Both the position numbers and the translations under genes were made by a program. From the NCBI GenBank assembly GCA_013151235.1, contig JAADIO010000006.1, positions 1-61,869 of the forward strand: a DNA stretch of 61,869 nt, read 5' to 3'. This stretch comes from Deltaproteobacteria bacterium (lineage in GTDB: Bacteria > CG2-30-53-67). The notes beneath the pieces are model-generated. The model saw only the letters and a program-made list of their open reading frames with translations. It was not told where the DNA came from and ran no database searches. Shown one piece after another: positions 1 through 61,869 of this stretch; positions within the stretch are counted from its first letter, which is position 1, and each line of letters starts with the position of its first letter.

Positions 1-745
1 AGTAGTCTTCCCCGACCACCCATTTTGCGCTTTCCAGGTTCATCTTCGTCTTGTTGTCGAAATACGCGATGCCGTGCCGGCTCTCCTCATAGATCTCTTT
101 CTGGGGGTGGTCCGGCCCGAGATGACACCGACCGCAGGTCTCGGGCTGTCGGGCCTGGGCGGCGGAAAAGGTGTGGCGGAAGTGACAGGCCGTGCAGGAA
201 CCGCGTGATCCATCAATATTGATTCGTCCGATCCCATCGTTCGGCCAGGTATCCGTGGTCGGTTGTCCATTCTTGATCTTGATGATCGATCCGTGACACT
301 GTTTGCAGCCATTAACGAGCAGGGCGGATCTCCCCTGAAAAGCCTTGTTCCCCTCCACCACCTCGGCCAGTTCGTTGTCCAAAGATCCGAGAATCTCGGC
401 GGCCTTGGCGTGGTGGCTGTTCTCAAACTGGGTGTACTCCGTGGCATGACACCGACCGCAGTTCTTGGGGGTCACAATCACATGAATTCTGAAATTATAA
501 TGCTTAAGCGCTTCACGATCCGTGGTCTGTGCGCCATGGCACTCATAACATCCGACGTTTCCGCGAAAGTGTTTGCTGTTCCCCCACTGCTGATAAAGCC
601 CGGGGGTAGAATCCTTGTGACACTCCACACAGGCCCTGCTCTCCTTGGACAGATGTGGATAGAAAACCGGTTGCGCACCTGCTATGGAACACCACAGCAG
701 TGTGATGAGAATCCCAGCGCATAAAGTCAGTCCGTATCTCTTCAT
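1..745 (-). CDS. Hydroxylamine oxidoreductase (HAO)-family multiheme cytochrome c, 5' part only (runs off the left edge)
   Basis: Not in the ORF track because there is no stop codon in the window. Manual translation from ATG 745 (GGAGG RBS upstream) gives signal peptide MKRYGLTLCAGILITLLWCSIAGA, six CxxCH motifs (CVECH, CYECH, CGRCH, CKQCH, CTACH, CGRCH) and HAO-typical segments TWPNDGIGRIN.DGSRGSCTACHFRH and CGRCHLGPDHPQKEIYEESRHG. Confidence 0.9.
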   Translation of the reverse strand, partial: MKRYGLTLCAGILITLLWCSIAGAQPVFYPHLSKESRACVECHKDSTPGLYQQWGNSKHFRGNVGCYECHGAQTTDREALKHYNFRIHVIVTPKNCGRCHATEYTQFENSHHAKAAEILGSLDNELAEVVEGNKAFQGRSALLVNGCKQCHGSIIKIKNGQPTTDTWPNDGIGRINIDGSRGSCTACHFRHTFSAAQARQPETCGRCHLGPDHPQKEIYEESRHGIAYFDNKTKMNLESAKWVVGEDY

Positions 746-776
746 TTCCCGCCTCCTTTAATCGACCGATCCCGAA

Positions 777-1130
777 TCAGTGCATTTTTCTCTTCAGATC
801 ACCATGATAGACAATCTCTTCCGCACGAACGCTATCATCCTTCAGGACGTCCGGTACGTCACCTCCTCTCTTTTTAAATTTTTCCCTGGCCCGATCCAGT
901 TCCTCCTCACTGTATGCATATGCCAGATTAACGGAGATCACATGCGGAATTCTCTCCAGTTGTAGTACCTTCCGGATCTCCTCTTCGGCATACTCTCCTT
1001 CAAGGGTCACGATGATCCGTCCCCGGGGATCATGAAAGAAGACATCACACAGTGACCCCTTCCGCAGGACCGAAATCACCTCGTCCACCCGACCTTTCTC
1101 TGCCTGAATAACAATACCGGACACATTCAT
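777..1130 (-). CDS. napD: NapD chaperone of periplasmic nitrate reductase
   Basis: MNVSGIVI...GRIIVTLEG...VISVNLAYAY pattern; position in the nap operon. Confidence 0.88.
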   Translation of the reverse strand: MNVSGIVIQAEKGRVDEVISVLRKGSLCDVFFHDPRGRIIVTLEGEYAEEEIRKVLQLERIPHVISVNLAYAYSEEELDRAREKFKKRGGDVPDVLKDDSVRAEEIVYHGDLKRKMH

Positions 1131-1225
1131 TTTACCCTCCGCTCGTTCGGTTCAAGATCGGCGCTTTTCCCGGGGATCTCTGCGCCATACCGCCCTCGCC
1201 AATTCAGCTTTGTCCTGCATCCTCG

Positions 1226-1705
1226 CTAAAAACCGTTTTTGATGAGAGGTTTCAGTTCCGCCTGCGGAACATGACACTGGATGCAAAAATATCTTCCCTG
1301 ATAAAGTTTCCCGCCCAGATTCCTCCCGGTTCTCAAATCCACGAGGTGCGAACGGGGAACGGGCGTTGCTCCCATCCCGACCGCTACGTCCGGCATGTGG
1401 CAAGAAATGCAGAGATTTTTTCCTCTCTTGATCGGCAGCATGTCGGAAATGTCGTGAGGGATCAAAGGAGGGGCATTTTCAAAGGAACGATCGATTCTCC
1501 GACTGGTCCCCGGCGCATTGGAAGGATAGCGGACAGCAGGTACTCGTGTACCGGCATCATCCATGAGGGGCGCGTATCGATACCCCATTTTCTCATCACC
1601 TTTCGCTGCATCATGTTGAGACGCTGCATGTGCCGCCACGAAGCAAAATAGAACGATCATGCAAACTGAGGATATCCCCGTTCCATATCGTGCATACCTG
1701 TTCAT
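1226..1705 (-). CDS. napB: NapB diheme cytochrome c
   Basis: Signal peptide, RSFENAPPLIPH, CISCH and RYFCIQCHVPQ. Confidence 0.95.
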   Translation of the reverse strand: MNRYARYGTGISSVCMIVLFCFVAAHAASQHDAAKGDEKMGYRYAPLMDDAGTRVPAVRYPSNAPGTSRRIDRSFENAPPLIPHDISDMLPIKRGKNLCISCHMPDVAVGMGATPVPRSHLVDLRTGRNLGGKLYQGRYFCIQCHVPQAELKPLIKNGF

Positions 1706-2529
1706 GTTTTCCTCCTTTTCAAGATCTTCCGGATTCCGAAACGAAGAGCGTTTTCTTCACAAACTTCCACACACCGTCCGCAGAGCACGCACTCCCCATG
1801 GGAGATGGTGCCGCTTTGTTTCCCGACCTCACTTAAGATCTCTTTTTCCGGACAGACCGCGATACATCGGTCACAGCGGGAACAAAGATCCGCCGTGTGC
1901 CGGACCTGAATTAGTCTGTTACGACCGATCAGAGAATAAAATCCTCCCAGGGGGCAGAGATGTCCGCACCAGCCGTTCCGCACCGCCAGGAGATCAAAAA
2001 GAAAAATCATCCCAACGGCCATCCACCCGAAACCAATGCCGAAGATCAGTCCCCTGTGCATCATGGAAACGGGACTGATAAACTCAAAGGCTGCAACCCC
2101 CAGGAGCATTGAAAGTATTAGGGAGATCCCGATCATCCAGTAGCGTACGTTCCGACTCAACCGGATGAACCCGTCCTCGTCCTCAAAATCCATCTTCAAC
2201 CCGCGCCGGATTCCTCCCGCCGCGTCCGTGACCAGGTTCACCGGGCAGATCCAGCTACAAAAACTTCTTCCTCCTAAAAAAACATAAAAAAGAGCGACGA
2301 TAAGCGCACCCACAGCAACGGTTTGTTTCACGGAGGCGCCAGCCGCAAAAACCTGGAGCAGAGCAAAGGGATCGGTCAGCGGAATCTTTTCGAAGAGTTC
2401 CGAAAAGGTCAGGTTGCCGGTGATGATCTTCCACCCCCACCGGTTTGCCCCGATCAGGAGGACAAGCAGGGTGATTTGGCTAATTCTCCTTAGGATCAGA
2501 AACCTGTGTGTGAAGAAAAATCTACTCAT
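1702..2529 (-). CDS. napH: NapH quinol dehydrogenase membrane subunit
   Basis: GGRSFCSWICP, GWCGHLCPLG and two C-terminal 4Fe-4S motifs. Start placed at ATG 2529, overlapping the napG stop; the ORF extends to 2547. Confidence 0.93.
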   Translation of the reverse strand: MSRFFFTHRFLILRRISQITLLVLLIGANRWGWKIITGNLTFSELFEKIPLTDPFALLQVFAAGASVKQTVAVGALIVALFYVFLGGRSFCSWICPVNLVTDAAGGIRRGLKMDFEDEDGFIRLSRNVRYWMIGISLILSMLLGVAAFEFISPVSMMHRGLIFGIGFGWMAVGMIFLFDLLAVRNGWCGHLCPLGGFYSLIGRNRLIQVRHTADLCSRCDRCIAVCPEKEILSEVGKQSGTISHGECVLCGRCVEVCEENALRFGIRKILKRRKT

Positions 2530-3343
2530 ACAGAATTCCCTCATCATTCAGATAATCCTGTGCTTTGCGACGACTCCTTTCCGTTCGGATGGTGAAACGA
2601 TCCGGGATATTTAACAGACGCCGTTCATCCCGTTTGTCCCACCCTTTGATATACCTGGGATCCGCTTTTCCCATCACCCGGTCCCTCGGAAAAATCCGGA
2701 CCGACGCTTTTTGGGTGATACAGACATGTTCACACACTCCACAGCCCGTACACTGTTCACAATGCACCTTCGGTATGAGGAGGGCGTGTTCCCCAGTTCT
2801 TGCATTCCGCAGATAATCAATGGTAAGTGCCTTATCCATCAAAGGACAAGCACGGTAACACGCGTCGCACTGAATTCCCCAGTAGGCGAGGCAGGAAGAT
2901 TCATCCAGGACCGCAACCCCCATCCTGGCCCGGGCAATGTCCGGAATCTCCATGTTGCCCCGGTTCTTGGAAACCCGGTCAAGATCCAGCGCACCGGTAG
3001 GACAGACCGGGACACAGGGGATGTCGGTACACATCCGGCAAGGTGTCTCCCGGGGAACAAAATAGGGGGTACCCAGGGGTTTTTGATCCCCGGGAGCTGC
3101 CAGTCTCAGGGTGTCATAGGGACATGCTTCAACACATTTTCCGCATTTGATACATTGCTTCAGAAAGTCCTCTTCCGGTGGAGCGCCCGGGGGACGGAGA
3201 ATCAACGGATCCGCCTTATTCTCTTCCACATAGGCACCCCATGCCGTCCCGGTGATCCCGGCCATGCCCAGCGACCGGACCATCTGAAAAAGAAACTTTC
3301 TTCTCGAACTAACGGGTTTCGGTTTCTCATCCCTCTCATGCAT
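2522..3343 (-). CDS. napG: NapG ferredoxin-type subunit
   Basis: Tat motif SRRKFL, LRPPGA and four Cys clusters (e.g. CIKCGKCVEACP). Confidence 0.95.
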   Translation of the reverse strand: MHERDEKPKPVSSRRKFLFQMVRSLGMAGITGTAWGAYVEENKADPLILRPPGAPPEEDFLKQCIKCGKCVEACPYDTLRLAAPGDQKPLGTPYFVPRETPCRMCTDIPCVPVCPTGALDLDRVSKNRGNMEIPDIARARMGVAVLDESSCLAYWGIQCDACYRACPLMDKALTIDYLRNARTGEHALLIPKVHCEQCTGCGVCEHVCITQKASVRIFPRDRVMGKADPRYIKGWDKRDERRLLNIPDRFTIRTERSRRKAQDYLNDEGILYE

Positions 3344-3399
3344 CCCGAACCTCCCTGTCAGCAGTCAAACCGCATGGATCTTCCGGACTTCTCCCATGT

Positions 3400-6192
3400 T
3401 TAGGCCTTATAGATCCTGACGGCACACTTTTTATAATCAGTCTGTTTGGAAATCGGACAGGTTGCATCGAGTGTAACCTTGTTGATATAGACCCGTTCAT
3501 CGAACCACGGGACAAAGACAAGCCCCTTGGGCGGGCGGTTCCGCCCACGCGTTATTACTCGGGACTTGACTTTTCCCCGTCGGCTCTCCACCCAAACCAT
3601 TTCTCCATCCCGGACCCCCAGCTTTCGTGCGTCCTCCGGATGCATATAACAGAGCGCCTCAGGGACTGCTCTGTAAAGCTCCGGGACCCGCATGGTCATC
3701 GTGCCGGAGTGCCAATGCTCCAGCACGCGTCCGGTACAGAGCCAGAACGGATAGAGATCATTGGGAACTTCCGGGGGCTCCATGTAAGGCCGGAAGAAAA
3801 TCTTGGCCTTGTTCTTCAAGCTGAACTTCTCGCGAGTCCCGGGGCCTCGCAAATCTCCTTTCGGCAGTTTTTTTAAGGCGGGTCCATAAAAGGCAAAATC
3901 TCCGGTTCCTGCAGCGCGTGCATAGGGATCATACTTCGCGTTGAACCGCCACGGTGTTTCCTTCCCGTTTACAACGGGCCACCGGAGACCCCGCGCTTTC
4001 TTATGATAGTCATCGAAATATGCCAGATCGTGGCCACGCCCAGCTCCGAATTTCCGGTATTCCTCCCAGAGGTATTTCTGCAGAAAAAATCCATACCCCC
4101 GGAACGGTTTTCCATCAGTTCCTATGACATTCCGCTTGTCCCCTTCCGCCTCCGTGTTCTGGAAGCCTTTTCCGACCGGATCGGGCCAGGGATAGCTTCT
4201 GGCCTCGGAATCGGCGAAGAGAACATCAAAGAGCGTATCATCAGGTTTGTAACCCATCTTTTTCGCTTGAGCCAGCACATCCGGAAGAGTCAATTTCTCA
4301 TCGATCTTCCACGCCTTCCAGACATCTTTCAGCCGAAACCTCTTTGCGAATTCCGTGTACTGCCAGAGATCAGGCATGGCCTCTCCCACTGGAGTCACTT
4401 GCTGTCTCCAGTGTTGTGTGCGCCGATCTGCATTTCCGTAGGCACCCCACTTTTCAAAAATCATCGCGCTCGGCAGAACCAAGTCGGAGACCTTTGCTGA
4501 AATCCCGGGATAGGCATCCGAAACCACCAGGAAATTGTCCATCTCCCTGGCAGCCTTGATCCAGTGGTTGGCGTTCGCTGCATCCTGCCAGGGGTTGCAG
4601 ACATGTGCCCAGGCGAAGCGGATCTTTCCGTCCTCCAGATCACGCATCATCTTGACGAAGTGACTGCCCACCCGGGGGTTGATGGTTCCCGGGGGTAGTT
4701 TCCAGATCGATTCTGCTATTTTCCGGTGTTTGGGGTTTTTGACGACCATATCCGCAGGAAGACGATGTGCAAAGGTACCGACCTCTCTTGCTGTGCCACA
4801 TGCCGAGGGCTGTCCCGTCAGGCTGAAGGCGCCGTTTCCAGGCTGAGCCTGCTTTCCCAGAAGGAAATGGACCATGTAGGCCTGTTCGTTCACCCAAGTC
4901 CCTCGGGTATGCTGGTTCATCCCCATGGTCCAGAAGCTGACGACTTTCCGGTTTTTCTCCAGATAAAGATCCGCCAGGGCCTGAAGCTTTTCCTGAAAAA
5001 CCTTTAAAGGCTCATCGGGATTGCCCCTGGCCAGCCGCGCCGTGTACTCCAGGGTATAGGGGGCCAGCCCCTTTTTGAACTCCTCGAAGGAGATCATCCA
5101 GTGTGCCCCGGCCTTCCGGGAATGTTTCATCTTCATCATCTCCTGCGGTTGGACGCCCAGGAACTTCAGTCCTTCGACCTCATCCTCCGTTAGCTTTTTC
5201 AATCGTTGTTTTGCGGTGGTATCCAGTTCGGATTCCCGATACTTCGGGTAATGAATATCTTCCCGCATCCCGTAACCGATATCCGGGAAACCAGTGGCGA
5301 AAACCATGTAACGGTCCACAAAATCCCGGTCGATCGACTCTGGATGATGATAGACGATCTCGTGGGCGATGTAATTCCAGATGGCCAGATCCGTATTGGG
5401 TTTGAAGATGATTTCGATATCAGCCAAATCCGAACACCGCTGCGTAAAAGTACTTAGGTTCACGACCTTTACACGGTTCGGACGGCTCAATTTGCGGTCG
5501 GTCACGCGTGACCACAGGATGGGATGCATCTCCGCCATGTTGGCGCCCCACGTAACAATCGTATCGGTGAATTCAGTATCATCATAGTTCCCCGCGGGCT
5601 CATCAATCCCGAAGGTCTGGATGAATCCGGCCACCGCCGAGGCCATGCAATGACGCGCATTCGGGTCGAGATTGTTGCTCCTGAATCCGGCTTTCACGAG
5701 CTTGCTGATGGCGTATCCCTCCTCGACTGTATACTGCCCCGATCCAAAAACACCGATCCCGGTCGGCCCCAGGGTGTAATAGGCACGCCTGAATTGCCTT
5801 TCCATCTCGTCAAAGGCCCGCTTCCAGGAAACCGGACGGAACTTTCCCTTCTTATCGAATTCCCCTTTCCGGTTTACCCGAAGCAACGGCCGCGTCAACC
5901 GGTCCTGCCCATACATGATTTTGGCATTGAAATATCCCTTGATACAATTGAGACCACGGTTGACCGGGGCCTTGGGATCCCCCTTCACCGCCACAATACG
6001 GTCATTCCGGGTAGCGACCATGATTCCACATCCCGTTCCGCAGAAACGACAGACCGCCTTATCCCATCGCCAACCCGTTTCAGCGGTTCGAGCCGCAGCC
6101 TGAATGTTACGAGGAAGATTCATCCCCACGGTACCTGCTGCCGCCGCCGCTGCAGCCGCTTTGATAAAATTCCGTCTTGAAAGCAACATCAT
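3400..6192 (-). CDS. napA: Periplasmic nitrate reductase catalytic subunit NapA (long, ~930 aa form)
   Basis: Tat signal [33 protein letters not shown] (Mo-ligating Cys), [16 protein letters not shown] and [22 protein letters not shown] before ATG 6192. Confidence 0.98.
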
Positions 6193-6565
6193 CGCCACCT
6201 CCTCCTCATTAGATCAATCCTCTATGGTTCCCCATACAACCCGTGCATCATTGTAGCCGCTATATTGTAAATCCGTTGTAAAAGGATGTTAAGATTTTAC
6301 AAAATGAGTGAAAAATTGCTCAGACCGGGATCCGTGACGGCACGATGCGCCGAGAGAGGCACTCTAACCGATTTAAGAGTTTTTGCGTGACAGCCATTGG
6401 CGATCAGGGAAAACTTGGCGCCTCTACTCTACCTATCGCAAGATTATTTTCTATTGCTGGATTTGGGGATTTCAGTTGGATTTGACAGGATCTTTGATAT
6501 GTTGTAATTTGCTAAAACGTTCTCGACGTTTTTATGTTGCACGCACCCGTATCGGGAGTCCTCTT

Positions 6566-6796
6566 ATGAATCGAGAGATCCATGACCTGGAGAAAATTCT
6601 CGAGGTCTACGCTATTGCAGAGCAGCGCGAACAGGCAGCTTACAACTTCTATGTGGACGCCGCCGACAAGATCTCCGAGGAAGCTGAGAAGAAGGTTCTT
6701 CTCGATCTGGCAAAATTTGAACTGCAACATCTCAAAATGATGAAAGAACGTTTCGAATCGACACGGGAACGAATTGAGAAGCTCCGCAATAAATAA
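6566..6796 (+). CDS. Small ferritin/rubrerythrin-like protein (half four-helix bundle)
   Basis: AEQREQAAYNFY...LAKFELQH contains the E...FY...ExxH diiron pattern. GGGAG RBS before ATG 6566. Confidence 0.75.
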   Translation: MNREIHDLEKILEVYAIAEQREQAAYNFYVDAADKISEEAEKKVLLDLAKFELQHLKMMKERFESTRERIEKLRNK

Positions 6797-6813
6797 GGAC
6801 CGAGAAACTTTTT

Positions 6814-7230
6814 ATGGCCTCCGTTAAAATCCACCCTCATCCGATTGCCGTCCATTTTTCCAACGGGCTGATCCCCGTTTCGATCTTTTTTCTTTTTCTG
6901 TTCTTTTTCACTCGTAACCCTCATATGGAGATTGTCGCCTTCTACACCCTGTGGGTGGGAACCCTCGGTTCCGCACTGGCCTTGGGGACGGGTCTTTTCG
7001 ACTGGAAGAAGCATTACCGGGGCGCCTGGGTGCCAGTATTCAAAAAAAAGCTGACGGCCGGGGTTCTTGCGATCCTGGGAGGAGCCCTCGCCTGCTTGAT
7101 CCGTTATCTCCATCCCGGCCTTCTTTTATCCCTCTCGGGCCTGTCCGTTTTTTATGTAATGCTGAACCTTTTCGTCCTCGCCTGTGTCGGCATCGCTGGA
7201 TACCTGGGCGGCAAGTTGGTCTTTCAGTAA
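6814..7230 (+). CDS. DUF2231-family 4-TM membrane protein
   Basis: HPIAVHF motif, four hydrophobic segments, C-terminal GYLGGKLVF. Confidence 0.75.
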   Translation: MASVKIHPHPIAVHFSNGLIPVSIFFLFLFFFTRNPHMEIVAFYTLWVGTLGSALALGTGLFDWKKHYRGAWVPVFKKKLTAGVLAILGGALACLIRYLHPGLLLSLSGLSVFYVMLNLFVLACVGIAGYLGGKLVFQ

Positions 7231-7259
7231 TCCCTTCCTCTGCCGAATGGGATAAATTT

Positions 7260-8408
7260 ATGAGCCGTACTACGAAACAGATGATCCTGGTCGGAGGCGG
7301 CCATGCACATATGACCGTTATGCTTCGCCTGGATGAATACCTTTCCCGGGGGCACCAGGTTACACTGATCAATCGTTCTCCCTTCCACTACTACTCCGGC
7401 ATGGGGCCGGGGATGTTTTCCGGCATTTATCGCCCCGAGGAGATCCGCTTTCATGTAAGAAAGATGGTAGAAGACCGGGGCGGAGAGTTCATTGAGGGAG
7501 AGGTCGTTCGGGTTCATCCCCAGGCGAACAAACTCATTCTGGCCTCCGGTGACGAGGTCGGCTATGATGTTGCCTCCTTCAATACGGGAAGTTATGTGCC
7601 GTTGACTTCTCTGGAAGGCGTGACGGAAGAGATATTGACCGTCAAACCAATCCTGAATCTCCTCCGTGCGAAACAGCGAGTTTTGAATCAGCTCTCACAG
7701 GGTATTCCCCGTCTTGTCGTGGTGGGAGGAGGCGCTGCCGGTCTGGAAATCACGGGAAACCTGGAACGGCTGGTCCGGAAACAGAATGGAACCGCACAGA
7801 TTACTCTCCTGGCCGGCCGGCGGTTCCTCCCTGCCTTTCCTGAGAAGGTCCGGAGACTCGCGCTCTCCTCGTTCGTGAAACGGAAGATCTCCGTTATGGA
7901 GGGGGCACGGGTTCGTACCTTCGAGAAGGGGGAAGCAGTCCTTGAGGATGAACGCCGATTCCCCTTCGACCTGGCCATCCTGGCCCTCGGTGTTCGCCCT
8001 TCTCCACTCTTCGCCGACTCCGGTCTTGCCGTCGGTCCGGACGGCGGCCTTCTGGTCAATAATTTTCTACAGTCCACCGATTATCCGGAACTGTTCGGCG
8101 GCGGCGACTGTATCTCTCTGGCCGGCCATCCCCTCGACAAGGTCGGGGTCTTTGCCGTTCGGCAGAACCCGGTCCTTCATCACAACCTCATGGCCGCCCT
8201 CGAGGGAGGAGAGATGCAACCTTTCGTCCCGCAGAAAAACTACCTCCTGATTTTCAATCTCGGGGACGGCCGGGGGATTTTCTATAAGGGGCGAAGGATT
8301 TTTGCCGGACGCACCGCCTTCTTTCTCAAAGATTGGATCGACCGGAAGTTCGTAAAATCCTTTCAGGTTTCCGGCGAACAAAACCGTTCACTGCAAAGAG
8401 ATTTATGA
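7260..8408 (+). CDS. FAD-dependent pyridine nucleotide-disulfide oxidoreductase, type resembling the domain fused N-terminally to SelD
   Basis: LVGGGHAH, YSGM, VGGGAAGLE, FGGGDC, KVGVFAVRQ and LKDWIDRKF. Start at ATG 7260, after the previous stop. Confidence 0.82.
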   Translation: MSRTTKQMILVGGGHAHMTVMLRLDEYLSRGHQVTLINRSPFHYYSGMGPGMFSGIYRPEEIRFHVRKMVEDRGGEFIEGEVVRVHPQANKLILASGDEVGYDVASFNTGSYVPLTSLEGVTEEILTVKPILNLLRAKQRVLNQLSQGIPRLVVVGGGAAGLEITGNLERLVRKQNGTAQITLLAGRRFLPAFPEKVRRLALSSFVKRKISVMEGARVRTFEKGEAVLEDERRFPFDLAILALGVRPSPLFADSGLAVGPDGGLLVNNFLQSTDYPELFGGGDCISLAGHPLDKVGVFAVRQNPVLHHNLMAALEGGEMQPFVPQKNYLLIFNLGDGRGIFYKGRRIFAGRTAFFLKDWIDRKFVKSFQVSGEQNRSLQRDL

Positions 8409-9235
8409 TGTCCGTTTTTGATTATTTCAAGCCGGTTTCCTCCTGGACTGCAGAAGATCTGAAGTCTTTTCTTGATCGTTCCGCCCCCGGAGAACTCCAG
8501 TTGATTGATGTCCGTCAGCCTAACGAATATAAAGGGGGACACCTTCCCGGTGCAATCCTGATTCCCCTCGGAGATCTTCCCGACCGACTTAATGAACTCG
8601 ATCCTGCGAAGCCGACCCTCACCTATTGAACGGCAGGCGTGCGCAGCCGGTCGGCTGCGGGATTGCTCGAAGGGGCAGGATTTCAACAGGCCCATACCCT
8701 CACCGGGGGACTCCTCGCCTGGGATGGCCGTACTGCATCGGGTCCGCCCGAAACGGGGATGCTCATCTTCTCCGATGCCGATACGCCGCAGGCCCTGGGA
8801 CAATTGGCTATGATGCTGGAGGAAGGTTCCCGTCGATTCTATTCCTCCATGGCGGATGCGGCCTCGAATCCCTCGGTCAAGGTCCTCTTTGATGAACTGG
8901 TCCTTGCCGAGACGCACCACCAAGAGAAACTTCTGAATTTCTGCCGGCGTCTATCGGCAAAAGATCCGACCTCTCCCCTTCCGCAGTCGGACTATCCCGA
9001 TCTCATGGAGGGGGGAATCCCGCTGACGGAAGGACTGCAATGGTCGAAAGGGAAATCTGCGACGGAGATCCTTCAGTTTTCCATGGCCCTTGAGACCAAC
9101 GCCTGCGATCTCTATCTAAGGATGATCACAAGAATGAAAGAGGACCCGGAAAGCACCGCCCTTTTTGAACATCTTGCCGGGGAGGAACAGCTCCATTTGA
9201 AACGGATGGCAAAACTCCTGGAAAAGAAAAATTAA
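8405..9235 (+). CDS. Selenocysteine-containing rhodanese domain fused to a ferritin/rubrerythrin-like domain
   Basis: ORFs 8333..8629 and 8639..9235 are in the same frame. Reading through TGA 8627-8629 gives IDVRQPNEY.GHLPGA...TY-U-TAGVRS, so UGA sits at the catalytic Cys of the rhodanese loop. The C-terminal part has ETHH/EEQLH ferritin motifs, and a hairpin lies 12 nt downstream of the UGA. Confidence 0.88.
8642..8659 (+). promoter_or_regulatory. Candidate bacterial SECIS element (rhodanese)
   Basis: CGCAGCC-GGTC-GGCTGCG perfect 7-bp stem with a G-starting loop 19 nt after the UGA. Confidence 0.72.
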
Positions 9236-9275
9236 GGGATCGCTTTGAGCAATGGAATGTGCAGGGGTATGACTG

Positions 9276-9467
9276 ATGGAAAAGAAGCGGAAAGGTATCG
9301 ACTGCTTCCGATGCAGGCATTTTTATGTAACCTGGGACAAGAAGTTTCCCCGGGGTTGCCGGACTATGGGGTTCAAAGGGAAGGAACTTCCCTGTCGAGT
9401 GGTCCTGGAAGCCTCGGGAAGAGAGTGCCTAAAATTTGAGAAGAAGAAAAGAAAGATGTTCTCCTAA
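9276..9467 (+). CDS. Small Cys-rich conserved hypothetical protein (probable metal-binding)
   Basis: CFRCRHFYVTWD..FPRGC..MGFK...LP...SGREC pattern; GGGG RBS upstream. Confidence 0.65.
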   Translation: MEKKRKGIDCFRCRHFYVTWDKKFPRGCRTMGFKGKELPCRVVLEASGRECLKFEKKKRKMFS

Positions 9468-9633
9468 AAAGTCACGAAGCCCTTCGACAGGCTCAGGGCG
9501 AACGATGTAAGTTATTGATATTCCGTTCGTGTGGTTCGGCGAGCTTCCGAGCATGGTGAGCTTGCCGAACCACATGCTCGGTAGCCTGTCGAACCATGAG
9601 CGGGACCCGGGGAATGACTTTTTACGACATCAT
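9455..9633. mobile_element. MITE-like element with imperfect terminal inverted repeats and an internal REP-type palindrome pair
   Basis: Ends gatgttctcctaaaaagtc ... gactttttacgacatcat. Internal ttcgacaggctca / agcctgtcgaa pair. Near-identical to the reverse complement of 61783-61869. Confidence 0.75.
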
Positions 9634-9815
9634 AAAAGAGAACGGGATGAAAATTATGATTGATGGCCTCGTAAGTGGAGCGTTTCAACCTGGAGGATGA
9701 GGAACAAAGCCGCAGTTCCTGTAAATCCGCCGGGCTTTCGAGGTGAAGAGAAAATTGATAAACGACAGCCCGGCATCGGGATGAAGAGACTGCTTCAACG
9801 GCGTCACGGTGGAGA

Positions 9816-10169
9816 TCATCCATCCTTTCGGGCGGAATGATCGGGAGCAGACGATTCGGGTTTGGATTTTTCATGGAAGGCATTCGTCAGGAGGAGCCCG
9901 GTAAAAACAAACTTCGAACGTTCTTCGCCTTTGACCTGCCGGTAAAACTCACAATCGGTGCACATCTTGATATTGTCCACCGAAGTCTCGGTCAGATCTT
10001 CGTTGCAGTCCGTACCCGGCACCACCCAGCAGGCTCGACCGGCATTCTTCCCGTCGTGCACTCCGTTGAGCCGTTCCGCCTCCGCAGCAGGACAGAGCCC
10101 CAATTCTCCGACCTTCTTCCCGCCGGGTTCACGACCGCACTGGAAATATTCCCAACAGTTCTGTTTCAT
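9816..10169 (-). CDS. Two-CW-domain Cys-rich protein
   Basis: NCWEYFQCGRE...CPA...AGRACWVVPGTDC...CTDCEFY. Confidence 0.75.
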   Translation of the reverse strand: MKQNCWEYFQCGREPGGKKVGELGLCPAAEAERLNGVHDGKNAGRACWVVPGTDCNEDLTETSVDNIKMCTDCEFYRQVKGEERSKFVFTGLLLTNAFHEKSKPESSAPDHSARKDG

Positions 10170-10317
10170 CGGCACGTTTGACCATCAACTCTATGCAGTC
10201 CAATCACAACACGTTTTCCACTTTACCCGCAAATAATCCTGCTGTAAAGTCCGGGACGATAGATTACGGCAATCTCCGAAAAAAAAAGAGGCGGCATTCA
10301 GGGCAACAGGGAGAGAT

Positions 10318-11268
10318 TCAGTCCACTTCCGCAGCATTGGTCATCTGATCGTAGAATTTCGTCACCTTGTTCTTTTCGTCGGAATCCATATGAGCCATGG
10401 CCGTCCGGGGATGCTGGTTCAAGACCCCCGTGACCATATAAGGGACAAAGTAGCCCCAGTCGATCTTTTCCCGCCAGGGGAGGATCTGTTTTTCAATTGC
10501 CTGAATCAGGGGACGGACCTTGAATTTCGGGTTTTTCAGAAAAGAAACGAGCAGTTCCAGGGGACAGTTCCCGGCCCCCCGTCCGATCCCATAGAGAGTA
10601 GCATCGAGGTAATTCGCCCCGGCAATAATCCCGGAGATGGTATTGGCAAAGGCAAGCTGCTGGTTGTTATGGCAATGAACCCCGATGGTTTTGCCCGGCA
10701 GCTGATCCCTGTATTTTTTTGCCAGTACATCGATATCCTCGGAATAGAAGGCACCGAAACTGTCAACAAGATAGATCACCGGTACCCGGCTTTTCGCCAG
10801 ATCGCTTAACCCTTCGTCGAGGTCCCGCAAACCGACCGTGGAGACGGCCATCAGGTTGATCGTCGTTTCGTATCCCTTGTCAATACAATGATGCGCCAGG
10901 TCAATGGCGGCATCGATCTGATGAATATAGCAGGCCACCCTCACCATATCGAGCGAACTGTCCGACTTCATGGGGATATCCGCGTGATCGATCCGTCCGA
11001 TGTCGGCCATGGCGGAGAGTTTCATCCGTTTTTCCTCTCCTCCGACCACCCGCTGCAGGTCCGGTTCGGCACAGAACTTCCAGGGACCGACTTCATCCCG
11101 GGAGAAGGCACTCTCCGAACTGAGATAACCGATCTCCATGTAATCAACGCCCGCAGCGTTCAAGGCCCGATAGACGGTGCAGACAAAATCATCGTCAAAC
11201 TGCCATTTATTCATAAGTCCGCCATCGCGAACAGTGCAATCAATTACTTTGATCTCGGACCTGTACAT
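10318..11268 (-). CDS. HMGL-like (DRE-TIM) aldolase, 4-hydroxy-2-oxovalerate aldolase-like
   Basis: DCTVRDGG, GVHCHNN and GIGRGAGN motifs. Confidence 0.85.
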   Translation of the reverse strand: MYRSEIKVIDCTVRDGGLMNKWQFDDDFVCTVYRALNAAGVDYMEIGYLSSESAFSRDEVGPWKFCAEPDLQRVVGGEEKRMKLSAMADIGRIDHADIPMKSDSSLDMVRVACYIHQIDAAIDLAHHCIDKGYETTINLMAVSTVGLRDLDEGLSDLAKSRVPVIYLVDSFGAFYSEDIDVLAKKYRDQLPGKTIGVHCHNNQQLAFANTISGIIAGANYLDATLYGIGRGAGNCPLELLVSFLKNPKFKVRPLIQAIEKQILPWREKIDWGYFVPYMVTGVLNQHPRTAMAHMDSDEKNKVTKFYDQMTNAAEVD

Positions 11269-11520
11269 TCGGTTCTCCTTCTTCCCGTAGTGAAATTTGA
11301 ATAAAATCGAATTTTGTATATTATTCCTTCAAACCCTCTTTGTCAATAAATATTCTCAACTTGCCGGGAAGGATGACGCACTTCCATAAATCCACCCATT
11401 ATTCTTTCGGCCGGCTTTTCCATAAGCGGATCGGCAGGGGGAAAAATCGATTTCTTTCTCAAGTGATTCCACTCGTTACCCGATAAGGAAATTAGTTCCC
11501 CTGCAACATAAAGGACAAGG

Positions 11521-13071
11521 ATGAATCAGACACTTATTTCGCATCCACTGTTTCTGCGGAAACACTCGGTCGGGCTGTGGGCCAGAGAGCATCTCTTTAT
11601 TCTGAATTACCTCGGTGCCCTGCTGACCGTCATGGGGCTCCTCCTCTGCCTGGCCCTGATCCCCTACGAATGGTACCATGAAGGGACAAGGGCGGGTGTG
11701 CCGGTCAGCGCCTTCGCCCTGCCGGCGGCACTCTCCATCCTCATCGGGTTGATCGCCCAGAAAGGGATTTCCACACGTGCGCCCACCGTTCGGGATGCGA
11801 TGATCATCACCGGTCTCGGCTGGCTTGTCATCAGCCTCGTCAGCGCCGTTCCTTTCATGATCGGTCTCCACGAATCCTTCATTAACGCCTTTTTCGAGTC
11901 GGTCAGCGGCCTGACGACGACGGGGATTACCGTTTTGGAAGGACTCGATACCATGCCGAAAAGCATTCTCCTGTGGCGCTCCTTTATCCAGTGGATCGGA
12001 GGTCTGGGGATCCTGACCTTTTTCCTCGCCGTCGGATTCCGGGGAGGTTCCGCCGCAGCGAGCCTCTTCGGCGCCGAAGGGCACAAAATCAGCACATCCC
12101 GGCCCGTTCCGGGGATCTTCAATACCGTTAAAATCCTCTGGGGAATCTACATCGGGTTTACCATCGCTTCCTTTTTCTGTTATTTCTTCGGCGGGATGAA
12201 CGGCTTCGACGCCCTGAACCACTGCCTGACAACCATCTCCACAGGAGGATTCTCAACACACGATGCAAGCATTGCATATTACGGAGCCCATCACTATGCC
12301 CACGCGCGATTCTTAGAGTACGCGGCAACCTTCTTTATGCTTGCCGGCGGGATTAACTTTCTCGTCCATTACCAGGTTTTCACCGGTAACATACGGGCTC
12401 TCTACAGGAATTTCGAGATGCGCTGGTTCTGGACCCTGACCTTGGGAGCCGCGGGGCTGATCCTGATCGACCACTTCCGGCAATTTCCCCTCACGGGCAA
12501 TCCGCTGCACCAGATGGAAGGCGCATTTCGGGCCAGCCTTTTTCAGACGGCATCGATGATCTCCAGCACCGGCTATTCAACTCTCGATATCAACAACCCC
12601 TTCTTCCCGGCCCTGAGCAAACAGATCTTCCTCATTCTCATGCTCATCGGCGGCTGCGTCGGGTCGACGGCGGGGGGAATCAAAGTCCTTCGAATCGGAA
12701 TCTTAAGCCGGATGTTTAAAACGCAGCTTTCCCGGATCGCCGGCCCTTCCCGCTCCATCTCTCCGGTCGTCGTCGCGGGGAAGACCATCCCGGACAGCGA
12801 GATCCAGCGGATTGCCGCCTTGGCGTGTGCCTGGATGATTCTGATCGCCGTCGGAGCGGGGATCACCGCCTCCTTTTCCGATCTGAACGCCTGGCAGTCA
12901 CTGTCGGGGATGGCTTCGGCCGTGGGGAACATGGGGCCTTTCTATTTTTCCGTACACAAGATGGCTTCGTTGAGCGGAATCATCAAGATCACCTATATCG
13001 TCGGCATGCTGGCCGGACGGCTGGAGATTCTGCCGATCGCCGTGTTGTTTTATCGTTCCACCTGGAGATAG
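11521..13071 (+). CDS. trkH: Trk system K+ uptake membrane protein TrkH
   Basis: FESVSGLTTTG, QWIGGLG, ISTGGFS, GGCVGSTAGGIK and AGRLEI. Confidence 0.95.
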   Translation: MNQTLISHPLFLRKHSVGLWAREHLFILNYLGALLTVMGLLLCLALIPYEWYHEGTRAGVPVSAFALPAALSILIGLIAQKGISTRAPTVRDAMIITGLGWLVISLVSAVPFMIGLHESFINAFFESVSGLTTTGITVLEGLDTMPKSILLWRSFIQWIGGLGILTFFLAVGFRGGSAAASLFGAEGHKISTSRPVPGIFNTVKILWGIYIGFTIASFFCYFFGGMNGFDALNHCLTTISTGGFSTHDASIAYYGAHHYAHARFLEYAATFFMLAGGINFLVHYQVFTGNIRALYRNFEMRWFWTLTLGAAGLILIDHFRQFPLTGNPLHQMEGAFRASLFQTASMISSTGYSTLDINNPFFPALSKQIFLILMLIGGCVGSTAGGIKVLRIGILSRMFKTQLSRIAGPSRSISPVVVAGKTIPDSEIQRIAALACAWMILIAVGAGITASFSDLNAWQSLSGMASAVGNMGPFYFSVHKMASLSGIIKITYIVGMLAGRLEILPIAVLFYRSTWR

Positions 13072-13081
13072 GAGAGACATT

Positions 13082-13804
13082 ATGTACATTGTCATCGGAG
13101 GAGGCGGGATTGCCGGAGCTGCCCTGGCCGGAGAACTGGTAAACCGGAAGCATGATGTGGTCGTCATTGACATTAACAAGGAGACCTGCGAGATGGCCTT
13201 TGCCCAAACCGGGGCCGTGACCATCATCGGCAAAGCTACGGAGATCGGAACACTGCAAGAGGCAGGGATCGAGAAGGCCGACGTAGCGATTTCCGCTCTC
13301 TACCGGGACGAAGACAATCTGACCTTCGCCCTGCTGGCACACAGCTTCAACGTACCGAATATTTACGTCAAGATGCGAAACCCGGCCTACCGGGATGCTT
13401 ACCGCGTCGCCGGCGTCACCGTCATCTGCGACATTGTTGGGATGTTCAAGAACAAGGTGATCGCCGAGTTGGAAAATCCCGACCTCAAGGTGATCACCCC
13501 CCTCGAAGAGAACGGGACAAAGCTGGTCATGTTCCGTCTCCCCGGGAGTTGGCCCTCGGAGGGGAGACTGATCTATGAGTTGGCCAAGGAGCCGGCCTTC
13601 TGCGGAGATTGTCTCTTTACCGGGATTCTCAATGAGAAACACAAGGGAATTATCGTCCCACACGGGAATGACCGTGTCTATCCCGGGGACCGAATCTTCG
13701 TGGTCGCAGGACCGAAAAGTCTGAAGGCAATCACAAAATATCTGGCCGGAATCCGGAAGAAAAAGCTGCCCCCTCCTCTCCGAACCACCCCTTTGCACGT
13801 CTGA
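13082..13804 (+). CDS. trkA: Trk system RCK regulatory subunit TrkA
   Basis: IVIGGGGIAG Rossmann motif, EAGIEKAD, C-terminal TrkA-C; adjacent to trkH. Confidence 0.9.
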   Translation: MYIVIGGGGIAGAALAGELVNRKHDVVVIDINKETCEMAFAQTGAVTIIGKATEIGTLQEAGIEKADVAISALYRDEDNLTFALLAHSFNVPNIYVKMRNPAYRDAYRVAGVTVICDIVGMFKNKVIAELENPDLKVITPLEENGTKLVMFRLPGSWPSEGRLIYELAKEPAFCGDCLFTGILNEKHKGIIVPHGNDRVYPGDRIFVVAGPKSLKAITKYLAGIRKKKLPPPLRTTPLHV

Positions 13805-13974
13805 GTCGATTTTCCCGAATTTGATTTATTGATTGCTACGGATTTCAGTAAGTGCTAATATATTAAGTTACGAATTATTCGGCGGACGACAGGAACGCCG
13901 AATCCTCGGGGAGAAATTGTCTTACTTCCCGGTGTTGAGTGACATGAGATTACAATCCGACATTGAATCCGTAA

Positions 13975-15528
13975 ATGGAAAATATCGACCAGAATTCCCC
14001 GGCGGTGGGGATCGACAGATTAGCCGGACAGGCGGCGGAACAGGGATGCCGCTGGGTCCGATTCAGCGAGGACATCGTTGCCGACCTTGAGATCGTTACC
14101 CCTCTCGACCTGAAAAAGCTGCAAGAGGAAGGGTGGTTCCCATGGACCATCTCCGGGAAGACGGCCACGGTGATTACCTGCACTCCCTCCTCAGAAATGG
14201 ACCGTCTCTGCCGGAAGGTCCTCGGCGTGGATCATATCGAATTCGTGCTGGCCGACCGCGATAATCTGACCCGGATCATCGAACACAATCAGGACATCAA
14301 CCATCGGTTCTCCCCGGATGCAGGGAGGACGCCGCTTGCCCGTGTCCGGACCTATCTTGCCAATCGCCGTTCCATGCTTTCCCTCTGCCGCACACTGCTG
14401 GCCAAGAGTCGAACCCATCTGGCCGTGGTCCGAACCGGATGCGCATTCATCGCCATCGCCATCGTTTTCCTCCGCATCTTTACAAAGCTTCCGGGCAACG
14501 CCCTTCTCCCATTTCTGATCCTGGAGGTCCCCCTTCTCTCCTTCGGAATTTACATGATCCTTGCCCACATGCTGAAGTATATGCCGGCCCGGAAGGTAAA
14601 TGACCTTCTCCCTTCCTGCAAAGCAACCACCCCCACGGGAGGGAGTACGGTACTCCAGGTTTCGGATGAAGAGAAATCTCCGACCTTCCAACGCTCGGAT
14701 GTCGTCCCGGAAGCGGATACCCTCCGGCGGGACTGGACCCGGCTTTCGCCGGTGATGCGTCGCCGTTTCCTGGCATCCGACCGGACCGATTTCGCCGAAG
14801 AACGGACCACGCTTGCCTGCTTCAGGACCTGGATGGCGAACGTCCGTACCTGGCTGGCCTTCGTACGCACCGGCGGCGCCTTCGTCGGTCTCGGTTCCGG
14901 GCTGATACGGGCCTTCCCGAACAGTTCCTGGTTCTACTTTGACCTGAGCCTGGCCGGGATCGGCTTCCTGATGATCTGCGAGGGACTCTTCTGGTATTTC
15001 CGGGGCTACCATTCCGGCAAGATCAGCTTCAAATCGGTTCTCCGAATGAATGCCGGGGAAACGATCTGGGACACCTTCTTTCCGCACCGCCATGACGATT
15101 CTCCACCGAACCGTGTGGGGCTGCCTCTCGAAAAAGGGCAGGCCCCCGGAATCTGGGCAACCACCGGGCTTGCGCTTGAACGGACCGTGCTGGCGGACAG
15201 GCGCAATACCATGGCCCGGCTGCGTACAGTAATGGCACGGATGAGAACCGGTTACTCCTTCATTCGGACCGGCCGGACTTTTTTCTTTATCGGTGCTACA
15301 TTTGCCGTCTATTTTCACAAGAGCAACTTCTTCTGGTACAGCTATGAGGCTGTCATGATGCTGGGCGGTCTTCTGCTGATCGTCGACGGTCTCCTCTGGG
15401 TCCTCCCTGCGAGCAGGGTCCGCAAACAGTTGCCCTACTGCACCGCGGATGTGAATATCAACATACCGGACTACGGCATTCCCTGCTGTGACTGGAAGAA
15501 GATCGAGCTTCGTCATGATACACACTAA
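13975..15528 (+). CDS. Membrane protein: GspE/PilB N-terminal-like subdomain plus three DUF202-like (Arg-heptad helix + 2 TM) repeats
   Basis: N-terminal KLQEEGWFP...VITCTP...IEFVLA. Three RTxLAxxRTxxAxxRTxLAxxRTG-type repeats, each followed by two hydrophobic helices. Confidence 0.75.
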   Translation: MENIDQNSPAVGIDRLAGQAAEQGCRWVRFSEDIVADLEIVTPLDLKKLQEEGWFPWTISGKTATVITCTPSSEMDRLCRKVLGVDHIEFVLADRDNLTRIIEHNQDINHRFSPDAGRTPLARVRTYLANRRSMLSLCRTLLAKSRTHLAVVRTGCAFIAIAIVFLRIFTKLPGNALLPFLILEVPLLSFGIYMILAHMLKYMPARKVNDLLPSCKATTPTGGSTVLQVSDEEKSPTFQRSDVVPEADTLRRDWTRLSPVMRRRFLASDRTDFAEERTTLACFRTWMANVRTWLAFVRTGGAFVGLGSGLIRAFPNSSWFYFDLSLAGIGFLMICEGLFWYFRGYHSGKISFKSVLRMNAGETIWDTFFPHRHDDSPPNRVGLPLEKGQAPGIWATTGLALERTVLADRRNTMARLRTVMARMRTGYSFIRTGRTFFFIGATFAVYFHKSNFFWYSYEAVMMLGGLLLIVDGLLWVLPASRVRKQLPYCTADVNINIPDYGIPCCDWKKIELRHDTH

Positions 15529-16747
15529 TTCACAAAGCCCGTTCCAGGGTCTGGTCAAACACGGGATTCTGGATGCGAAAACCCTGGCCGAGGCACTCGG
15601 GGTCGCCGAACGTCATGGCCTGCCGCCGGCCGAGATCCTTCTACGGGAGTACGACCTTCCCCGCGCAGCGCTCCAGCAGGCCCTTGCCGATCATTACCAC
15701 TGCGGGGTCCTTGAATACGATGAACGGCTGCCGATTCCCCCCGAGCTCCTGTCCGGGCTGGAGACTGAAAAACTGCGGGAGGAAGGATGGTTTCCGGTCA
15801 TCAAAAAGGCCGACGGTACGGTAGTCGTCGCTTGCACGAATCCCGCCGACCCCGCCCTTCCAGCAGAGGTGCAGGAAATCCTCGGAACCGGGCCATTTGA
15901 ATTCAAGGTCTGCCTCCCGGACGACATCCGATGGTTCACTGAAGACTTTCTCCATGCAAAACCGGGCAAACTGGTGGGTACGGAGCGAACCGGCCTGGCC
16001 TATTGGCGTAATAACATGGCCCAGTGGCGGACTGCTCTCGCCTGCTACAGGACGGACATGGCCCGTGCCCGCACCGCCCTGGCGATCATGCGTGCCGGAC
16101 TGGGACTGATCACCATTTCCTTTGCTCTCACCCGGGCACACTACCTCGCACTCCCCGAAGCAGCGACGATTCTTATTCTGGTCCTGGGTTGCGTCCTGGC
16201 CGTCGGCGCCGTACTCCCTTATCTCGAAGTCCGCCGCAGCCGCCTCCGTCCCCCCGGCGACACGACGCTGGTCGAGGTCACCGCCACGGAAGTAAGCTTT
16301 CTGAAGAACTATCTCAACCCGGAGAAATCCCCCGTCAAAGCACCGCACCGGGAGAAAATGCTGGCCCGGATCAGTGACCGGCTTCTGGAGTACTGCACCC
16401 TGCTCTATCCGCCCCCCGGAAGTCTGGAGCGGACACACCTTGCTCGGGAGCGAAACGTTCTGGCCGCCCAACGGACCATCGCCGCCTGCAACCGGACCAT
16501 ATACGCCCGGGCACGAACCGGGTTGGCATTCATCCGGACCGGGATCTCCTTCATCAGCATCGGGATCGGTTTAATCAAATACTTCGGCCCCGGCAGAAAC
16601 ACGATCTTTGACGCCCTGCTCATCCTGATCGGCCTTCTGCTGACGATCGACGGTGCCCGCTGGTATCGTCCGGCACACCGGTCGCAAACCGTTTTCTCGG
16701 AACTCGGCAGCCGATTCCGTCTCGAAAATTTTGTCAGCCGGTCATAG
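15515..16747 (+). CDS. Membrane protein: degenerate MshEN/GspE-N domain plus two DUF202-like repeats (paralog of the upstream gene)
   Basis: GLVKHGIL...LAEAL...EILL, KLREEGWFP...VACTNP. Repeats ERTGLAYWRNNMAQWRTALACYRTDMARARTALAIMRAG and ERTHLARERNVLAAQRTIAACNRTIYARARTGLAFIRTG. The start overlaps the previous gene. Confidence 0.75.
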   Translation: MIHTNSQSPFQGLVKHGILDAKTLAEALGVAERHGLPPAEILLREYDLPRAALQQALADHYHCGVLEYDERLPIPPELLSGLETEKLREEGWFPVIKKADGTVVVACTNPADPALPAEVQEILGTGPFEFKVCLPDDIRWFTEDFLHAKPGKLVGTERTGLAYWRNNMAQWRTALACYRTDMARARTALAIMRAGLGLITISFALTRAHYLALPEAATILILVLGCVLAVGAVLPYLEVRRSRLRPPGDTTLVEVTATEVSFLKNYLNPEKSPVKAPHREKMLARISDRLLEYCTLLYPPPGSLERTHLARERNVLAAQRTIAACNRTIYARARTGLAFIRTGISFISIGIGLIKYFGPGRNTIFDALLILIGLLLTIDGARWYRPAHRSQTVFSELGSRFRLENFVSRS

Positions 16748-16767
16748 AGAACCAAAACAGAGGGTAT

Positions 16768-17148
16768 ATGACAAGAACAATTCCGAAGATGATGGTCATC
16801 GATGGTCAGGCGACCCTGCGCGAGGAGATCCGTCTTGCACTGAAACGGGAAGGGTATGAGGTGGAAACCTTTCGGGGCGGGGCATCTGCGCTGAACCGGA
16901 TGAAGCGGAAGCAATTCAATGTGGTGATTACCGACCTGCGGATGCACGGGACCGACGGGATCGAGGTCCTCCGTACGGTGAAGAGTCTCTACCCGGAAAC
17001 GTCCGTCATTATCATCACCGCCTATGCCAGCCTCGGCGTGGTCACCGACGCCTTACGGGAGGGGGTCCATGATTTCTTCACCAAGCCGATACGAATCAAT
17101 GAACTGAAGGCATCGATCCTGAGGGCGCTGCCGGGACAGAATGCCTGA
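16768..17148 (+). CDS. Single-domain response regulator (receiver)
   Basis: VVITDLRM (phospho-Asp), IITAY and FFTKP. Confidence 0.9.
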   Translation: MTRTIPKMMVIDGQATLREEIRLALKREGYEVETFRGGASALNRMKRKQFNVVITDLRMHGTDGIEVLRTVKSLYPETSVIIITAYASLGVVTDALREGVHDFFTKPIRINELKASILRALPGQNA

Positions 17149-17244
17149 AGGGCGAGAGATCCGAATCCCTCCTGCGAAAAACGGGCAGGCTCTTCTTTTC
17201 AAAACAAATCGACTCTCGGAAAAGATGAAAAATCGGGAGGTCTT

Positions 17245-20229
17245 ATGATAAGATCGCTAAAAGCATCATTGATGATACTGATGATCCTCATGACCTGGAA
17301 CCCTGCATCCGCCGAAGAAATTCCTTTGTACCGATTGAACGTGAGATTACTGCCCGGCATCCACACCATCGAGGGGCACGGCATCATCTCCGTGACCAGT
17401 GGGAACCGGTTCGAGATCGACCCGGCTCCTTTTTCCATGACCGGGTGGCGGCTGGACGGCAAGAAGATTGATTCCTTCGAAGCAGTCAACCGGAGACTCG
17501 CAGCGGATCCCGGCCCCCACGTCCTGGAATTCGATTACCGAAAAGTTTTCTCCGGTGAGGACGGGGAAAACGCTCTTAACCCGAAAGGGGTGATACTCCT
17601 CAGTCGGTGGTACCCGACAATTTCTCTCCGGAGCCGCTACAGGTTGACGGTAACCCTGCCCCGCTCCATGACCGCCGTCTCGGAAACGGAGTCGGTAAAA
17701 GAGAGCCTCGGCGAGAAGACCCGGACCGTCCGTTTCGTTTTCCCCCACGCCATCGGGGGGATTACCCTCGCTGCCGGTCCCTACAAGATCCGTCAAGAGC
17801 GGATCCACGGCATTACCTTGCGGGTTCTCTTCTTCGCGGAGGACGACACACTCGCCGGGCGCTACCTCGATCGGGCACGCCGTTACATCGAACTCTACGA
17901 GAAGATGCTCGGTCCATTTCCCTATCCGATTTTCTCCATCGTCGAAAACCGTTACCCCACCGGCTCTTCATTCCCGACCTACACCCTTCTCGGCGCTGCG
18001 GTCATCCGACTTCCCTTCATCCTCCAGACCTCCCTCGGACACGAGATCCTGCATCAGTGGTTCGGCAACAGCCTCTTCGTGAACAACGCTGAAGGAAACT
18101 GGTCCGAAGGATTAACGACCTACCTTGCCGATCACTGGTATAAGGCACAGGCAGGAAAGGGGGCGGCCTACCGGAAAAAGATCCTGACCGACTACCGCAA
18201 CTATGTGACCAGGAAGAATGATTTTCCTCTCAAGGATTTCCGGGAACGCACGAACCGGGCCACGCAGGCCATAGGCTACGGGAAGGGGGCCATGTTCTTT
18301 CACATGCTCCGCAGAAAGGTCGGGGACGAGAAGTTCTTTGCCGGCCTGAAGGAGACGATTGCCGCGGAGAAATTCAAACGGCTCTTATGGCATGACCTCG
18401 AAAAACATTTTTCCACCGCCGCCGGAGAAGATCTTGCCCCCTTCTTCACACAGTGGCTCGAACGGAAGGGGGTTCCGGAGTTCCGGGTGAAAAACCCGAG
18501 GCTCCTTTACCGCAACGGGGCCTACCGGCTGAGTTTCGACCTCCGCCAGGAAGGAAAACCCTGGCGGTTCAAACTTCCCGTAACGGTCGTCACACCGGAC
18601 GGCCGCAAGACTTACACATTCCCTGTCGAAGGTGCGACAGAACATTGGTCGCATACCTTCACCGAGAAACCTTCCCGGCTCATCATCGATCCGAACTACG
18701 ACGTCATGCGGAGCCTGACGAAGGAGGAGACCCCGCAGGTTCTCTCCGGATTCCTCGGACGGCCGGGCTCCCTGGTCATTCTTCCCGATGAAGATTCCGA
18801 TCTCTACAGGGATGCTGCAGACCTCTTCCGGCGAAAGGGCTTCAAGGTCATTCAGGCCAAAGAGGTCACCGAAGAAGATCTCAGGAACCACTCCGCCTTG
18901 ATCTTCTCAAGGAAAAACCGGATCTATCAGCGCCTCTTCGCCGGTACGTCACTCCCCCGAGGCGACCTGGTCCTGAAAGTGACGGCCAATCCGCTGAACA
19001 CGGAATTGACCGACGTCCTTGCAGGAGGAGATCGGCCCGGTTCCAGCCTCCCCGCCCTGAGAAAGATCTTTCACTACGGGAACGACGCCGAACTGGTCTT
19101 CCGCGACGGGCACGTCATCTCGCGTAAGGCCGGTACGGCGGAACAGGGGATCGTTGTCGACCTGGACCTTCATGTAGAGGCCGTTGAGCCGAAGAAGGAC
19201 CTCGACCTGGATGCCGTCGTCACAAAAATCCGGGATCGGCGTCTTATCTTCATCGGAGAATCGCATACCGCATACGCCCATCATGTCGTGCAGCGTGAGA
19301 TCATCCGGCGCATCTTTAAGGCCCGGAGGAAACTCATCATCGGCATGGAGATGTTTCAACGTCCCTACCAGGAATATCTCAATCAGTATATTCAGGGCAA
19401 AATCGACGAAGCGGAGATGCTCCGGAAAACGGAATACTTTTCCCGCTGGAAATATGAATATAACCTCTACCGGGACATCCTGCAGTATGCCCGGGCGAAG
19501 AAGATTCCCGTCATCGCTCTCAACCTGCGGGCGGAAATCATCCGCAAAGTCTCCCGCAAAGGGATCTCTTCTCTGACGCCCGATGAGGCCGAGGCCCTGC
19601 CGCGGGATATCGACATGACCAACCAGACCTACCGGCAATACATGCAGGAGATCTTCAAGGAACACCCCGAGGGAAAGAGTCAGGCTGCGGGCAAAACGGG
19701 GGCGCTTTTTGCTGATTTCTTCCAGTCCCAGGTCCTCTGGGATGAGACCATGGCCCACACGATTGCAGAAACCCTGCGAAAACACCCCGATACGCCGATG
19801 GTCGTCCTTGCCGGAAATGGTCACCTGCAATATTCCTGGGGGATCCCCGACCGGGTGCACCGGATCACCGGCATACGGGGAACGGTGATTTTAAACGATA
19901 TCAATGACACCATTCGAAGAGACCTGGCCGACTACATACTTTTTCCCGATCCGATGAAAACGCCGGAGAGTCCGAAACTGATGGTCATGCTGTCAAAAAA
20001 CAAAAACGGCATCGAAGTCGTAAAGATGCTGCGAAACGGTCCGGCCGACAAGGGCGGCATGCGGGAGGGAGATCTTATCTTAAAGATCGGAAAAGAAAAA
20101 ATCCGGAAGATCGACGATGTTAAAATCGCGCTCCTCGGCAAGAAAAAGGGAGAAACCATTAAGGTAAAGATCCGGAGGAAACATCTATTCCTGGGAAGGA
20201 AGGAGACCCAACTGAAGGTCCATCTTTAA
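17245..20229 (+). CDS. Secreted M1-family metallopeptidase fused to a ChaN-like domain and a PDZ domain
   Basis: Signal peptide; HEILHQWFGN...NWSEGLTTY (HExxH-18-E) and YGKGAMFF; ChaN-like IFIGESH, GMEMFQR, QVLWDETMA, LAGNGH; PDZ GPADKGGMREGDLI. Confidence 0.88.
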   Translation: MIRSLKASLMILMILMTWNPASAEEIPLYRLNVRLLPGIHTIEGHGIISVTSGNRFEIDPAPFSMTGWRLDGKKIDSFEAVNRRLAADPGPHVLEFDYRKVFSGEDGENALNPKGVILLSRWYPTISLRSRYRLTVTLPRSMTAVSETESVKESLGEKTRTVRFVFPHAIGGITLAAGPYKIRQERIHGITLRVLFFAEDDTLAGRYLDRARRYIELYEKMLGPFPYPIFSIVENRYPTGSSFPTYTLLGAAVIRLPFILQTSLGHEILHQWFGNSLFVNNAEGNWSEGLTTYLADHWYKAQAGKGAAYRKKILTDYRNYVTRKNDFPLKDFRERTNRATQAIGYGKGAMFFHMLRRKVGDEKFFAGLKETIAAEKFKRLLWHDLEKHFSTAAGEDLAPFFTQWLERKGVPEFRVKNPRLLYRNGAYRLSFDLRQEGKPWRFKLPVTVVTPDGRKTYTFPVEGATEHWSHTFTEKPSRLIIDPNYDVMRSLTKEETPQVLSGFLGRPGSLVILPDEDSDLYRDAADLFRRKGFKVIQAKEVTEEDLRNHSALIFSRKNRIYQRLFAGTSLPRGDLVLKVTANPLNTELTDVLAGGDRPGSSLPALRKIFHYGNDAELVFRDGHVISRKAGTAEQGIVVDLDLHVEAVEPKKDLDLDAVVTKIRDRRLIFIGESHTAYAHHVVQREIIRRIFKARRKLIIGMEMFQRPYQEYLNQYIQGKIDEAEMLRKTEYFSRWKYEYNLYRDILQYARAKKIPVIALNLRAEIIRKVSRKGISSLTPDEAEALPRDIDMTNQTYRQYMQEIFKEHPEGKSQAAGKTGALFADFFQSQVLWDETMAHTIAETLRKHPDTPMVVLAGNGHLQYSWGIPDRVHRITGIRGTVILNDINDTIRRDLADYILFPDPMKTPESPKLMVMLSKNKNGIEVVKMLRNGPADKGGMREGDLILKIGKEKIRKIDDVKIALLGKKKGETIKVKIRRKHLFLGRKETQLKVHL

Positions 20230-20327
20230 AGATTGGTTGGTTTTTTCGTCAAATTCCGTTATGATATAATTTGATCTCTTTGCACTGGGTTCTCCCCTCT
20301 TTGCCGGGCACAACACAAGGAATGTCC

Positions 20328-21011
20328 ATGGAGTTTCACATTGAAAACCTGTTGCTGATTCTCGAATCGGTTCTGCTGGTCTTCACAATCATCCTGCTGC
20401 TCTACAGCATTCGGGAAGGAAGACACCGAGATGCCCTGATCGCGGAAGTCGGCCGGGCGACACGGATACTGACTCGGCAGGAATATTTCATGAACCTCAC
20501 CGATGCCATGCTCGGGGCGAAGGAGGAGGTGATCGGGGCAATTACCGGAAGAACTCCCCAGAAAGAAGATGTCAAGAAAATTCATTCCATCGTCGCCCAC
20601 ATTGAGAAACTAGTCGAAAAAGGCGTCCACGTCGCCTACCTGATTCCTAAATTTCCCGATCGGCTCTATGTCGGATCCCATTACACCCGGGCCGGGGCGG
20701 ACGTACGATACAGCAGTTGCCTCATGGTCCAGGACCTCCGTTACACTCTAATTGATCATCATCAGATCCTCCTCGGAGTGCCGGAAGGGACCGGCAACCA
20801 GGAAGCAACCAAAAAAGGGTACAACATCCCCTCCGAAGGGTTGGCGGCCATGCTGGAAGAGAACTTCTACAACTGTTGGGAACAAAGTCCCACTTACGAA
20901 GAATATGTCCGAGAGGTCCTGCAGGAAACCGGGGCCGACCCGAAGCTGTTGGCCCGGGAATTCCAGATCGATGAAAAAGAGATCGAACGAATCTCACGGG
21001 CCGGATCTTAA
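20328..21011 (+). CDS. Hypothetical membrane-anchored protein with a PLD/TrmB-like central domain
   Basis: One N-terminal TM helix. GAKEEVI...KGVHVAYL...AGADVRY...LRYTLID resembles a PLD fold lacking the HKD motif. Start uncertain (20322 or 20328). Confidence 0.55.
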   Translation: MEFHIENLLLILESVLLVFTIILLLYSIREGRHRDALIAEVGRATRILTRQEYFMNLTDAMLGAKEEVIGAITGRTPQKEDVKKIHSIVAHIEKLVEKGVHVAYLIPKFPDRLYVGSHYTRAGADVRYSSCLMVQDLRYTLIDHHQILLGVPEGTGNQEATKKGYNIPSEGLAAMLEENFYNCWEQSPTYEEYVREVLQETGADPKLLAREFQIDEKEIERISRAGS

Positions 21012-21026
21012 AGCACTCTACGGAAC

Positions 21027-21072
21027 TAAAAAAACTTGCCCTTCTCTACCGAAACAACGAATAAGGGCGCAA
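21027..21072 (-). terminator. Rho-independent terminator acting on the minus strand
   Basis: Minus-strand gccctt...aagggc hairpin followed by T8. Confidence 0.5.
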
Positions 21073-21293
21073 CCATGTGACCTGCAACCCGGTCTAAGTC
21101 TCCTCCAACCTCATCGTGGAGTCATCCGGAACGTCAGGCGCTTGGCGCTGCCGCCGGGGCTTGCCGACCTTGATTTCCTCGATCGAGAAATTTCCTCCAA
21201 ATCCGAAAAGAATTTCTATTGTCACACTTTCCACAACTGTACTATGATAACAAGGAGAGTCTTTCCCATCACACTGCAAAGAACGGACCGATC

Positions 21294-23159
21294 ATGTCCT
21301 CAAAAAACGATCAGGGAATTTCTCTGACGCTTGCACACTTCTCCTCGCCGCAGGTGGATCGGGCCGGTGATTATGTTTACCGGATTGCACAGCCAAACCG
21401 GGCGCTGGGCCGCCTTCCAGGGATCGAGGTAGTCGAGTTCTCCACCCTTTCCCGGCACAGGCTGCGTCTTTTGCTGGAAGCCGATGTTCTGATCATCAAC
21501 CTGGTGGGAGATCCGGACCTTCTGCCGATTATCGCTGAACGGAAGACGGCCCGGAAACTGACGATCTATGAAATCAATGATTACTTCCCCGGGTTTCAGC
21601 CCTGGAACCCGGTCTATTACTTTTTCAAAGACCCGGAAAACCGAGCGATAATTCTTCAGTTGATTGGAACGTGCGATGCCGTTCAGGTAACTTGCCGTGA
21701 ACTGGCTCGGCGCTTTGAACGGTACAACCCCAACATCTCCGTTTTCGAGAATCAGATGGAGCGGATCGGCTCTCTCAAAAAACCGGACACCCCCTTTCTC
21801 GTCGGCTGGGGAGGTTCCCACGGACATCTCGAAGATATGAAACGGATCGCTCCCCATCTGATCGGCTGGTTCCGTAAACATCCGGAGGCATGCCTTTCCA
21901 TCATGGGGTCCCGGGAGATCTTCGATCTCTTCTGCGACCTGGATGAGGGACAGAAGGCCTATACACCGCCGGGCACCCTGGACGATTTCTATCGTTTCAT
22001 CCAGACCCTCCATGTAGGGCTTGCCCCGCTTCTTCCGACGGACTACAATCTCTGCCGGTCCGATGTGAAGTTCCTTGAATACGGCGCCTTCGGAGCCGTT
22101 CCGGTCTGTGCCGACCTGGAACCGTACCATCATGTCATCGATGGAGAAACGGGTTTTCTCTTCCGTACACCGGAGGAACTCCCCCCTCTTCTGGACCGAA
22201 TCACAGAAGATCCGGATCTGCGCCGACGGGTTGCAGCCCGTGCTCACGACTACGTTCAATCGGAGCGGATGGAATCCCTTCATGCTGCGGAGCGGTTGTC
22301 CTTTTACGTGGAGGAAGGGAGGCGTCTTGATCCGGACGGACGTTCCGGTCACCGGATCGAGTGGATCGCAGAAATCCCGGAAGCCCGGCGTGAAGAGAAA
22401 TCGGGTTATATCCCTCTCGGTTTCACAACGGTGGAAAAGGATCTCTACAACGGTCTGGTTCACCAGTTTCAACATCAAAAGGTTACGGAGGCCGTAAAGT
22501 GTTTCAAAAGCGCCCGGGCCGCAGCGCCCGGCTTCTACCTGCCGAACCTCTATCTGGGAAATGCCCTGGAAGACTCCTCCCCGGAAAAGGCTGAAGCGGC
22601 CTATCGGGAGGCACTTACCTGCAATCCCTCCTCCTGTTTCACCGCCGCTCTTCTGGGCCGGGTCCGGCAAAAGCAGGGAAAGCATAACGAAGCCCTTGAA
22701 GCTTTCAGAGAATCCGCCCGAATTGCTCCACGCTATGCCCGGGCCTGGATGTCTCTTGCCCTGGCAGTGCAGTCTACGGGAGATGTATCCGCTGCACTGG
22801 CCAATCTGCAGCATTCCCTGGAGGCCAATCCCTACTATTCCCCCTCCTATACCCACCTGGGGCTCCTGCTTCTGCAGCAGAAGCGTAGAGGAGATGCCAG
22901 GAAGGCCTTTGAGTGTGCCTTGGCTCTCCACCCGGAATCGGTGGCGGACAACTTTTACCTGGGCAACATCCTGCTGGACGACGGGGAGCTGGAAGCGGCG
23001 GAACGGCTCTACCATCAGGCCCTCACTCTCCACCCGGAACTGGCCGCAGCGTATGTTAATCTCAGCCGGATCTACCACGCCCAGGGACGATCGGACGAAG
23101 CGGAAGCGGCCCGGGCGGAAGCTCTCCGGCTACAACCCGACCTGATGGGAAAAATATAA
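21294..23159 (+). CDS. GT-B glycosyltransferase with C-terminal TPR repeats
   Basis: YRIAQP, YEINDY, VGWGGSHGH, GLAPL..TDYNLCRSDVKFLEYG, DGETGFLF; several TPR repeats in the C-terminal ~250 aa. Confidence 0.85.
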   Translation: MSSKNDQGISLTLAHFSSPQVDRAGDYVYRIAQPNRALGRLPGIEVVEFSTLSRHRLRLLLEADVLIINLVGDPDLLPIIAERKTARKLTIYEINDYFPGFQPWNPVYYFFKDPENRAIILQLIGTCDAVQVTCRELARRFERYNPNISVFENQMERIGSLKKPDTPFLVGWGGSHGHLEDMKRIAPHLIGWFRKHPEACLSIMGSREIFDLFCDLDEGQKAYTPPGTLDDFYRFIQTLHVGLAPLLPTDYNLCRSDVKFLEYGAFGAVPVCADLEPYHHVIDGETGFLFRTPEELPPLLDRITEDPDLRRRVAARAHDYVQSERMESLHAAERLSFYVEEGRRLDPDGRSGHRIEWIAEIPEARREEKSGYIPLGFTTVEKDLYNGLVHQFQHQKVTEAVKCFKSARAAAPGFYLPNLYLGNALEDSSPEKAEAAYREALTCNPSSCFTAALLGRVRQKQGKHNEALEAFRESARIAPRYARAWMSLALAVQSTGDVSAALANLQHSLEANPYYSPSYTHLGLLLLQQKRRGDARKAFECALALHPESVADNFYLGNILLDDGELEAAERLYHQALTLHPELAAAYVNLSRIYHAQGRSDEAEAARAEALRLQPDLMGKI

Positions 23160-23258
23160 CGATGAAGCTGTTTTACGTCGTGCACGACGTTGCCCCTTTC
23201 AAATCTGCAACCAGGATTTCAATTTTACTTCCCCCGACGAATCTGATATGATTTTTTC

Positions 23259-23990
23259 ATGATTTCATCCACAGAGGGGAAGTGTATTGCCATTGTTCCC
23301 GCCGCCGGCGCCGGGACCCGGATGGGCGGACCTACGAAAAAACAGTTCCTCCGGCTGGCTGGGAAACCTATTTTGACACACACTTTGGAGAGACTGGAAA
23401 GCTGTCCGGAGATCGACGGCGTGATCCTTGTGGTCCCGTCGGAGGAGGTTCTCTTCTGTCGGGAAGAGATTGTTCAACCCTTCGGTCTGCAAAAGATCCT
23501 GTCGGTTCTCGTTGGAGGACGTGAGCGGCAGGATTCGGTCCGGACAGGCTTGCAGGCCCTGCCGGAATCAACGACGGTTGTGGTGATCCACGACGGGGTT
23601 CGCCCCTTTGCGGAAGTTCCCCTCTTCCGGCAGTGTATCGAAACCGCCCGGAAAGGCGTCGGGGCTGTCGTCGGCCTTCCCGTCGTGGAGACGATCAAAT
23701 CGGTGGGCCCCAAACGGAGGGTTCTGCAAACCGTACCCCGGGAGAGACTCTGGTCCATTCAGACCCCCCAGGCCTTTCCCGCTTCCCTGCTTCACGAAGC
23801 CTACGACCGGGCAGGCCGGGAAGGGTTTTACGGAACGGACGATGCCTCCCTCGTGGAACGGATCGGGTACCCCGTGGAAGTTCTCAGGGGCAGTGAAAGC
23901 AACATCAAAATCACCTCTCCCGGAGATCTTCTCATGGGGGAGGTCATTCTGAAGGAGAGAACAGACCATGCGCATCGGACAGGGATATGA
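23259..23990 (+). CDS. ispD: 2-C-methyl-D-erythritol 4-phosphate cytidylyltransferase
   Basis: AAGAGTRMG, GGRERQDSV, HDGVRP, QTPQAF and NIKIT. Confidence 0.97.
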   Translation: MISSTEGKCIAIVPAAGAGTRMGGPTKKQFLRLAGKPILTHTLERLESCPEIDGVILVVPSEEVLFCREEIVQPFGLQKILSVLVGGRERQDSVRTGLQALPESTTVVVIHDGVRPFAEVPLFRQCIETARKGVGAVVGLPVVETIKSVGPKRRVLQTVPRERLWSIQTPQAFPASLLHEAYDRAGREGFYGTDDASLVERIGYPVEVLRGSESNIKITSPGDLLMGEVILKERTDHAHRTGI

Positions 23991-24444
23991 TGCCCATCGG
24001 TTGACGGATGGCCGCAAACTGGTACTGGGAGGCGTTACCCTGCCCTTTGAGAGGGGATTGCTGGGGCACTCCGATGCGGATGTCCTGGTTCACTCCATCT
24101 GCGATGCCCTCCTGGGGGCGGCGGCAATGGGCGATCTCGGGACCCATTTTCCCGACACCGACGATGAGTACCAGGGCATCAGCAGTCTCGACCTTCTCTC
24201 CCGGGTCAACGAGATGTTGGAACGCTGCGGGTATCGAATCGGGAATATCGATGCCACGATCATCGCCGAGCGGCCCCGAATGATCGAGTTCATCCCCGCC
24301 ATGCGGGAGAATATCTCGATCACCCTCGGGATCTATCCCTCGGAGGTGAACATCAAGGCGACCACCACGGAGGGAATGGGCTATACCGGAAAAGGCGAGG
24401 GGATCGCATCCATCGCCTCGGCCCTGATTCAAAAAACGGAGTAA
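23968..24444 (+). CDS. ispF: 2-C-methyl-D-erythritol 2,4-cyclodiphosphate synthase
   Basis: MRIGQGYDAH, GHSDADV and KATTTEGMG. Confidence 0.97.
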   Translation: MRIGQGYDAHRLTDGRKLVLGGVTLPFERGLLGHSDADVLVHSICDALLGAAAMGDLGTHFPDTDDEYQGISSLDLLSRVNEMLERCGYRIGNIDATIIAERPRMIEFIPAMRENISITLGIYPSEVNIKATTTEGMGYTGKGEGIASIASALIQKTE

Positions 24445-24477
24445 CCTCCATCGGCAACGAAAGGAATTTTCTTTCTG

Positions 24478-25134
24478 ATGAAACAAACGTGGGAAAAAAT
24501 CAAATCCGATTTTGATGCCGTCTTCGAGATGGACCCCGCGGCGACCAGCAAACTGGAAGTCCTCCTGACTTACTCCGGTTTCCACGCCGTTCTGGCCTAT
24601 CGCTTCGCCCATTGGATCCATACCCGCCATGTCCCTTTCTTCCCCCGTGCGATCTCCCAGCTGGCCAAGTTCCTCACCGGTGTGGAGATCCATCCGGCTG
24701 CCCGGATCGGGAAACGTTTCTTTATCGACCACGGCATGGGGGTCGTGATCGGGGAAACCACGGAAATCGGCGACAACGTCACCCTCTACCAGGGAGTCAC
24801 TCTCGGCGGTACCGGGAAGGAACACAAGAAGCGACACCCCACCCTGGGCGACAACGTCGTCGTAGGGGCGGGCGCCAAAATTTTGGGGAGCATGACCCTG
24901 GGGGACAATGTCAAGGTCGGCGCCAATGCTGTCGTCCTGACGCCGGTTCCTTCAAACTCAACGGTCATCGGCGTCCCCGGCAGGATTGTGAAGGTCGAGG
25001 GGGAAAAGGTCCGAAGCAGTCTCGATCACATTCACCTGCCCGACCCGATCATGGAACGCTTCCGGAATATGGAAAAAGAAATCGGAGAACTCAAAGAGAA
25101 ATTAAAGGAGAAAGAGGCTTCTGAACAATCCTGA
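24478..25134 (+). CDS. cysE: Serine O-acetyltransferase
   Basis: [29 protein letters not shown] and KRHPTLG. Confidence 0.96.
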
Positions 25135-26344
25135 CCCCACCCTGCCGGAACTCCTTGCGCCCGCCGGAAATCTCGAAAAACTCCGTTTTGCCCTTCACTA
25201 CGGCGCCGATGCCGTTTACCTCGGCGGTGAATTCTTTAACCTCCGGGATCGGGCGGGGAATTTCACCCTTGATGAGATGGCCGAAGGGACGGACCTGGCC
25301 CACGGTCTGGGAAAAAAGGTCTATCTGGCTCTGAACGTCTTTCCCCATCATGACGATCTGGAGGCAATGGCCGTCTATCTCCCCGGGGTCGCCGCAACGG
25401 GTATCGATGCCGTCATCGTGGCGGATCCGGGGGTCTTCCGGCTTGTACAGCGGGTCCTTCCCGGAATGCCGATTCACATCAGCACTCAGGCCAACCTCAT
25501 CAACGGCGATGCCGTTGCTTTCTGGGAGGACCAGGGGGCCCGCCGTGCCGTCCTGGCCCGGGAGCTACCCCTTGATGAAATCCGCTGGATCCGTCAATCC
25601 ACAAATCTGGAATTAGAGGTTTTTGTCCACGGGGCGATGTGTATGGCCTATTCCGGACGCTGCCTTCTCTCCTCCTTTCTCACCGGCCGGGACGCCAACC
25701 GGGGTGACTGCGCCCAACCCTGCCGGTGGGAATATACCCTCCGTGAGGAGAAACGACCCGGCCAATCCTTCCCCATTATTGAAGAGGGAGAAAAAACTTA
25801 CCTCCTCAACTCAAAGGACCTGAACCTCATCCGCCGGCTGCCGGAATTGATTGCAGCCGGCGTCAACAGTTTCAAGATCGAGGGGAGGATGAAGAGCCTT
25901 TACTATGTGGCCGCCGTCACGCGAGTCTACCGCCGTGCGCTGGATAGCTACCGGAAAAATCCAGCCGCTTATTGTTTTCGGGAAGAGTGGGAGGAAGAGT
26001 TGCAGAAAGTCAGCCACCGGCCTTACACAACGGGTTTTCTTTTACCGAAAGAGGAGACACGGCGGCAATTCACAACAGGCGCCGATTATATTCAACCGTA
26101 CGATTTTGTGGGGATCGTCACGAAGATCGACGGACGGGAAGCTATGATCGAGGCCCGGAACAAGATCCGCCCCGGCGACCGAATCGAATGGATCGGTCCT
26201 GAGATGAAAATGTTCGAAACCGAAATAAAGCGTATGCAGGAGATCGACGGGACCCCCCTCTCCTGCGCACAGCCTCAGCAGACATTTGTCACCACGCCAG
26301 TGCCGCCCGTAGCCCCATTCTTCCTGCTTCGAAGAAAACGGTAA
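25121..26344 (+). CDS. U32-family peptidase / tRNA hydroxylation protein (TrhP/YegQ-like), probable CTG start
   Basis: The conserved N-terminus [13 protein letters not shown]...[10 protein letters not shown] lies in frame upstream of ATG 25277. Also [22 protein letters not shown] and KIEGRMKS. Confidence 0.9.
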
Positions 26345-26352
26345 TGAATCAA

Positions 26353-26829
26353 TTATGCAAGCTTCCGGCAGAGTTCCGCCACCCGTCCCCCTAACTTGAA
26401 GCCGTTCTCCGAGGTCTCCGGATCAGGCGCCCCGACACAGGCGGTACCGTAGTGACCTGTGGCACTCATGGGATCTCCCACGAGGATCATCCCATAGATC
26501 ATCATGCACTGAAGGATGGAAAAGATCGTGGTTTCCTTTCCGCCCGAGGCATGGCCGGAGGTGGTAAAGGCGGCCCCCACCTTGTTCTCCATCTTTTTGC
26601 GGATGCCGACAAAATCATCAAAGACCTTCTTCAGTTCCCAGGCCATGACACCAAAATAGACGGGCGACCCGGCAATCACCCCGGCGGAAGCAAGAAAATC
26701 CTCTTTCGTCACCTCCTCTGCACTTTTCAACAGCGCCGTTACCCCGGCGGATTCTACGCCCCGGGCGACCTCTTCCGCCAGTTTCTTTGTATTGCCCCCT
26801 TTGGAATAGTACACGATAAGCACCTGCAT
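26353..26829 (-). CDS. Flavodoxin-like NAD(P)H oxidoreductase (WrbA family)
   Basis: YYSKGGNTKKLA, GSPVYFG and GAAFTTSGHASGGKET. Confidence 0.88.
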   Translation of the reverse strand: MQVLIVYYSKGGNTKKLAEEVARGVESAGVTALLKSAEEVTKEDFLASAGVIAGSPVYFGVMAWELKKVFDDFVGIRKKMENKVGAAFTTSGHASGGKETTIFSILQCMMIYGMILVGDPMSATGHYGTACVGAPDPETSENGFKLGGRVAELCRKLA

Positions 26830-26903
26830 TTTTCGGGCTCCTTTCTTCAACGCCGGTCCAAGTTCTCCCAAAACCTATACGCCTGCATTTACACAAGAAA
26901 CAA

Positions 26904-26932
26904 CAAAAAACCCGGCGAACGGTTCACCGGGT
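26904..26932 (-). terminator. Terminator after ihfB
   Basis: Minus-strand acccggtgaaccgttcgccgggt hairpin followed by a T-tract. Confidence 0.6.
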
Positions 26933-26965
26933 CCTGAATTGTCCTGTAGAGAGACAACAATCCTT

Positions 26966-27244
26966 TCAACTGTCTACGCGAATCTTCAGTTCTTTTCCCG
27001 CTTTAAAAAAAGGGACTCGTTTAGCCGGAACCGCCACCATCTCACCGGTCTTCGGATTTCTTCCCTCGCGGGATTGCCTCTGTCGTATCTTAAAACTGCC
27101 GAATCCCCGCAACTCCACCTTGTCCCCCCGGGCCAGGGCATCTTTGATGCTTTCAAAGATGGTATTAACAATGACTTCCGTCTGCTTCTTGGTCAATCCG
27201 TTGATGTTTTCCACAACGGTTTCGACCAACTCTGCCTTGGTCAT
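26966..27244 (-). CDS. ihfB: Integration host factor beta / HU-family DNA-binding protein
   Basis: MTKAELV, VELRGFGSF, GRNPKTGE and VPFFKAGKELK; GGAGG RBS. Confidence 0.88.
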   Translation of the reverse strand: MTKAELVETVVENINGLTKKQTEVIVNTIFESIKDALARGDKVELRGFGSFKIRQRQSREGRNPKTGEMVAVPAKRVPFFKAGKELKIRVDS

Positions 27245-27464
27245 CTTTTCCTCCTTACCCTCTGTAATGGAGAAACCATCATGAACCCCATGCATCTCAG
27301 TATTTCGGCATCCTGACTTGATTTCTTTTTATTAATAATAACTTAGCATAGGCCCTCTTTTCTGTCAAGAAAAAATAATCCCGTTTTCCCAAACAAAACG
27401 GCAGGTTGTATGTCACGGGATCTTGTTTTACTACAGGAAAATGATGCAACAGTACGCAGAATAG

Positions 27465-28016
27465 CTATAACTTGGGCAAGAGTTCCTGAAGATAGGCAAG
27501 GGGTTTCCCTGTTGACCACTCTTCCGGTCCGATAATTTTATTTAAGATTTTGCCTTCAGGACTGATAATAAACGTCTCCGGCACCCCCGTCGTCTGATAG
27601 AGTCTGGCCGCCTTTTGCTGATCGTCGATGAACATGGGAAAGGTATAGCCCCGGCTCTTGCGAAACCGCTCCACCACACCGGCATCGTTGTCGACACTAA
27701 CGGCCAGGATATGGAAAGGTTTCCCTTGCATCAGTTTATAAAGACGCTCAATGGACGGCATTTCCTCACGGCAGGGGGGACACCAGGTCGCCCAGAAATT
27801 CAGGAAAACCAGGCTGCCGCGGAAATCCGAGAGGGAAACCTCCTTCCCCTCAAGGTCACGGACGGTAAAATCGGGGGCCTGTATCTCCGCAGACGCAGGA
27901 CCTTTGCTGATCTGTCTCCTTTCGCCATGGCGGCCTCCCTCCTGAACCATATACGCAAGGACAAGCCCGGCAATGAAGAGCAATGGGATGATAATTTTCT
28001 TTCGAGTCAAAGCCAT
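27465..28016 (-). CDS. TlpA/ResA-family thiol-disulfide reductase
   Basis: N-terminal TM helix, APDF, LNFWATWCPPCREEMP and GVPETF. Confidence 0.92.
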   Translation of the reverse strand: MALTRKKIIIPLLFIAGLVLAYMVQEGGRHGERRQISKGPASAEIQAPDFTVRDLEGKEVSLSDFRGSLVFLNFWATWCPPCREEMPSIERLYKLMQGKPFHILAVSVDNDAGVVERFRKSRGYTFPMFIDDQQKAARLYQTTGVPETFIISPEGKILNKIIGPEEWSTGKPLAYLQELLPKL

Positions 28017-28027
28017 TGGATCCGTCC

Positions 28028-28576
28028 TTATCGTAAACGTTTATAACGGCCGATCAGGACCGTTTCTCCAAGTATGTGTCCTTCCATCGCATGTAACAAC
28101 GCCGATCTGTTCGCGCCGGGAGGCAGATCGAGCCTGCTGTCCAGCGCATATAACTTGAAATAATAACGGTGCGTTCCGGCCGGCGGGCAGGGACCGCCGT
28201 AACCGACCCGTCTGAAATCGTTGATCCCCTCGCAGGTACCATCGGCAAGCTGTCCTTGTGCCGGAATCGCTTCCGGAAATCCCCTGCTTTTCGCCGGAAT
28301 ATTATAGACCACCCAGTGGACCCACATCCCGGCCGGAGCATCGGGGTCCTCACAGATCAGGGCATACGACTCGGTCCCCGGAGGCGGGGAACGCCATGAC
28401 AAAACGGGAGAGATGTTTTCTCCGTCACAGGTATACCGGGGAGGAATCATCTTTTCCTGCTGAAAAACCGGGCTGGTGATCTCAAATGCCATGGCGGCAC
28501 CTCCCCTCTCCCAAACGCCGGCGCCCGGAAAACAGAGGAGATAAAAGACCGCAAGAAAAAACCATTTTCTGTTCAT
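28028..28576 (-). CDS. YbhB/YbcL (PEBP/Raf kinase inhibitor-like) protein
   Basis: YTCDGENISP, DPDAP, WVHW and YGGPCPP.GTHRYYF. A second in-frame start exists at 28492. Confidence 0.93.
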   Translation of the reverse strand: MNRKWFFLAVFYLLCFPGAGVWERGGAAMAFEITSPVFQQEKMIPPRYTCDGENISPVLSWRSPPPGTESYALICEDPDAPAGMWVHWVVYNIPAKSRGFPEAIPAQGQLADGTCEGINDFRRVGYGGPCPPAGTHRYYFKLYALDSRLDLPPGANRSALLHAMEGHILGETVLIGRYKRLR

Positions 28577-28782
28577 TACGGCACCTCATCGCCCCTCCCC
28601 GGATTTTAACCGGTCGGGACGCTCATATATATACTTTAAATCAATCTTTCTGTCCATGAAAAATGATGGATTCTTTCCGGTCCCTTATGAATAAAAAGGC
28701 CGCTCCCTTCGTATGCCTTGATAGAGATAAGACGGGAACGCCGAAATCGTTGAGTAATGAACTATCGAAAGGAGGGGAAATT

Positions 28783-29157
28783 ATGACACGAATTACATCC
28801 ATTTTGATCATGGCGCTGTTCATCACAACCCTGGCCGTATCGCCGGCCACAGCAGGAAACAGGAGCCGGCATCGTTGGCAGGGAGTAGCGATCGGTGCCG
28901 CATCAATGTTTTTATTGAACCACCTGATCGGCGCCCCGCCCGCCTACGGCCGGCCAGCCTGCCGGACAACCGTCCGGTATGTGGAGGTCCCTCCCCCGCC
29001 GGGGCATTATGAAAAACGGTGGGTCCCACGGGAGCGTTGGGAACGGTTCTGGGTCCCCGGACACTATACACGCCGAGGCCGTTACATCGAAGGGCACTAC
29101 GAACAGGAGTCTATCGATGACGGCGGATGGGAAAGCATCTGGGTCCCGGGATACTAA
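28783..29157 (+). CDS. Secreted hypothetical protein with WVPG/GHY (YxWGxW-like) repeats
   Basis: AGGAGG RBS, signal peptide, WQGVAIG and PPPPGHY...WVP...WVPGHY...WVPG. Confidence 0.7.
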   Translation: MTRITSILIMALFITTLAVSPATAGNRSRHRWQGVAIGAASMFLLNHLIGAPPAYGRPACRTTVRYVEVPPPPGHYEKRWVPRERWERFWVPGHYTRRGRYIEGHYEQESIDDGGWESIWVPGY

Positions 29158-29189
29158 GGGGTCCTGTTCGCAAGTCCTGTGACGCACCG

Positions 29190-29287
29190 AGAGAGTTGCA
29201 GGACGGCCTCATCAAGGCGTGCGAGAAAGTACACCCCTGTGGTACGATGAGGGAGCACAACAAGAGGAGGCCGCCCTGCGGCACTCA
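29190..29287. repeat. Intergenic imperfect palindrome between convergent genes (degenerate MITE-like or terminator)
   Basis: Inverted arms gagttgcaggacggcctc ... gaggccgccctgcggcactc with an inner gtac...gtac hairpin. Confidence 0.45.
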
Positions 29288-29303
29288 AATGCCGTTATCA
29301 TGA

Positions 29304-30830
29304 TTATTTTTTCTCACCTCGGACGGCAAAGTAAAGTGTGTTCGCTCCCCGTTTGACCCAGAAGAGCGAGGGCTCACCCTTCTTCTTCAAGCTCAGAGCC
29401 TTCCGATAGTCCTGAATCGTTCGGACCGGTTTCTGATTCACCTCCTGAATGATATCTCCCCGCCGGATCCCGGCCTCCGCTCCCGGACTGTATCGCTCCA
29501 CATCGACGACGACAACCCCTTCATTCGTCTGCAGATCAAAATAATCGGCCAGTTCCGGTGTGATTCCCTGGACCTTGATCCCCAGATCACCGACGCTTTC
29601 CACTGCCTGCTGCACGGTCTTTTTCTCCTGCAATTTTCCGATTTTTACGACAAGGGTCTTGCTTTTCCCTTTGCGCAGCAAAACAACCTCGACTTTTTTC
29701 CCGACGGGTGTGGAGGCAACCAGCGAAGGGAGATCCCGCATCTTGCCGATCTTTTTCCCATCGAACTTGATGATCACATCCCCTCGCTCCAATCCGGCTT
29801 TTTCCGCCGGTCCCCCTTTGACGATATTCGCAACAAGGGCACCGTCGATATTCTTCAGATTCATACTCTCGGCAAGATCGGGGGTGATGTGCTGAACCAT
29901 CACACCCAGCCATCCCCGGGTCACACTCCCCTTCTCTTTCAATTGCGGCAGGATCTTCATGGCCACATTGATGGGGATGGCAAACCCGATCCCCTGTCCA
30001 CCGGCCACGATGGCCGTGTTAATGCCGATCACCTCTCCATGGACGTTGAAAAGGGGACCCCCGCTGTTGCCGGGGTTGATGGAGGCATCGGTCTGGATAA
30101 AGTTATCATAAGGACCGGATCCGATGACACGCCCCTTGGCGCTGACGATACCGGCCGTCACGGTCTGTTCCAGGCCGAAGGGGTTGCCGATGGCCACCAC
30201 CCATTCGCCGATCTGGAGCTTGTCGGAATCCCCGATATTCACCACCGGCAGATCATCTTTATCGTCGATCTTGATCAAGGCGATATCGGTCTTCGGGTCA
30301 CGCCCGATCAATTTGGCTTTAAACTCCTTTTCATTGGAGAGCTTGACCGTAATCTCCGTCGCGTTTTCGATGACATGGTTGTTCGTCAGGATATATCCCG
30401 CCTTATCGATAATGAAACCGGAGCCTAAGCTTTTCGATTTAAACTCATGGGGCGGCTGATCCCCGAAAAATCTCCGGAAAAAATCATCGCCGAAAAAATC
30501 ATCCAGCGGGTTCCGGCCCTGCCTCATCCGGGGGTGGTTAAAGCCCCCCTGTTTCACCACCTGCGTTGTACTGATATTCACCACAGCGGGCTTTTCCTTC
30601 TTGACCAGCTCGACGAAAGAGACCATCCCCGTCGACCGGACCGGGACCGGGTGGGAGATCAGGGGCTTCACCACGGTATTCGCCAAAGGAGGGGCCGCCT
30701 TGTGAGGCTTGAAAAAATCAAAGGCCGCACCGGCAGGTTTGATCCAGCCCGGATAAGCGGAGATCAACAATCCGCACAGAAAGGACAGAACAATAGCCGC
30801 AAGGAAGGTTGTCCTTTTTTGATTACCCAT
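29304..30830 (-). CDS. degP: Do/DegQ-family serine endoprotease (HtrA, two PDZ domains)
   Basis: LGSGFII, LTNNHV, DIALIK, QTDASINPGNSGGPL and two PDZ domains. Confidence 0.93.
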   Translation of the reverse strand: MGNQKRTTFLAAIVLSFLCGLLISAYPGWIKPAGAAFDFFKPHKAAPPLANTVVKPLISHPVPVRSTGMVSFVELVKKEKPAVVNISTTQVVKQGGFNHPRMRQGRNPLDDFFGDDFFRRFFGDQPPHEFKSKSLGSGFIIDKAGYILTNNHVIENATEITVKLSNEKEFKAKLIGRDPKTDIALIKIDDKDDLPVVNIGDSDKLQIGEWVVAIGNPFGLEQTVTAGIVSAKGRVIGSGPYDNFIQTDASINPGNSGGPLFNVHGEVIGINTAIVAGGQGIGFAIPINVAMKILPQLKEKGSVTRGWLGVMVQHITPDLAESMNLKNIDGALVANIVKGGPAEKAGLERGDVIIKFDGKKIGKMRDLPSLVASTPVGKKVEVVLLRKGKSKTLVVKIGKLQEKKTVQQAVESVGDLGIKVQGITPELADYFDLQTNEGVVVVDVERYSPGAEAGIRRGDIIQEVNQKPVRTIQDYRKALSLKKKGEPSLFWVKRGANTLYFAVRGEKK

Positions 30831-30994
30831 CGTATGGTACCTCCATGAGGATGTTAAAAGATCCGGCCTGCTCCCTGCTGCAATCAGGAATGAGGATGCC
30901 GGGGATGTTATGAAACTTTATGTAGATATCGCAAAATAGATCTTTTGACAATCTTTTTTTTCAACCCGCGTGGAAGGAAAACTCGGAAGCGAAT

Positions 30995-31026
30995 AAAAAA
31001 AACTGCCCGCGAAAATTCACGGGCAG
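30995..31026 (-). terminator. Terminator after the DUF4388 gene
   Basis: Minus-strand ctgcccgtgaattttcgcgggcag followed by T8. Confidence 0.7.
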
Positions 31027-31061
31027 ATCCTTTTTCAGACACAAACAATTATGGATGATCC

Positions 31062-31517
31062 CTAATCGACGGCCATCCGGTCGATAATATCGGTGAGGCT
31101 GACATGGATATCATCGGAGGCAACAACCTCTTTTTCCTGGAAGGTAAAACAGACGTTCTTCCAGGTACTGAAATCCTGGATGGCCGAAAAGATCTGCTCC
31201 TTGACCATGGTCTGGATACAATAATTATCGACTTTCCCGTTTTCGACAAAGATCTTGCCGATTTTGCCGCTTTCCGGGTTGGTCCTCTGCTTATGCAGAG
31301 AGTGTTCAACATCCTGTAACGTAACCATTCCTTTCAAAACGAGGAGATCTCCGATGGCCGTTGAACTCGGCGCATCGGAATCAACGATATTGCCGTTGAG
31401 AAACCGCAGCGTCCCCTTCCCCCGTTCCGTCTCCAAAGTCAGTTCGCCTGTTTTCTGTTGCAAAGAGGTGATCAAGAGTATATCTTCCAGTGTGTATCCG
31501 TCAGCGAAATGGGCCAT
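31062..31517 (-). CDS. DUF4388-domain protein with an MshEN-like insert
   Basis: LEDILL...QKTGEL...GTLRFLNGNIV; IGDLLVLKGMVT..DVEHSLHKQ...KIGKIFVENG; W...FTFQE. Confidence 0.75.
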   Translation of the reverse strand: MAHFADGYTLEDILLITSLQQKTGELTLETERGKGTLRFLNGNIVDSDAPSSTAIGDLLVLKGMVTLQDVEHSLHKQRTNPESGKIGKIFVENGKVDNYCIQTMVKEQIFSAIQDFSTWKNVCFTFQEKEVVASDDIHVSLTDIIDRMAVD

Positions 31518-31741
31518 CTTTCCCTCCTCCCGTTATCCTCAATCCCTAAAATCATTATTTCATCCTTTTTCGGATATGTCAAAATATTTATTTCAAAACA
31601 ATGACATAAAGAATGAAAAAATCCAATACAAGATATTGTGGTATTTGCCATGATGGAATCATCTTGTTGTATTTTTATCTTTACTTTGCTCCGGCTTTTA
31701 TGTTATAGATCCATGCAAAATCACAGACAGGGAGACCGGCC

Positions 31742-34700
31742 ATGCGATTTAAAAGCATCGAGGTTACGGGTTTTAAATCCTTCGCGGAAAGGACGAAAGT
31801 CAATTTCCAGCGGGGGATTACCGCTATTGTCGGCCCCAACGGGTGCGGAAAGAGTAATGTTTCCGATGCAATCCGGTGGGTGCTGGGCGAACAAAGTGCC
31901 AAACAGATCCGCGGGGAGAAGATGGAGGATCTCATCTTCAGCGGCACCCGTTCCCGGGCCCCCATGGGAATGGCGGAAGTCAACCTCGTGGTCACGGATC
32001 TCGACCCGAACGCGACGAATGACTTCTCCGTCTTTGATGAGATCCAGATCACGCGGCGCTACTACCGATCCGGAGACAGCGAATACCTGATCAACCGGAT
32101 CCCCTGCCGGCTGAGCGATATCCGGGAACTCTTCATGGATACCGGAATGGGAGCCAAGGCCTATTCGATTATCAGCCAGGAGAGCATCACCTCCATCCTG
32201 AATGCAAAACCGAAGGAACGGCGGTACCTCTTTGAAGAGGCCGCCGGCATCTCCAAATACAAGGCACGAAAAGATGAAGCCCTCCGCAAACTGGAACGGA
32301 CACAGGACAACCTCTCCCGGGTCCGGGATATCATCGCGGAGGTTACCCGCCAGAGAAATTCCCTGAACCGTCAGGCGAAAAAGGCCGAACGGTACAAAAA
32401 ATACAGAAAGGAAATCCGTGAAGTGGAACTTCACCTCTCCTCTCACGATTATGCCTCCCTGCAGGAAGAGTGGAACAACCTGGAAAAACAGTTTGCGGAA
32501 AACAAGCGGCAGGAAACGGAGCTGCTGACCCTCTCCACGGCCAAGGAGACACAGATTGAAGACCTGGAGCTGGACGTACTGGACCGGGAGAAAGCGTTGG
32601 GTGTGCTGCGGGATGAGGTTCGGGAGGTTGAGTCGAAGATTACCGCTGAAGAGAACCGAATCGAAGTATTAAACGGAAATATCGCGCACCTTTTCTCCAC
32701 GACGGAAGGAGCAGAAAAAGAGATCCGTCGGTTGCAGGAAGAGATCATCGAGATAGAGAAAAACATCGCCCGCTTAGAGGACGAACGACGCGTCCTTGCC
32801 GCAAGAAACGCCGAGCAGGAAGAGACCCTCCGGGAAAAGCTGAATGCCTGTGATGCCCGCCGGGCCGTCCGTGATGAAAAGGAACAGGTCCTGGAAAACG
32901 AGAAAAACCGTCTCTTTGAATTAAAACAGCAGATCAGCGTTCTGCAAAACCGGATCGAAAACCTGATACAGCGGCAGGAGACGCTGATCGAGGAGCACCG
33001 CGGCTATGACCGGAACCGGACGGAACAGATGGAACTCCTCGCCGGGAATCGCCGGCGCCTTACCGAAAAAGAGGAGAACCTCCGGACGAAGAAAGACCGG
33101 ATGGAAGCCGTACGCAGCGAATACGATGCCATTCTCCATCACCTTGAAGAAAAGCAGGAGTCTCTATCGGTCGTCATGGAAACCGTTTCCCGACTTCGGG
33201 AACAGATCGGCCAGGAGAACTCCCGGCTGGAGACCCTGCAGGAACTTCAGGAAAACATGGAGGACTATGATGACGGGATCCGGACTCTTGTCCGGGAGAC
33301 ATCGACGGCGGAAAACACTGATCTGCCCCACTTTCACTCCTTTGTGGCGGACCTCTTCGAGTCCGATCCGAAAGTGGAAACCGCCATCGAAGCCGCAATC
33401 AGTAACCGTTATCAGAGCCTTGTGATCGATGATCTGGACGATGCCCTCCGTTCCGTCGCCCACCTGAAGAAGCATCAGATCGGCCGGGGCTCCTTCATCC
33501 CGTTACAACCGAAGCTCAGGGAACGCGCTCCCTTCGTCCCCCGGGAAGGAGCGGGGATCGTCGGCGAGGCACTTCAACTGGTTCGGTTTGCTCCTGAATA
33601 CCGCGGCGTCGCGGAGTACCTGCTGGGTGATGTCGTCGTTATGGAAAACCTGGATCAGGCGGTCTCCCTCTTCCGGACGAACGGTTTCCGCCGTACCCTG
33701 GTAACGCTGAACGGAGAGATCCTTGATCCGTCAGGTGCGATCGAAGGGGGGATCTCCCGACAGAAGGGGGGTGGTTTTATCCGTCGGAAACGGGAAATCC
33801 GGGAACTCACTCATTCCCTGGCGTCTCTGAAAACCCGGTTGCAACAGGCGGTTGAAGAACGGGACGGATTGCAGCAGGAAATTGCCGCAATCCGGCAACA
33901 AAAGGGAGAGCTTTTTGCAACCCTGGAAAAGATGGAACAAGCCGACCGGGAAGAAGAAAAAGAAATTGCCTCTCTCCATCATGAAGCGGAATATCTCGAA
34001 CGCAAGATCGAGAGTCTCGCCCGGGAGGATGAAATAAGATCCCGGGAGATTGAATCGATCCGGGAACATCTTGCTCTCCTGCGGAGCGAAGGAGAAACAT
34101 TGGAGGAGAAACAGAAACTGCTGGAATCCTCCACAGCGGCCCTGCTGCAAGAGATCGGAGAATTACGGGCCGGAATCGAAGAACAGCGGAAAACCATTAC
34201 CGAGGCACGCATCAAAATCGCAGCGGACCGGGAACGAAATGCTTCTCTGGATTCCCATGCCGAGAACAGCCGCCGGAACCTTGAAAATCTTCGGAACCTG
34301 ATCACTGCCCGTCGCCGGGAAATTGAAGAGGCTCAAAGGCGAATCGTCCAGGTCAAAGAGGAAAAGACGGCCACCGAAACGAAAATCCATCACCTCATCG
34401 ACAAACAGGAAGAAGTCCGCACCCGCCTTGCAGCGGAACAGGATCTCTTCGAAAACAGACGGGACGAATTGCACGGAGAACAGGAGGCCTTCAAGGAGTT
34501 ACGCCGCCGAACGGAAACGCTCACCCGGGACATCTATAACCTGGGTGTCCGCCGGACGGAACAGTCAATGAAAATGGAACAGTTGCACGCAAAGATTGAG
34601 GAACGATATCAGATCGACCTGGAAGAGATTTTCTCCTCTTATCAGGAAAAAGAACTCGATCGGCCCGTGGCCGCTGAACGGTTGGATGAATTAAACCGGA

Positions 34701-35332
34701 AGATCGACCAGATGGGTGCCGTCAACATCATGGCCATTGAGGAATTTAATGAGCTTCAGGAACGTTTTGATTTTCTGAGCGAACAGGAGACAGACCTGCA
34801 GGAATCGGTCAACAGCCTGATGGCCGCCATACGGAAGATCAACCGGACCTCGCGGCAACGTTTCCAGGAAGCCTTCGATGCCATCAACGAAAAATTCAAA
34901 ACGGTTTTTACAACCCTGTTTCAGGGAGGGCAGGCGGAGCTGAAACTGGATGCCGGAGAAGATGTGCTGGATGCAGGAATTGACATTATCGTACAACCTC
35001 CCGGGAAAAAGCTGCAACAACTCTCCCTTCTTTCCGGCGGAGAAAAAGCATTGACCGCCGTGGCACTCATTTTTGCAGGTTTTCTCGTTAAACCGAGCCC
35101 TTTTTGTCTGCTGGATGAGGTTGATGCTCCCATGGATGACACCAATGTCAACCGGTACACGGAGATGATCAAGGAGATGAGCGAGAAGACCCAATTCATC
35201 GTTATTACCCATAACAAAAATACGATGGAACAAGCGGACGCTCTCTACGGTATTACCATGCAGGAACCCGGGGTCTCCAAGATGGTTTCCGTCCGGTTCA
35301 ACGACGGGCACGAGGCACAGATGACTGCATAG
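31742..35332 (+). CDS. smc: Chromosome segregation protein SMC
   Basis: GFKSF, VGPNGCGKSN, long coiled coils with a hinge, LSGGEKALTA and LLDEVDAP. Confidence 0.98.
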   Translation: MRFKSIEVTGFKSFAERTKVNFQRGITAIVGPNGCGKSNVSDAIRWVLGEQSAKQIRGEKMEDLIFSGTRSRAPMGMAEVNLVVTDLDPNATNDFSVFDEIQITRRYYRSGDSEYLINRIPCRLSDIRELFMDTGMGAKAYSIISQESITSILNAKPKERRYLFEEAAGISKYKARKDEALRKLERTQDNLSRVRDIIAEVTRQRNSLNRQAKKAERYKKYRKEIREVELHLSSHDYASLQEEWNNLEKQFAENKRQETELLTLSTAKETQIEDLELDVLDREKALGVLRDEVREVESKITAEENRIEVLNGNIAHLFSTTEGAEKEIRRLQEEIIEIEKNIARLEDERRVLAARNAEQEETLREKLNACDARRAVRDEKEQVLENEKNRLFELKQQISVLQNRIENLIQRQETLIEEHRGYDRNRTEQMELLAGNRRRLTEKEENLRTKKDRMEAVRSEYDAILHHLEEKQESLSVVMETVSRLREQIGQENSRLETLQELQENMEDYDDGIRTLVRETSTAENTDLPHFHSFVADLFESDPKVETAIEAAISNRYQSLVIDDLDDALRSVAHLKKHQIGRGSFIPLQPKLRERAPFVPREGAGIVGEALQLVRFAPEYRGVAEYLLGDVVVMENLDQAVSLFRTNGFRRTLVTLNGEILDPSGAIEGGISRQKGGGFIRRKREIRELTHSLASLKTRLQQAVEERDGLQQEIAAIRQQKGELFATLEKMEQADREEEKEIASLHHEAEYLERKIESLAREDEIRSREIESIREHLALLRSEGETLEEKQKLLESSTAALLQEIGELRAGIEEQRKTITEARIKIAADRERNASLDSHAENSRRNLENLRNLITARRREIEEAQRRIVQVKEEKTATETKIHHLIDKQEEVRTRLAAEQDLFENRRDELHGEQEAFKELRRRTETLTRDIYNLGVRRTEQSMKMEQLHAKIEERYQIDLEEIFSSYQEKELDRPVAAERLDELNRKIDQMGAVNIMAIEEFNELQERFDFLSEQETDLQESVNSLMAAIRKINRTSRQRFQEAFDAINEKFKTVFTTLFQGGQAELKLDAGEDVLDAGIDIIVQPPGKKLQQLSLLSGGEKALTAVALIFAGFLVKPSPFCLLDEVDAPMDDTNVNRYTEMIKEMSEKTQFIVITHNKNTMEQADALYGITMQEPGVSKMVSVRFNDGHEAQMTA

Positions 35333-35390
35333 TCGTGTTTTCTGTTGGGAGGCCCGCCATCCAGAAACCCTTTGGGAACTCCATACAACC

Positions 35391-37430
35391 ATGGACTCCG
35401 GCAAGCATCTACACCGAGGCTCAAACCTTTCCGATCTTCAAAATCGTCTTTACGCCGAACAGGTAGAACAGATTGAGAAGGTCTTTCCCCTCGGACTGCT
35501 GGCAACCCTGATCAACGCCACGGTTCTCGTAGTTCTTTTCTGGGAAGTGACGTCCCACATCCGGTTACCTGTCTGGTTTTTCATGATTCTGGTCCTGACG
35601 ATCCTGCGGCACCCGAAGATCTATCAGAAACACCCGCTCCTGTCGGGGCCCTCTTCCCTCCTCTTCCGCGGCAGAATTCTAATGATCGGCGCCGGACTCT
35701 CCGGGATCCTCTGGGGGTCCACGGCGATCTTTCTCTTCCCGGAAAACTCTCTGGTACACCAGACCTTTCTCGCCTTCATTCTGGGCGGCATGGTCGCGGG
35801 TGCAGCAGGGGCCTATTCCGTCCTGATGCCGGTATTCTTCTCTTTCAGTTTCCCGGCCCTGGTCCCCTTGATCATCCGGTTTTTTATTCTCGGCGGGAAA
35901 TTCCATTTCTCCATGGGGGGAGTGCTCTTACTCTTTGCACTGATCATGTGGGGAACGGCGAAACGATACAATCAAACTTCCACGAACAATTTTGCCCTTC
36001 GTCTCCGGAACAGCGATCTCGTCACGGTCCTTGCGGAATCGAAGGACCGGGCGGAAAAGTTCAACGAGGAACTGCAACAGGAAATTCAGACGCGAAAAGT
36101 TGCGGAAGAGGAACTGAAAAAACAGGAAGAACAACTGGCCGACCTGGTGGAAGAGCGCACAGCAGAACTGGTTGAGGCTCACCGGGAACTACAAAAGGAA
36201 TTTGACGAACGGAAACGGTTGGAACTGGAACTGATCAAATCAGCCAAACTGGAATCCCTCGGTGTGCTTGCGGGCGGCATTGCACACGATTTCAATAACC
36301 TTCTGACGGGGATTCAGGGGAACATCTCTCTGGCGACTCTCGACGCAGTTCCCGGCAGTCCGCAGGAATCGACGCTGAAGGAGGCGGACAAGGCCTGCAC
36401 ACGGGCCACGTCTCTGACCCATCAATTGCTGACCTTCTCCAAAGGAGGAAACCCGGTCAAGACCACTCTCCACATCAACGAAATCATCACGGAAACGGCC
36501 GGATTCGTCCTGCGGGGCTCCAACGTGAAGTGTGTCTATCATCTGCCCGAGGATCTCTGGAATGTGGAAGCCGATGAAGGGCAGATCGGGCAGGTCATCC
36601 AGAACCTGGTGATTAACGCCGATCATGCCATGCCGAAGGGAGGGACCCTGAACGTCCGGGGGGAAAACATCCATCTCGACCAGGAGAACCCAAACGGTCT
36701 GCCGGAAGGAAACTATATCCGGATCACCTTCCGGGATGAGGGATGTGGAATCGACGGGGAGGATCTATCCCGGATCTTCGATCCCTACTTTACGACCCGG
36801 GAAGGGGGAAATGGTCTCGGCCTCAGCTCCGCCTATTCAATTCTACAGAAACATGGCGGCAGCATCACCGTGAGATCCGAACCCGGAAAAGGCGCAACCT
36901 TTGCGATCCTGCTGCCGGCTTCCATGAAGAAGGAGCTTCCAACCCAGCCGGAACGAGGGAGTTTGTCCGTCGGTTCGGGACGGATACTGGTCATGGATGA
37001 CGAAGAACTCATCCGCAAAACCTTAAGCCGGATGCTGGAAAAACTTGGATATAAAACGGACGGCGTCGGCAATGGAACGGAAGCTCTCGAATCCTACCGG
37101 AAGGCCCTGCAGGAGGGGAACCCCTACCGTGCCGTCATCATGGACCTCACCATCCCCGGCGGCATGGGCGGCAAGGAGGCCGTCCGGAAACTGCTCAAGA
37201 TCGATCCCGGAGCAAAGGTCATCGTCTCCAGTGGTTATTCACAGGATGAGATCCTCGCAGAGTATCGTCGTTACGGTTTCTCCGGGATCATGACGAAGCC
37301 TTATGAGACCCGGAAACTGTCCGGAGTGCTCGAAAGGGTTCTGCAGGACTCCTCCGCTCCGGTCACCGCCGAACCTGAAGATCATCATCGTCAGTCGCAG
37401 TCTTTCCCGGATGATCCGTATCAGTCATGA
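35391..37430 (+). CDS. Hybrid membrane sensor histidine kinase / receiver
   Basis: Five to six TM helices, LAGGIAHDFNNLL, NLVINA, GNGLGLS and a C-terminal receiver (MDLTIPG). Confidence 0.93.
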   Translation: MDSGKHLHRGSNLSDLQNRLYAEQVEQIEKVFPLGLLATLINATVLVVLFWEVTSHIRLPVWFFMILVLTILRHPKIYQKHPLLSGPSSLLFRGRILMIGAGLSGILWGSTAIFLFPENSLVHQTFLAFILGGMVAGAAGAYSVLMPVFFSFSFPALVPLIIRFFILGGKFHFSMGGVLLLFALIMWGTAKRYNQTSTNNFALRLRNSDLVTVLAESKDRAEKFNEELQQEIQTRKVAEEELKKQEEQLADLVEERTAELVEAHRELQKEFDERKRLELELIKSAKLESLGVLAGGIAHDFNNLLTGIQGNISLATLDAVPGSPQESTLKEADKACTRATSLTHQLLTFSKGGNPVKTTLHINEIITETAGFVLRGSNVKCVYHLPEDLWNVEADEGQIGQVIQNLVINADHAMPKGGTLNVRGENIHLDQENPNGLPEGNYIRITFRDEGCGIDGEDLSRIFDPYFTTREGGNGLGLSSAYSILQKHGGSITVRSEPGKGATFAILLPASMKKELPTQPERGSLSVGSGRILVMDDEELIRKTLSRMLEKLGYKTDGVGNGTEALESYRKALQEGNPYRAVIMDLTIPGGMGGKEAVRKLLKIDPGAKVIVSSGYSQDEILAEYRRYGFSGIMTKPYETRKLSGVLERVLQDSSAPVTAEPEDHHRQSQSFPDDPYQS

Positions 37431-37486
37431 TTGCCCCCCCCGGCTTTTCATCGGGACTCAGCCGATCAATCCCCTGGATCAAGGAA

Positions 37487-38839
37487 TCATCGGTACAACT
37501 CGGATTTCTTCGAGGCGGAAACCCGGGACGGATCGGAAAAATATTCCCGAGTACTTCGGGCAATCACGGGGCTGAGCAGGATCAGTCCCACCAGGTTGGG
37601 CCAGGCCATCAGGGCATTGCCGATATCGGAGATGGTCCAGACCAGTTCAAGCCGGACATAAGCGCCGACGGGAAGGAGAATGCAGTAAAGGACACGATAC
37701 GGCATGACGAACTTTTCGCCGAAGAGATAATCGACACAGCGGTCTCCGTAATAGGACCAGCTGATGGCCGTGGAGAAGGCGAAGAAGACGAGACCGGTTG
37801 CAACAATATAACCACCGGAACCGCCCATTCCGAGTGTAAATGCCTTTGCCGTCAAATCGGCGCCGGTCAATCCCTCTTTGTATGCGCCCGTGAGAATGAT
37901 CACCAGTCCCGTCATGGTGCAAATGACCAGGGTGTCGATAAAGGGGCCGAGCATAGCAACCAGCCCTTCCCGCACCGGCTCCCTTGTTCGGGCGGCCCCG
38001 TGGGCGATGGGCGCACTCCCCAGCCCCGCTTCGTTGGAAAAAACCCCGCGGGCGACACCGAAACGGATCGCCTGAGCCACGGCGGCACCGGCAAACCCGC
38101 CCGTGGCGGCCGTACCGGTGAAGGCTCCGGAGAAGATCTCGGCCAGGGCGGCGGGGATTCCGCCGAGATGGCGGAAGATTACAATGAGAGCACCCAGAAC
38201 ATAAAAGATCGACATGAAAGGTACCAGTCGTCCGGCGACCCGTCCGATCCGTCGAATGCCGCCGACGATCACCGCAAAGACCAACCCGCCGATGATAAGC
38301 CCCGTGACAATCTTGGGAATATGGAAGTAGGTATGAACCGGCTCCGCCACGGAATTGGCCTGGACCATGTTCCCGATCCCGAAAGAGGCGATCGTCGCGA
38401 AGAGAGCAAAGAGGATCCCCAGCCACTTCTGTCCGAGGCCCCGTTCCAGGTAGTACATGGGGCCGGCGCCGACGGTCCCGTCTTCATGGATCACCCGGTA
38501 TCGCAGCGAAAGGAGACATTCCCCGTATTTGAGCCCCATACCGAAAAGGGCCGTGATCCACATCCAGAAAATCGCCCCCGGACCGCCGAGGGCCACGGCC
38601 GTTCCGACACCGGCGATGTTGCCGGTCCCGATCGTGGCGGAAAGGGCGGCGCTCAAAGCCTGAAAATGGGTAATCTCCCCCTCATCTTCAGGATTATCAA
38701 ACTTCCCCGAGATGAGCTGACAGGCGTAGATAAATTTCCGTGTCTGAATACCCCGGACAAGGAGTGTGATAAAAATACCCGTTCCGACCAGAAGAATGAT
38801 GGTAACCGGTCCCCAGACAATCCCGCTCAACCTGGACAA
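37487..38839 (-). CDS. Alanine/glycine:cation symporter (AgcS/AlsT)
   Basis: ALSATIGTGNIAGV, GGPGAIFWMW, GVARGVFSNEAGLGS and FIDTLVICTMT. Start uncertain (TTG 38839 lacks an RBS). Confidence 0.93.
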   Translation of the reverse strand: MSRLSGIVWGPVTIILLVGTGIFITLLVRGIQTRKFIYACQLISGKFDNPEDEGEITHFQALSAALSATIGTGNIAGVGTAVALGGPGAIFWMWITALFGMGLKYGECLLSLRYRVIHEDGTVGAGPMYYLERGLGQKWLGILFALFATIASFGIGNMVQANSVAEPVHTYFHIPKIVTGLIIGGLVFAVIVGGIRRIGRVAGRLVPFMSIFYVLGALIVIFRHLGGIPAALAEIFSGAFTGTAATGGFAGAAVAQAIRFGVARGVFSNEAGLGSAPIAHGAARTREPVREGLVAMLGPFIDTLVICTMTGLVIILTGAYKEGLTGADLTAKAFTLGMGGSGGYIVATGLVFFAFSTAISWSYYGDRCVDYLFGEKFVMPYRVLYCILLPVGAYVRLELVWTISDIGNALMAWPNLVGLILLSPVIARSTREYFSDPSRVSASKKSELYR

Positions 38840-38888
38840 AAATGAATATGAAAAGATAAGACGTCTCCCTGCAATAACTTCCGATCCA

Positions 38889-39368
38889 TTACCACCGCAA
38901 GGTTGCCAGCAACCGCTTCGGCTTCAGAAGAAGGTCAAGGGCCTGGTGGACATGATGGACGACGATGTCGGCGGCCTCCACGGCCCGGCGGGAAGCGCCC
39001 TCCTCTCCGATCACGCAGATTCCCACGCGGGCATTCCGGAGCATGACCACATCGTTGTTTCCGTTTCCCAATGTCACGGTCTTATCGCAACCGACCCTTT
39101 CAACGAAAGCGGACTTCTGTTCATCTTCCCTTCCGGGTTCGAGCCTTTCAACCCGCATGCCGAAATCGGTCGGCAGATCCTTCGCTCGTCCGTGGGTATC
39201 GGCCGTCAAGACGATCAGATCCAAGCTCTCCGAAAGTCTCCGTAACCGATCCACCGTCCCCGTATCGGGAACCCCCTCCGTCCCGAGTGTCCCATTCAGG
39301 TCCATCACCACCTGCCGGATCTCCACCCTCCCGAAACCGGGGATCTCCAGCTTTAGCATTCCTTTCAT
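38889..39368 (-). CDS. HAD-family hydrolase (soluble P-type ATPase-like)
   Basis: DLNGTL, LTADTHG, GNGNNDVVML and KRLLATLR. Confidence 0.88.
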   Translation of the reverse strand: MKGMLKLEIPGFGRVEIRQVVMDLNGTLGTEGVPDTGTVDRLRRLSESLDLIVLTADTHGRAKDLPTDFGMRVERLEPGREDEQKSAFVERVGCDKTVTLGNGNNDVVMLRNARVGICVIGEEGASRRAVEAADIVVHHVHQALDLLLKPKRLLATLRW

Positions 39369-39583
39369 GACGGTCCCTCCTTTTCCTTCGCTTTTCCCTC
39401 TACCCGGACCCGGCAGGCCTGCTCATAAAAACGGTAAGGTACTGAGGGAGTACTCTACATGATTTTTCGGTGAATGAAAAGGGTGAATGGCAGGTGTGCG
39501 GATCGGGAAAATACGATTGTCATTTTTGATTTTTTTCCTAAAGTATTCCCGATTCCCGCCGATAAGGGGTTCAAATGCTCCTG

Positions 39584-39668
39584 GAGAAAGGCAAACTATC
39601 CGAAAGGGTAGGACGCAAAGCCACCTGCCGTAAGCTAAGGAAGACACGGTCGAGGGGTTGCCCGAAAG
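39584..39668 (+). promoter_or_regulatory. Cyclic di-GMP-I (GEMM) riboswitch
   Basis: AAAGGCAAACTATCCGAAAGGGTAGGACGCAAAGCC...TAAG...GGTCGAGGGGTTGCCCGA matches the GEMM pattern GGCAAAC-stem-GAAA-stem-GGACGCAAAGCC. Candidate promoter TTGTCA (39517)-N16-TAAAGT upstream. Confidence 0.93.
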
Positions 39669-39690
39669 GGAATACTGAAAAGTATTAATC

Positions 39691-39725
39691 AAAGCGTCCA
39701 CACCTTCGGGTTGGACGCTTTTTTT
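39691..39725 (+). terminator. Rho-independent terminator (riboswitch expression platform)
   Basis: aaagcgtcca-caccttcgggt-tggacgcttt followed by a T-tract. Confidence 0.85.
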
Positions 39726-39920
39726 GTTGTCCTCCCGAGAGATGCCGTCACGAAGGGCTCGCTTGAGCCTGACGGCATCTCTCCCTCCTCATTTCTTCAG
39801 AACCAACAATTCAGACCTAATGACGAACAAATAAGATCAGGATCAGGATTCCATGATGCAGCATCGGAGGATTCGGACGGGGCGAATGAGGAAAACTACG
39901 ATGATCAGGAAAAAAATTGC

Positions 39921-41273
39921 TTATTCCGAAAGGGGGTGTTGACCCATCTTGCCGAGAATCTTTGCCGCCTCTACGACGACCCGGTTGTCATTATCCTTCA
40001 GGGCTTTCATCAGGAGAGGGTGCAGACGAGCCTGATCGCTCACACTGTGGAGAGAAAGGACGGTCCGGAGACGAACATCGGGATCCTGATCATCCAGAGA
40101 GCGGAGGATGGAATCGAGATCATCGGCGAGCGGCCCCTGATCCAGAAGGCCGAAGAAATTCATCCCGTCGATCTCACTCAGATCAAGAGAAGGTCGGGCC
40201 TGGCGAACCTTCTCCGCCAACCCTTGCCCTTCGATAGAGGCCTGCGAAAGGAGGTTGACCACCCGGTCGGGGAAATTCATCTTCCCGATCATGCTGGAAA
40301 GCCGTGTCGGTCGCCCCTCTTCGAGTTCATAAATCCCGTTGTAGATAGCTGCACCCTTCGTCATCGTCTTGATGGAACTGTTCAGCTTTTCAAACATCTC
40401 CGCCGAACTGGCCTGGAGTACACTCCGGGGTGCGTAGAGGATTACGGCGATGACCGCTGCCGTCGTATAATCATAACCGGCCGCAAACAGGTCGCCCCCC
40501 TTCCAGATCTCTTTCAGCTGTTCCATCAGAAATCCGTCGCTGATCGGACCGGAGAGATTGAAGCTCCTGGAGCCGTAGATCATCAATCCCCGGGAAGAGA
40601 AGACCTTCCGAAAATCCTCACTGTCGAAACTCCGGAGACTCCGGATCTTGTAGGCATGGTCGGCACAGTTGAATTCGTCAAAGTTTTTAACGATTCGTTC
40701 GTTCGCCCGGGTGTAGTAATCGGCGATACTCACGCCGGGGAAAAGATCGAGAATCTTCTGATTGTCGATGAGGATGACACTGTTCAGGTTCTGCCGAAGA
40801 AGGGTATTGACCGCCTGGATGGCATTGACCTTGGTCAAGCTGCTTTCGCTCTCCGACGGCAGAGTCACCATCACGGAAGTCGGCACATTCAGCGGACGGA
40901 GGATCTCCGCCAGAGTCGGCAGGTTACTTCCCGTCCCGCCGCCCATCCCGGCAACAAGGATAAAAAGATCGACCGACTCCGCAGGCCCCTTCAAGGTACT
41001 CAGGATCCGGTCCCGGTTGCTAAGCAGGCTCTCCTTGCCAAGATCCAGGTCCCGGCCGGCACCGCTGCGCCCGTTGAGACCGACATGGAGACGGTGTTCC
41101 CGCGGCACTTCCTCCAGACTTTTCAGATCGGAAAAGGAGGTATTCAGGGCACAGGCCTGATACCCTTTCCGGGCAAACTCGGCGGCCAGGTTCCCGCCGC
41201 ACTGCCCGAGTCCCACCACCCCGATCTTCAACCGTTTTCTGAAATCATGAATCTTTGTATCGGAAGGTTTCAT
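39921..41273 (-). CDS. Divergent tubulin/FtsZ-superfamily GTPase with C-terminal HEAT repeat(s)
   Basis: GVVGLGQCGGNLA (T1), GAGRDLDLG (T3), AGMGGGTGS (T4 signature), VTLP, LIDNQKI, SFDSEDFRKV (T7-like); C-terminal DQDPDVRL...KDNDNRVVVEAAKILGK. Start at ATG 41273; the ORF extends to 41297. Confidence 0.88.
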   Translation of the reverse strand: MKPSDTKIHDFRKRLKIGVVGLGQCGGNLAAEFARKGYQACALNTSFSDLKSLEEVPREHRLHVGLNGRSGAGRDLDLGKESLLSNRDRILSTLKGPAESVDLFILVAGMGGGTGSNLPTLAEILRPLNVPTSVMVTLPSESESSLTKVNAIQAVNTLLRQNLNSVILIDNQKILDLFPGVSIADYYTRANERIVKNFDEFNCADHAYKIRSLRSFDSEDFRKVFSSRGLMIYGSRSFNLSGPISDGFLMEQLKEIWKGGDLFAAGYDYTTAAVIAVILYAPRSVLQASSAEMFEKLNSSIKTMTKGAAIYNGIYELEEGRPTRLSSMIGKMNFPDRVVNLLSQASIEGQGLAEKVRQARPSLDLSEIDGMNFFGLLDQGPLADDLDSILRSLDDQDPDVRLRTVLSLHSVSDQARLHPLLMKALKDNDNRVVVEAAKILGKMGQHPLSE

Positions 41274-41582
41274 GCCGCCGCCCCACCCTTCTGCCAATAA
41301 TGAATTTTTCGTAATCCTATCAAATCATCAAGAACTTTGTCAAGAAAAGCCGCCCTTTTCCCAGTTCCTTGTTGAAATGCTCCACATTCCCACGCGGGTT
41401 GTGCCATTGCAACAGAACCCATCGCAAAAAGATGATAAGCCTATTGGATGGATCCCTCAAATCCGTACCTCCCAAAGCCGGCAAATGAAAATTTCCGGAA
41501 AAATATGTAATACAATTGACATATTCTAATTCTGTGATATTGTGAATGCCGTTAATCTCACATTGAAATGAAGGAGGAGATC

Positions 41583-42374
41583 ATGAAAAACAAAGTCAAA
41601 GGACTGTTGATTCTTGTCCTGTTTTTGTGTTGCGCTTCACTGGCCTTTGCCGAAACTTATGGTGTCAAGAAGCGGGCGCCCCGCCCGGAGGAATACGGTA
41701 ACTGCATAATCAACAACTTCTCCGAACAGAACAAGATGGCTCCGGTCGTCTTCAAACACTGGTTGCATCGGGCGAAGTATACCTGTCGTCTTTGTCATGT
41801 TGATCTTGGCTTCGCCATGCAGACAGGGGGAACCGGAATCCGGGAAAAAGATATCCGCAGGGGCCTTTACTGCGGCGTGTGCCACAATGGAAAGATCGCC
41901 TTTCGCTGGGAAGAGCGAACACCTTTCGGGAAACTGCAGAAGAACTGCGATCGATGTCACTCCTATGGAAAAGATGTAAAGTTCAAGTACGATTTTTACA
42001 AATTCACCAAAGAATGGCCGAAGGCACGATTCGGAAACCGGGTCGACTGGCTGAAGGCGGAAGAGATGGGATTGATCAAGCTGCAGGATGCCATCAAAGG
42101 AGTCACCATCAAGCGTCGTCCCCTCAAAATTCCTCTCAACACCGAGATTGAAGCAAAGGTACCCGAGATGCCGGACATCATCTTTTCTCACAAGAAGCAT
42201 GCCGTCTGGAATGGCTGTGAACTCTGCCATCCCGATATCTTCGGAATCAAGAACGGAGCCACCAAATTCACCATGCAGGATATCTTTAACGGCAAATACT
42301 GTGGAGCCTGTCATGGGAAGGTCTCGTTCATGACCCTGGACTGCCAGCTTTGTCACTCAAAATCCATTAACTGA
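41583..42374 (+). CDS. Periplasmic hexaheme cytochrome c (two c7-type triheme domains)
   Basis: Signal peptide; CRLCH, CGVCH, CDRCH, CELCH, CGACH, CQLCH; F.H..H motifs. Confidence 0.9.
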   Translation: MKNKVKGLLILVLFLCCASLAFAETYGVKKRAPRPEEYGNCIINNFSEQNKMAPVVFKHWLHRAKYTCRLCHVDLGFAMQTGGTGIREKDIRRGLYCGVCHNGKIAFRWEERTPFGKLQKNCDRCHSYGKDVKFKYDFYKFTKEWPKARFGNRVDWLKAEEMGLIKLQDAIKGVTIKRRPLKIPLNTEIEAKVPEMPDIIFSHKKHAVWNGCELCHPDIFGIKNGATKFTMQDIFNGKYCGACHGKVSFMTLDCQLCHSKSIN

Positions 42375-42412
42375 ATTCTATTCCACTTCCTGACTTCCTA
42401 AAAGGAGGAGAG

Positions 42413-43168
42413 ATGCTTCGTCCCATGATCACCGCCTGGATCCTGGCACTGCTGATCTTCCCCGTTGCGGGATGGGCGGATTCTTTCTGGAATCTGCCCC
42501 CTCTTCCCCCACCGGAAGAATATGGGAATATTCTGATCAACCGAACCTCGGAGACACACGGGCTCAAAGCAGTTACCTTCTCTCACTGGTCTCATCGGAT
42601 AAGATACACCTGTCGGGTCTGTCATACTGAACTTGCCTTTGAGATGAAGGTCAATGCAACGGAGATTACGGAAAAAGCGAACCAGCACGGAAAATACTGC
42701 GGCGCCTGCCATAACGGCAAGACTGCATTTGGTCACACAAAAAAGAACTGCAACAAATGCCACAACGGTGACCGAAGTTACGGAAAAGAAAAATTCGCAA
42801 AGCTTGCCAAATTCCCCAGAGCCAAATTCGGTAACAAGATCAACTGGGATAAAGCCGTCAACGAGAAGCTGATCAACCCCAAGCTGACGATCTGGAAGCA
42901 AGCCTACACGCCCCTTCCCTACAACAAACTCCTCAAGCTGGAAGCAAAGTGGAACATCATCCCCGATGCTTTCTTTTCCCACGAGATACACAATCGATGG
43001 CTTGACTGCTCCAACTGCCATCCCGACCCCTTTAATATCAGGGAGAAAACAACCCGGCACTTCTCCATGAAGGCAATCCTGGACGGAAGGTTCTGCGGTG
43101 TTTGCCACCGCAGAGTCTCTTTCCCGATGGATGATTGCAACCGGTGCCATCCCGGCATCAAGAAATGA
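42413..43168 (+). CDS. Periplasmic hexaheme cytochrome c, paralog of the upstream gene
   Basis: PEEYGNILIN, FSHWSHR; CRVCH, CGACH, CNKCH, CSNCH, CGVCH, CNRCH. Confidence 0.9.
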   Translation: MLRPMITAWILALLIFPVAGWADSFWNLPPLPPPEEYGNILINRTSETHGLKAVTFSHWSHRIRYTCRVCHTELAFEMKVNATEITEKANQHGKYCGACHNGKTAFGHTKKNCNKCHNGDRSYGKEKFAKLAKFPRAKFGNKINWDKAVNEKLINPKLTIWKQAYTPLPYNKLLKLEAKWNIIPDAFFSHEIHNRWLDCSNCHPDPFNIREKTTRHFSMKAILDGRFCGVCHRRVSFPMDDCNRCHPGIKK

Positions 43169-43491
43169 GGTGGACCGTGCGAAAAAGCATCCTTTTGCTC
43201 CTTCTACTTTTTCTTTCACTTTCTCTCGTGATCGGGGTCCCGGCGGAAACGTGGAAATCGGAATTTGAAAAGATCTGTGCAAACGTTCCCACCGCATCGT
43301 CCCTTTCGACGGAACGAATCCGGCAACTAATCAAAGAGAGCAACCAACTGACAAAAACGGTTGAAGCGGTTCAGGATCCGCAGAAGAAAGTCTATCTCTT
43401 CCGCCTTAAAAAATGCAGGAACTTCTTTCAGTTCATCCTGAACGGCCGGACCGACAGGAACCCGGATGGTGCGAAAGCCCCACCGAAGTGA
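43165..43491 (+). CDS. Small exported helical protein with two Cys
   Basis: ATGA overlap with the cytochrome stop; signal peptide; WKSEFEKIC...KVYLFRLKKCRNFF. Confidence 0.7.
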   Translation: MRWTVRKSILLLLLLFLSLSLVIGVPAETWKSEFEKICANVPTASSLSTERIRQLIKESNQLTKTVEAVQDPQKKVYLFRLKKCRNFFQFILNGRTDRNPDGAKAPPK

Positions 43492-43682
43492 GAAAGCCCC
43501 TTTCCTTTGTTCGTCTTTCTCTGCGACCTCTGCGTCTGAGGTGAACGTTCTTCTCCTTTGACCTTCCCCCCTCCCCCCCTTTTCCGCGAAAGGGGGGCAC
43601 AAAGCTCGGGAAGCTTCGATCGATCTTCACCCTCGCCCCAACTCGTTGACTTTTTTCATATTTTTCGATATAAACAGTACTT

Positions 43683-45623
43683 ATGGATTCCCAAAGGACC
43701 TTTCCCCATCTGAATATCCGGAGGAAGCTGATCGTTGCATTCCTCGGTATCGGGTTGATCCCGGTACTGATCCTTGGAAGCATCAACCTCCTGACCAACA
43801 CGCAGGCACTGAAACATCGGACAATCACGGAAATCCACGCCACTCTGACGGCGAAGGCAGAGCGAATCCGGAATGCCCTTCGACATGCCGGAAAGGATCT
43901 GCGTCTCCTCAGTCACTCCCCCTCCCTGAACACATTCCTGGAATTCTACCCGGGGAACGTCATGGGGAAGAACAACCTGAACCGGATGCTCTACAACACC
44001 CTCAAAGATTTTGCACGGAAAAACCCGATCTATCACAGCATTCAGCTTTTCAACCTGAAGGGAAAACCGATCGTTAGCGTCACCAATGACGGAAAAACCA
44101 TTCGGGCGGAAGGACCGGGTAAGACAGCCCCCGCCGGCGATACGGCTTTTTTCTGGAAAGCACTGGATCGGGATCAGGACCGGTTCGTTGTCACCCGGTC
44201 CATGACACCCGATGCAGGAGTCAAAAAAGAAAAACCGGCTCTCGTATTTTCAACGGCGATTCATGATCAGGGCCGACGCGTCAAAGGGGTTCTGGCCATC
44301 CAGCTTCTTTTGCGGGATCTGGCAAACCGGGCCCGGTCTGCTGAAAAACCGATGGGAAGTACTTATCTGATGGACCGGGAGGAAACCTTCCTGCTCCGCG
44401 TCGATAGCAGTAATGCCGAACCGGTGCGGGGAGGTTTTCCCGGTACACTGAAAAGAGAAACACTCCAGCGGATTCTCTCCGGCCGGGAGGGATTGATTAC
44501 GAACGAGAAGAACCGGATCATTTCTTACATTCCCATCCAGGTGGGTGTCGACAGTCCTGCCGATGACTGGGTCCTCGCCGTCGATGTGGCCGAACCGGTG
44601 GTTTTGGCACCGGTACACCGATTTCTTTTTCTCTCCTTGATCATGGTTATTCTCCTGACCTTAATCGGGGTCATCCTCGGTGTAACGGCATCGAACCAGT
44701 TGACCCGGCCGATTCTGGAACTTCACCAGGGAGCACAGCGACTGGCAACGGGCGATTTTTCCCATCGGATTAACGTCAACAGTAATGACGAAATCGAAGA
44801 ACTCGCTGAACAGTTCAATCGGATGGCGGAACGACTTCAGATCTCCCGGGAGCAGATGCAACGATCGAATGAGGAACTGCAGGCGGAGGTCCGGAAAAGA
44901 ACGGAACAACTGGTTCAGGCGGAAAAGATGGCTGCACTGGGGAGACTTTCTGCCGGCATCGCCCATGAAATCGGGAATCCCCTGGCCGGGATGAAAGCCA
45001 ACATTCAACTCCTGGTTGAAAAATTCGGTTCCGACAGTTCCCATCACAAATTCCTGGAACGGATCCTGCGGGAGATCAACCGGCTGGACCACTTTCTGCA
45101 AACCTTCTCCTCCTTTGCCCGGCCGGCAAAAGCACAGAGGACCGCCTGTGACATCCGGAAGATGATCCAGGATGTCATTTTCTTCGTTCGACCGGAAGGC
45201 GCAAAGCAGGGAGTGAAAATCCGGCAGATCTTCGACGAAGATCTGCCGAAGGTCATGGTCGATCATCAGCGGATGCAGCAGGTCTTCCTCAATCTTTGTC
45301 TGAATGCCTTGCAGGCGATGCCGGAAGGAGGCAAACTTACGATTCGAGCTTACGGAGGGAAAGAATTTCCGGAATCCACCGATACGGTCCAGGAGATCAT
45401 CGTCGATGTCTCCGACTCCGGAACCGGGATCCCGGCGGAACACCTCCCGAAGATCTTCGACCCCTTCTTTACAACCAAGGCACAAGGGACCGGCCTCGGC
45501 CTTTCCATCGTCCATCAAATTGTGCGCGAAAACAACGGGACGATTGAGGCGGTTTCGAACGATGATACAGGAACCACCTTTCGTATTCGACTGAAAGGGG
45601 CTGCGCAATCCATCCTTTCCTGA
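43683..45623 (+). CDS. Sensor histidine kinase (TM-Cache-TM-HAMP-HisKA-HATPase)
   Basis: [14 protein letters not shown] (HAMP), [11 protein letters not shown] and GTGLGL. Confidence 0.94.
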
Positions 45624-45632
45624 GGAGGGAAG

Positions 45633-46991
45633 ATGCCGAATCTGCTGATTGTGGAAGATGATGAATCGATGCTCGACACCCTGAGTGACGTTTTCCGGGA
45701 AAAGGGAGAAAATGTTGTCTCCGTCCCAACGGGTGACGCAGCCCTGAAGGAGTTCAGCCGGAATCAACCGGATCTGGTCCTTCTCGATATCCGTCTGCCG
45801 GACACGGACGGGCTGACACTACTGAAAAAAATGAAGGAAACAGCTCCGGACCTTCTCGTCGTGATCATGACCGCCTATCCCCAGGTACAAACCGCCATCC
45901 AGGCGATGAAGGCCGGTGCCTACGATTATATCAACAAGCCCTTTGATCTCGACGAGATGCGTCTCGTTGTGGAGAAGGCCCTGGAAACGCGCCTCCTCAA
46001 GGATGAAGTCAACCGGTTCCGAAGAGAAAAGGCCTCCACGGCAAAGGCGACGAAAATCCTAGGGGAGAGTCCCGCCACGCAACAGATGCGGACACTGCTT
46101 CGAATGGTCGCCGATACGCCGCGGACCCCGGTCCTGTTGACGGGCGAATCGGGAACCGGGAAGGAACTGGCCGCCAACGCCATTCACTATGGGAGTCACC
46201 GGGCGCAGAAAGCGCTGGTGAAGGTCAACTGCAGTGCTCTGCCCGACAACCTGCTGGAGGACGAGCTTTTCGGACACGAACGGGGGGCCTTCACCGATGC
46301 GAAAGAGACCCGGAAGGGGCTGTTTGAAATGGCAGACGGCGGGAGTCTGTTCCTGGATGAAATTGCTGAAATGTCCCCTGCCCTGCAGCCGAAACTCCTG
46401 CGAATCCTGGAAGGAGAGCCGTTTCGACGTGTGGGCGGAACTCGGGAGATCCGGTCGGACGTCCGTATTATCGCAGCCACCAATCGTGATCTTACAACCA
46501 TGGTCAAGGCCGGAAGCTTCCGCAAGGACCTTTATTATCGGCTCAAAGTCATGGAGATGCGGTTACCGACGTTAAAACAAAGGAGAGAGGATATCCCCCT
46601 GCTTGTAGAGCATTTCATTGCACTTCACAGCCGGGAGATGGGAAAGTCGGCGGTTACTCTGAGCGACCAGGCCGCACAAATGCTGATGAACTACTCCTGG
46701 CCGGGCAACGTCCGGGAACTTAAAAATGTAATAGAACGAGCCGTGATCCTGTCGAACGGAGAGACCATCGAACGCAAACATCTCCCGCTGGAACTCTGCA
46801 AAGCCGTCGCAAACGAATGTTTCGAGAACAACCCTCCCGCAGCCCTGGATCTCACACTGGAAGACCTTGAACGGGAATACATCCTCCGGATACTGAGAAA
46901 GCTCGGGGGGAACCGGACCGCTGCAGCAAAAAAACTCGGGATTTCCCGGTCCACTCTTTTGGAAAGACTCAAACGTTATAATGCCCGATAG
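45633..46991 (+). CDS. Sigma54-dependent (NtrC-family) response regulator
   Basis: Receiver, GESGTGKE, GAFTDA, LFLDEI, WPGNVREL and a Fis-type HTH. Confidence 0.95.
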   Translation: MPNLLIVEDDESMLDTLSDVFREKGENVVSVPTGDAALKEFSRNQPDLVLLDIRLPDTDGLTLLKKMKETAPDLLVVIMTAYPQVQTAIQAMKAGAYDYINKPFDLDEMRLVVEKALETRLLKDEVNRFRREKASTAKATKILGESPATQQMRTLLRMVADTPRTPVLLTGESGTGKELAANAIHYGSHRAQKALVKVNCSALPDNLLEDELFGHERGAFTDAKETRKGLFEMADGGSLFLDEIAEMSPALQPKLLRILEGEPFRRVGGTREIRSDVRIIAATNRDLTTMVKAGSFRKDLYYRLKVMEMRLPTLKQRREDIPLLVEHFIALHSREMGKSAVTLSDQAAQMLMNYSWPGNVRELKNVIERAVILSNGETIERKHLPLELCKAVANECFENNPPAALDLTLEDLEREYILRILRKLGGNRTAAAKKLGISRSTLLERLKRYNAR

Positions 46992-47190
46992 TTTCCTCTT
47001 CATCTACCGTAAACAAGCGTTGTGCCGTTTCAGACCTCCTTCCTTTTTTATAATGCTGAATGATTTCCAGAGGTCGAATCCTTTTTTCGGAAATAAAATA
47101 AAAAAAAGTCTTGAAATTCAGAACTCATTTCCATATAGTCATATGATAATTTTAGAATTTACATACTTCATTAAAAGCATGGGAGGTACG

Positions 47191-47754
47191 ATGATCATTC
47201 AACAGAGAACCGTCTTTCTCCTCTTTTTGTGCTTCACCGGAGCGTTTCTGATTTCTCCATCAAGGTCTTTCAGCTCCGACATGGATTCGGAAGCAGCATT
47301 AGCGCAGTCCCCTCAGGTCCAGGAACATAAGATTCCCAAGTATATTACTCCGCCGCCCCCCTTCTCGGAGGGGATCTTCCCCTGCTCCGACTGCCATAAA
47401 GACTTAAAACCGAACCCCAAACGCCGCAAACTGGAACTCATGCACACCGATATTCACCTGAAACATGCGGGCGGAGAACAATGGTGCCTGGACTGTCATG
47501 ACCTGAACAATCGCGACAAGCTGCACCTGATCAATGGGAAACTGATCGATTTCGAGGAGGTCTATTATCTCTGTGGACAATGCCACGGGACGATCTTCCG
47601 GGACTGGAAGGCCGGCGTCCATGGAAAACGGACGGGAGAATGGAATGGGAAGAAGGTCTACCGTCTTTGTACCAACTGCCACAATCCCCATCAGCCTCAC
47701 TTCAAGCCGTTAAAACCAAAACGTCCACCGGAACGGCCGAGTGATATCAAATAA
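47191..47754 (+). CDS. Tetraheme cytochrome c (CbcS-like subunit of a cytochrome c/FeS/NrfD complex)
   Basis: GGAGG RBS, signal peptide; CSDCH, CLDCH, CGQCH, CTNCH. Confidence 0.88.
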   Translation: MIIQQRTVFLLFLCFTGAFLISPSRSFSSDMDSEAALAQSPQVQEHKIPKYITPPPPFSEGIFPCSDCHKDLKPNPKRRKLELMHTDIHLKHAGGEQWCLDCHDLNNRDKLHLINGKLIDFEEVYYLCGQCHGTIFRDWKAGVHGKRTGEWNGKKVYRLCTNCHNPHQPHFKPLKPKRPPERPSDIK

Positions 47755-47788
47755 ACTTTTCTACTACTTGAAAATCCGGGAGATCGAT

Positions 47789-48712
47789 ATGTCTAAAAAA
47801 CAGAGAAAAAATCCGTTATCGCTCAAACTTGACCGGCGCAATTTCCTGAAAGGCTCGGCCCTCGGATTGGCTGCATCGGCCCTGCCCCTGGAGAATGCCG
47901 ATGCCTCTTTTATTGAAGCTTTTTTTCAGAAACACTTCCGGGAGATGAACAAGAAGGAAATCCAGGAGGTTCTGAACCGGTTGGAAAAGGAGTATTCCGA
48001 ACAATACAAAAAACACGTCACGGTGAAGGCAACGAAAGCCATGCCGGGCGTCCAATTCGGATACGGCCTTGATTTATCCAGATGCATCGGCTGCCGCCGT
48101 TGTGTTTACGCCTGTATCGGGGAAAACAACCAGTCCCGTGACCCACAAATTCCATGGATCCAGGTCCTGAGCTTCAGGAAGGGCGACAAATGGACGGATC
48201 TGGAAGAAGCGGACAAGTATTACAATCCTGCCACGGTCCCGGAACCGGAGCACTGGTACATGCCGGTACAGTGCCAGCAGTGCCGCCATCCTGCCTGTAC
48301 CCGGGCCTGCCCCACCCAGGCGACCTGGAAAGAACCGGATGGAATCGTCGTTGTTGATTACAACTGGTGCATCGGCTGCCGCTACTGTATGGCGGCCTGC
48401 CCCTACGGCGCTCGTCATTTCAACTGGGGAGAGCCTCACATTCCGGACGATGAGCTGAATCCGGTCACCCATTACCTGGGTAATCGTCCCCGGTACAAGG
48501 GGGTTGTGGAAAAATGCACCTTCTGTATTCAACGAACCCGTGAAGGCAGGTATCCTGCTTGCGTGGAGATCTGCCCCGTTGGTGCACGAAAATTTGGAAA
48601 TCTCCTCGATCCGTCCAGTGAGATTCGATACTGCATTGAGAACAAGCGGGTCTTTCGTCTCAAGGAAGAACTGAATACACAACCGAAGTTCTATTACTTC
48701 TACGCAACGTAA
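47789..48712 (+). CDS. Tat-exported 4Fe-4S subunit (NrfC/DsrO/CbcT-like)
   Basis: LDRRNFLK; CIGCRRCVYAC, CQQCRHPACTRACP, CIGCRYCMAACPY, KCTFC...ACVEICP. Confidence 0.92.
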   Translation: MSKKQRKNPLSLKLDRRNFLKGSALGLAASALPLENADASFIEAFFQKHFREMNKKEIQEVLNRLEKEYSEQYKKHVTVKATKAMPGVQFGYGLDLSRCIGCRRCVYACIGENNQSRDPQIPWIQVLSFRKGDKWTDLEEADKYYNPATVPEPEHWYMPVQCQQCRHPACTRACPTQATWKEPDGIVVVDYNWCIGCRYCMAACPYGARHFNWGEPHIPDDELNPVTHYLGNRPRYKGVVEKCTFCIQRTREGRYPACVEICPVGARKFGNLLDPSSEIRYCIENKRVFRLKEELNTQPKFYYFYAT

Positions 48713-48731
48713 TATCGATAGGGGAGAAAAG

Positions 48732-49997
48732 ATGATTGAGATGATACGGAACTTTTTCAAGGCGATGAAGCAGATTCTGATCGGTGATCGGAACTACTAT
48801 CTATGGATTGCATTCCTGAGTTTCTTCGTGATTGCAGGGATGGCCGCCTATGCAGAGCAGATTCATGACGGTCTGATTGTCACCGCAATGCGGGATCCTG
48901 TCTCCTGGGGGTTGTACATCTCCAATTTTACATACCTCGTCGGAGTGGCGGCCGCCGCCGTTGTACTCGTCGTCCCCGCGTACATCTACAACTTCAAGGC
49001 CATCAAGGAAATTACCCTCCTGGGCGAGATGCTGGCCGTCACGGCGGTCATTCTCTGCATTCTCTTCGTTATGGTCGACATGGGACATCCGGAACGGCTC
49101 TGGCATCTTCTTCCCTTCGTGGGGGCCATGAACTTTCCCAGCTCCCTCCTGGCTTGGGATGTCATCGTTCTATCCGGCTATCTCTTCATCAATGCGACGA
49201 TTGTCCTGTATGTTCTGTACAAGCTTTCTCTCGGAAAAGAATATAACCTTCAATTCATCAAACCGTTGATCATTCTCTCTATTCCCTGGGCGGTCGGGAT
49301 CCACACCGTCACCGCATTTCTCTACAACGGTCTTCCCTCTCGCCCCTTCTGGAATGCCTCAATCCTGGCTCCGCGCTTTCTCGCCTCGGCCTTCTGCTCC
49401 GGTCCGGCCCTGATGCTGATTCTTTTTCAGATCATCCGCAAGGTCTCACGCATTGAAGTCAAGGATAAAGCCATTTTCAAAATTGCCGAACTGATCGCCT
49501 ATGCCATGTGCATTAATCTCTTTCTCGAAATTGCGGAACTCTTCAAGGAGTTTTACTCCGGGACCGTAGACGTTGCTTCGATTCAGTATCTCTATTTCGG
49601 TTTAAAAGGAAACAACGGGCTTGTTCCATGGATCTGGTGGGCAACCATTCTGAATGTCATCGCATTGATTCTATTCTTGAATCCGAAAACCCGGGAAAAT
49701 ATGCTGACACTCAACGCAGGATGCGTTTTCATCATCATCGGGATTTATATTGAGAAGGGGATGGGACTTGTCATCCCGGGATTTGTCCCCGGAACCTTAG
49801 GGGAAATATATAACTACTCCCCAACCCACATAGAAATTCTCATTACCGTAGGCATCTGGGCCTTCGGTGCTCTCCTCTATACATTGATGTTGAAATTTGC
49901 GATCCCGATCTATACGGGCCAGTTGCGTTTCAGCTCTACAAAAAAAACCGATGGCGAAAAGACCTCTTCAGTTGACCTGGAACCAATAGCAGAGTAG
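48732..49997 (+). CDS. NrfD/PsrC-family quinol-interacting membrane subunit (DsrP/CbcU-like)
   Basis: VSWGLYISNFTYLVGVAA, DMGHPERLWH and IHTVTAFL; about 10 TM helices. Confidence 0.92.
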   Translation: MIEMIRNFFKAMKQILIGDRNYYLWIAFLSFFVIAGMAAYAEQIHDGLIVTAMRDPVSWGLYISNFTYLVGVAAAAVVLVVPAYIYNFKAIKEITLLGEMLAVTAVILCILFVMVDMGHPERLWHLLPFVGAMNFPSSLLAWDVIVLSGYLFINATIVLYVLYKLSLGKEYNLQFIKPLIILSIPWAVGIHTVTAFLYNGLPSRPFWNASILAPRFLASAFCSGPALMLILFQIIRKVSRIEVKDKAIFKIAELIAYAMCINLFLEIAELFKEFYSGTVDVASIQYLYFGLKGNNGLVPWIWWATILNVIALILFLNPKTRENMLTLNAGCVFIIIGIYIEKGMGLVIPGFVPGTLGEIYNYSPTHIEILITVGIWAFGALLYTLMLKFAIPIYTGQLRFSSTKKTDGEKTSSVDLEPIAE

Positions 49998-50026
49998 ATG
50001 GAAAAGCTTCGCATGATCATCACACG

Positions 50027-50063
50027 AAAAAAAGCCGTCCTTCTGAAAAGGACGGCTTTTTTT
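50027..50063. terminator. Bidirectional terminator between convergent operons
   Basis: aaaaaaagccgtcctt-ctga-aaaggacggcttttttt. Confidence 0.85.
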
Positions 50064-50104
50064 CTTTTTGCAATCTCCGCGGGAACCACTTCCCGCCGTT
50101 GATT

Positions 50105-50551
50105 TTATTTCCCGGCCTTCTGCCGAATGCGCTCCCGGAAGATCCGCCTCTCCTCCGGAGAGAGACGCTGCCACCGGCGAAAAAGTTGCCGCAGATGCCG
50201 CCGACGCTCCGGAGGGAGCGCCCGGAATCGTTTCAGGTTTGCCAGGATCCGCCGTTTCTCCGGACCGGAAAGCTTTTGGAATTGCCGAAACCGTCTCACA
50301 AGCTTCCGCCGCTGCTCCGGTGAAAGTTTTTTAAATCGCCGGTAGTTGTTCCGAATAAACCGTTTCTCCTCGGGAGAAAGTTTCTTCCACACCCGGTAGC
50401 GTTCCCGGATGACCTTCCGTTCGGCAGGAGAGATCTGTTCCCACCGCTCCAGCAGTTCGGAAGGCCCTTTTTTTTCATCAGCATGAGCCGATATCGTCAT
50501 TATCAGAAAAACCCCCATGAGAATGACCAGTCCCAGTCTAAACTTTTTCAT
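50105..50551 (-). CDS. DUF3106-like exported protein with W..LSPE repeats
   Basis: Signal peptide MKKFRLG...AHA; repeats WEQISPAER, WKKLSPEEK, FKKLSPEQR, WQRLSPEER. The ORF extends upstream to 50677. Confidence 0.8.
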   Translation of the reverse strand: MKKFRLGLVILMGVFLIMTISAHADEKKGPSELLERWEQISPAERKVIRERYRVWKKLSPEEKRFIRNNYRRFKKLSPEQRRKLVRRFRQFQKLSGPEKRRILANLKRFRALPPERRRHLRQLFRRWQRLSPEERRIFRERIRQKAGK

Positions 50552-50673
50552 CGATTCTCTCCATCCCGCTGTTCTTCCGGAGAAGAATGCTGAGGCAATT
50601 TTTCCGGCAGCGACGACCGCCTCCCCTCTCGTGAGGAATCCCACGGCAAGGAGTATAACAATCATGAGAAACT

Positions 50674-51108
50674 TCACAAATTCTCCACCTCTTTCAGAGA
50701 CCGGAGGAGATCGAAATCTTCCAACAGATCGAGTTTGCTGATCAGCTCATAGTTCTGAAACAACATGATGCGGTCCTGCCGTCCACGATAATAGTGGAAC
50801 CCCGCCGTTGCCACGGCAAGCAACACCATCACCGCCATGACTCCCTGCAGAAGGGGACGGGAAAAGAGGAAGGAGCGTCGAAAGGAGTTCCCAATCTTCC
50901 TTCGAACAGATCTTCGATACTCCTGCCAATATCCCTCGGGTATCTCCGGCGGATCACAACGTAGCCCATCCAGTTTGTTTTTCAACCGCCCCCAGGCGGC
51001 ACTGCATCTTTCACAGTTCTGCAGATGGCTTTCGATCCGCCTCTTTTCCGCCTCGTCCAATTCCCCGTAGTAATAAAGGGGCAACCTCTTTCCCGTCCTG
51101 CACTTCAT
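50674..51108 (-). CDS. Zinc-finger (zf-HC2) membrane anti-sigma factor
   Basis: YYYGEL...HLQNCERC (HxxxCxxC) and one TM helix; coupled to the ECF gene. Confidence 0.88.
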   Translation of the reverse strand: MKCRTGKRLPLYYYGELDEAEKRRIESHLQNCERCSAAWGRLKNKLDGLRCDPPEIPEGYWQEYRRSVRRKIGNSFRRSFLFSRPLLQGVMAVMVLLAVATAGFHYYRGRQDRIMLFQNYELISKLDLLEDFDLLRSLKEVENL

Positions 51109-51683
51109 TCTTTTTCCTCCAGTTCCTTCTTGACACGATGTACGGCCCGGAAGAGGTGGGCTTTCACCGTCCCCTCGGCACAGGTGAGGATCTCTGCGAT
51201 CTCCCGGATCTTCAATCCCTGAAAATGGCGTAGAACAAAAACCTCCCGCTGTTTCGACGGAAGGCCTTCCAATACCGCCAGGGCCGCCCGTCCCGTTTCG
51301 ACCGCAACAAGGCGACTTTCGGGGGTTACCTCCGTCCGGGGTTCGATCTCCTTCTCCTCATCTCCCCGGGAAAAGGAAAGAGCAGCCCGAAGCCGCTGCC
51401 TCCGGTCGTGGCGCCGGCAAAGGTTGAGAACGATCCGGTAGAGCCAGGTGGAAAACCGGCTCTCTCCCCGAAAGGTCGAGAGTTTCCGAAAGACCACGAT
51501 GAAGGCCTCCTGAGAAAGATCCTCGGCGTCCTCTACGCTGCCTGTCATACGGTAGGCCAGAGCAAAAGCATCTTTAGCATGCCGCTCGACCAGAAGAGTA
51601 AAGGCGGACTCATCACCGGACCGGCACCGATCGAGAATTGTGACATCGGGAATTTTTTCCGCCTGCGCCATGCCCACGTCCAT
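51105..51683 (-). CDS. ECF RNA polymerase sigma factor
   Basis: DAEDLSQEAF, FSTWLYRI and EIAEIL..AEGTVKAHLFRA. Start at ATG 51683 (or 51671). Confidence 0.93.
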   Translation of the reverse strand: MDVGMAQAEKIPDVTILDRCRSGDESAFTLLVERHAKDAFALAYRMTGSVEDAEDLSQEAFIVVFRKLSTFRGESRFSTWLYRIVLNLCRRHDRRQRLRAALSFSRGDEEKEIEPRTEVTPESRLVAVETGRAALAVLEGLPSKQREVFVLRHFQGLKIREIAEILTCAEGTVKAHLFRAVHRVKKELEEKE

Positions 51684-51690
51684 ATATGAA

Positions 51691-51719
51691 TTAGAGCCCC
51701 ATCGCAGGAAAAGGTTTAC
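51691..51719 (-). promoter_or_regulatory. Putative ECF autoregulatory promoter
   Basis: Minus-strand GTAAACCttttcctgcgatgggGCTCTAA, 7 nt before ATG 51683. Confidence 0.65.
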
Positions 51720-51752
51720 AGGAAGGAGAAGAAAAAGCAACTTTTTTTTACC

Positions 51753-51782
51753 GTAAACCTTTTTGCTGCCGCAGGACTCTAA
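51753..51782 (+). promoter_or_regulatory. Putative ECF target promoter
   Basis: GTAAACCtttttgctgccgcaggaCTCTAA, the same motif as the divergent copy. Confidence 0.65.
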
Positions 51783-51817
51783 CCTGTTAAAGAGCAACCA
51801 TTCACAAGGAGGTCACC

Positions 51818-52147
51818 ATGCAAAGAACGATCAAGCTCTCCATCAGCACATCCCTTGCAGCGCTTCTCATCACCGGGACCGCCTTTGCCGGAAGCATACA
51901 CGATCCCGGCGTCAACAAACGGCAGCGGCGTCAGCAGCACCGGATCATGAGCGGCGCCAAAAGCGGCGCCCTGACACCACGGGAGACGATCAGCCTGGAG
52001 CGGCAGCAGGTCCGGATCCGGAAAGAAGAACATCGGATGAAGTCGGACGGTGTTCTGACAAAAAAGGAACGATGCAAACTCCATCACGACCTGAACCGTT
52101 CCAACCGGGGGATCTATCGGCAAAAACATGATCATCAGCACAGATAG
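51818..52147 (+). CDS. Exported helical protein with two G.LT..E repeats
   Basis: AGGAGG RBS, signal peptide; RQ..QQHRI..GAKSGALTPRE...DGVLTKKER..L...IYRQKH. Confidence 0.8.
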   Translation: MQRTIKLSISTSLAALLITGTAFAGSIHDPGVNKRQRRQQHRIMSGAKSGALTPRETISLERQQVRIRKEEHRMKSDGVLTKKERCKLHHDLNRSNRGIYRQKHDHQHR

Positions 52148-52163
52148 AAAAGGATCGAAAACC

Positions 52164-52202
52164 GTCATTCCCGAAGAGGGGCCCTCCCTTTTCGGGAATG
52201 AC
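52164..52202. repeat. REP-like palindrome / terminator hairpin
   Basis: gtcattcccgaa...ttcgggaatgac inverted repeat just after the stop codon. Confidence 0.55.
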
Positions 52203-52412
52203 ACCCCCTCCGGCTTCACCACAAAACCACTCAAACAGGGCAATGTTCCAGTTACGATCCCTCATCGACAAGTTTGTTTGACTTTTTTCCCCTGACTTGT
52301 TAGTTTATATTTATAGTACCTTCCACGATTTATCATCCGACGCCAATGCCCGCTCTTGGAAAGTCCTTTTAGCGGCATTCGGATACAACCTTTTCTCCAG
52401 GGGAGAATGACC

Positions 52413-53768
52413 ATGGAAAAACAGATCATCCTCAAGGCAAGTGACGCCCCGAAACAGTGGTACAACGTCATCCCCGATCTCCCGGGACCGCCGACACCCG
52501 TACTCCACCCGGCTACGCTGCAACCGGTCACTCCCGACGACCTAACGCCCCTGTTCCCGATGAGTCTTATCGGACAGGAGGTCAGCTCCGAACGCTGGAT
52601 CGATATCCCCGAGGAAGTTCGGGAAATCTATACTCTCTGGCGGCCGTCACCCCTGGTTCGGGCCACCCGGCTGGAAAAGGTCCTCGATACCCCGGCTCAT
52701 ATCTACTTCAAGAACGAAAGTGTCTCCCCCGCCGGCAGTCACAAACCAAATACCGCCGTTCCCCAGGCCTACTACAACAAAATGGAGGGGACCAAACGGA
52801 TCGTCACCGAAACGGGCGCCGGGCAATGGGGCTCAGCCCTCTCCATGGCCTGCAACTTCTTTAATGTCGAACTTCAGGTCTTTATGGTCAAGGTAAGTTA
52901 CCAGCAGAAACCTTATCGCAGGTCGCTGATCCAAACCTGGGGCGCCAAGGTCTTTGCCAGTCCCTCGGACCAGACCAACTACGGCAGGCAGCTTCTTGAA
53001 AAGGACCCGGACAATCCGGGTTCTCTCGGTATCGCCATCAGCGAAGCCGTGGAGCGTGCCGCCACCGACCCCGAAGCCCATTATGCCTTGGGGAGTGTTC
53101 TGAATCACGTCTGCCTGCACCAGACCATCCTCGGCCTGGAGGCTAAAAAACAGATGGAAATCGCCGGAGAATATCCCGACGTGGTGATCGGCTGTGTGGG
53201 AGGAGGTTCCAATTTTGCGGGGATGTCTTTCCCCTTTGTCGCAGACAAAGCCGCAGGAAAGAAGGTCCGGCTCTTGGGCGCCGAACCATCAAGCTGCCCC
53301 ACCCTTACCAAAGGTCCTTATACCTTCGATTACGGCGATACGGCCCGCATGGCACCGGTGGTGAAGATGCATACTCTGGGACACGATTTTGTTCCTCCGG
53401 GGATCCATGCAGGTGGCCTTCGCTATCACGGAGATTCGCCTCTCCTCTGCCAGCTCGTCGATGCCGGGGTTATCGAGGCCAAAGCCTATCCCCAGACGGC
53501 CTGCTTCGAGGCGGCGATCACTTTTGCCCGCTCCGAAGGGATCGTCCCGGCCCCCGAGACTTCCCACGCTATCCGGGCTGCCATGGATGAAGCCTTGGAT
53601 GCAAAAAAGACGGGAGAGAAGAAGGTCATCCTCTTCAACTTTTCCGGTCACGGCCATTTCGACATGAGCGCCTATGACAACTACTTCTCCGGAAAGCTGG
53701 TCGACTTTGAATACCCGGAGGCAAAAATCAAGGCGGCCCTGGCCAACCTGCCAAAGGTGAACATGTAA
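52413..53768 (+). CDS. trpB2: TrpB2 (TrpB-like PLP enzyme), stand-alone
   Basis: [39 protein letters not shown] and FNFSGHG. Confidence 0.95.
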
Positions 53769-53810
53769 TCCGGGCACAAAAGTCTCTTCAAGATATTGAT
53801 TGGGGAACCC

Positions 53811-54527
53811 ATGAAAAAAAAGAGCAAAAAACTGATCCATGAGGATCTCGAACTTCTCCGAACCCCGGGCAGGAAGGAACGGCCCGACTTTACCGCCAAA
53901 GATCCCTGGCGGGCCCTCCGGATTCTGGGAGAAGTCGTGGAAGGGTTCGACTCTCTTCACGACATCCACGGTTCCGTCTCCTTTTTCGGTTCAGCGCGAA
54001 CCCCGGAGAAAGACCCCTACTATCAGGCAGCTCGGGAGACAGCCCGGCTCATGGCGGAAAACGGATTTCCGATTATTACCGGGGGCGGTCCCGGAATCAT
54101 GGAAGCGGCCAACCGGGGCGCCCAGGAAGGAAAAGGGGTTTCCGTGGGATGCAACATCCAGCTTCCCTTCGAGCAAACGGCGAACCCCTACCAGGATATT
54201 ACTCTTGACTTCCGTTACTTCTTCGTCCGGAAGCTGATGTTCATCAAGTACTCCACCGCCTTTGTCATCTTTCCCGGCGGTTTTGGAACCCTGGATGAAC
54301 TTTTCGAAGCCCTCACCCTCGTCCAGACCGACAAAATCGAGCAATTTCCCATCGTCCTCTACAACGATGACTACTGGGAGTCCATGATCCGGTTCTTTCA
54401 CGACAAACTCCTGAAGGAAGAAAACATCTCCGGAAAGGATATGACTCTCATCAAGGTATGCAATTCCCCGCAGGAGATTGTGGATCACGTCGTCGAATAT
54501 TGCATGAAAAACCATACCTCCAGCTGA
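53811..54527 (+). CDS. LOG-family (TIGR00730-type) nucleotide monophosphate nucleosidase
   Basis: FGSAR, TGGGPGIMEAAN, YFFVRKLMF and PGGFGTLDELFE. Confidence 0.93.
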   Translation: MKKKSKKLIHEDLELLRTPGRKERPDFTAKDPWRALRILGEVVEGFDSLHDIHGSVSFFGSARTPEKDPYYQAARETARLMAENGFPIITGGGPGIMEAANRGAQEGKGVSVGCNIQLPFEQTANPYQDITLDFRYFFVRKLMFIKYSTAFVIFPGGFGTLDELFEALTLVQTDKIEQFPIVLYNDDYWESMIRFFHDKLLKEENISGKDMTLIKVCNSPQEIVDHVVEYCMKNHTSS

Positions 54528-54712
54528 AAAAGTCTTTTCCTCGATAGCAGTCTTTTGCCGTTTTGCCGCCTTTTCGGGTGGGATGAAACCTGTCTTATTT
54601 TTTCTTACAATATTTCCCTCCATTTGCCAAAAGAACAAGTTGCGTCTATACTGGTTTCGGACCAGGGAAGAGTCATCCATCCGATAATGTAAAAAAGTAA
54701 GGAGGAAATACC

Positions 54713-55333
54713 ATGGAAGGAAGCGATTGCTGCGGATTGCAGTTAGGGCAGAACGTACCGGATTTTCAGATGGAGACCTTTGAACCGGGAAAACTCAGTT
54801 TCGGAACAACCTCATTAGACGCCCAGAAGAAGGCAGGAAAGTGGACGGTTCTCTTCTTTTACCCTGCTGATTTTACCTTCGTCTGAGCCACGGAGATGGC
54901 CGATCTGGCAGATCGGCACGAGCAGTTTCAGGAAGCAGGCACCGAGCTGATCACCGTCAGTACCGATACTCAGTTCGTTCACCTCGCCTGGCAGCGGGAT
55001 GAAAAACTCCTGGAAAAAGCAAAATTCACCATGGCGGCCGACCCTACGGGAACCGTTTCCCGGCTGTTCGGCGTCTATGATGCATCAAAGGGGCTCGCTC
55101 TGCGAGGCACCTTCATCATCAACCCCGACGGGGTTCTCCTCGCCTCGGAGATCAACTACTTCAACATCGGACGGAACGTCGATGAATTGTTACGGAAGCT
55201 GAAGGCCAACATCTACGCTTCGAAACATTCCGATGAGGCCTGCCCGGCCCGCTGGACCGAAGGGGAAAAAACGCTGAAGCCGGGGGCGGAGATGGTGGGA
55301 AAGGTTTACGAGGCCCTGCAAGAGAAACGATAA
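54713..55333 (+). CDS. ahpC: Selenocysteine-containing peroxiredoxin (AhpC/Prx1-type)
   Basis: AGGAGG RBS and ATG 54713. Reading through TGA 54884-54886 gives LFFYPADFTFV-U-ATE, placing UGA at the peroxidatic Cys, in frame with ORF 54896..55333 (VSTD, ALRGTFII, EACPARW). Confidence 0.92.
54899..54917 (+). promoter_or_regulatory. Candidate bacterial SECIS element (peroxiredoxin)
   Basis: GCCGATCT-GGC-AGATCGGC perfect 8-bp stem starting 12 nt after the UGA. Confidence 0.72.
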
Positions 55334-55335
55334 AA

Positions 55336-56214
55336 TCAGTAGAGGGGGGGCACCTGGACCGGTAATTGCCGAACCACCGCATGGTAGGTCTCTTCATTCA
55401 ACCGGCTGCGGGGTGCAATACGGCGCAGGCTTTTCCGGAGTTCACGGGCTCGCTTGAAGTTGGCTCGTCCCGTGGGATCCAGTTTGTAACATTCGGCGTC
55501 CTGCATCGAGATCAGAAGATCAAGGATGGACAGTTTGGAAAGGTGATGATACTTTTCAATATCCTCAAGTCCCAGTACCCACCGGGAACGGGCACCGATC
55601 TTCCGGACCATCCTGCGCCAATGCTTGAAGCGGTGAATCATGAGAATACTGTTGAAGATAGTCTTGTTCACTTCAAAGGAGAAAAGTGTTCGTTCAATGA
55701 TATTTCGAATCAGGGGATCATGTCTTTGCTGCACCTTCTTACTGATCCGCCCTCCTTCCTGCCAGTATTTTTGCCCCACCAGGCTGTCCGCCCGGATCTC
55801 CCAGTAGGTATGCCCCATCGGCTTTTTCGAATAAGAACGGATCATCCGGCCGGGGACAAAAAAGTTATGCGCAACCGTATCGGCGGCAAGATGGCTCAGG
55901 TAACCGAGGGCGAAAGCCTTTTGCGACAGGTCATGGGCTTCGTGTAAAATCCGGAAACCGACATTCCAGTTATGGCAGTGCTTGCGGTATTCCACATACT
56001 TCTTGCCCACGGTAATGTCGGCGCTGATACAGCCGTAGAGAAAATCATACGGAAATTCCTTCAGGATCGAGGCCACCACGGGAGAAAGGACAGAGAGATC
56101 CTTCAGAACTTCCATCCCGTAATAGATATGAGTTGCCGGCCCCCAGGCATAAGCGTACTCGGGAATCAGCAGAACAAAGAGACCAACGAAGGAAATGACA
56201 AGAAAAGAAACCAT
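55336..56214 (-). CDS. Zinc-dependent phospholipase C-family protein
   Basis: Signal peptide followed by WGPATH; ADITVGK, HCHNW, GYLSHLAADTVAHN and HTYWE. Confidence 0.82.
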   Translation of the reverse strand: MVSFLVISFVGLFVLLIPEYAYAWGPATHIYYGMEVLKDLSVLSPVVASILKEFPYDFLYGCISADITVGKKYVEYRKHCHNWNVGFRILHEAHDLSQKAFALGYLSHLAADTVAHNFFVPGRMIRSYSKKPMGHTYWEIRADSLVGQKYWQEGGRISKKVQQRHDPLIRNIIERTLFSFEVNKTIFNSILMIHRFKHWRRMVRKIGARSRWVLGLEDIEKYHHLSKLSILDLLISMQDAECYKLDPTGRANFKRARELRKSLRRIAPRSRLNEETYHAVVRQLPVQVPPLY

Positions 56215-56308
56215 ATATTAATCAAAATGCCCAATAAGGCCAAAAATGCCGAACTCCATCTTTTTCAGTATAGAGAAAAGCCCCTGATAAATCAAGAAAA
56301 AAACCTTC

Positions 56309-57661
56309 TCATAGAACTTTTGCCGCCAATTCCGCCAGTTCCGATCTCTCCCCTTTCATCAGGGTCACGTGACCTGCCAGAGGCACGTTTTTGAACCGTT
56401 CCACCGCATAGGTCAGGCCATTACTGGAAGAGTCGACATAGGGATTGTCGATCTGGTATGGGTCCCCGGTGAGAATGACCTTGGTGCCGTGTCCGGCCCG
56501 ACTCACCACGGTCTTGATCTCATGCGGAGTCAGGTTCTGGGCCTCATCGACAATGAGGTACTGATGATGGAGACTCCGGCCCCGGATATAGGTCAATGGT
56601 TCCATCTGCAGGAGATCCCTTTCCTGCAACTCCTTGAGATTCCACTTCAGATCTTCATCGGGACTGCCGGAAGAGCTCATCAGGAGTTCCATGTTGTCGA
56701 AGATCGGCTGCATCCAGGGACGCAGTTTCTCTTCGATATCTCCCGGCAGATAACCTAGGTCCCGGCCCATCGGAAGGACGGGACGGCAGGCAACCAGCCG
56801 CTGGTAGGCATCCTGCTCCAGGGTTTGCTCCAGCCCGGCGGCCAGGGCCAGGAGGGTCTTGCCGGTGCCGGCGATGCCGATGAGGCTCACCAATCGTACG
56901 GATGGATCCATCAGGAGTTCAAGAGCAAACTTCTGCTCCTTGTTCAGAGGACGGATCCCCCACACCCCGCCCGGATATCTTCGCAACGGTTTCAAAACGT
57001 TTTTGTCGGAATGAAACCGGGCAAGAGCGGAATGAGAAGGAGAACTCTGATCCAGAAGATGAACAAACTCGTTGGGTGACAGTCTATCCGCCTCCCAGGC
57101 AATCTCCTTTTCTCGGAACAGGGAATCGATCACCTCCGTCGTCACTTCATGACGAGCGCAACCAGTAAAGACTTCGCTGATCTCGATCTTATTTGTGGTA
57201 TAGTCCTCCGCACGGATTCCGAAAGCGTTTGCCTTGATCCGCATGTTCGTATCCTTGGTGACAAGAACCACCTCCTGTTTGTTGTCCGCCTGTTTGAGGG
57301 ACAGGGCCACGGAGAGAATCCGGTTATCCGCTTTGGAAATATGGAGTTCCGGCGGCAGCAGGTCGAATACCTTTTTCTCGACATAGACACGGAGCATCCC
57401 GCCCCCCTCGAGCTGCACCCCCTGGGAAAGCCCCTTGTGCATCCTGAGCTCATCTAATTTCCGGGAGACCATCCGGGCGTTCCGCCCCGTTTCATTGAGA
57501 TCTTTCTTGAAGTTGTCCATCTCCTCGATCACCACCACCGGAATGACCACATCGTTCTCTTGAAAGGAGAAGAGGGATGCCGGATCGTAAAGCAGAACAT
57601 TGGTATCGAGAACGTAGACCTTCCGTTCCGGGGCCGGGAGTTGATCGTCAGGTTCCGTCAT
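56309..57661 (-). CDS. PhoH2 (PIN domain-PhoH ATPase)
   Basis: YVLDTNVL, ADNRIL, VTKD, GIAGTGKTLLA, LGYLPG, YIRGRS and DEAQN. Confidence 0.94.
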   Translation of the reverse strand: MTEPDDQLPAPERKVYVLDTNVLLYDPASLFSFQENDVVIPVVVIEEMDNFKKDLNETGRNARMVSRKLDELRMHKGLSQGVQLEGGGMLRVYVEKKVFDLLPPELHISKADNRILSVALSLKQADNKQEVVLVTKDTNMRIKANAFGIRAEDYTTNKIEISEVFTGCARHEVTTEVIDSLFREKEIAWEADRLSPNEFVHLLDQSSPSHSALARFHSDKNVLKPLRRYPGGVWGIRPLNKEQKFALELLMDPSVRLVSLIGIAGTGKTLLALAAGLEQTLEQDAYQRLVACRPVLPMGRDLGYLPGDIEEKLRPWMQPIFDNMELLMSSSGSPDEDLKWNLKELQERDLLQMEPLTYIRGRSLHHQYLIVDEAQNLTPHEIKTVVSRAGHGTKVILTGDPYQIDNPYVDSSSNGLTYAVERFKNVPLAGHVTLMKGERSELAELAAKVL

Positions 57662-57833
57662 CGTGCGATTCCTCTTTATGTCATGACTTTATTTAATTAT
57701 ACCACAACCGGGAGAATTCCTGAAATGCTCTGGTCCTCACCGGATACCGTTTTTTTTTTCATCTTACGGATTTACTTCGCAGAACCAGTCTGCTATTATA
57801 AATACCTTTTCAGTTTGCTTTTCAGGAAAACGT

Positions 57834-60686
57834 ATGAAACAGAATTGTATCGAAATACGGGGTGCCCGGGAACACAATCTGAAAAATATTGATCTAACGA
57901 TCCCGCGGGATAAGCTCATCGTAATCACCGGCCTCTCCGGGTCGGGAAAATCCTCCCTCGCCTTTGACACCATCTATGCGGAAGGGCAGCGGCGATATGT
58001 GGAATCCCTGTCGGCTTATGCCCGCCAGTTCCTTGAGCAGATGGAAAAACCGGACGTAGACCTGATCGAGGGGCTGTCACCGGCCATCTCCATCGAGCAA
58101 AAGACCACCAGCCGTAATCCCCGTTCCACGGTCGCGACGGTCACGGAGATCTACGACTATCTCCGCCTCCTCTTCGCCCGGGTCGGCAAACCTCATTGCT
58201 ATAAATGCGGAAAACCGATCACCTCTCAGACCGTTTCCCAGATCGTGGACCAGATCCTCACCCTGCCGGAGAAGAGCCGGATTCAGATCCTCGCCCCTGT
58301 GGTCCGGGGCCGGAAGGGGGAATACCGGAAGGACTTCCTGCGAATGCGAAAGGACGGTTTCATCCGGGTCCGGGTCGACGGCAAGATGCACGATCTCTCC
58401 GAGGAGATCGTTCTCGATAAGAAAAAGAAACATACCATCGAAATTGTCATCGACCGGCTGGCCATCAAGCCGGAAATCAGCCGGCGGCTGGCCGACTCCA
58501 TCGAACTGGCACTGAAACATGCCGAGGGAATCGTCCTCATCGACGTCATCGGCGGAGAAGAACTCCTCTTTTCCGAACGGCTGGCCTGCATAGATTGCGG
58601 GGTCAGCTATCCCGATATCGATCCGCCCCTCTTCTCCTTCAATAGTCCCCACGGTGCCTGCGAACAGTGCGGGGGAATCGGCACCCTGATGCACCTCGAT
58701 CCGGAACGGGTCGTCCCAAACACTCACCTCTCCCTGCGGGAGGGGGCGCTGAAACCCTGGCAGCGGCGAAGTTCCTTCCATGCCCATCAGGTCATCTCCT
58801 CCCTGGCCCGCCATTATCACTTCGATATCAATACCCCCTACCGGGATCTTCCGGAGGAAATCCGGAAGGTGCTGCTCTACGGGTCCGGCAGCGAAGAGAT
58901 CCGGTTCCAGTTGGAGGGGAAAAGCGACCGTTATACCTATACCCGTCCCTTCGAGGGGATCATCAACAACCTGGAGCGACGCTATCACGAGACCGACTCC
59001 CCTTACGTCCGGGAAGAGATCGAAAGTTTCATGGGGGTCACCCCCTGTCCTGCCTGCCGGGGCACCCGCCTGAAGAAAGAGAGCCTCTCCTTCCAGGTGG
59101 GAGATCTCAATATCGCGGAAGTCACATCGATGTCGATCAAGGAGGCGGAACACTTTTTTCGTCTCCTTGAACTCCCGGCCAGGGACGCGGAGATCGCACA
59201 GCGCATCCTCAAGGAAATCCGGGAACGCCTTGGGTTTCTCAAAAGTGTCGGTCTCGATTATCTTACACTGAACCGTACCGCAGCAACCCTGTCGGGCGGA
59301 GAGGGACAGCGGATCCGACTGGCCACACAGATCGGTTCCTCCCTCGTGGGTGTCCTCTATATCCTCGATGAACCTTCCATCGGTCTCCACCAGAAAGACA
59401 ACCGACGGCTTCTTACAACCCTGATGCGCCTTCGCGACCTCGGCAACACTGTACTTGTCGTTGAACACGACGAAGAGACCATTCTCGCCTCCGACCACGT
59501 CGTCGATATGGGTCCCGGTGCCGGAGAACAGGGTGGAGAAGTCATTGCACAGGGAACCCCCGAAGAAATCATGGCATCTTCCCGCTCCCTCACCGGCCGT
59601 TACCTCTCTCGGGATCTGACCATCCCCACACCGTTACAGAGACGGACGGCCCGGCGGGGCGTCATCACCCTTGTCGGGGCGAGTGAAAACAACCTGAAGG
59701 GAATCAACGTAGAGATTCCGATCGGCCTTTTGACCTGCGTCACCGGTGTTTCCGGTTCCGGCAAGAGTACCCTCGTCATCGAGATTCTCTACAAGGCCCT
59801 GGCACAGCGCCTCTACCGGACCGGAACCAAGGCCGGCGCCGTAAAACATATCCGGGGGATCGAAAAGATCGACAAGGTCATCGACGTCGATCAGTCCCCC
59901 ATCGGCCGAACGCCCCGCTCGAATCCCGCGACCTATACCGGGGTCTTCACCGATATACGAAATCTCTTCGCCCAGGTGCCGGAGGCACGCATGCGGGGGT
60001 ACAAGGCGGGACGATTCAGTTTCAATGTAAAGGGAGGACGATGCGAGGCCTGCCAGGGGGACGGTCTGATCAAAATAGAGATGCACTTTCTCCCCGATAT
60101 TTATGTGGCATGTGACATCTGTAAAGGGAAACGCTATAATCGGGAAACCCTCGATATCCGTTACAAGGGGAAGAACATCGCCGAGGTCCTCGAGATGAGT
60201 GTTTCTCAGGCACTCCGCTTCTTCGAGCCGATTCCCGCAATCCAGCGGAAACTCCAGACCCTCTATGACGTCGGACTCGAATATATTCATCTCGGCCAGT
60301 CGGCGACCACCCTCTCCGGAGGAGAGGCACAACGGGTGAAACTATCGAAGGAGTTGTCCAAAAAAAACACAGGGAAAACCCTCTATATCCTGGACGAGCC
60401 GACAACAGGGCTCCACTTTGCCGACATCCAGAAACTGCTCGATGTTTTAAACCGGCTCGTCGATGCAGGGAATACAATCGTCATCATTGAACACAACCTC
60501 GATGTGATCAAATCGGCCGACCATATTATCGATCTCGGCCCGGAGGGCGGAGACTCAGGCGGGCGGGTCATTGCCCGGGGGACACCGGAGGAAGTGATGG
60601 AGGAGACGGGATCTTATACCGGCCAGTATCTGCGTCTCGCACTTTCCCCCCAGGGCCTTACAGGAGTTCGGTCGTCCTGTTCCTGA
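57834..60686 (+). CDS. uvrA: Excinuclease ABC subunit A
   Basis: [23 protein letters not shown], two ABC ATPase domains and zinc fingers. Confidence 0.98.
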
Positions 60687-60755
60687 AGGAGAAGCCTTAA
60701 GAAAAGGCAATGCAAAAGCCAAGAGCAGACTTGACCCCTTTTGAAGGAGTAGACC

Positions 60756-61784
60756 ATGATCATTGTCATGCAGTCGGATGCCACACCGGAACATCTCGAA
60801 AAAGTCATTCAAAAGATCGAAGAATTGGGGTACACCCCCCACGTAATTCACGGCGTCGAACGGAATGTGATCGGCGCCATCGGAGACGAACGGGAGAAGG
60901 CGCGCCTACAGGTCATTGAAACCATGTCCGGCGTCGAGGAACTCGTCCCGATCCTCAAACCCTACAAACTGGCGAGTCTGGAAGTCAAAAAAGAGAGAAC
61001 CGTCATTTCCGTACGAGGAGCGGAGATCGGGGGCCGTGAACTGATGATCATTGCCGGCCCTTGTTCGGTAGAAACACAAGAACAGATCCTGGAGACGGCC
61101 CGTGCCGTCAAAGCGGCCGGCGCCAGTGTCTTCCGGGGAGGTGCCTTCAAACCGCGCACCTCCCCCTATTCTTTCCAGGGGCTGGGGGAGGACGGGTTGA
61201 AACTCCTGGCCGCCGCCCGGGACGAGACGGGTCTCCCCATTATCACGGAAGTCCTCAACCCCCGGGACCTTGATCTCGTCGCCCGTTACACCGACATTAT
61301 CCAGGTCGGGACCCGGAACATCCAGAACTTCGCTCTTTTAAAAGAGGTCGGGCAGACCGCCAAGCCGGTCCTGCTGAAACGGGGGCTGGCCACAACCCTG
61401 AAAGAATTTCTCATGTCCGCCGAATATATCCTCTCCGAAGGCAATGAAGAGGTAATCCTCTGCGAACGGGGAATCCGGACCTTTGAAACGGCCACCCGGA
61501 ACACCCTGGACCTGAGCTGCATTCCCGTCCTCAAGCGGATGAGTCACCTGCCGATCCTCATCGACCCCAGCCATGCCGTGGGAAGCTGGCCCTATGTGCC
61601 GGCCATGGCCCGAGCGGCGGTTGCTGCCGGCGCCGACGGACTGATGATCGAGGTCCATCCCCACCCGGAAAAAGCCCTGTCCGATGGACCGCAGTCCCTG
61701 AAACCAGAACGTTTCGCGGCGTTGCTGAAAGAGTTGGTCCCCTTTGTCCAGGCTTCCGGAAAAGAAATGCCCGTCAAAGGTTGA
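60756..61784 (+). CDS. aroF: DAHP synthase (type I-beta, N-terminal regulatory domain)
   Basis: [38 protein letters not shown] and DPSH. Confidence 0.95.
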
Positions 61785-61869
61785 TGAAGTCGTAAAAAGT
61801 CGTTTTCCGGATTCCGTTCATGGTTCGACAGGCTCACCACGAACGGAATATCAATCACTTACACCGTTC
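61783..61869. mobile_element. Second copy (inverted, truncated by the edge) of the MITE/REP-like element at 9455-9633
   Basis: The reverse complement gaacggtgtaagtgattgatattccgttcgtggtgagcctgtcgaaccatgaacgg...gactttttacgacttcatc aligns with 9500-9633 apart from a ~50-bp insert in the first copy. Confidence 0.8.

What the first reader, a model, noticed from the sequence alone, without database searches (positions are those of the whole stretch)
13975..16747. Paired MshEN/GspE-N-DUF202 proteins with 3+2 = 5 arginine-heptad repeats: a candidate VTC-like pseudo-pentameric channel
Seen: two overlapping paralogs sharing KL(Q/R)EEGWFP in their N-terminal domains. Gene 1 has three and gene 2 has two units of a long helix with Arg every 7 residues (e.g. 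RTPLARVRTYLANRRSMLSLCRTLLAKSRTHLAVVRTG; ERTHLARERNVLAAQRTIAACNRTIYARARTGLAFIRTG), each followed by two TM helices. Known: this matches DUF202/YidH, the membrane domain family of the yeast VTC polyphosphate complex, where five subunits each contribute one basic helix to a polyanion pore. GspE/PilB N-terminal domains are normally attached to secretion ATPases. Inference: a 1:1 heterodimer would supply exactly five Arg-lined helices, extended into the cytoplasm and capped by regulatory domains, forming an undescribed anion/polyanion conduit or sensor. No ATPase or polyP polymerase domain is present.
Basis: partly seen in the sequence, partly recalled or inferred. Interest (0 to 1): 0.82.

Follow-up and report, generated by a model that had tools for sequence, protein, structure and literature searches.

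The report
Five-helix arginine-lined membrane protein pair
Two overlapping genes in a sulfur-respiring bacterium encode membrane proteins that probably lock together into a five-helix, arginine-lined ring related to the yeast polyphosphate channel, but most hosts make no polyphosphate, so it probably carries or senses some other anion.

Summary
Gene A (517 aa) has three and gene B (410 aa) two DUF202-like hairpins behind MshEN folds; 29 of 30 ladder positions are Arg at 98-100% conservation. The 3+2 pair held in 72 of 79 GTDB loci and 56 of 80 metagenome loci; the rest were contig-cut or frameshifted, except three 3+3+2 loci (23, 66). A predicted A-B complex scored 0.79 (best control 0.00; mark reached by 116 of 157 solved, 2 of 215 mismatched pairs); its contacts close a five-helix ring with Arg facing the axis (44, 55). 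Trk adjacency is unique to this window. Usual partners are a kinase, receiver and PPDK-like enzyme; this host keeps only the receiver, yet A and B remain under purifying selection. Best reading: a receiver-regulated pore for small multivalent oxyanions; function untested. The scan noted this system before on eight other genomes.

The parts
13975..15528 (+). Gene A, 517 aa: MshEN C-subdomain (with only a short N-terminal helix) plus three Arg-ladder DUF202-like hairpins and a conserved C-terminal tail
   Evidence: 120 of 120 aligned homologs carry three units
14071..14295 (+). MshEN (T2SSE_N) alpha/beta subdomain of A, residues 33-107; no c-di-GMP motif
   Evidence: Pfam PF05157 29.5 bits; XpsE-N 2d28 Z 10.8, rmsd 4.5, 104 aligned; motif 0 of 120
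14326..14607 (+). Unit A1: ladder R118-R153 running into TM1, then return helix; packs against B2 in the predicted complex
14761..15009 (+). Unit A2: ladder R263-R298, TM1, return helix; absent from the A-B interface except residues 255-262, as expected for the middle helix of A
15160..15429 (+). Unit A3: ladder (T396)R403-R431, TM1, return helix; packs against B1
15488..16747 (+). Gene B, 410 aa from ATG 15515 (419 aa from GTG 15488): full two-subdomain MshEN fold plus two Arg-ladder hairpins
   Evidence: 120 of 120 aligned homologs carry two units
15530..15952 (+). MshEN domain of B, residues 6-146; fold kept, c-di-GMP motif lost
   Evidence: MshE 5htl Z 14.0, rmsd 3.5, 139 aligned; motif 0 of 120
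15986..16243 (+). Unit B1: ladder R158-R193, TM1, return helix
16430..16702 (+). Unit B2: ladder R306-R341, TM1, return helix
16768..17148 (+). Stand-alone receiver (126 aa), the ortholog of the receiver that follows the pair elsewhere; acidic pair changed (DGQ where 53 of 57 cognate receivers have DDE); its kinase gene was not found in this genome
   Evidence: Pfam Response_reg; 152 bits to the cognate-receiver profile against 110 for the next best in the genome

Best explanation
A and B form a 1:1 inner-membrane complex. Their five long helices close a ring in the order A1-A2-A3-B1-B2, a pseudo-pentamer of DUF202 hairpins like the pore of VTC but made from two chains and without TM3. Arg every seventh residue points to the axis, giving six stacked basic rings over about 6 nm of cytoplasmic tube; small polar residues continue the lumen through the membrane. 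About five positive charges per heptad need neutralising, so the lumen most likely holds multivalent anions in single file. I commit to a regulated conduit for small multivalent oxyanions, most likely sulfur oxyanions (thiosulfate, sulfite, sulfate). The stand-alone receiver probably docks on the MshEN caps or tails and gates it, downstream of a dedicated kinase in most hosts. Shown: sequence anatomy, co-inheritance, conservation, gene context. Predicted by a model: heterodimer, ring order, Arg orientation. Inferred only: an open pore, the cargo, receiver docking and gating.
For: 3+2 in 72 of 79 GTDB loci and 56 of 80 metagenome loci. Whole genomes: 6 of 6 A carriers among 401 and 43 of 43 among 301 also have B (G597 resolved in 62, 66). 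Complex score 0.79, best of 3 controls 0.00; mark reached by 116 of 157 solved and 2 of 215 mismatched pairs; runs agree in at least 87% of contacts; partner pLDDT at least 69. Interface is A1-B2 and A3-B1 with A2 left out. Heptad positions 0 (Arg) and +4 (Ala) occur in both helix faces, which places them at the lumen. Positions +4, +7 and +11 past the last Arg are mostly Ser/Thr/Ala/Gly (exceptions: +11 of A1, +7 of A3), and Arg recurs at +14 in A1 (97%), A2 (95%) and B1 (55%). The ladder falls in register with Vtc1 K24/R31 through a single-unit DUF202 bridge; these residues line the five-helix VTC pore (PMC9911596 and 10.1101/2023.01.27.525886, passages). An unrelated single chain, P0350, carries five units that group apart from these five. 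dsrA is in 50 of 51 carrier genomes and twice in the host. The TauE partner PF09608 is in 47 of 51. A similar TauE-kinase-receiver-PPDK-like cluster governs nitrate sensitivity in Desulfovibrio, proposed as a leaky thiosulfate transporter (PMC4001038, passages). A and B stay under purifying selection (dN/dS 0.085 and 0.11) between two genomes in which the kinase was not found.
Against: No coordinates of the complex were returned, so pore width and continuity are unmeasured. The complex score may owe something to solved VTC or pilus-ATPase domains. The Vtc1 link by sequence is weak (E 0.27-0.52). The A3-B1 junction is shifted by 7 residues relative to B2-A1, which is either a staggered ring or a model error. 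Four loci or genomes have two A genes and one B (L070, L075, L080, G698), and P0248 is a single two-unit A-type protein. The dsrA link is confounded by kinship, and 121 of 163 dsrA-positive genomes in the sample lack the pair. This host has no PF09608 gene, so the TauE argument is borrowed from relatives. The Desulfovibrio cluster was not shown here to contain or be orthologous to these genes. No flux or expression data exist.
Confidence: 0.5

Rival explanations
1. The ring is a non-conducting anion co-sensor. It binds anions in its Arg core and controls the neighbouring histidine kinase or receiver, as transporter-like co-sensors do for other two-component systems (known from memory: UhpC, DctA).
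For: The cognate kinase follows B in 86 of 92 loci with enough sequence, the receiver in 85 and the PPDK-like gene in 74. Single-unit relatives also sit directly before the orthologous kinase (3 of 14 loci: L230, L238, L239) or are fused to a receiver (L227, P0293).
Against: The kinase was not found in this host or in G016 (best 19.7 and 32.3 bits against 250-280 for true orthologs), yet A and B keep dN/dS near 0.1. The kinase has its own four-helix periplasmic sensor (4HB_MCP_1 in 7 of 9).
Confidence: 0.2
2. It threads polyphosphate or another linear polyanion across the membrane, as the first reader proposed by analogy with VTC.
For: Same module and count as the VTC pore; the charge density (five Arg per heptad) suits a linear polyanion; single-unit relatives have ladders of 12-29 heptads, longer than a small-ion filter seems to need.
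Against: Host has no PPK1, PPK2 or VTC domain (genome 99.25% complete; controls rang). Among 51 carriers: PPK1 4, PPK2 2 (one a weak partial hit), VTC 0 over cut-off. No polymerase family appeared among the 39 neighbours annotated.
Confidence: 0.1
3. It is the export or import pore for pyrophosphate, a nucleotide or the phosphorylated product of the neighbouring PPDK-like enzyme, coupling synthesis to transport as Vtc4 does.
For: PPDK_N plus PEP-utilizers genes of about 860 aa, with an unassigned C-terminal domain, lie within 5.5 kb downstream in 74 of 92 loci; one protein fuses unit, receiver and PPDK-like domains (P0385).
Against: No such enzyme was found in this host (best 55 bits, partial; C-terminal domain not found in G000 or G016, five copies in G012), while A and B are intact.
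Confidence: 0.1
4. The ladders form an anion-stabilised structural stalk or scaffold with no path through the membrane, or the true assembly is not five-fold.
For: Fold searches returned only generic helical bundles for the membrane part; ladder length varies widely in single-unit relatives; 3+3+2 loci exist.
Against: Small polar residues are conserved on the same helix face through the membrane; two separate expansions stop at five units; ring-closing interface.
Confidence: 0.1

Closest known systems
Transmembrane ring of the yeast VTC polyphosphate polymerase/channel (Vtc1 x3, Vtc3, Vtc4; PDB 7ytj, 8i6v, 9umg)
   Same: DUF202-type TM1 with basic residues seven apart; five TM1 helices around a pseudo-symmetric axis (passages of PMC9911596 and 10.1101/2023.01.27.525886); weak sequence bridge through a single-unit DUF202.
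   Different: Two chains instead of five; two helices per unit instead of three; six basic rings instead of two; no TTM polymerase or SPX domain; MshEN caps and a two-component system instead; most hosts lack polyP kinases.
DUF202/YidH family (PF02656)
   Same: Both proteins pass the Pfam cut-off.
   Different: Tandem units, long Arg ladders, MshEN fusion and obligate pairing. No paper with MshEN and DUF202 together was found.
MshEN/T2SSE_N domain of MshE, PilB, PilF, XpsE (PF05157; PDB 5htl, 2d28)
   Same: Same fold (Z 14.0, rmsd 3.5, 139 aligned for B).
   Different: No ATPase attached; c-di-GMP motif absent in 120 of 120 A and 120 of 120 B, as in the non-binding XpsE domain.
Desulfovibrio nitrate-sensitivity cluster DVU0251-DVU0245 (PMC4001038)
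   Same: Same kinds of neighbours: TauE permease, HAMP kinase, stand-alone receiver, PPDK-like protein; sulfate-reducer host.
   Different: The paper's gene table lists no DUF202 or MshEN gene and has a periplasmic binding protein and a phosphatase; orthology to the genes around A-B was not tested.

Membership tests
DUF202 (PF02656) | Score above the Pfam gathering cut-off | tested here: met
   38.3 and 40.3 bits against 23.4
VTC transmembrane domain | Three TM helices per unit | tested here: not met
   One long helix plus one return helix per unit in both models; VTC has three
VTC transmembrane domain | Five TM1 helices in a ring | tested here: met
   In a predicted model only: A1-B2 and A3-B1 contacts with A2 excluded; unit total of five in related loci
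VTC transmembrane domain | Lumen-facing basic rings in register with Vtc1 K24/R31 | tested here: inconclusive
   Helical-wheel reading of the predicted interface puts Arg at the axis; register rests on a weak bridge, E 0.27-0.52
VTC transmembrane domain | Structural match to solved VTC chains | tested here: inconclusive
   Single-chain models searched; the complex model could not be searched
VTC complex | TTM/VTC polymerase domain in the complex or genome | tested here: not met
   None in A or B, in the host, or over cut-off in 51 carriers
VTC complex | SPX regulatory domain | tested here: not met
   No SPX hit in A or B
VTC complex | Polyphosphate translocation | not testable with these tools
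   Needs a flux assay
MshEN c-di-GMP receptors | MshEN fold | tested here: met
   Pfam PF05157; Z 14.0 to 5htl, rmsd 3.5, 139 aligned
MshEN c-di-GMP receptors | 24-residue c-di-GMP motif (relaxed form of PMC5013675) | tested here: not met
   0 of 120 A and 0 of 120 B sequences
T2SS/T4P ATPases (GspE, PilB) | C-terminal ATPase domain | tested here: not met
   No such Pfam or NCBIfam hit

The most novel reading that the evidence does not exclude
DUF202 is the building block of a general pentameric anion pore, and sulfur-respiring bacteria have extended it into an arginine-cored 'anion wire', about 6 nm long here and up to about 30 nm in single-unit relatives. The wire threads a linear polyanion other than kinase-made polyphosphate (for example a polythionate or polysulfide chain, or the product of the PPDK-like enzyme) along a helical staircase of arginines, and a phosphorelay receiver gates it. 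The 1x5, 3+2 and five-in-one architectures would be three solutions to the same five-fold ring.
Probability: 0.2. Interest if true: 0.88.

Novelty: new variant of a known kind. Interest (0 to 1): 0.7.

Why it matters
No function for DUF202/YidH in bacteria turned up in the searches run; its only structurally solved use seen here is the eukaryotic VTC pore. This pair gives a concrete, testable model of a bacterial version: two chains, five helices, six Arg rings, a named regulator and a sulfur-cycle host range. A pentameric coiled coil with an arginine core would itself surprise structural biologists. If it conducts sulfur oxyanions, it adds a new route for them in sulfate reducers, disproportionators and cable bacteria. 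This window matters within the family because it is a natural minimal version (A, B, receiver), which separates the ring from the kinase and the PPDK-like enzyme.

Tried and rejected
Fold searches: Foldseek on the A model gave no match at E <= 0.001; VIA-align on A and B gave MshEN matches and generic helical bundles, and VTC was not among the listed rows; single-chain models make this inconclusive. phmmer of A and the B profile against PDB found no VTC chain. A search for longer, fused A-B forms (743-2120 aa) found none among 8000 candidates, which is weak evidence. NCBIfam gave nothing above cut-off. K+/salt role from TrkH-TrkA adjacency rejected: 0 of 159 loci. c-di-GMP receptor rejected. 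No sigma-70 site reached the scan threshold and no terminator follows the genes. No RNA holder was listed for the locus, which is no evidence either way. P0350 has no relative in viral contigs, and its Atlas hits scored under 0.9; its origin is unknown. The Atlas gave no named family for the C-terminal domain of the PPDK-like enzyme. Supplementary files of the papers were not opened; alignments there may bear on the Vtc1 register.

Full report
1. Observation. Gene A (13975-15528, 517 aa) and gene B (15515 or 15488 to 16747, 410 or 419 aa) overlap and are paralogs. Each has a MshEN domain and DUF202 hits above cut-off. A has three and B two Arg-every-7 ladders. One or more such ladders arose in 72 of 20000 shuffles; five are seen. 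Over 120 A and 120 B homologs, 29 of the 30 ladder positions are Arg at 98-100%; the thirtieth is an invariant Thr. AlphaFold2 models (mean pLDDT 83.8 and 80.5) show each ladder running straight into the first TM segment, followed by one return helix. A two-helix unit returns the chain to the same side, so tandem copies stay parallel; a three-helix VTC unit could not be repeated this way (inference).

2. Is five conserved? All 120 A homologs have three units and all 120 B homologs two. In 79 GTDB loci (the best 80 of 246 confirmed hits): 72 are 3+2, three are 3+3+2, three are cut by a contig end and one has B split. In 80 metagenome loci found with a divergent alignment (best 80 of at least 238): 56 are 3+2 and the other 24 are cut by contig ends, three of them also frameshifted. 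The two sets may share organisms. Whole-genome searches avoid the locus bias: 6 of 401 genomes in one phylum have A and all six have B; 43 of 301 in another have A and all have B, one only seen after fetching the region. B without A was not seen. Exceptions: the 3+3+2 loci, G698, and P0248, a singleton two-unit A-type protein. In the host's own phylum 0 of 11 other genomes have the pair, so it is patchy there.

3. Heterodimer. The predicted A-B complex scored 0.79 against 0.00 for the best of three controls; this mark was reached by 116 of 157 solved and 2 of 215 mismatched pairs; runs agree in at least 87% of contacts and partner pLDDT is at least 69. The model supports binding and does not show it, and likeness to solved domains may contribute. 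The interface is more telling than the score: A1 packs on B2, A3 on B1, and the A2 helix is absent, which is the pattern of a closed ring A1-A2-A3-B1-B2. One face of each helix uses heptad positions 0, +3, +4, +6 and the other 0, +1, +4, +5; only 0 (Arg) and +4 (Ala) are shared, so these face the axis. The A3-B1 contacts are shifted by seven residues relative to B2-A1, which may mean a staggered ring with a seam or a model error. Within the membrane the same face is mostly Ser, Thr, Ala or Gly, with a further Arg at the outer end of three helices. I had no coordinates, so pore width is unknown.

4. Relatives. Single-unit proteins with the same hairpin and ladders of 12-29 heptads occur in 13 of the 401 genomes (14 loci). 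Ten of these 14 loci hold the cognate kinase, PPDK-like or TauE-type genes, and three have the orthologous kinase and receiver directly downstream. In a 72-column tree the five units form one group (96/95) nested among the single-unit proteins (8 of 14 were included), and the five units of P0350, one 476-aa chain of unknown origin, form a separate group (99/98, long branches). This suggests two separate expansions to five; P0350 is a single sequence.

5. Context. Downstream of B the cognate HAMP kinase was found in 86, the receiver in 85 and a PPDK-like gene in 74 of 92 loci with enough sequence. TauE, PF09608 and Usp genes are common upstream. This window has only A, B and the receiver. The kinase, the PPDK-like enzyme and PF09608 were not found in the 99.25% complete host genome, nor in the genome of the closest locus L005 (completeness not given). 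Between these two, dN/dS is 0.085 for A, 0.11 for B and 0.25 for the receiver. TrkH and TrkA upstream are not shared by any of 159 related loci.

6. Cargo. The host has no PPK1, PPK2 or VTC domain. Of 51 carrier genomes, 4 have PPK1, 2 PPK2 (one weak) and 0 a VTC domain over cut-off, whereas 50 have dsrA (47 over cut-off) and the host has two copies. In the 301-genome sample the pair is in 42 of 163 dsrA-positive and 1 of 138 dsrA-negative genomes; kinship confounds this. In Desulfovibrio, mutants of a TauE-kinase-receiver-PPDK-like cluster resist nitrate, and the authors propose a leaky thiosulfate transporter (PMC4001038, passages). Five Arg per 10.5 A of helix need about two dianions or a linear polyanion per layer (helix geometry, own arithmetic).

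7. Mechanism. Most likely (0.5) a receiver-regulated conduit for small multivalent oxyanions, probably of sulfur. I put the five-helix heterodimer itself at about 0.8. Rivals: non-conducting co-sensor (0.2), polyP conduit (0.1), pore coupled to the PPDK-like enzyme (0.1), structural stalk (0.1). Survival of A and B without the kinase is the main argument for an effector over a co-sensor.

8. Comparison and novelty. It works like the VTC pore in module, count and charge, but it is not a VTC: TM3, polymerase and SPX are missing. The MshEN domains keep the fold and lose the c-di-GMP motif. Papers: for PMC9911596, 10.1101/2023.01.27.525886, PMC4001038 and PMC5013675 I saw passages only. Searches for DUF202 or YidH (42 papers, 30 listed, listing only), MshEN with DUF202 (0), and Vtc1 with bacterial homolog terms (1, unrelated) showed no description of this system; the library lacks most subscription papers. 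Eight earlier notes of this scan describe the same system in other genomes; they agree but are not independent evidence. I class it as a new variant of a known kind, interest 0.7.

Noticed in passing
protein P0350: A 476-aa single chain with five DUF202 hairpin units, from one 2-kb unnamed contig; a possible one-gene version of the five-fold ring. Origin unknown.
   Followed up: partly
L227-L240, e.g. L238:5928-6860 (-), L239:2394-3347 (-): Single-unit relatives with Arg ladders of 12-29 heptads (one miss allowed), often in the same operon slot before the kinase and receiver; candidates for a homo-pentamer up to about 30 nm long.
   Followed up: partly
proteins P0293, P0385, P0384: Fusions of a ladder unit to a receiver (P0293), to receiver plus PPDK-like domains (P0385), and to a sodium/bile-acid symporter domain (P0384).
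   Followed up: partly
L070, L075, L080, G698: Two tandem A genes before one B gene; alternative A subunits or another stoichiometry.
   Followed up: no
L024:12527-15100 and paralogs: PPDK_N plus PEP-utilizers enzymes of about 860 aa with a conserved, unnamed C-terminal domain of about 300 aa; five copies in G012.
   Followed up: partly
G000 C26:30506-32817 and C27:29657-31934: The host genome carries two dsrA-type loci, both over the TIGR02064 cut-off.
   Followed up: no
window 17245-20229 (+): 994-aa fusion of Peptidase_M1, ChaN (Tiki-superfamily haem-binding) and PDZ domains.
   Followed up: no
window 11521-13804 (+): TrkH-TrkA potassium uptake pair directly upstream; not conserved next to A-B elsewhere.
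   Followed up: yes
window 9816-10175 (-): Small Cys-rich ORF (119 aa) with no Pfam hit.
   Followed up: no
L040:17056-17454, L048:17010-17462, L069:9225-9635: An ordinary single DUF202 gene about 6 kb downstream of the pair in three loci.
   Followed up: partly
   Followed up: no

Follow-up and report, generated by a model that had tools for sequence, protein, structure and literature searches.

The window, meaning the whole 61,869-nt stretch analysed, carries on its plus strand a riboswitch unit that lies between two minus-strand genes (Table 1). The gene faced by the unit is a convergent tubulin homolog ending at 39921, as a first reading of this DNA from sequence alone (the sequence-only reading) had proposed, and has Pfam matches to Tubulin, TubZ-like_C and HEAT; its FtsZ match is weak and far below the cut-off. 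The same reading found no credible plus-strand gene downstream, and this also holds: no plus-strand gene is present for 1.84 kb 3' of the unit, and the next one, a cytochrome gene, begins at 41568. A 529-aa plus-strand ORF (39711-41300) lacks Pfam matches and is a shadow of the tubulin-like gene on the minus strand (39921-41297). The idea that the unit controls the cytochrome gene at 41568 in sense over this long range was rejected, since the region beyond the tubulin gene is not syntenic in the relative G005.

Table 1. Positions of the riboswitch unit, its parts and its neighbours in the window
Feature	Position	Strand	Basis
Divergent upstream neighbour, 159-aa HAD/P-type-ATPase-like fragment	38889..39368	-	Pfam; absent beside the unit in relatives
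Promoter-like TTGTCA-N16-TAAAGT, T-rich stretch upstream	39517..39544	+	9/12 matches, weak alone
5' leader with invariant CCGATAA (39559-39565) and TTCCC (39553-39557)	39551..39580	+	Invariant alignment columns
c-di-GMP-I (GEMM-I) aptamer	39581..39666	+	Covariance-model matches; comparison with RF01051 consensus
Linker hairpin AATACT-GAAA-AGTATT	39671..39686	+	Folding; alignment
Intrinsic terminator T1 (13-pair stem, one bulge, TTCG loop, 7 T)	39691..39725	+	Fold and covariation
Pyrimidine box 1, GTCCTCCC	39729..39736	+	Invariant in 4/4 genomes
Hairpin 2 (invariant 13-14-bp base, 5-nt bulge on 5' side, covarying 5-6-bp apical stem)	39737..39783	+	Alignment, folding
Pyrimidine box 2, CCTCCTC (invariant through CCTCCT)	39784..39790	+	Matches anti-Shine-Dalgarno box of paralogous cytochrome leader
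Convergent tubulin/FtsZ-like GTPase with TubZ-like C domain and HEAT repeats, 458 aa	39921..41297	-	Pfam: Tubulin, TubZ-like_C, HEAT

The unit is conserved in three relatives, and these make up with the window the four sequences compared here (the window, G001 and G002 in one genus, G005 in another). In blastn searches, window positions 39523-39794 align to G002 (89% identity), G001 (86%) and G005 (74%), with nothing aligning outside this block, which ends a few bases past hairpin 2 and whose flanks differ. The aptamer, leader motif and -10 box are conserved as well as the hairpins across the two genera. The identity of the G005 block is close to that of a neighbouring protein gene (74.7%), and the adjacent spacer no longer aligns. 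Upstream, the unit is accompanied by a DUF6812 protein gene in G001 and G002 and by a tRNA in G005. Downstream, it faces a SLOG cluster-4 gene in G002 and G005, where this gene lies between riboswitch and tubulin; the SLOG gene is missing from the window, hence tubulin is faced there, and a dispersed repeat follows the unit in G001. The convergent layout, whose conservation in relatives the sequence-only reading had proposed to check, recurs in 3/3 genomes where the contig permits a view (window, G002 and G005). The G001 assembly is 99% complete and its unit is intact, but a search for tubulin paralogues in it returned FtsZ only. Orthologues of the tubulin-like protein share 74-91% identity, and the gene is found in five further genomes of the family. 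No riboswitch was found at the four tubulin loci scanned (G003, G004, G006 and G008), and the operon can therefore do without one.

None of the relatives has a sense gene directly downstream of the unit, which would be the mark of a deletion relic. Small ORFs were considered as well. The earlier suggestion of a 30-aa peptide (ATG 39742) does not withstand comparison, as the frame opened by this ATG, 30 codons long in the window, shrinks to 7 codons in G002 and to 3 in both G001 and G005. A 29-aa minus-strand ORF behind AGGAGG-N5-ATG was rejected because its frame shifts between genomes. No small ORF is conserved across the four genomes; the absence of a conserved downstream ORF is a property of merRNA-type RNAs.

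The aptamer was identified by cmscan of the whole window as a member of the c-di-GMP-I clan (39581-39666, plus strand; E-value: 3.2e-13), in agreement with the canonical GEMM aptamer of the earlier reading. It matches RF01051 (GEMM-I) over the full length of the model (39580-39665, model positions 1-87 of 87; 65.3 bits, E-value: 1.5e-12), above the gathering cut-off of 35 bits. It also matches RF03167 (c-di-GMP-I-GGC variant) with 65.4 bits against a cut-off of 59, a margin over RF01051 of just 0.1 bit. The ligand-specificity positions, the alignment of which had been suggested as a check, are canonical: in the clan-model alignment, with Vc2 numbering transferred to the model columns by our own reading, G39590, A39617 and C39661 are aligned to Vc2 G20, A47 and C92, for which roles in ligand contact are described in PMC5888326 and PMC11218506. 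The GGC variant, if the sense of 'GGC' is taken from the two consensus lines (RF01051 and RF03167), has G replacing A at A47 (GACGC-G-AA versus GACGC-A-AA). This G is not found in the window aptamer. The A47 region reads GACGCAAAG in the window and 3/3 relatives, the RF03167 match line is blank at that column and the RF01051 consensus has A there. Because the ligand-contact positions hold the canonical G/A/C, the 'GGC variant' label is, as judged from the aligned bases, a tie-break artefact. Caution is needed with the Rfam name 'c-di-GMP-I-GGC', which RNAs without the defining base of the variant can receive on a margin of 0.1 bit. Riboswitches for c-AMP-GMP (GEMM-Ib) have A at the G20 position. 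The equivalent base here, G39590, is G in 4/4 genomes, and c-AMP-GMP sensing, which the earlier reading had raised, is unlikely. In the GEMM-I class, a GNRA tetraloop caps P1a and has its receptor in P1b. A GAAA loop is present here (CCGAAAGG); the P1b apex is short and fits the model poorly (posterior 0.3-0.6), with no clear 11-nt receptor. The host genome has 13 GGDEF matches, and so the cell is predicted to make c-di-GMP.

The promoter-like element reported earlier upstream of the aptamer is real yet weak. Promoter-type sites in the region number 4 versus 1.7 +/- 1.3 in shuffles, the -10 sequence TAAAGT is kept in 3/4 genomes, and CTAAAGT recurs before paralogous GEMM-I leaders. The leader TTCCC can pair with GGGAA at 39668-39672 (an RNAalifold outer helix with weak covariation). 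The earlier reading had the aptamer enclosed by a 9-bp repeat, agtattccc/gggaatact. This repeat exists (39542-39550/39668-39676), but it is not conserved among the four genomes. Part of the proposed -10 box and start region lies within its 5' arm, so that the 9-bp helix and the proposed promoter are mutually exclusive; the leader TTCCC is a second copy that can take the place of this arm opposite GGGAA. The linker hairpin is replaced in G001 by another self-complementary sequence (GATCAA...TTGATC) and has no clear equivalent in G005.

Both hairpins downstream of the aptamer were confirmed. The strong terminator of the earlier reading corresponds to T1 (AAAGCGTCCACACC-TTCG-GGTTGGACGCTTT plus a 7-T run; -18.1 kcal/mol in RNAfold), in which 2 of the 12 pairs counted are changed on both sides and 97.9% of cells are paired. 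T1 is absent from a simple terminator scan of the region, probably owing to its bulged C. A weak Phe_leader match (28.6 bits versus a cut-off of 55) merely reflects T1. The second 14-bp hairpin described earlier is hairpin 2 (GAGAGATGCCGTCA/TGACGGCATCTCTC; 47 nt, -33.0 kcal/mol in RNAfold), whose apical helix has 5/6 pairs changed on both sides and 100% of cells paired. For the two hairpins together, 123/124 cells are paired and 8/31 pairs are changed on both sides, a result reached in 0/500 shuffles. The 250-nt unit folds better than shuffles on the plus strand (z = -6.6) and also on the minus strand (z = -4.1). Downstream of hairpin 2 comes CCCTCCTC, and T-rich sequence begins only after it in the window, G001 and G002; a T-run is lacking in G005. 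A U-run begins 8 nt from the hairpin in G001 and G002 and is lacking in the window and G005. Hairpin 2 does not have the U-run directly after the stem by which the second hairpin of the Bc1 riboswitch is a rho-independent terminator.

The G-U pairs of hairpin 2 are found on the riboswitch strand only, and the stability of the hairpin on the plus strand is better than on the minus strand in two genomes, equal in one and worse in one; this strand evidence amounts to about three independent wobble events. On the minus strand, a proper U-run is lacking after either hairpin. In each of the three resolved genomes, the first strong hairpin reached after the convergent operon's stop codon is hairpin 2, so that some of its conservation could be owed to the needs of the other strand. 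The hairpin 2 pattern is present in 4/14 genomes of the phylum sample, the window's own included. As a widespread element it was rejected: 18 metagenome stretches with GAGAGATGCCG-N15-30-CGGCATCTCTC are chance hairpins, since their flanks are unrelated and 0/18 loci have an Rfam family at gathering score.

The genome encodes four other GEMM-I copies, each followed by a terminator and, within 105-200 nt, by a sense ORF, making the window copy the exception. A paralogue of the window unit is the GEMM-I leader of a small cytochrome gene (contig C53 of the same genome, G000; locus L002), which has orthologues in G001, G004 and G008. The C53 leader and the window unit have in common the CTAAAGT -10 box, the CCGAT motif, the aptamer, the AAGTATTA linker and a terminator T-run followed by GTCCTC, which is homologous to pyrimidine box 1. 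A hairpin and then a pyrimidine box follow in both, the C53 hairpin being small and that of the window 47 nt. In the C53 leader, the pairing partner of the pyrimidine box is GGGAGGGAGGGAAG, which precedes an ATG that opens a 179-aa secreted cytochrome-like ORF. The window unit ends after the pyrimidine box and has neither a Shine-Dalgarno sequence nor an ORF. By this sequence comparison, the window unit is a paralogue of the C53 cytochrome-gene leader.

The following model is proposed for the unit. It would be a free-standing transcription unit of ~270 nt (39523-39794) encoding a c-di-GMP-gated non-coding RNA, and would have originated as a duplicate of a C53-type leader, in which a riboswitch precedes a small cytochrome gene. 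The promoter, leader motif, aptamer, terminator and anti-Shine-Dalgarno-like pyrimidine box would have been kept from the parent leader. When c-di-GMP is bound, the aptamer would lock GGGUAGGACGC, T1 would form and a ~175-nt RNA would be released. At low c-di-GMP, GGGUAGGACGC would pair with the T1 5' arm (GCGUCCACACC), and readthrough would give a longer RNA with hairpin 2 and the CCUCC boxes. The active product would be this longer RNA. It would act in trans on ribosome-binding sites rich in purines, with the parent cytochrome leader's as one example, or its effect would come simply from transcription continuing into the convergent operon. A riboswitch-gated non-coding RNA that was copied from a cytochrome-type leader and is active as the longer readthrough RNA is the best reading of the locus and may well be correct, although it is put forward tentatively, with confidence a little below even.

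The direction of control, with termination promoted by c-di-GMP, is judged somewhat likelier than the reverse. In a transcript cut before the T1 3' arm, the minimum-energy fold pairs the aptamer GGACGC with the T1 5' arm in 4/4 sequences. The antiterminator pairing involves invariant bases and thus has no covariation support, and the chance that an 11-nt arm and an 86-nt aptamer share a 6-nt complement is ~0.1 by our estimate. It is unlikely that the readthrough RNA is a trans regulator whose two invariant CCUCC boxes mask purine-rich ribosome-binding sites, including the one in the parent cytochrome leader. The unit and the parent leader site are predicted to form a duplex of -24.8 kcal/mol (the leader's own cis box: -26.1), and pyrimidine/purine complementarity to ribosome-binding sites is low-complexity. 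A blastn-short search of the unit against its own genome for trans targets gave 12-14-nt matches only, at chance level (E-values of at least 1.9). When AGGAGGGAGAGATG was sought in the same genome with at most one mismatch, 13 sites emerged, one of them in the unit itself; they lie at various gene starts and point to no single target. In RNAduplex, the hairpin-2 region pairs with the tubulin and SLOG 5' regions as shuffles do (z about -0.1 to -1.7). If the trans reading were true, one aptamer copy would extend c-di-GMP control elsewhere, possibly to the tubulin-SLOG operon too.

The sequence-only reading had instead aimed the riboswitch antisense at the tubulin-HEAT gene. Under such a model, polymerase passing T1 under ligand control would enter the convergent tubulin/SLOG operon and lower its expression by collision or by formation of a 3'-end duplex. 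The convergence is real, and the distance from the aptamer end (39666) to the end of the convergent gene (39921) is 255 nt, inside the 500-nt criterion of PMC9943018; in that paper, c-di-GMP riboswitches show the strongest enrichment in antisense orientation of any family (152 antisense versus 2,554 sense). The layout is convergent in every viewable genome and none has a downstream sense gene, but synteny of close relatives is expected from descent alone. Tubulin as the specific target does not hold up, as the gene faced varies between SLOG and tubulin, and G001 has the unit followed by a repeat, with no tubulin paralogue found in its assembly. In addition, two strong hairpins separate the aptamer from the target, and the scanned tubulin loci of four other genomes carry no riboswitch. 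Antisense action on the convergent operon is possible, though not specifically supported, and is considered rather unlikely.

A ligand sponge, or stand-alone short RNA of the merRNA type, is improbable. T1 would be effectively constitutive, the aptamer RNA would buffer or store c-di-GMP, and hairpin 2 would serve the convergent mRNA. The c-di-GMP riboswitch sRNA merRNA provides a precedent (PMC3627812), T1 is strong, the candidate antiterminator is short, and hairpin 2 begins 10 to about 150 nt past the stop codon of the convergent operon. However, very high expression would be required of a weak promoter match, the wobble pairs of hairpin 2 favour the riboswitch strand, and the minus strand lacks a proper U-run after either hairpin. 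Quite improbable, too, is an insulator in which T1 and hairpin 2 form a two-way stop between convergent units and the riboswitch is an inherited leader copy without output. The hairpins do lie back to back between the two transcription units and the minus strand folds well, but the aptamer, leader motif and -10 box, needless for a pure stop, are conserved like the hairpins in two genera. A neutral relic of a lost gene, intact only through recent loss (loss of the regulated gene was another alternative raised earlier), is very improbable: the unit resembles a leader cut before its ribosome-binding site and ORF, but in another genus the block, likewise without an ORF, retains 74% identity and shows compensatory changes, while the spacer beside it no longer aligns.

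Several known systems are comparable to the gated non-coding RNA proposed here. Cd1 of Clostridioides difficile is a c-di-GMP-I OFF switch before flgB. The window unit would share with Cd1 c-di-GMP-promoted termination, its own direction being deduced; Cd1 differs in controlling the flagellar operon in sense. The S-box downstream of the ubiG operon of Clostridium acetobutylicum is reportedly an antisense-acting riboswitch, and Listeria is said to have a B12-controlled antisense RNA. Like antisense riboswitches, the window unit has a putative promoter of its own, is convergent and lies <500 nt from the 3' end of a gene; it differs in that the gene faced changes among relatives and in that no tubulin gene was found in G001, which has the unit. 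Antisense c-di-GMP riboswitches are predicted in PMC9943018.

Bc1 of Bacillus thuringiensis is a c-di-GMP-I riboswitch with a dual terminator, and its GEMM-I aptamer, two closely spaced hairpins and long expression platform resemble those of the window unit (PMC11218506). In Bc1, the second hairpin (T2) is a typical rho-independent terminator placed before the mcpE ORF, whereas hairpin 2 has no adjacent U-run and no ORF after it. The C53 leader is like Bc1 in combining a terminator with Shine-Dalgarno masking, that is, transcription-translation dual control (PMC11218506). In Bdellovibrio bacteriovorus, merRNA is a c-di-GMP riboswitch sRNA with no conserved downstream ORF and a proposed role in c-di-GMP storage (PMC3627812). 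The window unit likewise places a c-di-GMP class I riboswitch in a putative small RNA, with no conserved ORF downstream and in a narrow lineage only. It differs in that merRNA is 445 nt and massively expressed by RNA-seq, whereas the window unit is ~175-250 nt, known from sequence alone, and includes a second hairpin that is conserved and flanked by invariant pyrimidine boxes. Gene-less c-di-GMP sensors are uncommon, with precedents described, and the window unit is a well-documented orphan riboswitch rather than a new mechanism. It can be traced back to the duplication of an ordinary leader, and its conserved output domain (hairpin 2 and the pyrimidine boxes) is amenable to mutation. Should it prove to be expressed and to respond to the ligand, it would join merRNA as the second c-di-GMP riboswitch, evolved independently, to serve as a non-coding RNA gene instead of an mRNA leader.

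The plus-strand block at 39523-39794 of the window, a c-di-GMP riboswitch with no gene of its own (hereafter the unit), is perhaps best explained as a riboswitch-gated non-coding RNA, a reading held tentatively. An intact sensor, a strong terminator and a conserved structured output segment are all present. The riboswitch, the terminator (T1), the second hairpin (hairpin 2), the lack of a plus-strand gene and the convergent tubulin gene described by the sequence-only reading were all borne out by cmscan, folding and open reading frame (ORF)/Pfam checks. The 250-nt stretch has a fold stability of z = -6.6 against shuffles. T1 was absent from the list of a simple terminator scan, which we attribute to its bulge. 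Sites like the putative promoter number four in the 2.8 kb scanned, against 1.7 +/- 1.3 in shuffled sequences. The 9-bp repeat thought to enclose the aptamer (agtattccc/gggaatact, 39542-39550 and 39668-39676) proved not to be conserved, and its 5' arm overlies the proposed -10 box and so falls outside any transcript that such a promoter would give. A second TTCCC (39553-39557) is able to pair with GGGAA in place of this arm.

Features of the riboswitch unit and the genes beside it
Feature	Position	Strand	Description
Sigma-70-like promoter-like site	39517-39544	+	TTGTCA-N16-TAAAGT; weak, 9/12 matches
Leader		+	30 nt, between promoter-like site and aptamer
c-di-GMP-I clan aptamer	39581-39666	+	cmscan E-value 3.2e-13 (whole window)
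Small linker hairpin	39671-39686	+	
T1, strong intrinsic terminator	39691-39725	+	13-pair stem, one bulge, TTCG loop, seven T; -18.1 kcal/mol
Spacer after T1		+	11 nt; last bases GTCCTCCC
Hairpin 2	39737-39783	+	47 nt; -33.0 kcal/mol
Pyrimidine box		+	CCTCCTC, directly 3' of hairpin 2
Tubulin-like gene	39921-41297	-	Tubulin/FtsZ GTPase, TubZ-like C-terminal and C-terminal HEAT repeats
Multihaem c7-type cytochrome	41568-42374	+	Next plus-strand gene; signal peptide

The top Rfam label of the aptamer is c-di-GMP-I-GGC (65.4 bits), which wins the clan competition by 0.1 bit over the c-di-GMP-I riboswitch, GEMM-I (RF01051; 65.3 bits on the same bases), and does likewise in three relatives. The two consensus lines differ at one binding-core column (GACGC-G-AA in the variant, GACGC-A-AA in RF01051). 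In the reference aptamer Vc2, G20 and C92 are described as the pairing partners of the two c-di-GMP guanines, and A47 as a ligand contact (PMC5888326; PMC11218506). The equivalents by alignment are G39590, A39617 and C39661, and the aptamer can therefore be classified, by sequence, as a canonical c-di-GMP sensor. Membership of the GGC variant, the meaning of which was taken from the consensus lines alone, was rejected because the window and the three relatives have A, not the defining G, in the A47 column. Sensors of c-AMP-GMP have A in place of G20; this specificity, mentioned in the sequence-only reading, is made unlikely by G39590. The window's genome (2.6 Mb) has 13 GGDEF matches, five GEMM-I aptamers including that of the unit, and CsrA; no Hfq match was found in the whole genome.

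No candidate sense gene follows T1 convincingly. A 529-aa plus-strand ORF begins inside T1, shadows the minus-strand tubulin-like gene and has no Pfam match. The cytochrome gene and the tubulin-like gene are divergent, and a separate promoter-like site (TTGACA-N16-TATTGT) belongs to the cytochrome gene. The tubulin-like protein is a paralogue separate from true FtsZ, the gene for which is on another contig. The 30-aa peptide earlier proposed from ATG 39742 can be dismissed, as its frame is 30, 7, 3 and 3 codons long in four genomes; a minus-strand ATG behind a perfect AGGAGG likewise gives no conserved peptide, its frame shifting between genomes.

A blastn search with 39500-39930 against 60 relatives and the window's own genome gave matches in 11 of the 61, only three of which reach beyond the aptamer core: two from the window's genus, G002 (89% identity) and G001 (86%), and one from another, G005 (74%). 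All three span 39523-39794 and end there, and the adjoining spacer no longer aligns among relatives. The tubulin gene has a DNA identity to the window of 85% in G002 and 74.7% in G005; across two genera, conservation of the unit thus roughly matches that of a protein-coding gene.

The main rival explanation is antisense control by the unit of the convergent operon of tubulin and SLOG genes, which we consider unlikely. Six family genomes (G002-G007) have a SLOG cluster-4 gene (PF18306, TIGR00725) after tubulin (tubulin-like GTPase loci with this pattern include L009 4001-5896 and L006 3-1858). The unit is followed by the SLOG cluster-4/TIGR00725 gene and then tubulin in both G002 and G005, and directly by the tubulin-like gene in the window. 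The convergence noted in the sequence-only reading stands, but tubulin as the specific target is not supported: the flanking gene varies, and G001 keeps the unit with no tubulin paralogue found (Pfam Tubulin search, FtsZ alone; tubulin-like protein query, no match; assembly 99% complete in 250 contigs). The SLOG gene itself is missing from the window's genome and G001, where only paralogues of 31-32% identity were found. Rfam scans found no riboswitch at the tubulin locus of G003, G004, G006 and G008, four of the five other tubulin-bearing family genomes (the fifth being G007; loci L010, L011, L007 and L008, respectively, assigned by identical hit statistics), and blastn found no unit in G004 or G007. 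Upstream of the unit are a HAD-like gene (window), a DUF6812 protein (G002 and G001) or a tRNA (G005). In G001 the unit is followed by a dispersed repeat (L014 107-301), which probably caused the contig break there. This repeat is also found on many contigs of the window's genome: C56 and C10 match a 150-165-nt piece of it at 87-90%, and at least 10 further contigs match a core of some 30 nt.

Pairing of T1 and hairpin 2 (31 pairs) was tested in a four-sequence alignment. Standard pairs occupy 123 of 124 cells and eight pairs have changes on both sides. None of 500 column shuffles matched this, and pairing falls to 36-52% when the partner is shifted by 1-3 columns. The 13-pair base of hairpin 2 and its unpaired flanks are invariant, five of the six apical pairs have changed on both sides, and the side carrying a 5-nt bulge is constant across the four sequences. 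G-U pairs in hairpin 2 occur only when the riboswitch strand is read. The plus strand folds better than the minus strand in G002 (-37.0 vs -33.0 kcal/mol) and G001 (-34.0 vs -25.8); the two strands tie in the window, and in G005 the plus strand is slightly the weaker (-31.6 vs -33.0). This signal for the riboswitch strand, from about three independent events, is no more than suggestive.

Each of the genome's other four GEMM-I copies is followed by a terminator and, within 105-200 nt, by a sense ORF; these ORFs code for secreted proteins, a cytochrome-like protein and a response regulator. One copy, the leader of a small cytochrome gene on contig C53 (L002), aligns with the unit well beyond the aptamer. 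The two share a CTAAAGT box, a CCGAT leader motif, the linker AAGTATTA, a T-run with GTCCTC behind it, and then a small hairpin and pyrimidine box. In C53 this box is predicted to pair with a purine-rich Shine-Dalgarno sequence (GGGAGGGAGGGAAG) 5' of the ATG, a design which recurs in the orthologous leaders of G004, G001 and G008. The unit ends immediately after its pyrimidine box, and its hairpin is much larger than the small one of the parent. The unit thus looks like a copy of a C53-type leader whose ribosome-binding site and ORF were lost or never present. Of the remaining copies, that on C66 (locus L003, aptamer at 1501-1577) is followed by a tandem set of three terminator-like hairpins, nearly identical to one another (GCCGAACC...GGTTCGGC with a T-run; C66 2702-2900), and then by an ATG, some 195 nt from the aptamer, in frame with a 982-aa ORF. 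That on C44 (L004; 5248-5330) precedes an 860-aa secreted protein and spans 145 nt in a wider cmscan alignment, with a 62-nt insertion at the P1b apex.

The proposed model for the unit as a riboswitch-gated non-coding RNA is as follows. In minimum-energy folds of transcripts ending just before the T1 3' arm, aptamer GGACGC pairs with the T1 5' arm, GCGUC(C/U), in all four sequences; in the window this pairing extends to GGGUAGGACGC (39606-39616). Because GGACGC sits in the ligand-binding core, the bound aptamer would free the T1 5' arm and favour termination. This OFF direction is somewhat probable. The bases concerned never vary, so covariation cannot test the pairing, and such a short complement would arise by accident, we estimate, about once in ten cases. 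Ribosome-binding sites rich in purines could be targets for the CCUCC boxes of the readthrough RNA; its predicted duplex with that of C53 (-24.8 kcal/mol, vs -26.1 for the C53 leader's own box) is a low-complexity pairing. Alternatively, the readthrough RNA could do no more than extend into the convergent operon. In the minimum-energy fold of the window, the aptamer 5' strand (39581-39589, CUGGAGAAA) pairs with UUUCUUCAG (39792-39800), just 3' of hairpin 2; G001 has GGAAAAAGG and UCUUUUUCC at the equivalent sites, by our reading a similar pairing, and nothing comparable is present in G005. The pairing may represent a long-range anti-aptamer, or A/U-rich complementarity that arose by chance.

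Among known systems, merRNA of Bdellovibrio is described as a c-di-GMP riboswitch RNA without a conserved downstream ORF and proposed as a c-di-GMP store (PMC3627812); the unit is like it in having no conserved ORF behind the aptamer. In a survey of antisense-acting riboswitches, c-di-GMP is reported as the most enriched family (152 antisense-oriented vs 2,554 sense cases; PMC9943018), and the window locus falls within the 500-nt limit given there. The GEMM-I riboswitch Bc1 is described with two hairpins in its platform (PMC11218506), but its second, unlike hairpin 2, is a genuine terminator that precedes an ORF. Riboswitch RNAs for c-di-GMP that lack a gene are thus already known, and the unit adds one, distinguished by clean ORF-less conservation across two genera, an invariant second hairpin and an apparently traceable descent from a normal leader.

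Follow-up and report, generated by a model that had tools for sequence, protein, structure and literature searches.

Few bacterial homologues of tubulin have known roles: FtsZ acts in cell division, TubZ and PhuZ position plasmid and phage DNA, and BtubA/B complete this short list. The window studied here, the whole stretch of 61,869 nucleotides of DNA that was analysed, carries a gene for a further member of the superfamily, and it raises the question of what such a protein does in a bacterium that also encodes FtsZ. An earlier note, made from the sequence alone, described the product as a stand-alone, non-FtsZ GTPase with a C-terminal HEAT cap, possibly controlled by c-di-GMP. Below we consider the architecture of the protein, its relationships and setting, its probable function and the riboswitch that lies beyond its 3' end.

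Gene and protein architecture

The target gene occupies positions 39,921–41,273 of the reverse strand, stop codon included, and it encodes a protein of 450 amino acids from an ATG at 41,273. A longer open reading frame (39,921–41,297, reverse strand) begins at an in-frame TTG at 41,297 and would add eight residues to give a 458 amino acid form. The boundaries 39,921–41,273 given in the earlier note are right, because the 450 amino acid version is that of the protein database entry and the N-termini of the relatives align to the ATG start. A promoter-like site, TTGACA-18-TAGGAT, matching in consensus only, is located about 40 nt upstream of the ATG (41,314–41,343, reverse strand). All the protein features that follow are encoded on the reverse strand.

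Pfam assigns a Tubulin/FtsZ GTPase domain (PF00091; 40,743–41,228; residues 24–185 of the 458 amino acid form) with 76 bits against a cut-off of 33, and a TubZ-like_C activation domain (PF22453; 40,251–40,634; residues 222–349 of the same form) with 34.2 bits against a cut-off of 26. The T1 loop GLGQCGGN (41,190–41,213) and the T4 signature GMGGGTGSN (40,923–40,949) were located from translated coordinates and the alignment of relatives, and in the T7 loop SFDSEDFRK (40,605–40,631) residues D217, E219 and D220 (450 amino acid numbering) are invariant. The motifs GQCGGN, GGGTGS and the T7-like FDSEDF had all been picked out in the earlier note; translation confirms them and they show no or almost no variation among 34 aligned relatives, in which residues of T1, T4, T5, T6 and T7 are invariant at identities down to 35%. 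The segment SFDSEDFRKV aligns with the T7 loop NVDFADVRAI of the FtsZ from the same genome, and T6, H7 and T7 are all canonical. As judged from these sequence features, the target is an intact bacterial homologue of tubulin and FtsZ.

C-terminal to the core is a conserved acidic-hydrophobic motif, LDLSEIDGMNFF (40,152–40,187), defined from the alignment of relatives with the consensus LDLxEIxxMxFF. Of 41 close relatives 39 have it, relatives without HEAT repeats among them. The claim that the protein has no FtsZ C-terminal peptide holds for a peptide of the FtsZ type but it overlooked this post-core motif. There follow, as had been described, a short acidic linker, GLLDQGPLADD (40,119–40,151), and a terminal cap (39,942–40,118) which Pfam matches to HEAT_2 (31.1 bits, cut-off 27.7; residues 398–453 of the 458 amino acid form) and to HEAT (26.8 bits, cut-off 23.5). 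In the AlphaFold model the linker leads into four helices, constituting two HEAT repeats of about 60 amino acids in total. The suggested likeness of the cap to eukaryotic TOG domains is weak; a TOG domain is a paddle of 220–250 amino acids built of about six HEAT repeats, whereas the cap has only two.

This order, in which the core is followed by the post-core motif, a linker of variable length and the two-HEAT cap at the end, holds for the clade as a whole. Of 114 close representatives 63 have the cap; it lies within 0–12 residues of the C-terminus in 30 of the 41 close relatives and, among the 73 next-closest representatives, in 33. In some relatives the linker is far longer, and tails extend up to about 360 amino acids past the post-core motif. 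Fibrobacteria relatives carry a conserved C-terminal peptide, SYSLE(D/E)YVKLKK, in place of the cap, while other tails are fused to PilM/FtsA, ParA/MinD, NTF2, HD or glycosyltransferase domains, with the PilM/FtsA-type domain (L026, P0124) and the ParA/MinD-type ATPase (P0176) each occurring in one relative.

The AlphaFold model has a mean pLDDT of 84.3, with the core mostly above 85, and it shows the two-domain fold of GTPase domain, H7 and activation domain. A fold search of the PDB with this model yielded at least 500 matches at E ≤0.001, with CetZ, TubZ and FtsZ in the lead and CetZ1 (4b46), Bacillus cereus TubZ (4ei7; TM 0.69, rmsd 2.8 Å) and CetZ2 (4b45) at the top. The modelled fold is thus assigned with high confidence as TubZ/CetZ-like. 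The post-core motif falls in a low-confidence stretch (pLDDT below 50 at residues 358–365 and 367–384) and, because it is disordered in the monomer model, any role given to it is a guess. A complex prediction for two copies with two GTP molecules, run without controls, returned no verdict (score 0.00, mark 0.42).

Family relationships and distribution

Against the FtsZ equivalog profile TIGR00065 the target scores 87.6 bits, below the cut-off of 295.2, while the true FtsZ of the same genome scores 428.3 bits. The gene for the latter, a separate canonical ftsZ for which the earlier note had asked confirmation, adjoins ftsA on another contig (C36), and a canonical FtsZ was above the cut-off in all four carrier genomes tested, which represent four phylum-level groups. 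Pfam gave no match of the target to FtsZ_C (PF12327), to Tubulin_C or, at E values up to 1, to Tubulin_2 (PF13809).

A search of the PDB with the family profile ranked B. cereus TubZ first (2.5e-37, over the whole core), followed by CetZ2 (3e-28), with the best FtsZ at 4e-25. In a single-sequence search CetZ2 (4b45) was the best match spanning the whole core (2e-17). No tubulin or Btub chain occurred among the best 60 PDB sequence matches shown, and the PhuZ of phiKZ gave no match to the core profile of the clade and has a very long branch in the tree. The target shares 28% identity over 399 amino acids with a Planococcus plasmid TubZ. Haloarchaeal proteins, which we take to be CetZ-like although their records read 'tubulin/FtsZ family protein', score 91–112 bits against the core profile, and clade members score above 260.

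The phylogeny that had been proposed as a check was computed with FastTree and a quick IQ-TREE for FtsZ, TubZ, PhuZ and the haloarchaeal group, leaving out BtubA/B, eukaryotic tubulins and the named Haloferax volcanii CetZ. The target clade was recovered with an SH-aLRT support of 99 (19 of 43 rows) and, in a larger tree, with an SH-like support of 99 (32 of 71 rows). It is set apart from the FtsZ clade with support of 99–100 across the two trees, and from the haloarchaeal CetZ-like group with support of 100. It sits within a wider TubZ-like assemblage (SH-aLRT 88), in which the plasmid TubZ rows have long branches and form no single group in the 43-row tree. Together with the PF00091 match, these results uphold the description of a stand-alone, chromosomal, non-FtsZ member of the superfamily. 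By sequence comparison the protein belongs to a distinct TubZ-related chromosomal clade, apart from FtsZ, from the haloarchaeal CetZ-like proteins and from the plasmid TubZ proteins sampled. No description of the family was found in the literature searched, in accord with the earlier view of it as uncharacterised.

Comparison with the known systems brings out a mixture of shared and distinct traits. TubZ/RepX of Bacillus plasmids and phages (4ei7, 2xka, 3j4s) provides the best solved profile match and is among the best by fold; the target shares with it the TubZ-like_C domain and an end consisting of a long helix and then a tail, but it differs in being chromosomal, in lacking a TubR-like upstream gene, in forming its own clade, and in carrying the post-core motif and HEAT cap. 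The CetZ structures (4b45, 4b46, 3zid) are top fold matches and a T1 loop of the GxGQxGG type is common to the target and the haloarchaeal proteins; the target, however, is bacterial and CetZ has no HEAT cap. FtsZ consists of a globular core, a flexible linker of variable length and a terminal docking element, and the target follows the same logic of layout, within the same superfamily and with aligned T7 loops, but without FtsZ_C, the C-terminal peptide or ftsA/dcw neighbours. Like FtsZl1 and FtsZl2 (Tubulin_2), it is a non-FtsZ bacterial superfamily member encoded outside division clusters; unlike them, it has canonical T6, H7 and T7, no Tubulin_2 match and another architecture, FtsZl1 being a protein of about 1000 amino acids with a coiled coil and no recognisable T6-H7, and FtsZl2 a proteobacterial protein with a 300 amino acid alpha/beta C-terminal region (Makarova and Koonin 2010, PMC2875224).

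All 38 genome loci of the family are bacterial. The clade extends over a Nitrospirae-labelled candidate phylum, Nitrospirota, Fibrobacterota and Latescibacterota, and probably also Myxococcota. In the small phylum to which the target belongs, 8 of 14 genomes are carriers; among those sampled from the phylum of a Fibrobacteria carrier (G014), the figure is 8 of 151. Even genomes of a single family differ in whether they carry the gene, and this patchiness means that most relatives can do without the protein.

None of the adjacent genes is conserved from phylum to phylum, and recurring neighbours, considered as possible functional partners, were read instead as lineage synteny. The Fibrobacteria copy comes after a suf Fe-S operon, the Latescibacterota copy lies upstream of pfkB, mtnA, lptE, rimP, nusA and infB, and the long-tailed relatives have no common neighbour except for a large FGE-sulfatase/MopE protein in two loci. 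PADLOC detected no defence family, its single result being a 13-bit HEAT-ARM match (E 0.0027).

Genomic setting and proposed function

We favour, with a probability of roughly 0.6, the view that the target is a GTP-dependent, filament-forming protein of this TubZ-related chromosomal clade. It would probably build GTP-driven filaments that tether a putative partner, and probably is not the division protein of the cell. In FtsZ, TubZ and tubulin, each subunit uses its T7 loop to complete the GTPase site of the adjoining one; to our knowledge T7 acts only in trans, across the longitudinal interface, in the known family members, and we know of no other reason for its conservation. By the same mechanism, target subunits would stack head to tail, with D217 and D220 of T7 completing the GTPase site of the following subunit, and the filament may serve as an accessory scaffold or positioning device rather than as a division ring. 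The particular roles in shape, motility or positioning that the earlier note offered are guesses. The flexible tail would act in the manner of the FtsZ linker and C-terminal peptide, with the HEAT cap docking the putative partner. The C-terminal tails of TubZ and PhuZ contact the neighbouring subunit and, by analogy, the post-core motif may do the same, a suggestion to which we give slightly less than an even chance; more tentatively, it could bind an FtsA/PilM-like anchor.

The relationship to TubZ invites another explanation, which we consider improbable, that the protein is a DNA-segregation motor of the TubZ type (type III partition) now serving the chromosome or an unlinked element, its HEAT cap or tail binding an adaptor that sits on DNA and is encoded at another locus. 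The first rank of B. cereus TubZ/RepX among solved proteins in the profile search, the above-threshold TubZ-like_C domain, the position of the clade within the TubZ-like assemblage and the single ParA/MinD-type fusion are all consistent with such a motor. The genomic setting argues against it. Whereas each of four plasmid TubZ loci fetched has a gene for about 100 amino acids immediately upstream, the target clade has no conserved small upstream gene and the DNA upstream of the target gene is not conserved among the relatives. A 50 amino acid open reading frame that overlaps the start codon (41,270–41,422) was tried as a TubR stand-in and discarded, its best tblastn E value in the loci of 13 relatives being 1.0. 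Near the target gene, no TubR-like, phage or plasmid gene was found, as the earlier note had stated. Scanning of viral contigs with the family alignment gave 95 pattern matches and no confirmed relatives, and the 53 matches among plasmids, all below 60% identity (23–34% in the rows listed), comprised only distant TubZ proteins of Bacillales and haloarchaeal proteins. In several phyla, moreover, the gene is located among housekeeping genes in chromosomal contexts.

A slim chance also attaches to a non-polymerising GTPase switch or enzyme scaffold that has retained the tubulin fold yet works in monomeric or dimeric form. A stand-alone gene with diverse C-terminal fusions (HD, glycosyltransferase and NTF2) is what one would expect of a signalling module, yet the T7 motif (FDxEDF), which acts in trans in known members, is invariant across the clade and the whole activation domain has been kept. 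A second, specialised division or septation protein, working with FtsZ or replacing it under some conditions, is very improbable: FtsZ is co-present in the four carrier genomes tested and one relative has a fusion to a domain of the type of FtsA, the membrane anchor of FtsZ, but no locus examined shows a dcw context (the target's own neighbours being a symporter and cytochromes, in line with the earlier note), FtsZ_C and the FtsZ C-terminal peptide are absent, the clade falls outside FtsZ, and the gene is patchily distributed. A GTP-driven accessory filament thus remains the reading that we prefer.

A convergent c-di-GMP riboswitch

For the control by c-di-GMP put forward in the earlier note there is a physical counterpart, a riboswitch, but not one in a 5' leader role. 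A c-di-GMP-I-GGC aptamer (RF03167 variant) at positions 39,581–39,666 of the forward strand scores 65.4 bits with the covariance model, against a gathering score of 59, and orthologous copies score 66.9–69.4 bits. It lies 255 nt past the 3' end of the target gene and, as an element of the opposite strand, is directed into it, so that any c-di-GMP control would be antisense and not via a normal 5' leader. Downstream of it on the forward strand is a hairpin, GCGTCCA...TGGACGC, followed by seven T (39,694–39,725), which was read by eye and went unreported in the consensus scan. It is likely, from its sequence, to be the intrinsic terminator or expression platform of the riboswitch, and it also falls in the 3' region of the target gene. 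A second conserved hairpin with a 13-bp stem (39,737–39,783, forward strand) shows a compensatory change in one relative and a different loop in another; on inspection by eye, this co-variation of the stems and divergence of the loop led to the dismissal of a small open reading frame spanning it.

The next real gene on the forward strand begins at 41,568, 1.9 kb from the riboswitch, which consequently holds no co-directional 5' leader position. A forward-strand open reading frame of 529 amino acids (39,711–41,300) was rejected as the riboswitch-controlled gene, being a codon-aligned antisense frame and an artefact of codon usage. It is open only because the target gene lacks the codons TTA, CTA and TCA. 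These account for 0.91% of the 15,577 codons in 36 other genes, giving P of about 0.016 for 458 codons, and they are missing altogether from 4 of 37 genes. Nor is the frame conserved: seven of eight close orthologues carry two to six such codons, the eighth (L010) having none.

We think it probable that the riboswitch is independent of the target gene, a self-contained unit of riboswitch and terminator that merely shares the terminator region, and that yields a small RNA or represents a leader that has lost its gene or is far removed from it. Its location on the opposite strand is in keeping with this, as are two relatives in which a SLOG gene, and not the tubulin-like gene, directly neighbours the riboswitch, and two further copies in the target's genome that serve as ordinary leaders, one for a subtilase and one for a small cytochrome. 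A genome of the same genus (G007) also retains the riboswitch module, and the 397 nt that separate the module from the end of the contig code for neither a tubulin-like nor a SLOG protein, which weakens a functional link; as proof that the gene is dispensable this case is itself weakened by the location of the syntenic riboswitch 398 nt from the contig end. Retention of the convergent layout in three species of two genera argues the other way, as does a survey in which c-di-GMP riboswitches are the class most enriched at antisense positions, with 152 antisense against 2,554 sense (PMC9943018). Antisense-acting riboswitches, such as the B12 riboswitch/AspocR of Listeria, resemble the present one in combining a riboswitch and its own terminator at a distance of less than 500 nt from the 3' end of an opposite-strand gene; the present case differs from them in the SLOG gene that adjoins the riboswitch in relatives, and in the relative that retains the riboswitch with no target gene next to it. 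A c-di-GMP input through read-through of the convergent transcript into the target gene is unlikely.

Returning to the filament reading, its broadest form would be a third, multi-phylum bacterial cytoskeleton of tubulin type, in which TubZ-related filaments built on the FtsZ plan are coupled by swappable terminal modules, from the two-HEAT cap and the short peptide to the fused domains, to different cargoes or anchors, their level being tuned in this candidate phylum by c-di-GMP via an antisense riboswitch. This full picture is speculative and we rate it as unlikely. The clade is nevertheless chromosomal, spans several phyla and co-exists with FtsZ, and every residue needed for GTP-driven assembly is conserved. 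The protein brings with it a putative docking domain, flexibly tethered, and the natural fusions to PilM/FtsA, ParA/MinD, HD and NTF2 domains supply ready hypotheses as to partners. In the convergent riboswitch there is a candidate for the control of a gene by a second messenger through antisense transcription. If the protein polymerises, it would constitute a new cytoskeletal system in poorly known lineages and a natural case in which a folded module takes the place of the FtsZ C-terminal peptide.

A tubulin homologue distinct from FtsZ

The tubulin-like gene at 39921–41273 on the reverse strand lies in an open frame of 458 codons beginning with TTG (39921..41297), and its ATG at 41273 yields the 450-residue form present in the protein database, to whose start the N-termini of the relatives align. 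A promoter-like site, TTGACA-18-TAGGAT, was located by consensus scan on the same strand at 41343–41314, about 40 nt upstream. The protein carries a Tubulin/FtsZ GTPase domain (Pfam, 76 bits against a cut-off of 33), a TubZ-like C-terminal domain (34.2 bits against 26) and, at its end, HEAT repeats (HEAT_2, 31.1 bits against 27.7; HEAT, 26.8 against 23.5). The motifs on which the earlier note had based a non-FtsZ assignment were all found by coordinate, namely GLGQCGGN (T1), GMGGGTGSN (T4) and SFDSEDFRK (T7), and these loops, together with residues of T5 and T6, are invariant in 34 aligned relatives with identities down to 35%. BLASTP pairs SFDSEDFRKV with NVDFADVRAI, the T7 loop of the FtsZ encoded in the same genome.

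On sequence evidence, the protein is not FtsZ. It scores 87.6 bits against the NCBIfam ftsZ equivalog, for which the cut-off is 295.2, and a Pfam search of the protein found no FtsZ_C domain. The separate canonical ftsZ that the earlier note had asked to have confirmed is present in the genome (2.62 Mb, 99% complete) on contig C36, where it scores 428.3 bits, encodes Tubulin and FtsZ_C domains and has ftsA directly upstream. Three other carriers tested, from the Fibrobacteria, the Latescibacterota and a Nitrospirota MAG, each encode a canonical FtsZ above the cut-off and a single member of the present family below it.

A word-seeded search yielded 41 proteins at E ≤ 3e-68, followed by a gap before FtsZ-like proteins at 6e-16, while 1.84 billion representatives, searched exhaustively with a profile, gave 389 clusters at E ≤ 1e-30 and 13,891 at ≤ 1e-3; the family thus has no sharp edge and grades into a far larger set of proteins. 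Among solved structures the family profile most resembled Bacillus cereus TubZ/RepX (4ei7, 2.5e-37, over the whole core), and then CetZ2 (3.3e-28), CetZ1 (4.8e-26), the best FtsZ (4.2e-25) and B. thuringiensis TubZ (2.9e-16). By fold, CetZ1, B. cereus TubZ (TM 0.69, rmsd 2.8 Å) and CetZ2 matched the AlphaFold model (mean pLDDT 84.3, pTM 0.73) best, with FtsZ close after. A core profile scored clade members above 260 bits and the next ring of representatives at 170–245, with outsiders lower: four plasmid TubZ proteins at 103–151, phage G gp138 at 145, haloarchaeal proteins that we label CetZ-like for this analysis at 91–112, and FtsZ at 63–85. The PhuZ of phiKZ gave no match to this profile.

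Phylogenetic trees, which the earlier note had proposed against FtsZ, CetZ, TubZ and PhuZ, set the protein in a clade of its own. It falls inside a 32-row clade with support 99 in a 71-row FastTree, and in a quick IQ-TREE run (LG+C20 PMSF, 43 rows, without PhuZ, a plasmid TubZ with a long branch and another 26 rows of the larger tree) 19 clade rows form one group (SH-aLRT 99), separate from FtsZ and from the CetZ-like group (100 each). The clade is nested there in a wider TubZ-like assemblage (88) and adjoins representatives with N-terminal extensions (90), a placement obtained by quick methods with long branches in trees that omit BtubA/B, eukaryotic tubulins and the named Haloferax volcanii CetZ. 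The plasmid TubZ rows have long branches and form no single group.

The full-text literature searched yielded no account of a bacterial tubulin homologue with a HEAT cap, and supplements of papers may list clade members. In the parts consulted, a 2023 family survey (PMC9871819) names as bacterial CetZ-like groups only those of the Chloroflexota and Firmicutes TubZ, the CetZ review (PMC9856176) deals with archaea only, and the FtsZl1 and FtsZl2 proteins described by Makarova and Koonin in 2010 (PMC2875224) differ in architecture from the present protein.

Core, conserved motif and terminal cap

In the model, the core spans residues 12–357 and closes with a long helix (336–357), confidence falls below a pLDDT of 50 at 358–365 and 367–384, and four helices at 386–444 constitute two HEAT repeats. 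The disordered stretch holds a conserved post-core motif, LDLSEIDGMNFF, about 147 residues C-terminal to T7. Its strict pattern occurs in 39 of the 41 close relatives, the other two being unscored because both failed the T7 pattern used, and in 11 of 146 more distant representatives. On inspection, most sequences in the tail alignment show a looser form, L(D/E)Lxx(I/V)xx(F/L/M)x(L/F)F, in many cases with a basic stretch after it; the motif occurs also in HEAT-less members and in a PilM fusion.

With a cap profile, 30 of the 41 close relatives and 33 of the next 73 representatives show the HEAT cap 0–12 residues from the C-terminus; in the more distant set it matched 2 of 73, both apparently fragments of clade members. 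Beyond the motif, linker and cap together measure about 75 residues here and about 360 in the long relatives. Fibrobacteria members lack the cap and terminate in a conserved peptide, SYSLE(D/E)YVKLKK. Other domains occur in the tails of 7 of 70 representatives scanned. An NTF2-like Cds6_C domain was seen in five (P0164, P0167, P0170, P0178 and P0179), a ParA/MinD-type ATPase in P0176, an HD-GYP-like HD_5 domain in P0184 and a PilM/FtsA-type actin-fold domain in P0124. The last fusion, to core and tail motif, recurs in an 850-aa ORF of Candidatus Schekmanbacteria (L026:5617–8169); these proteins of 818–850 residues may serve as a "Rosetta stone" pointing to the membrane anchor of the family. 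An N-terminal glycosyltransferase occurs in one of 66 more distant representatives (P0216), and in the same set four TubZ-like proteins (P0225, P0236, P0260 and P0265) carry inteins within the GTPase domain, some with LAGLIDADG endonucleases.

The family plan is a core, a conserved motif, a variable linker and a terminal docking element. FtsZ is built of a core, a linker of variable length and a terminal docking peptide; the layout is alike, but here a folded module replaces the C-terminal peptide. The likeness to TOG domains drawn in the earlier note does not hold, since two HEAT repeats fall far short of the approximately six that make up a TOG domain.

Distribution and genomic setting

Scanning one genome per species revealed at least 38 loci, a lower bound because the scan patterns were narrow. 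By record title they are Fibrobacterota (20), Nitrospirae/Nitrospirota (7), Latescibacterota (2) and unclassified (5), with one each from Schekmanbacteria, Deltaproteobacteria, Polyangia and 'Bifidobacteriales', the last probably mis-binned. In a protein atlas the nearest cluster is made up most often of Myxococcota; this one atlas entry and a handful of record titles are the basis for the taxonomy of the representatives. Eight of the 14 species genomes in the window's GTDB phylum carry the gene: every genome but one in one family has it, and all five of the other family lack it. Of 151 genomes sampled from the phylum to which the Fibrobacteria carrier belongs, 8 have it. Close relatives of the window's genome bear the label uncultured Nitrospirae/Nitrospirota in public records.

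Neighbours of family members differ by lineage. Downstream of the gene in the window lie a Na:alanine symporter gene and a 159-aa ORF with no Pfam matches. Upstream and divergent, 41568–49997 (+) encodes two cytochrome c7-type multihaem proteins, a Cache/HAMP histidine kinase, a sigma-54 response regulator and another multihaem cytochrome, ending with a TAT-signal 4Fe-4S protein and an NrfD-type membrane subunit, and looks like a regulated respiratory module. In Fibrobacteria (loci L011–L025, L029 and L037) the HEAT-less member directly follows the suf Fe-S operon (NifU, SufB, SufC, SufD, SufS, SufU) and precedes a long acyl-CoA dehydrogenase gene, a setting that we read as synteny within the lineage, and in Latescibacterota pfkB, mtnA, lptE, rimP, nusA and infB lie downstream. 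The long-tailed metagenomic relatives share no common neighbour, apart from a large FGE-sulfatase/MopE protein in two loci.

The earlier note saw no adjacent TubR, phage or plasmid genes, and this was upheld. All four plasmid TubZ loci compared have a gene of about 100 aa immediately upstream, in the TubR position, whereas here there is only an unconserved 50-aa ORF overlapping the start. The viral contigs scanned held no relative, phage G gave only a distant match, and the 53 plasmid records matched were all below 60% identity (23–34% among the rows listed).

The c-di-GMP control suggested in the earlier note has a real sequence basis, although only as antisense or 3′-overlap control. A c-di-GMP-I-GGC aptamer at 39581–39666 (+; 65.4 bits, gathering score 59), the sole above-threshold Rfam element in the window, lies 255 nt past the stop codon on the opposite strand and points into the gene. 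A promoter-like site precedes it at 39517–39544 (consensus scan), and it is followed by a hairpin with seven T at 39694–39725, probably its terminator, read from sequence and fold and not reported by the consensus scan, and by another conserved hairpin, whose stem is 13 bp long, at 39737–39783. The 226-nt stretch folds far better than 200 shuffles, none of which equals it (z −6.35). This module, 39581–39783 (+), which here converges on the tubulin-like gene, is conserved across four genomes from two genera. Its convergent position is the same in two further species, also from two genera, with a SLOG (LDcluster4) gene in between. In the second hairpin, one relative has a compensatory stem change (GCCGTC/GACGGC to GCCGCC/GGCGGC), and the loop of another relative differs. 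Such a SLOG gene, encoding 150 aa, directly follows the tubulin-like gene in relatives of the same candidate phylum (L004:9444–9896, L007, L008:9430–9879, L047 and L048) and has been lost here, the window retaining only a distant paralogue at 53796–54527. A third genome of the genus (G007) retains the module, and the 397 nt that separate it from the contig end contain no SLOG or tubulin-like coding sequence, and the latter gene was not found anywhere in its assembly. This stretch (L148:1–400, contig C201) is non-coding and carries two copies of a motif of about 25 nt (…TTACGAG.(C/T)CATCAAAGAA…), possibly a repeat that broke the assembly. The window's genome has two weaker aptamer copies, which are leaders of the usual kind, one for a subtilase and one for a small multihaem cytochrome. 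Two adjacent genes at 13975–15528 and 15488–16747 (+) encode MshEN and DUF202 domains, the former a c-di-GMP-binding domain.

No co-directional gene occurs for 1.9 kb beyond the riboswitch, the next real forward-strand gene starting at 41568. The sole forward ORF there, 39711–41300 (529 aa), runs antisense to the tubulin-like gene in its codon-aligned frame and was rejected as an artefact because seven of eight close orthologues interrupt it two to six times. The absence of TTA, CTA and TCA codons from the gene leaves this frame open; these rare codons together make up 0.91% in this genome and are missing from 4 of 37 genes. The same rarity keeps open the further full-length ORFs antisense to real genes at 37427–38845 (+) and 42398–43297 (−), and such ORFs would mislead an ORF-based reading. 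A published survey (PMC9943018) reports that, of all riboswitch classes, those for c-di-GMP show the strongest enrichment in antisense positions (152 antisense versus 2,554 sense, P 4.6e-62). Control of the tubulin-like gene by antisense or 3′-overlap transcription would nevertheless seem rather unlikely.

A putative accessory filament

The protein would assemble head-to-tail in a GTP-dependent manner, the T7 loop of one subunit activating hydrolysis in the next, as in FtsZ, TubZ and tubulin, from whose mode of action we infer this; an invariant T7 is not known to serve any other purpose. The tail may tether the filament to something via the HEAT cap. The post-core motif could extend to the adjacent subunit, like the tails of TubZ and PhuZ, or bind an FtsA/PilM-like anchor, an option at which the natural PilM/FtsA fusion hints. 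What the analysis itself establishes are the intact nucleotide-binding loops and activation domain, the confident TubZ/CetZ-like fold of the model, the presence of an FtsA–FtsZ pair beside this protein in the genome, the lack of a TubR and of a mobile-element context, and the conserved tail plan. Three rival readings seem less likely, in which the protein would be a partition motor with an unlinked adaptor, a non-polymerising switch or a second division protein. For the proposed filament, the patchy distribution of the family argues for an accessory role.
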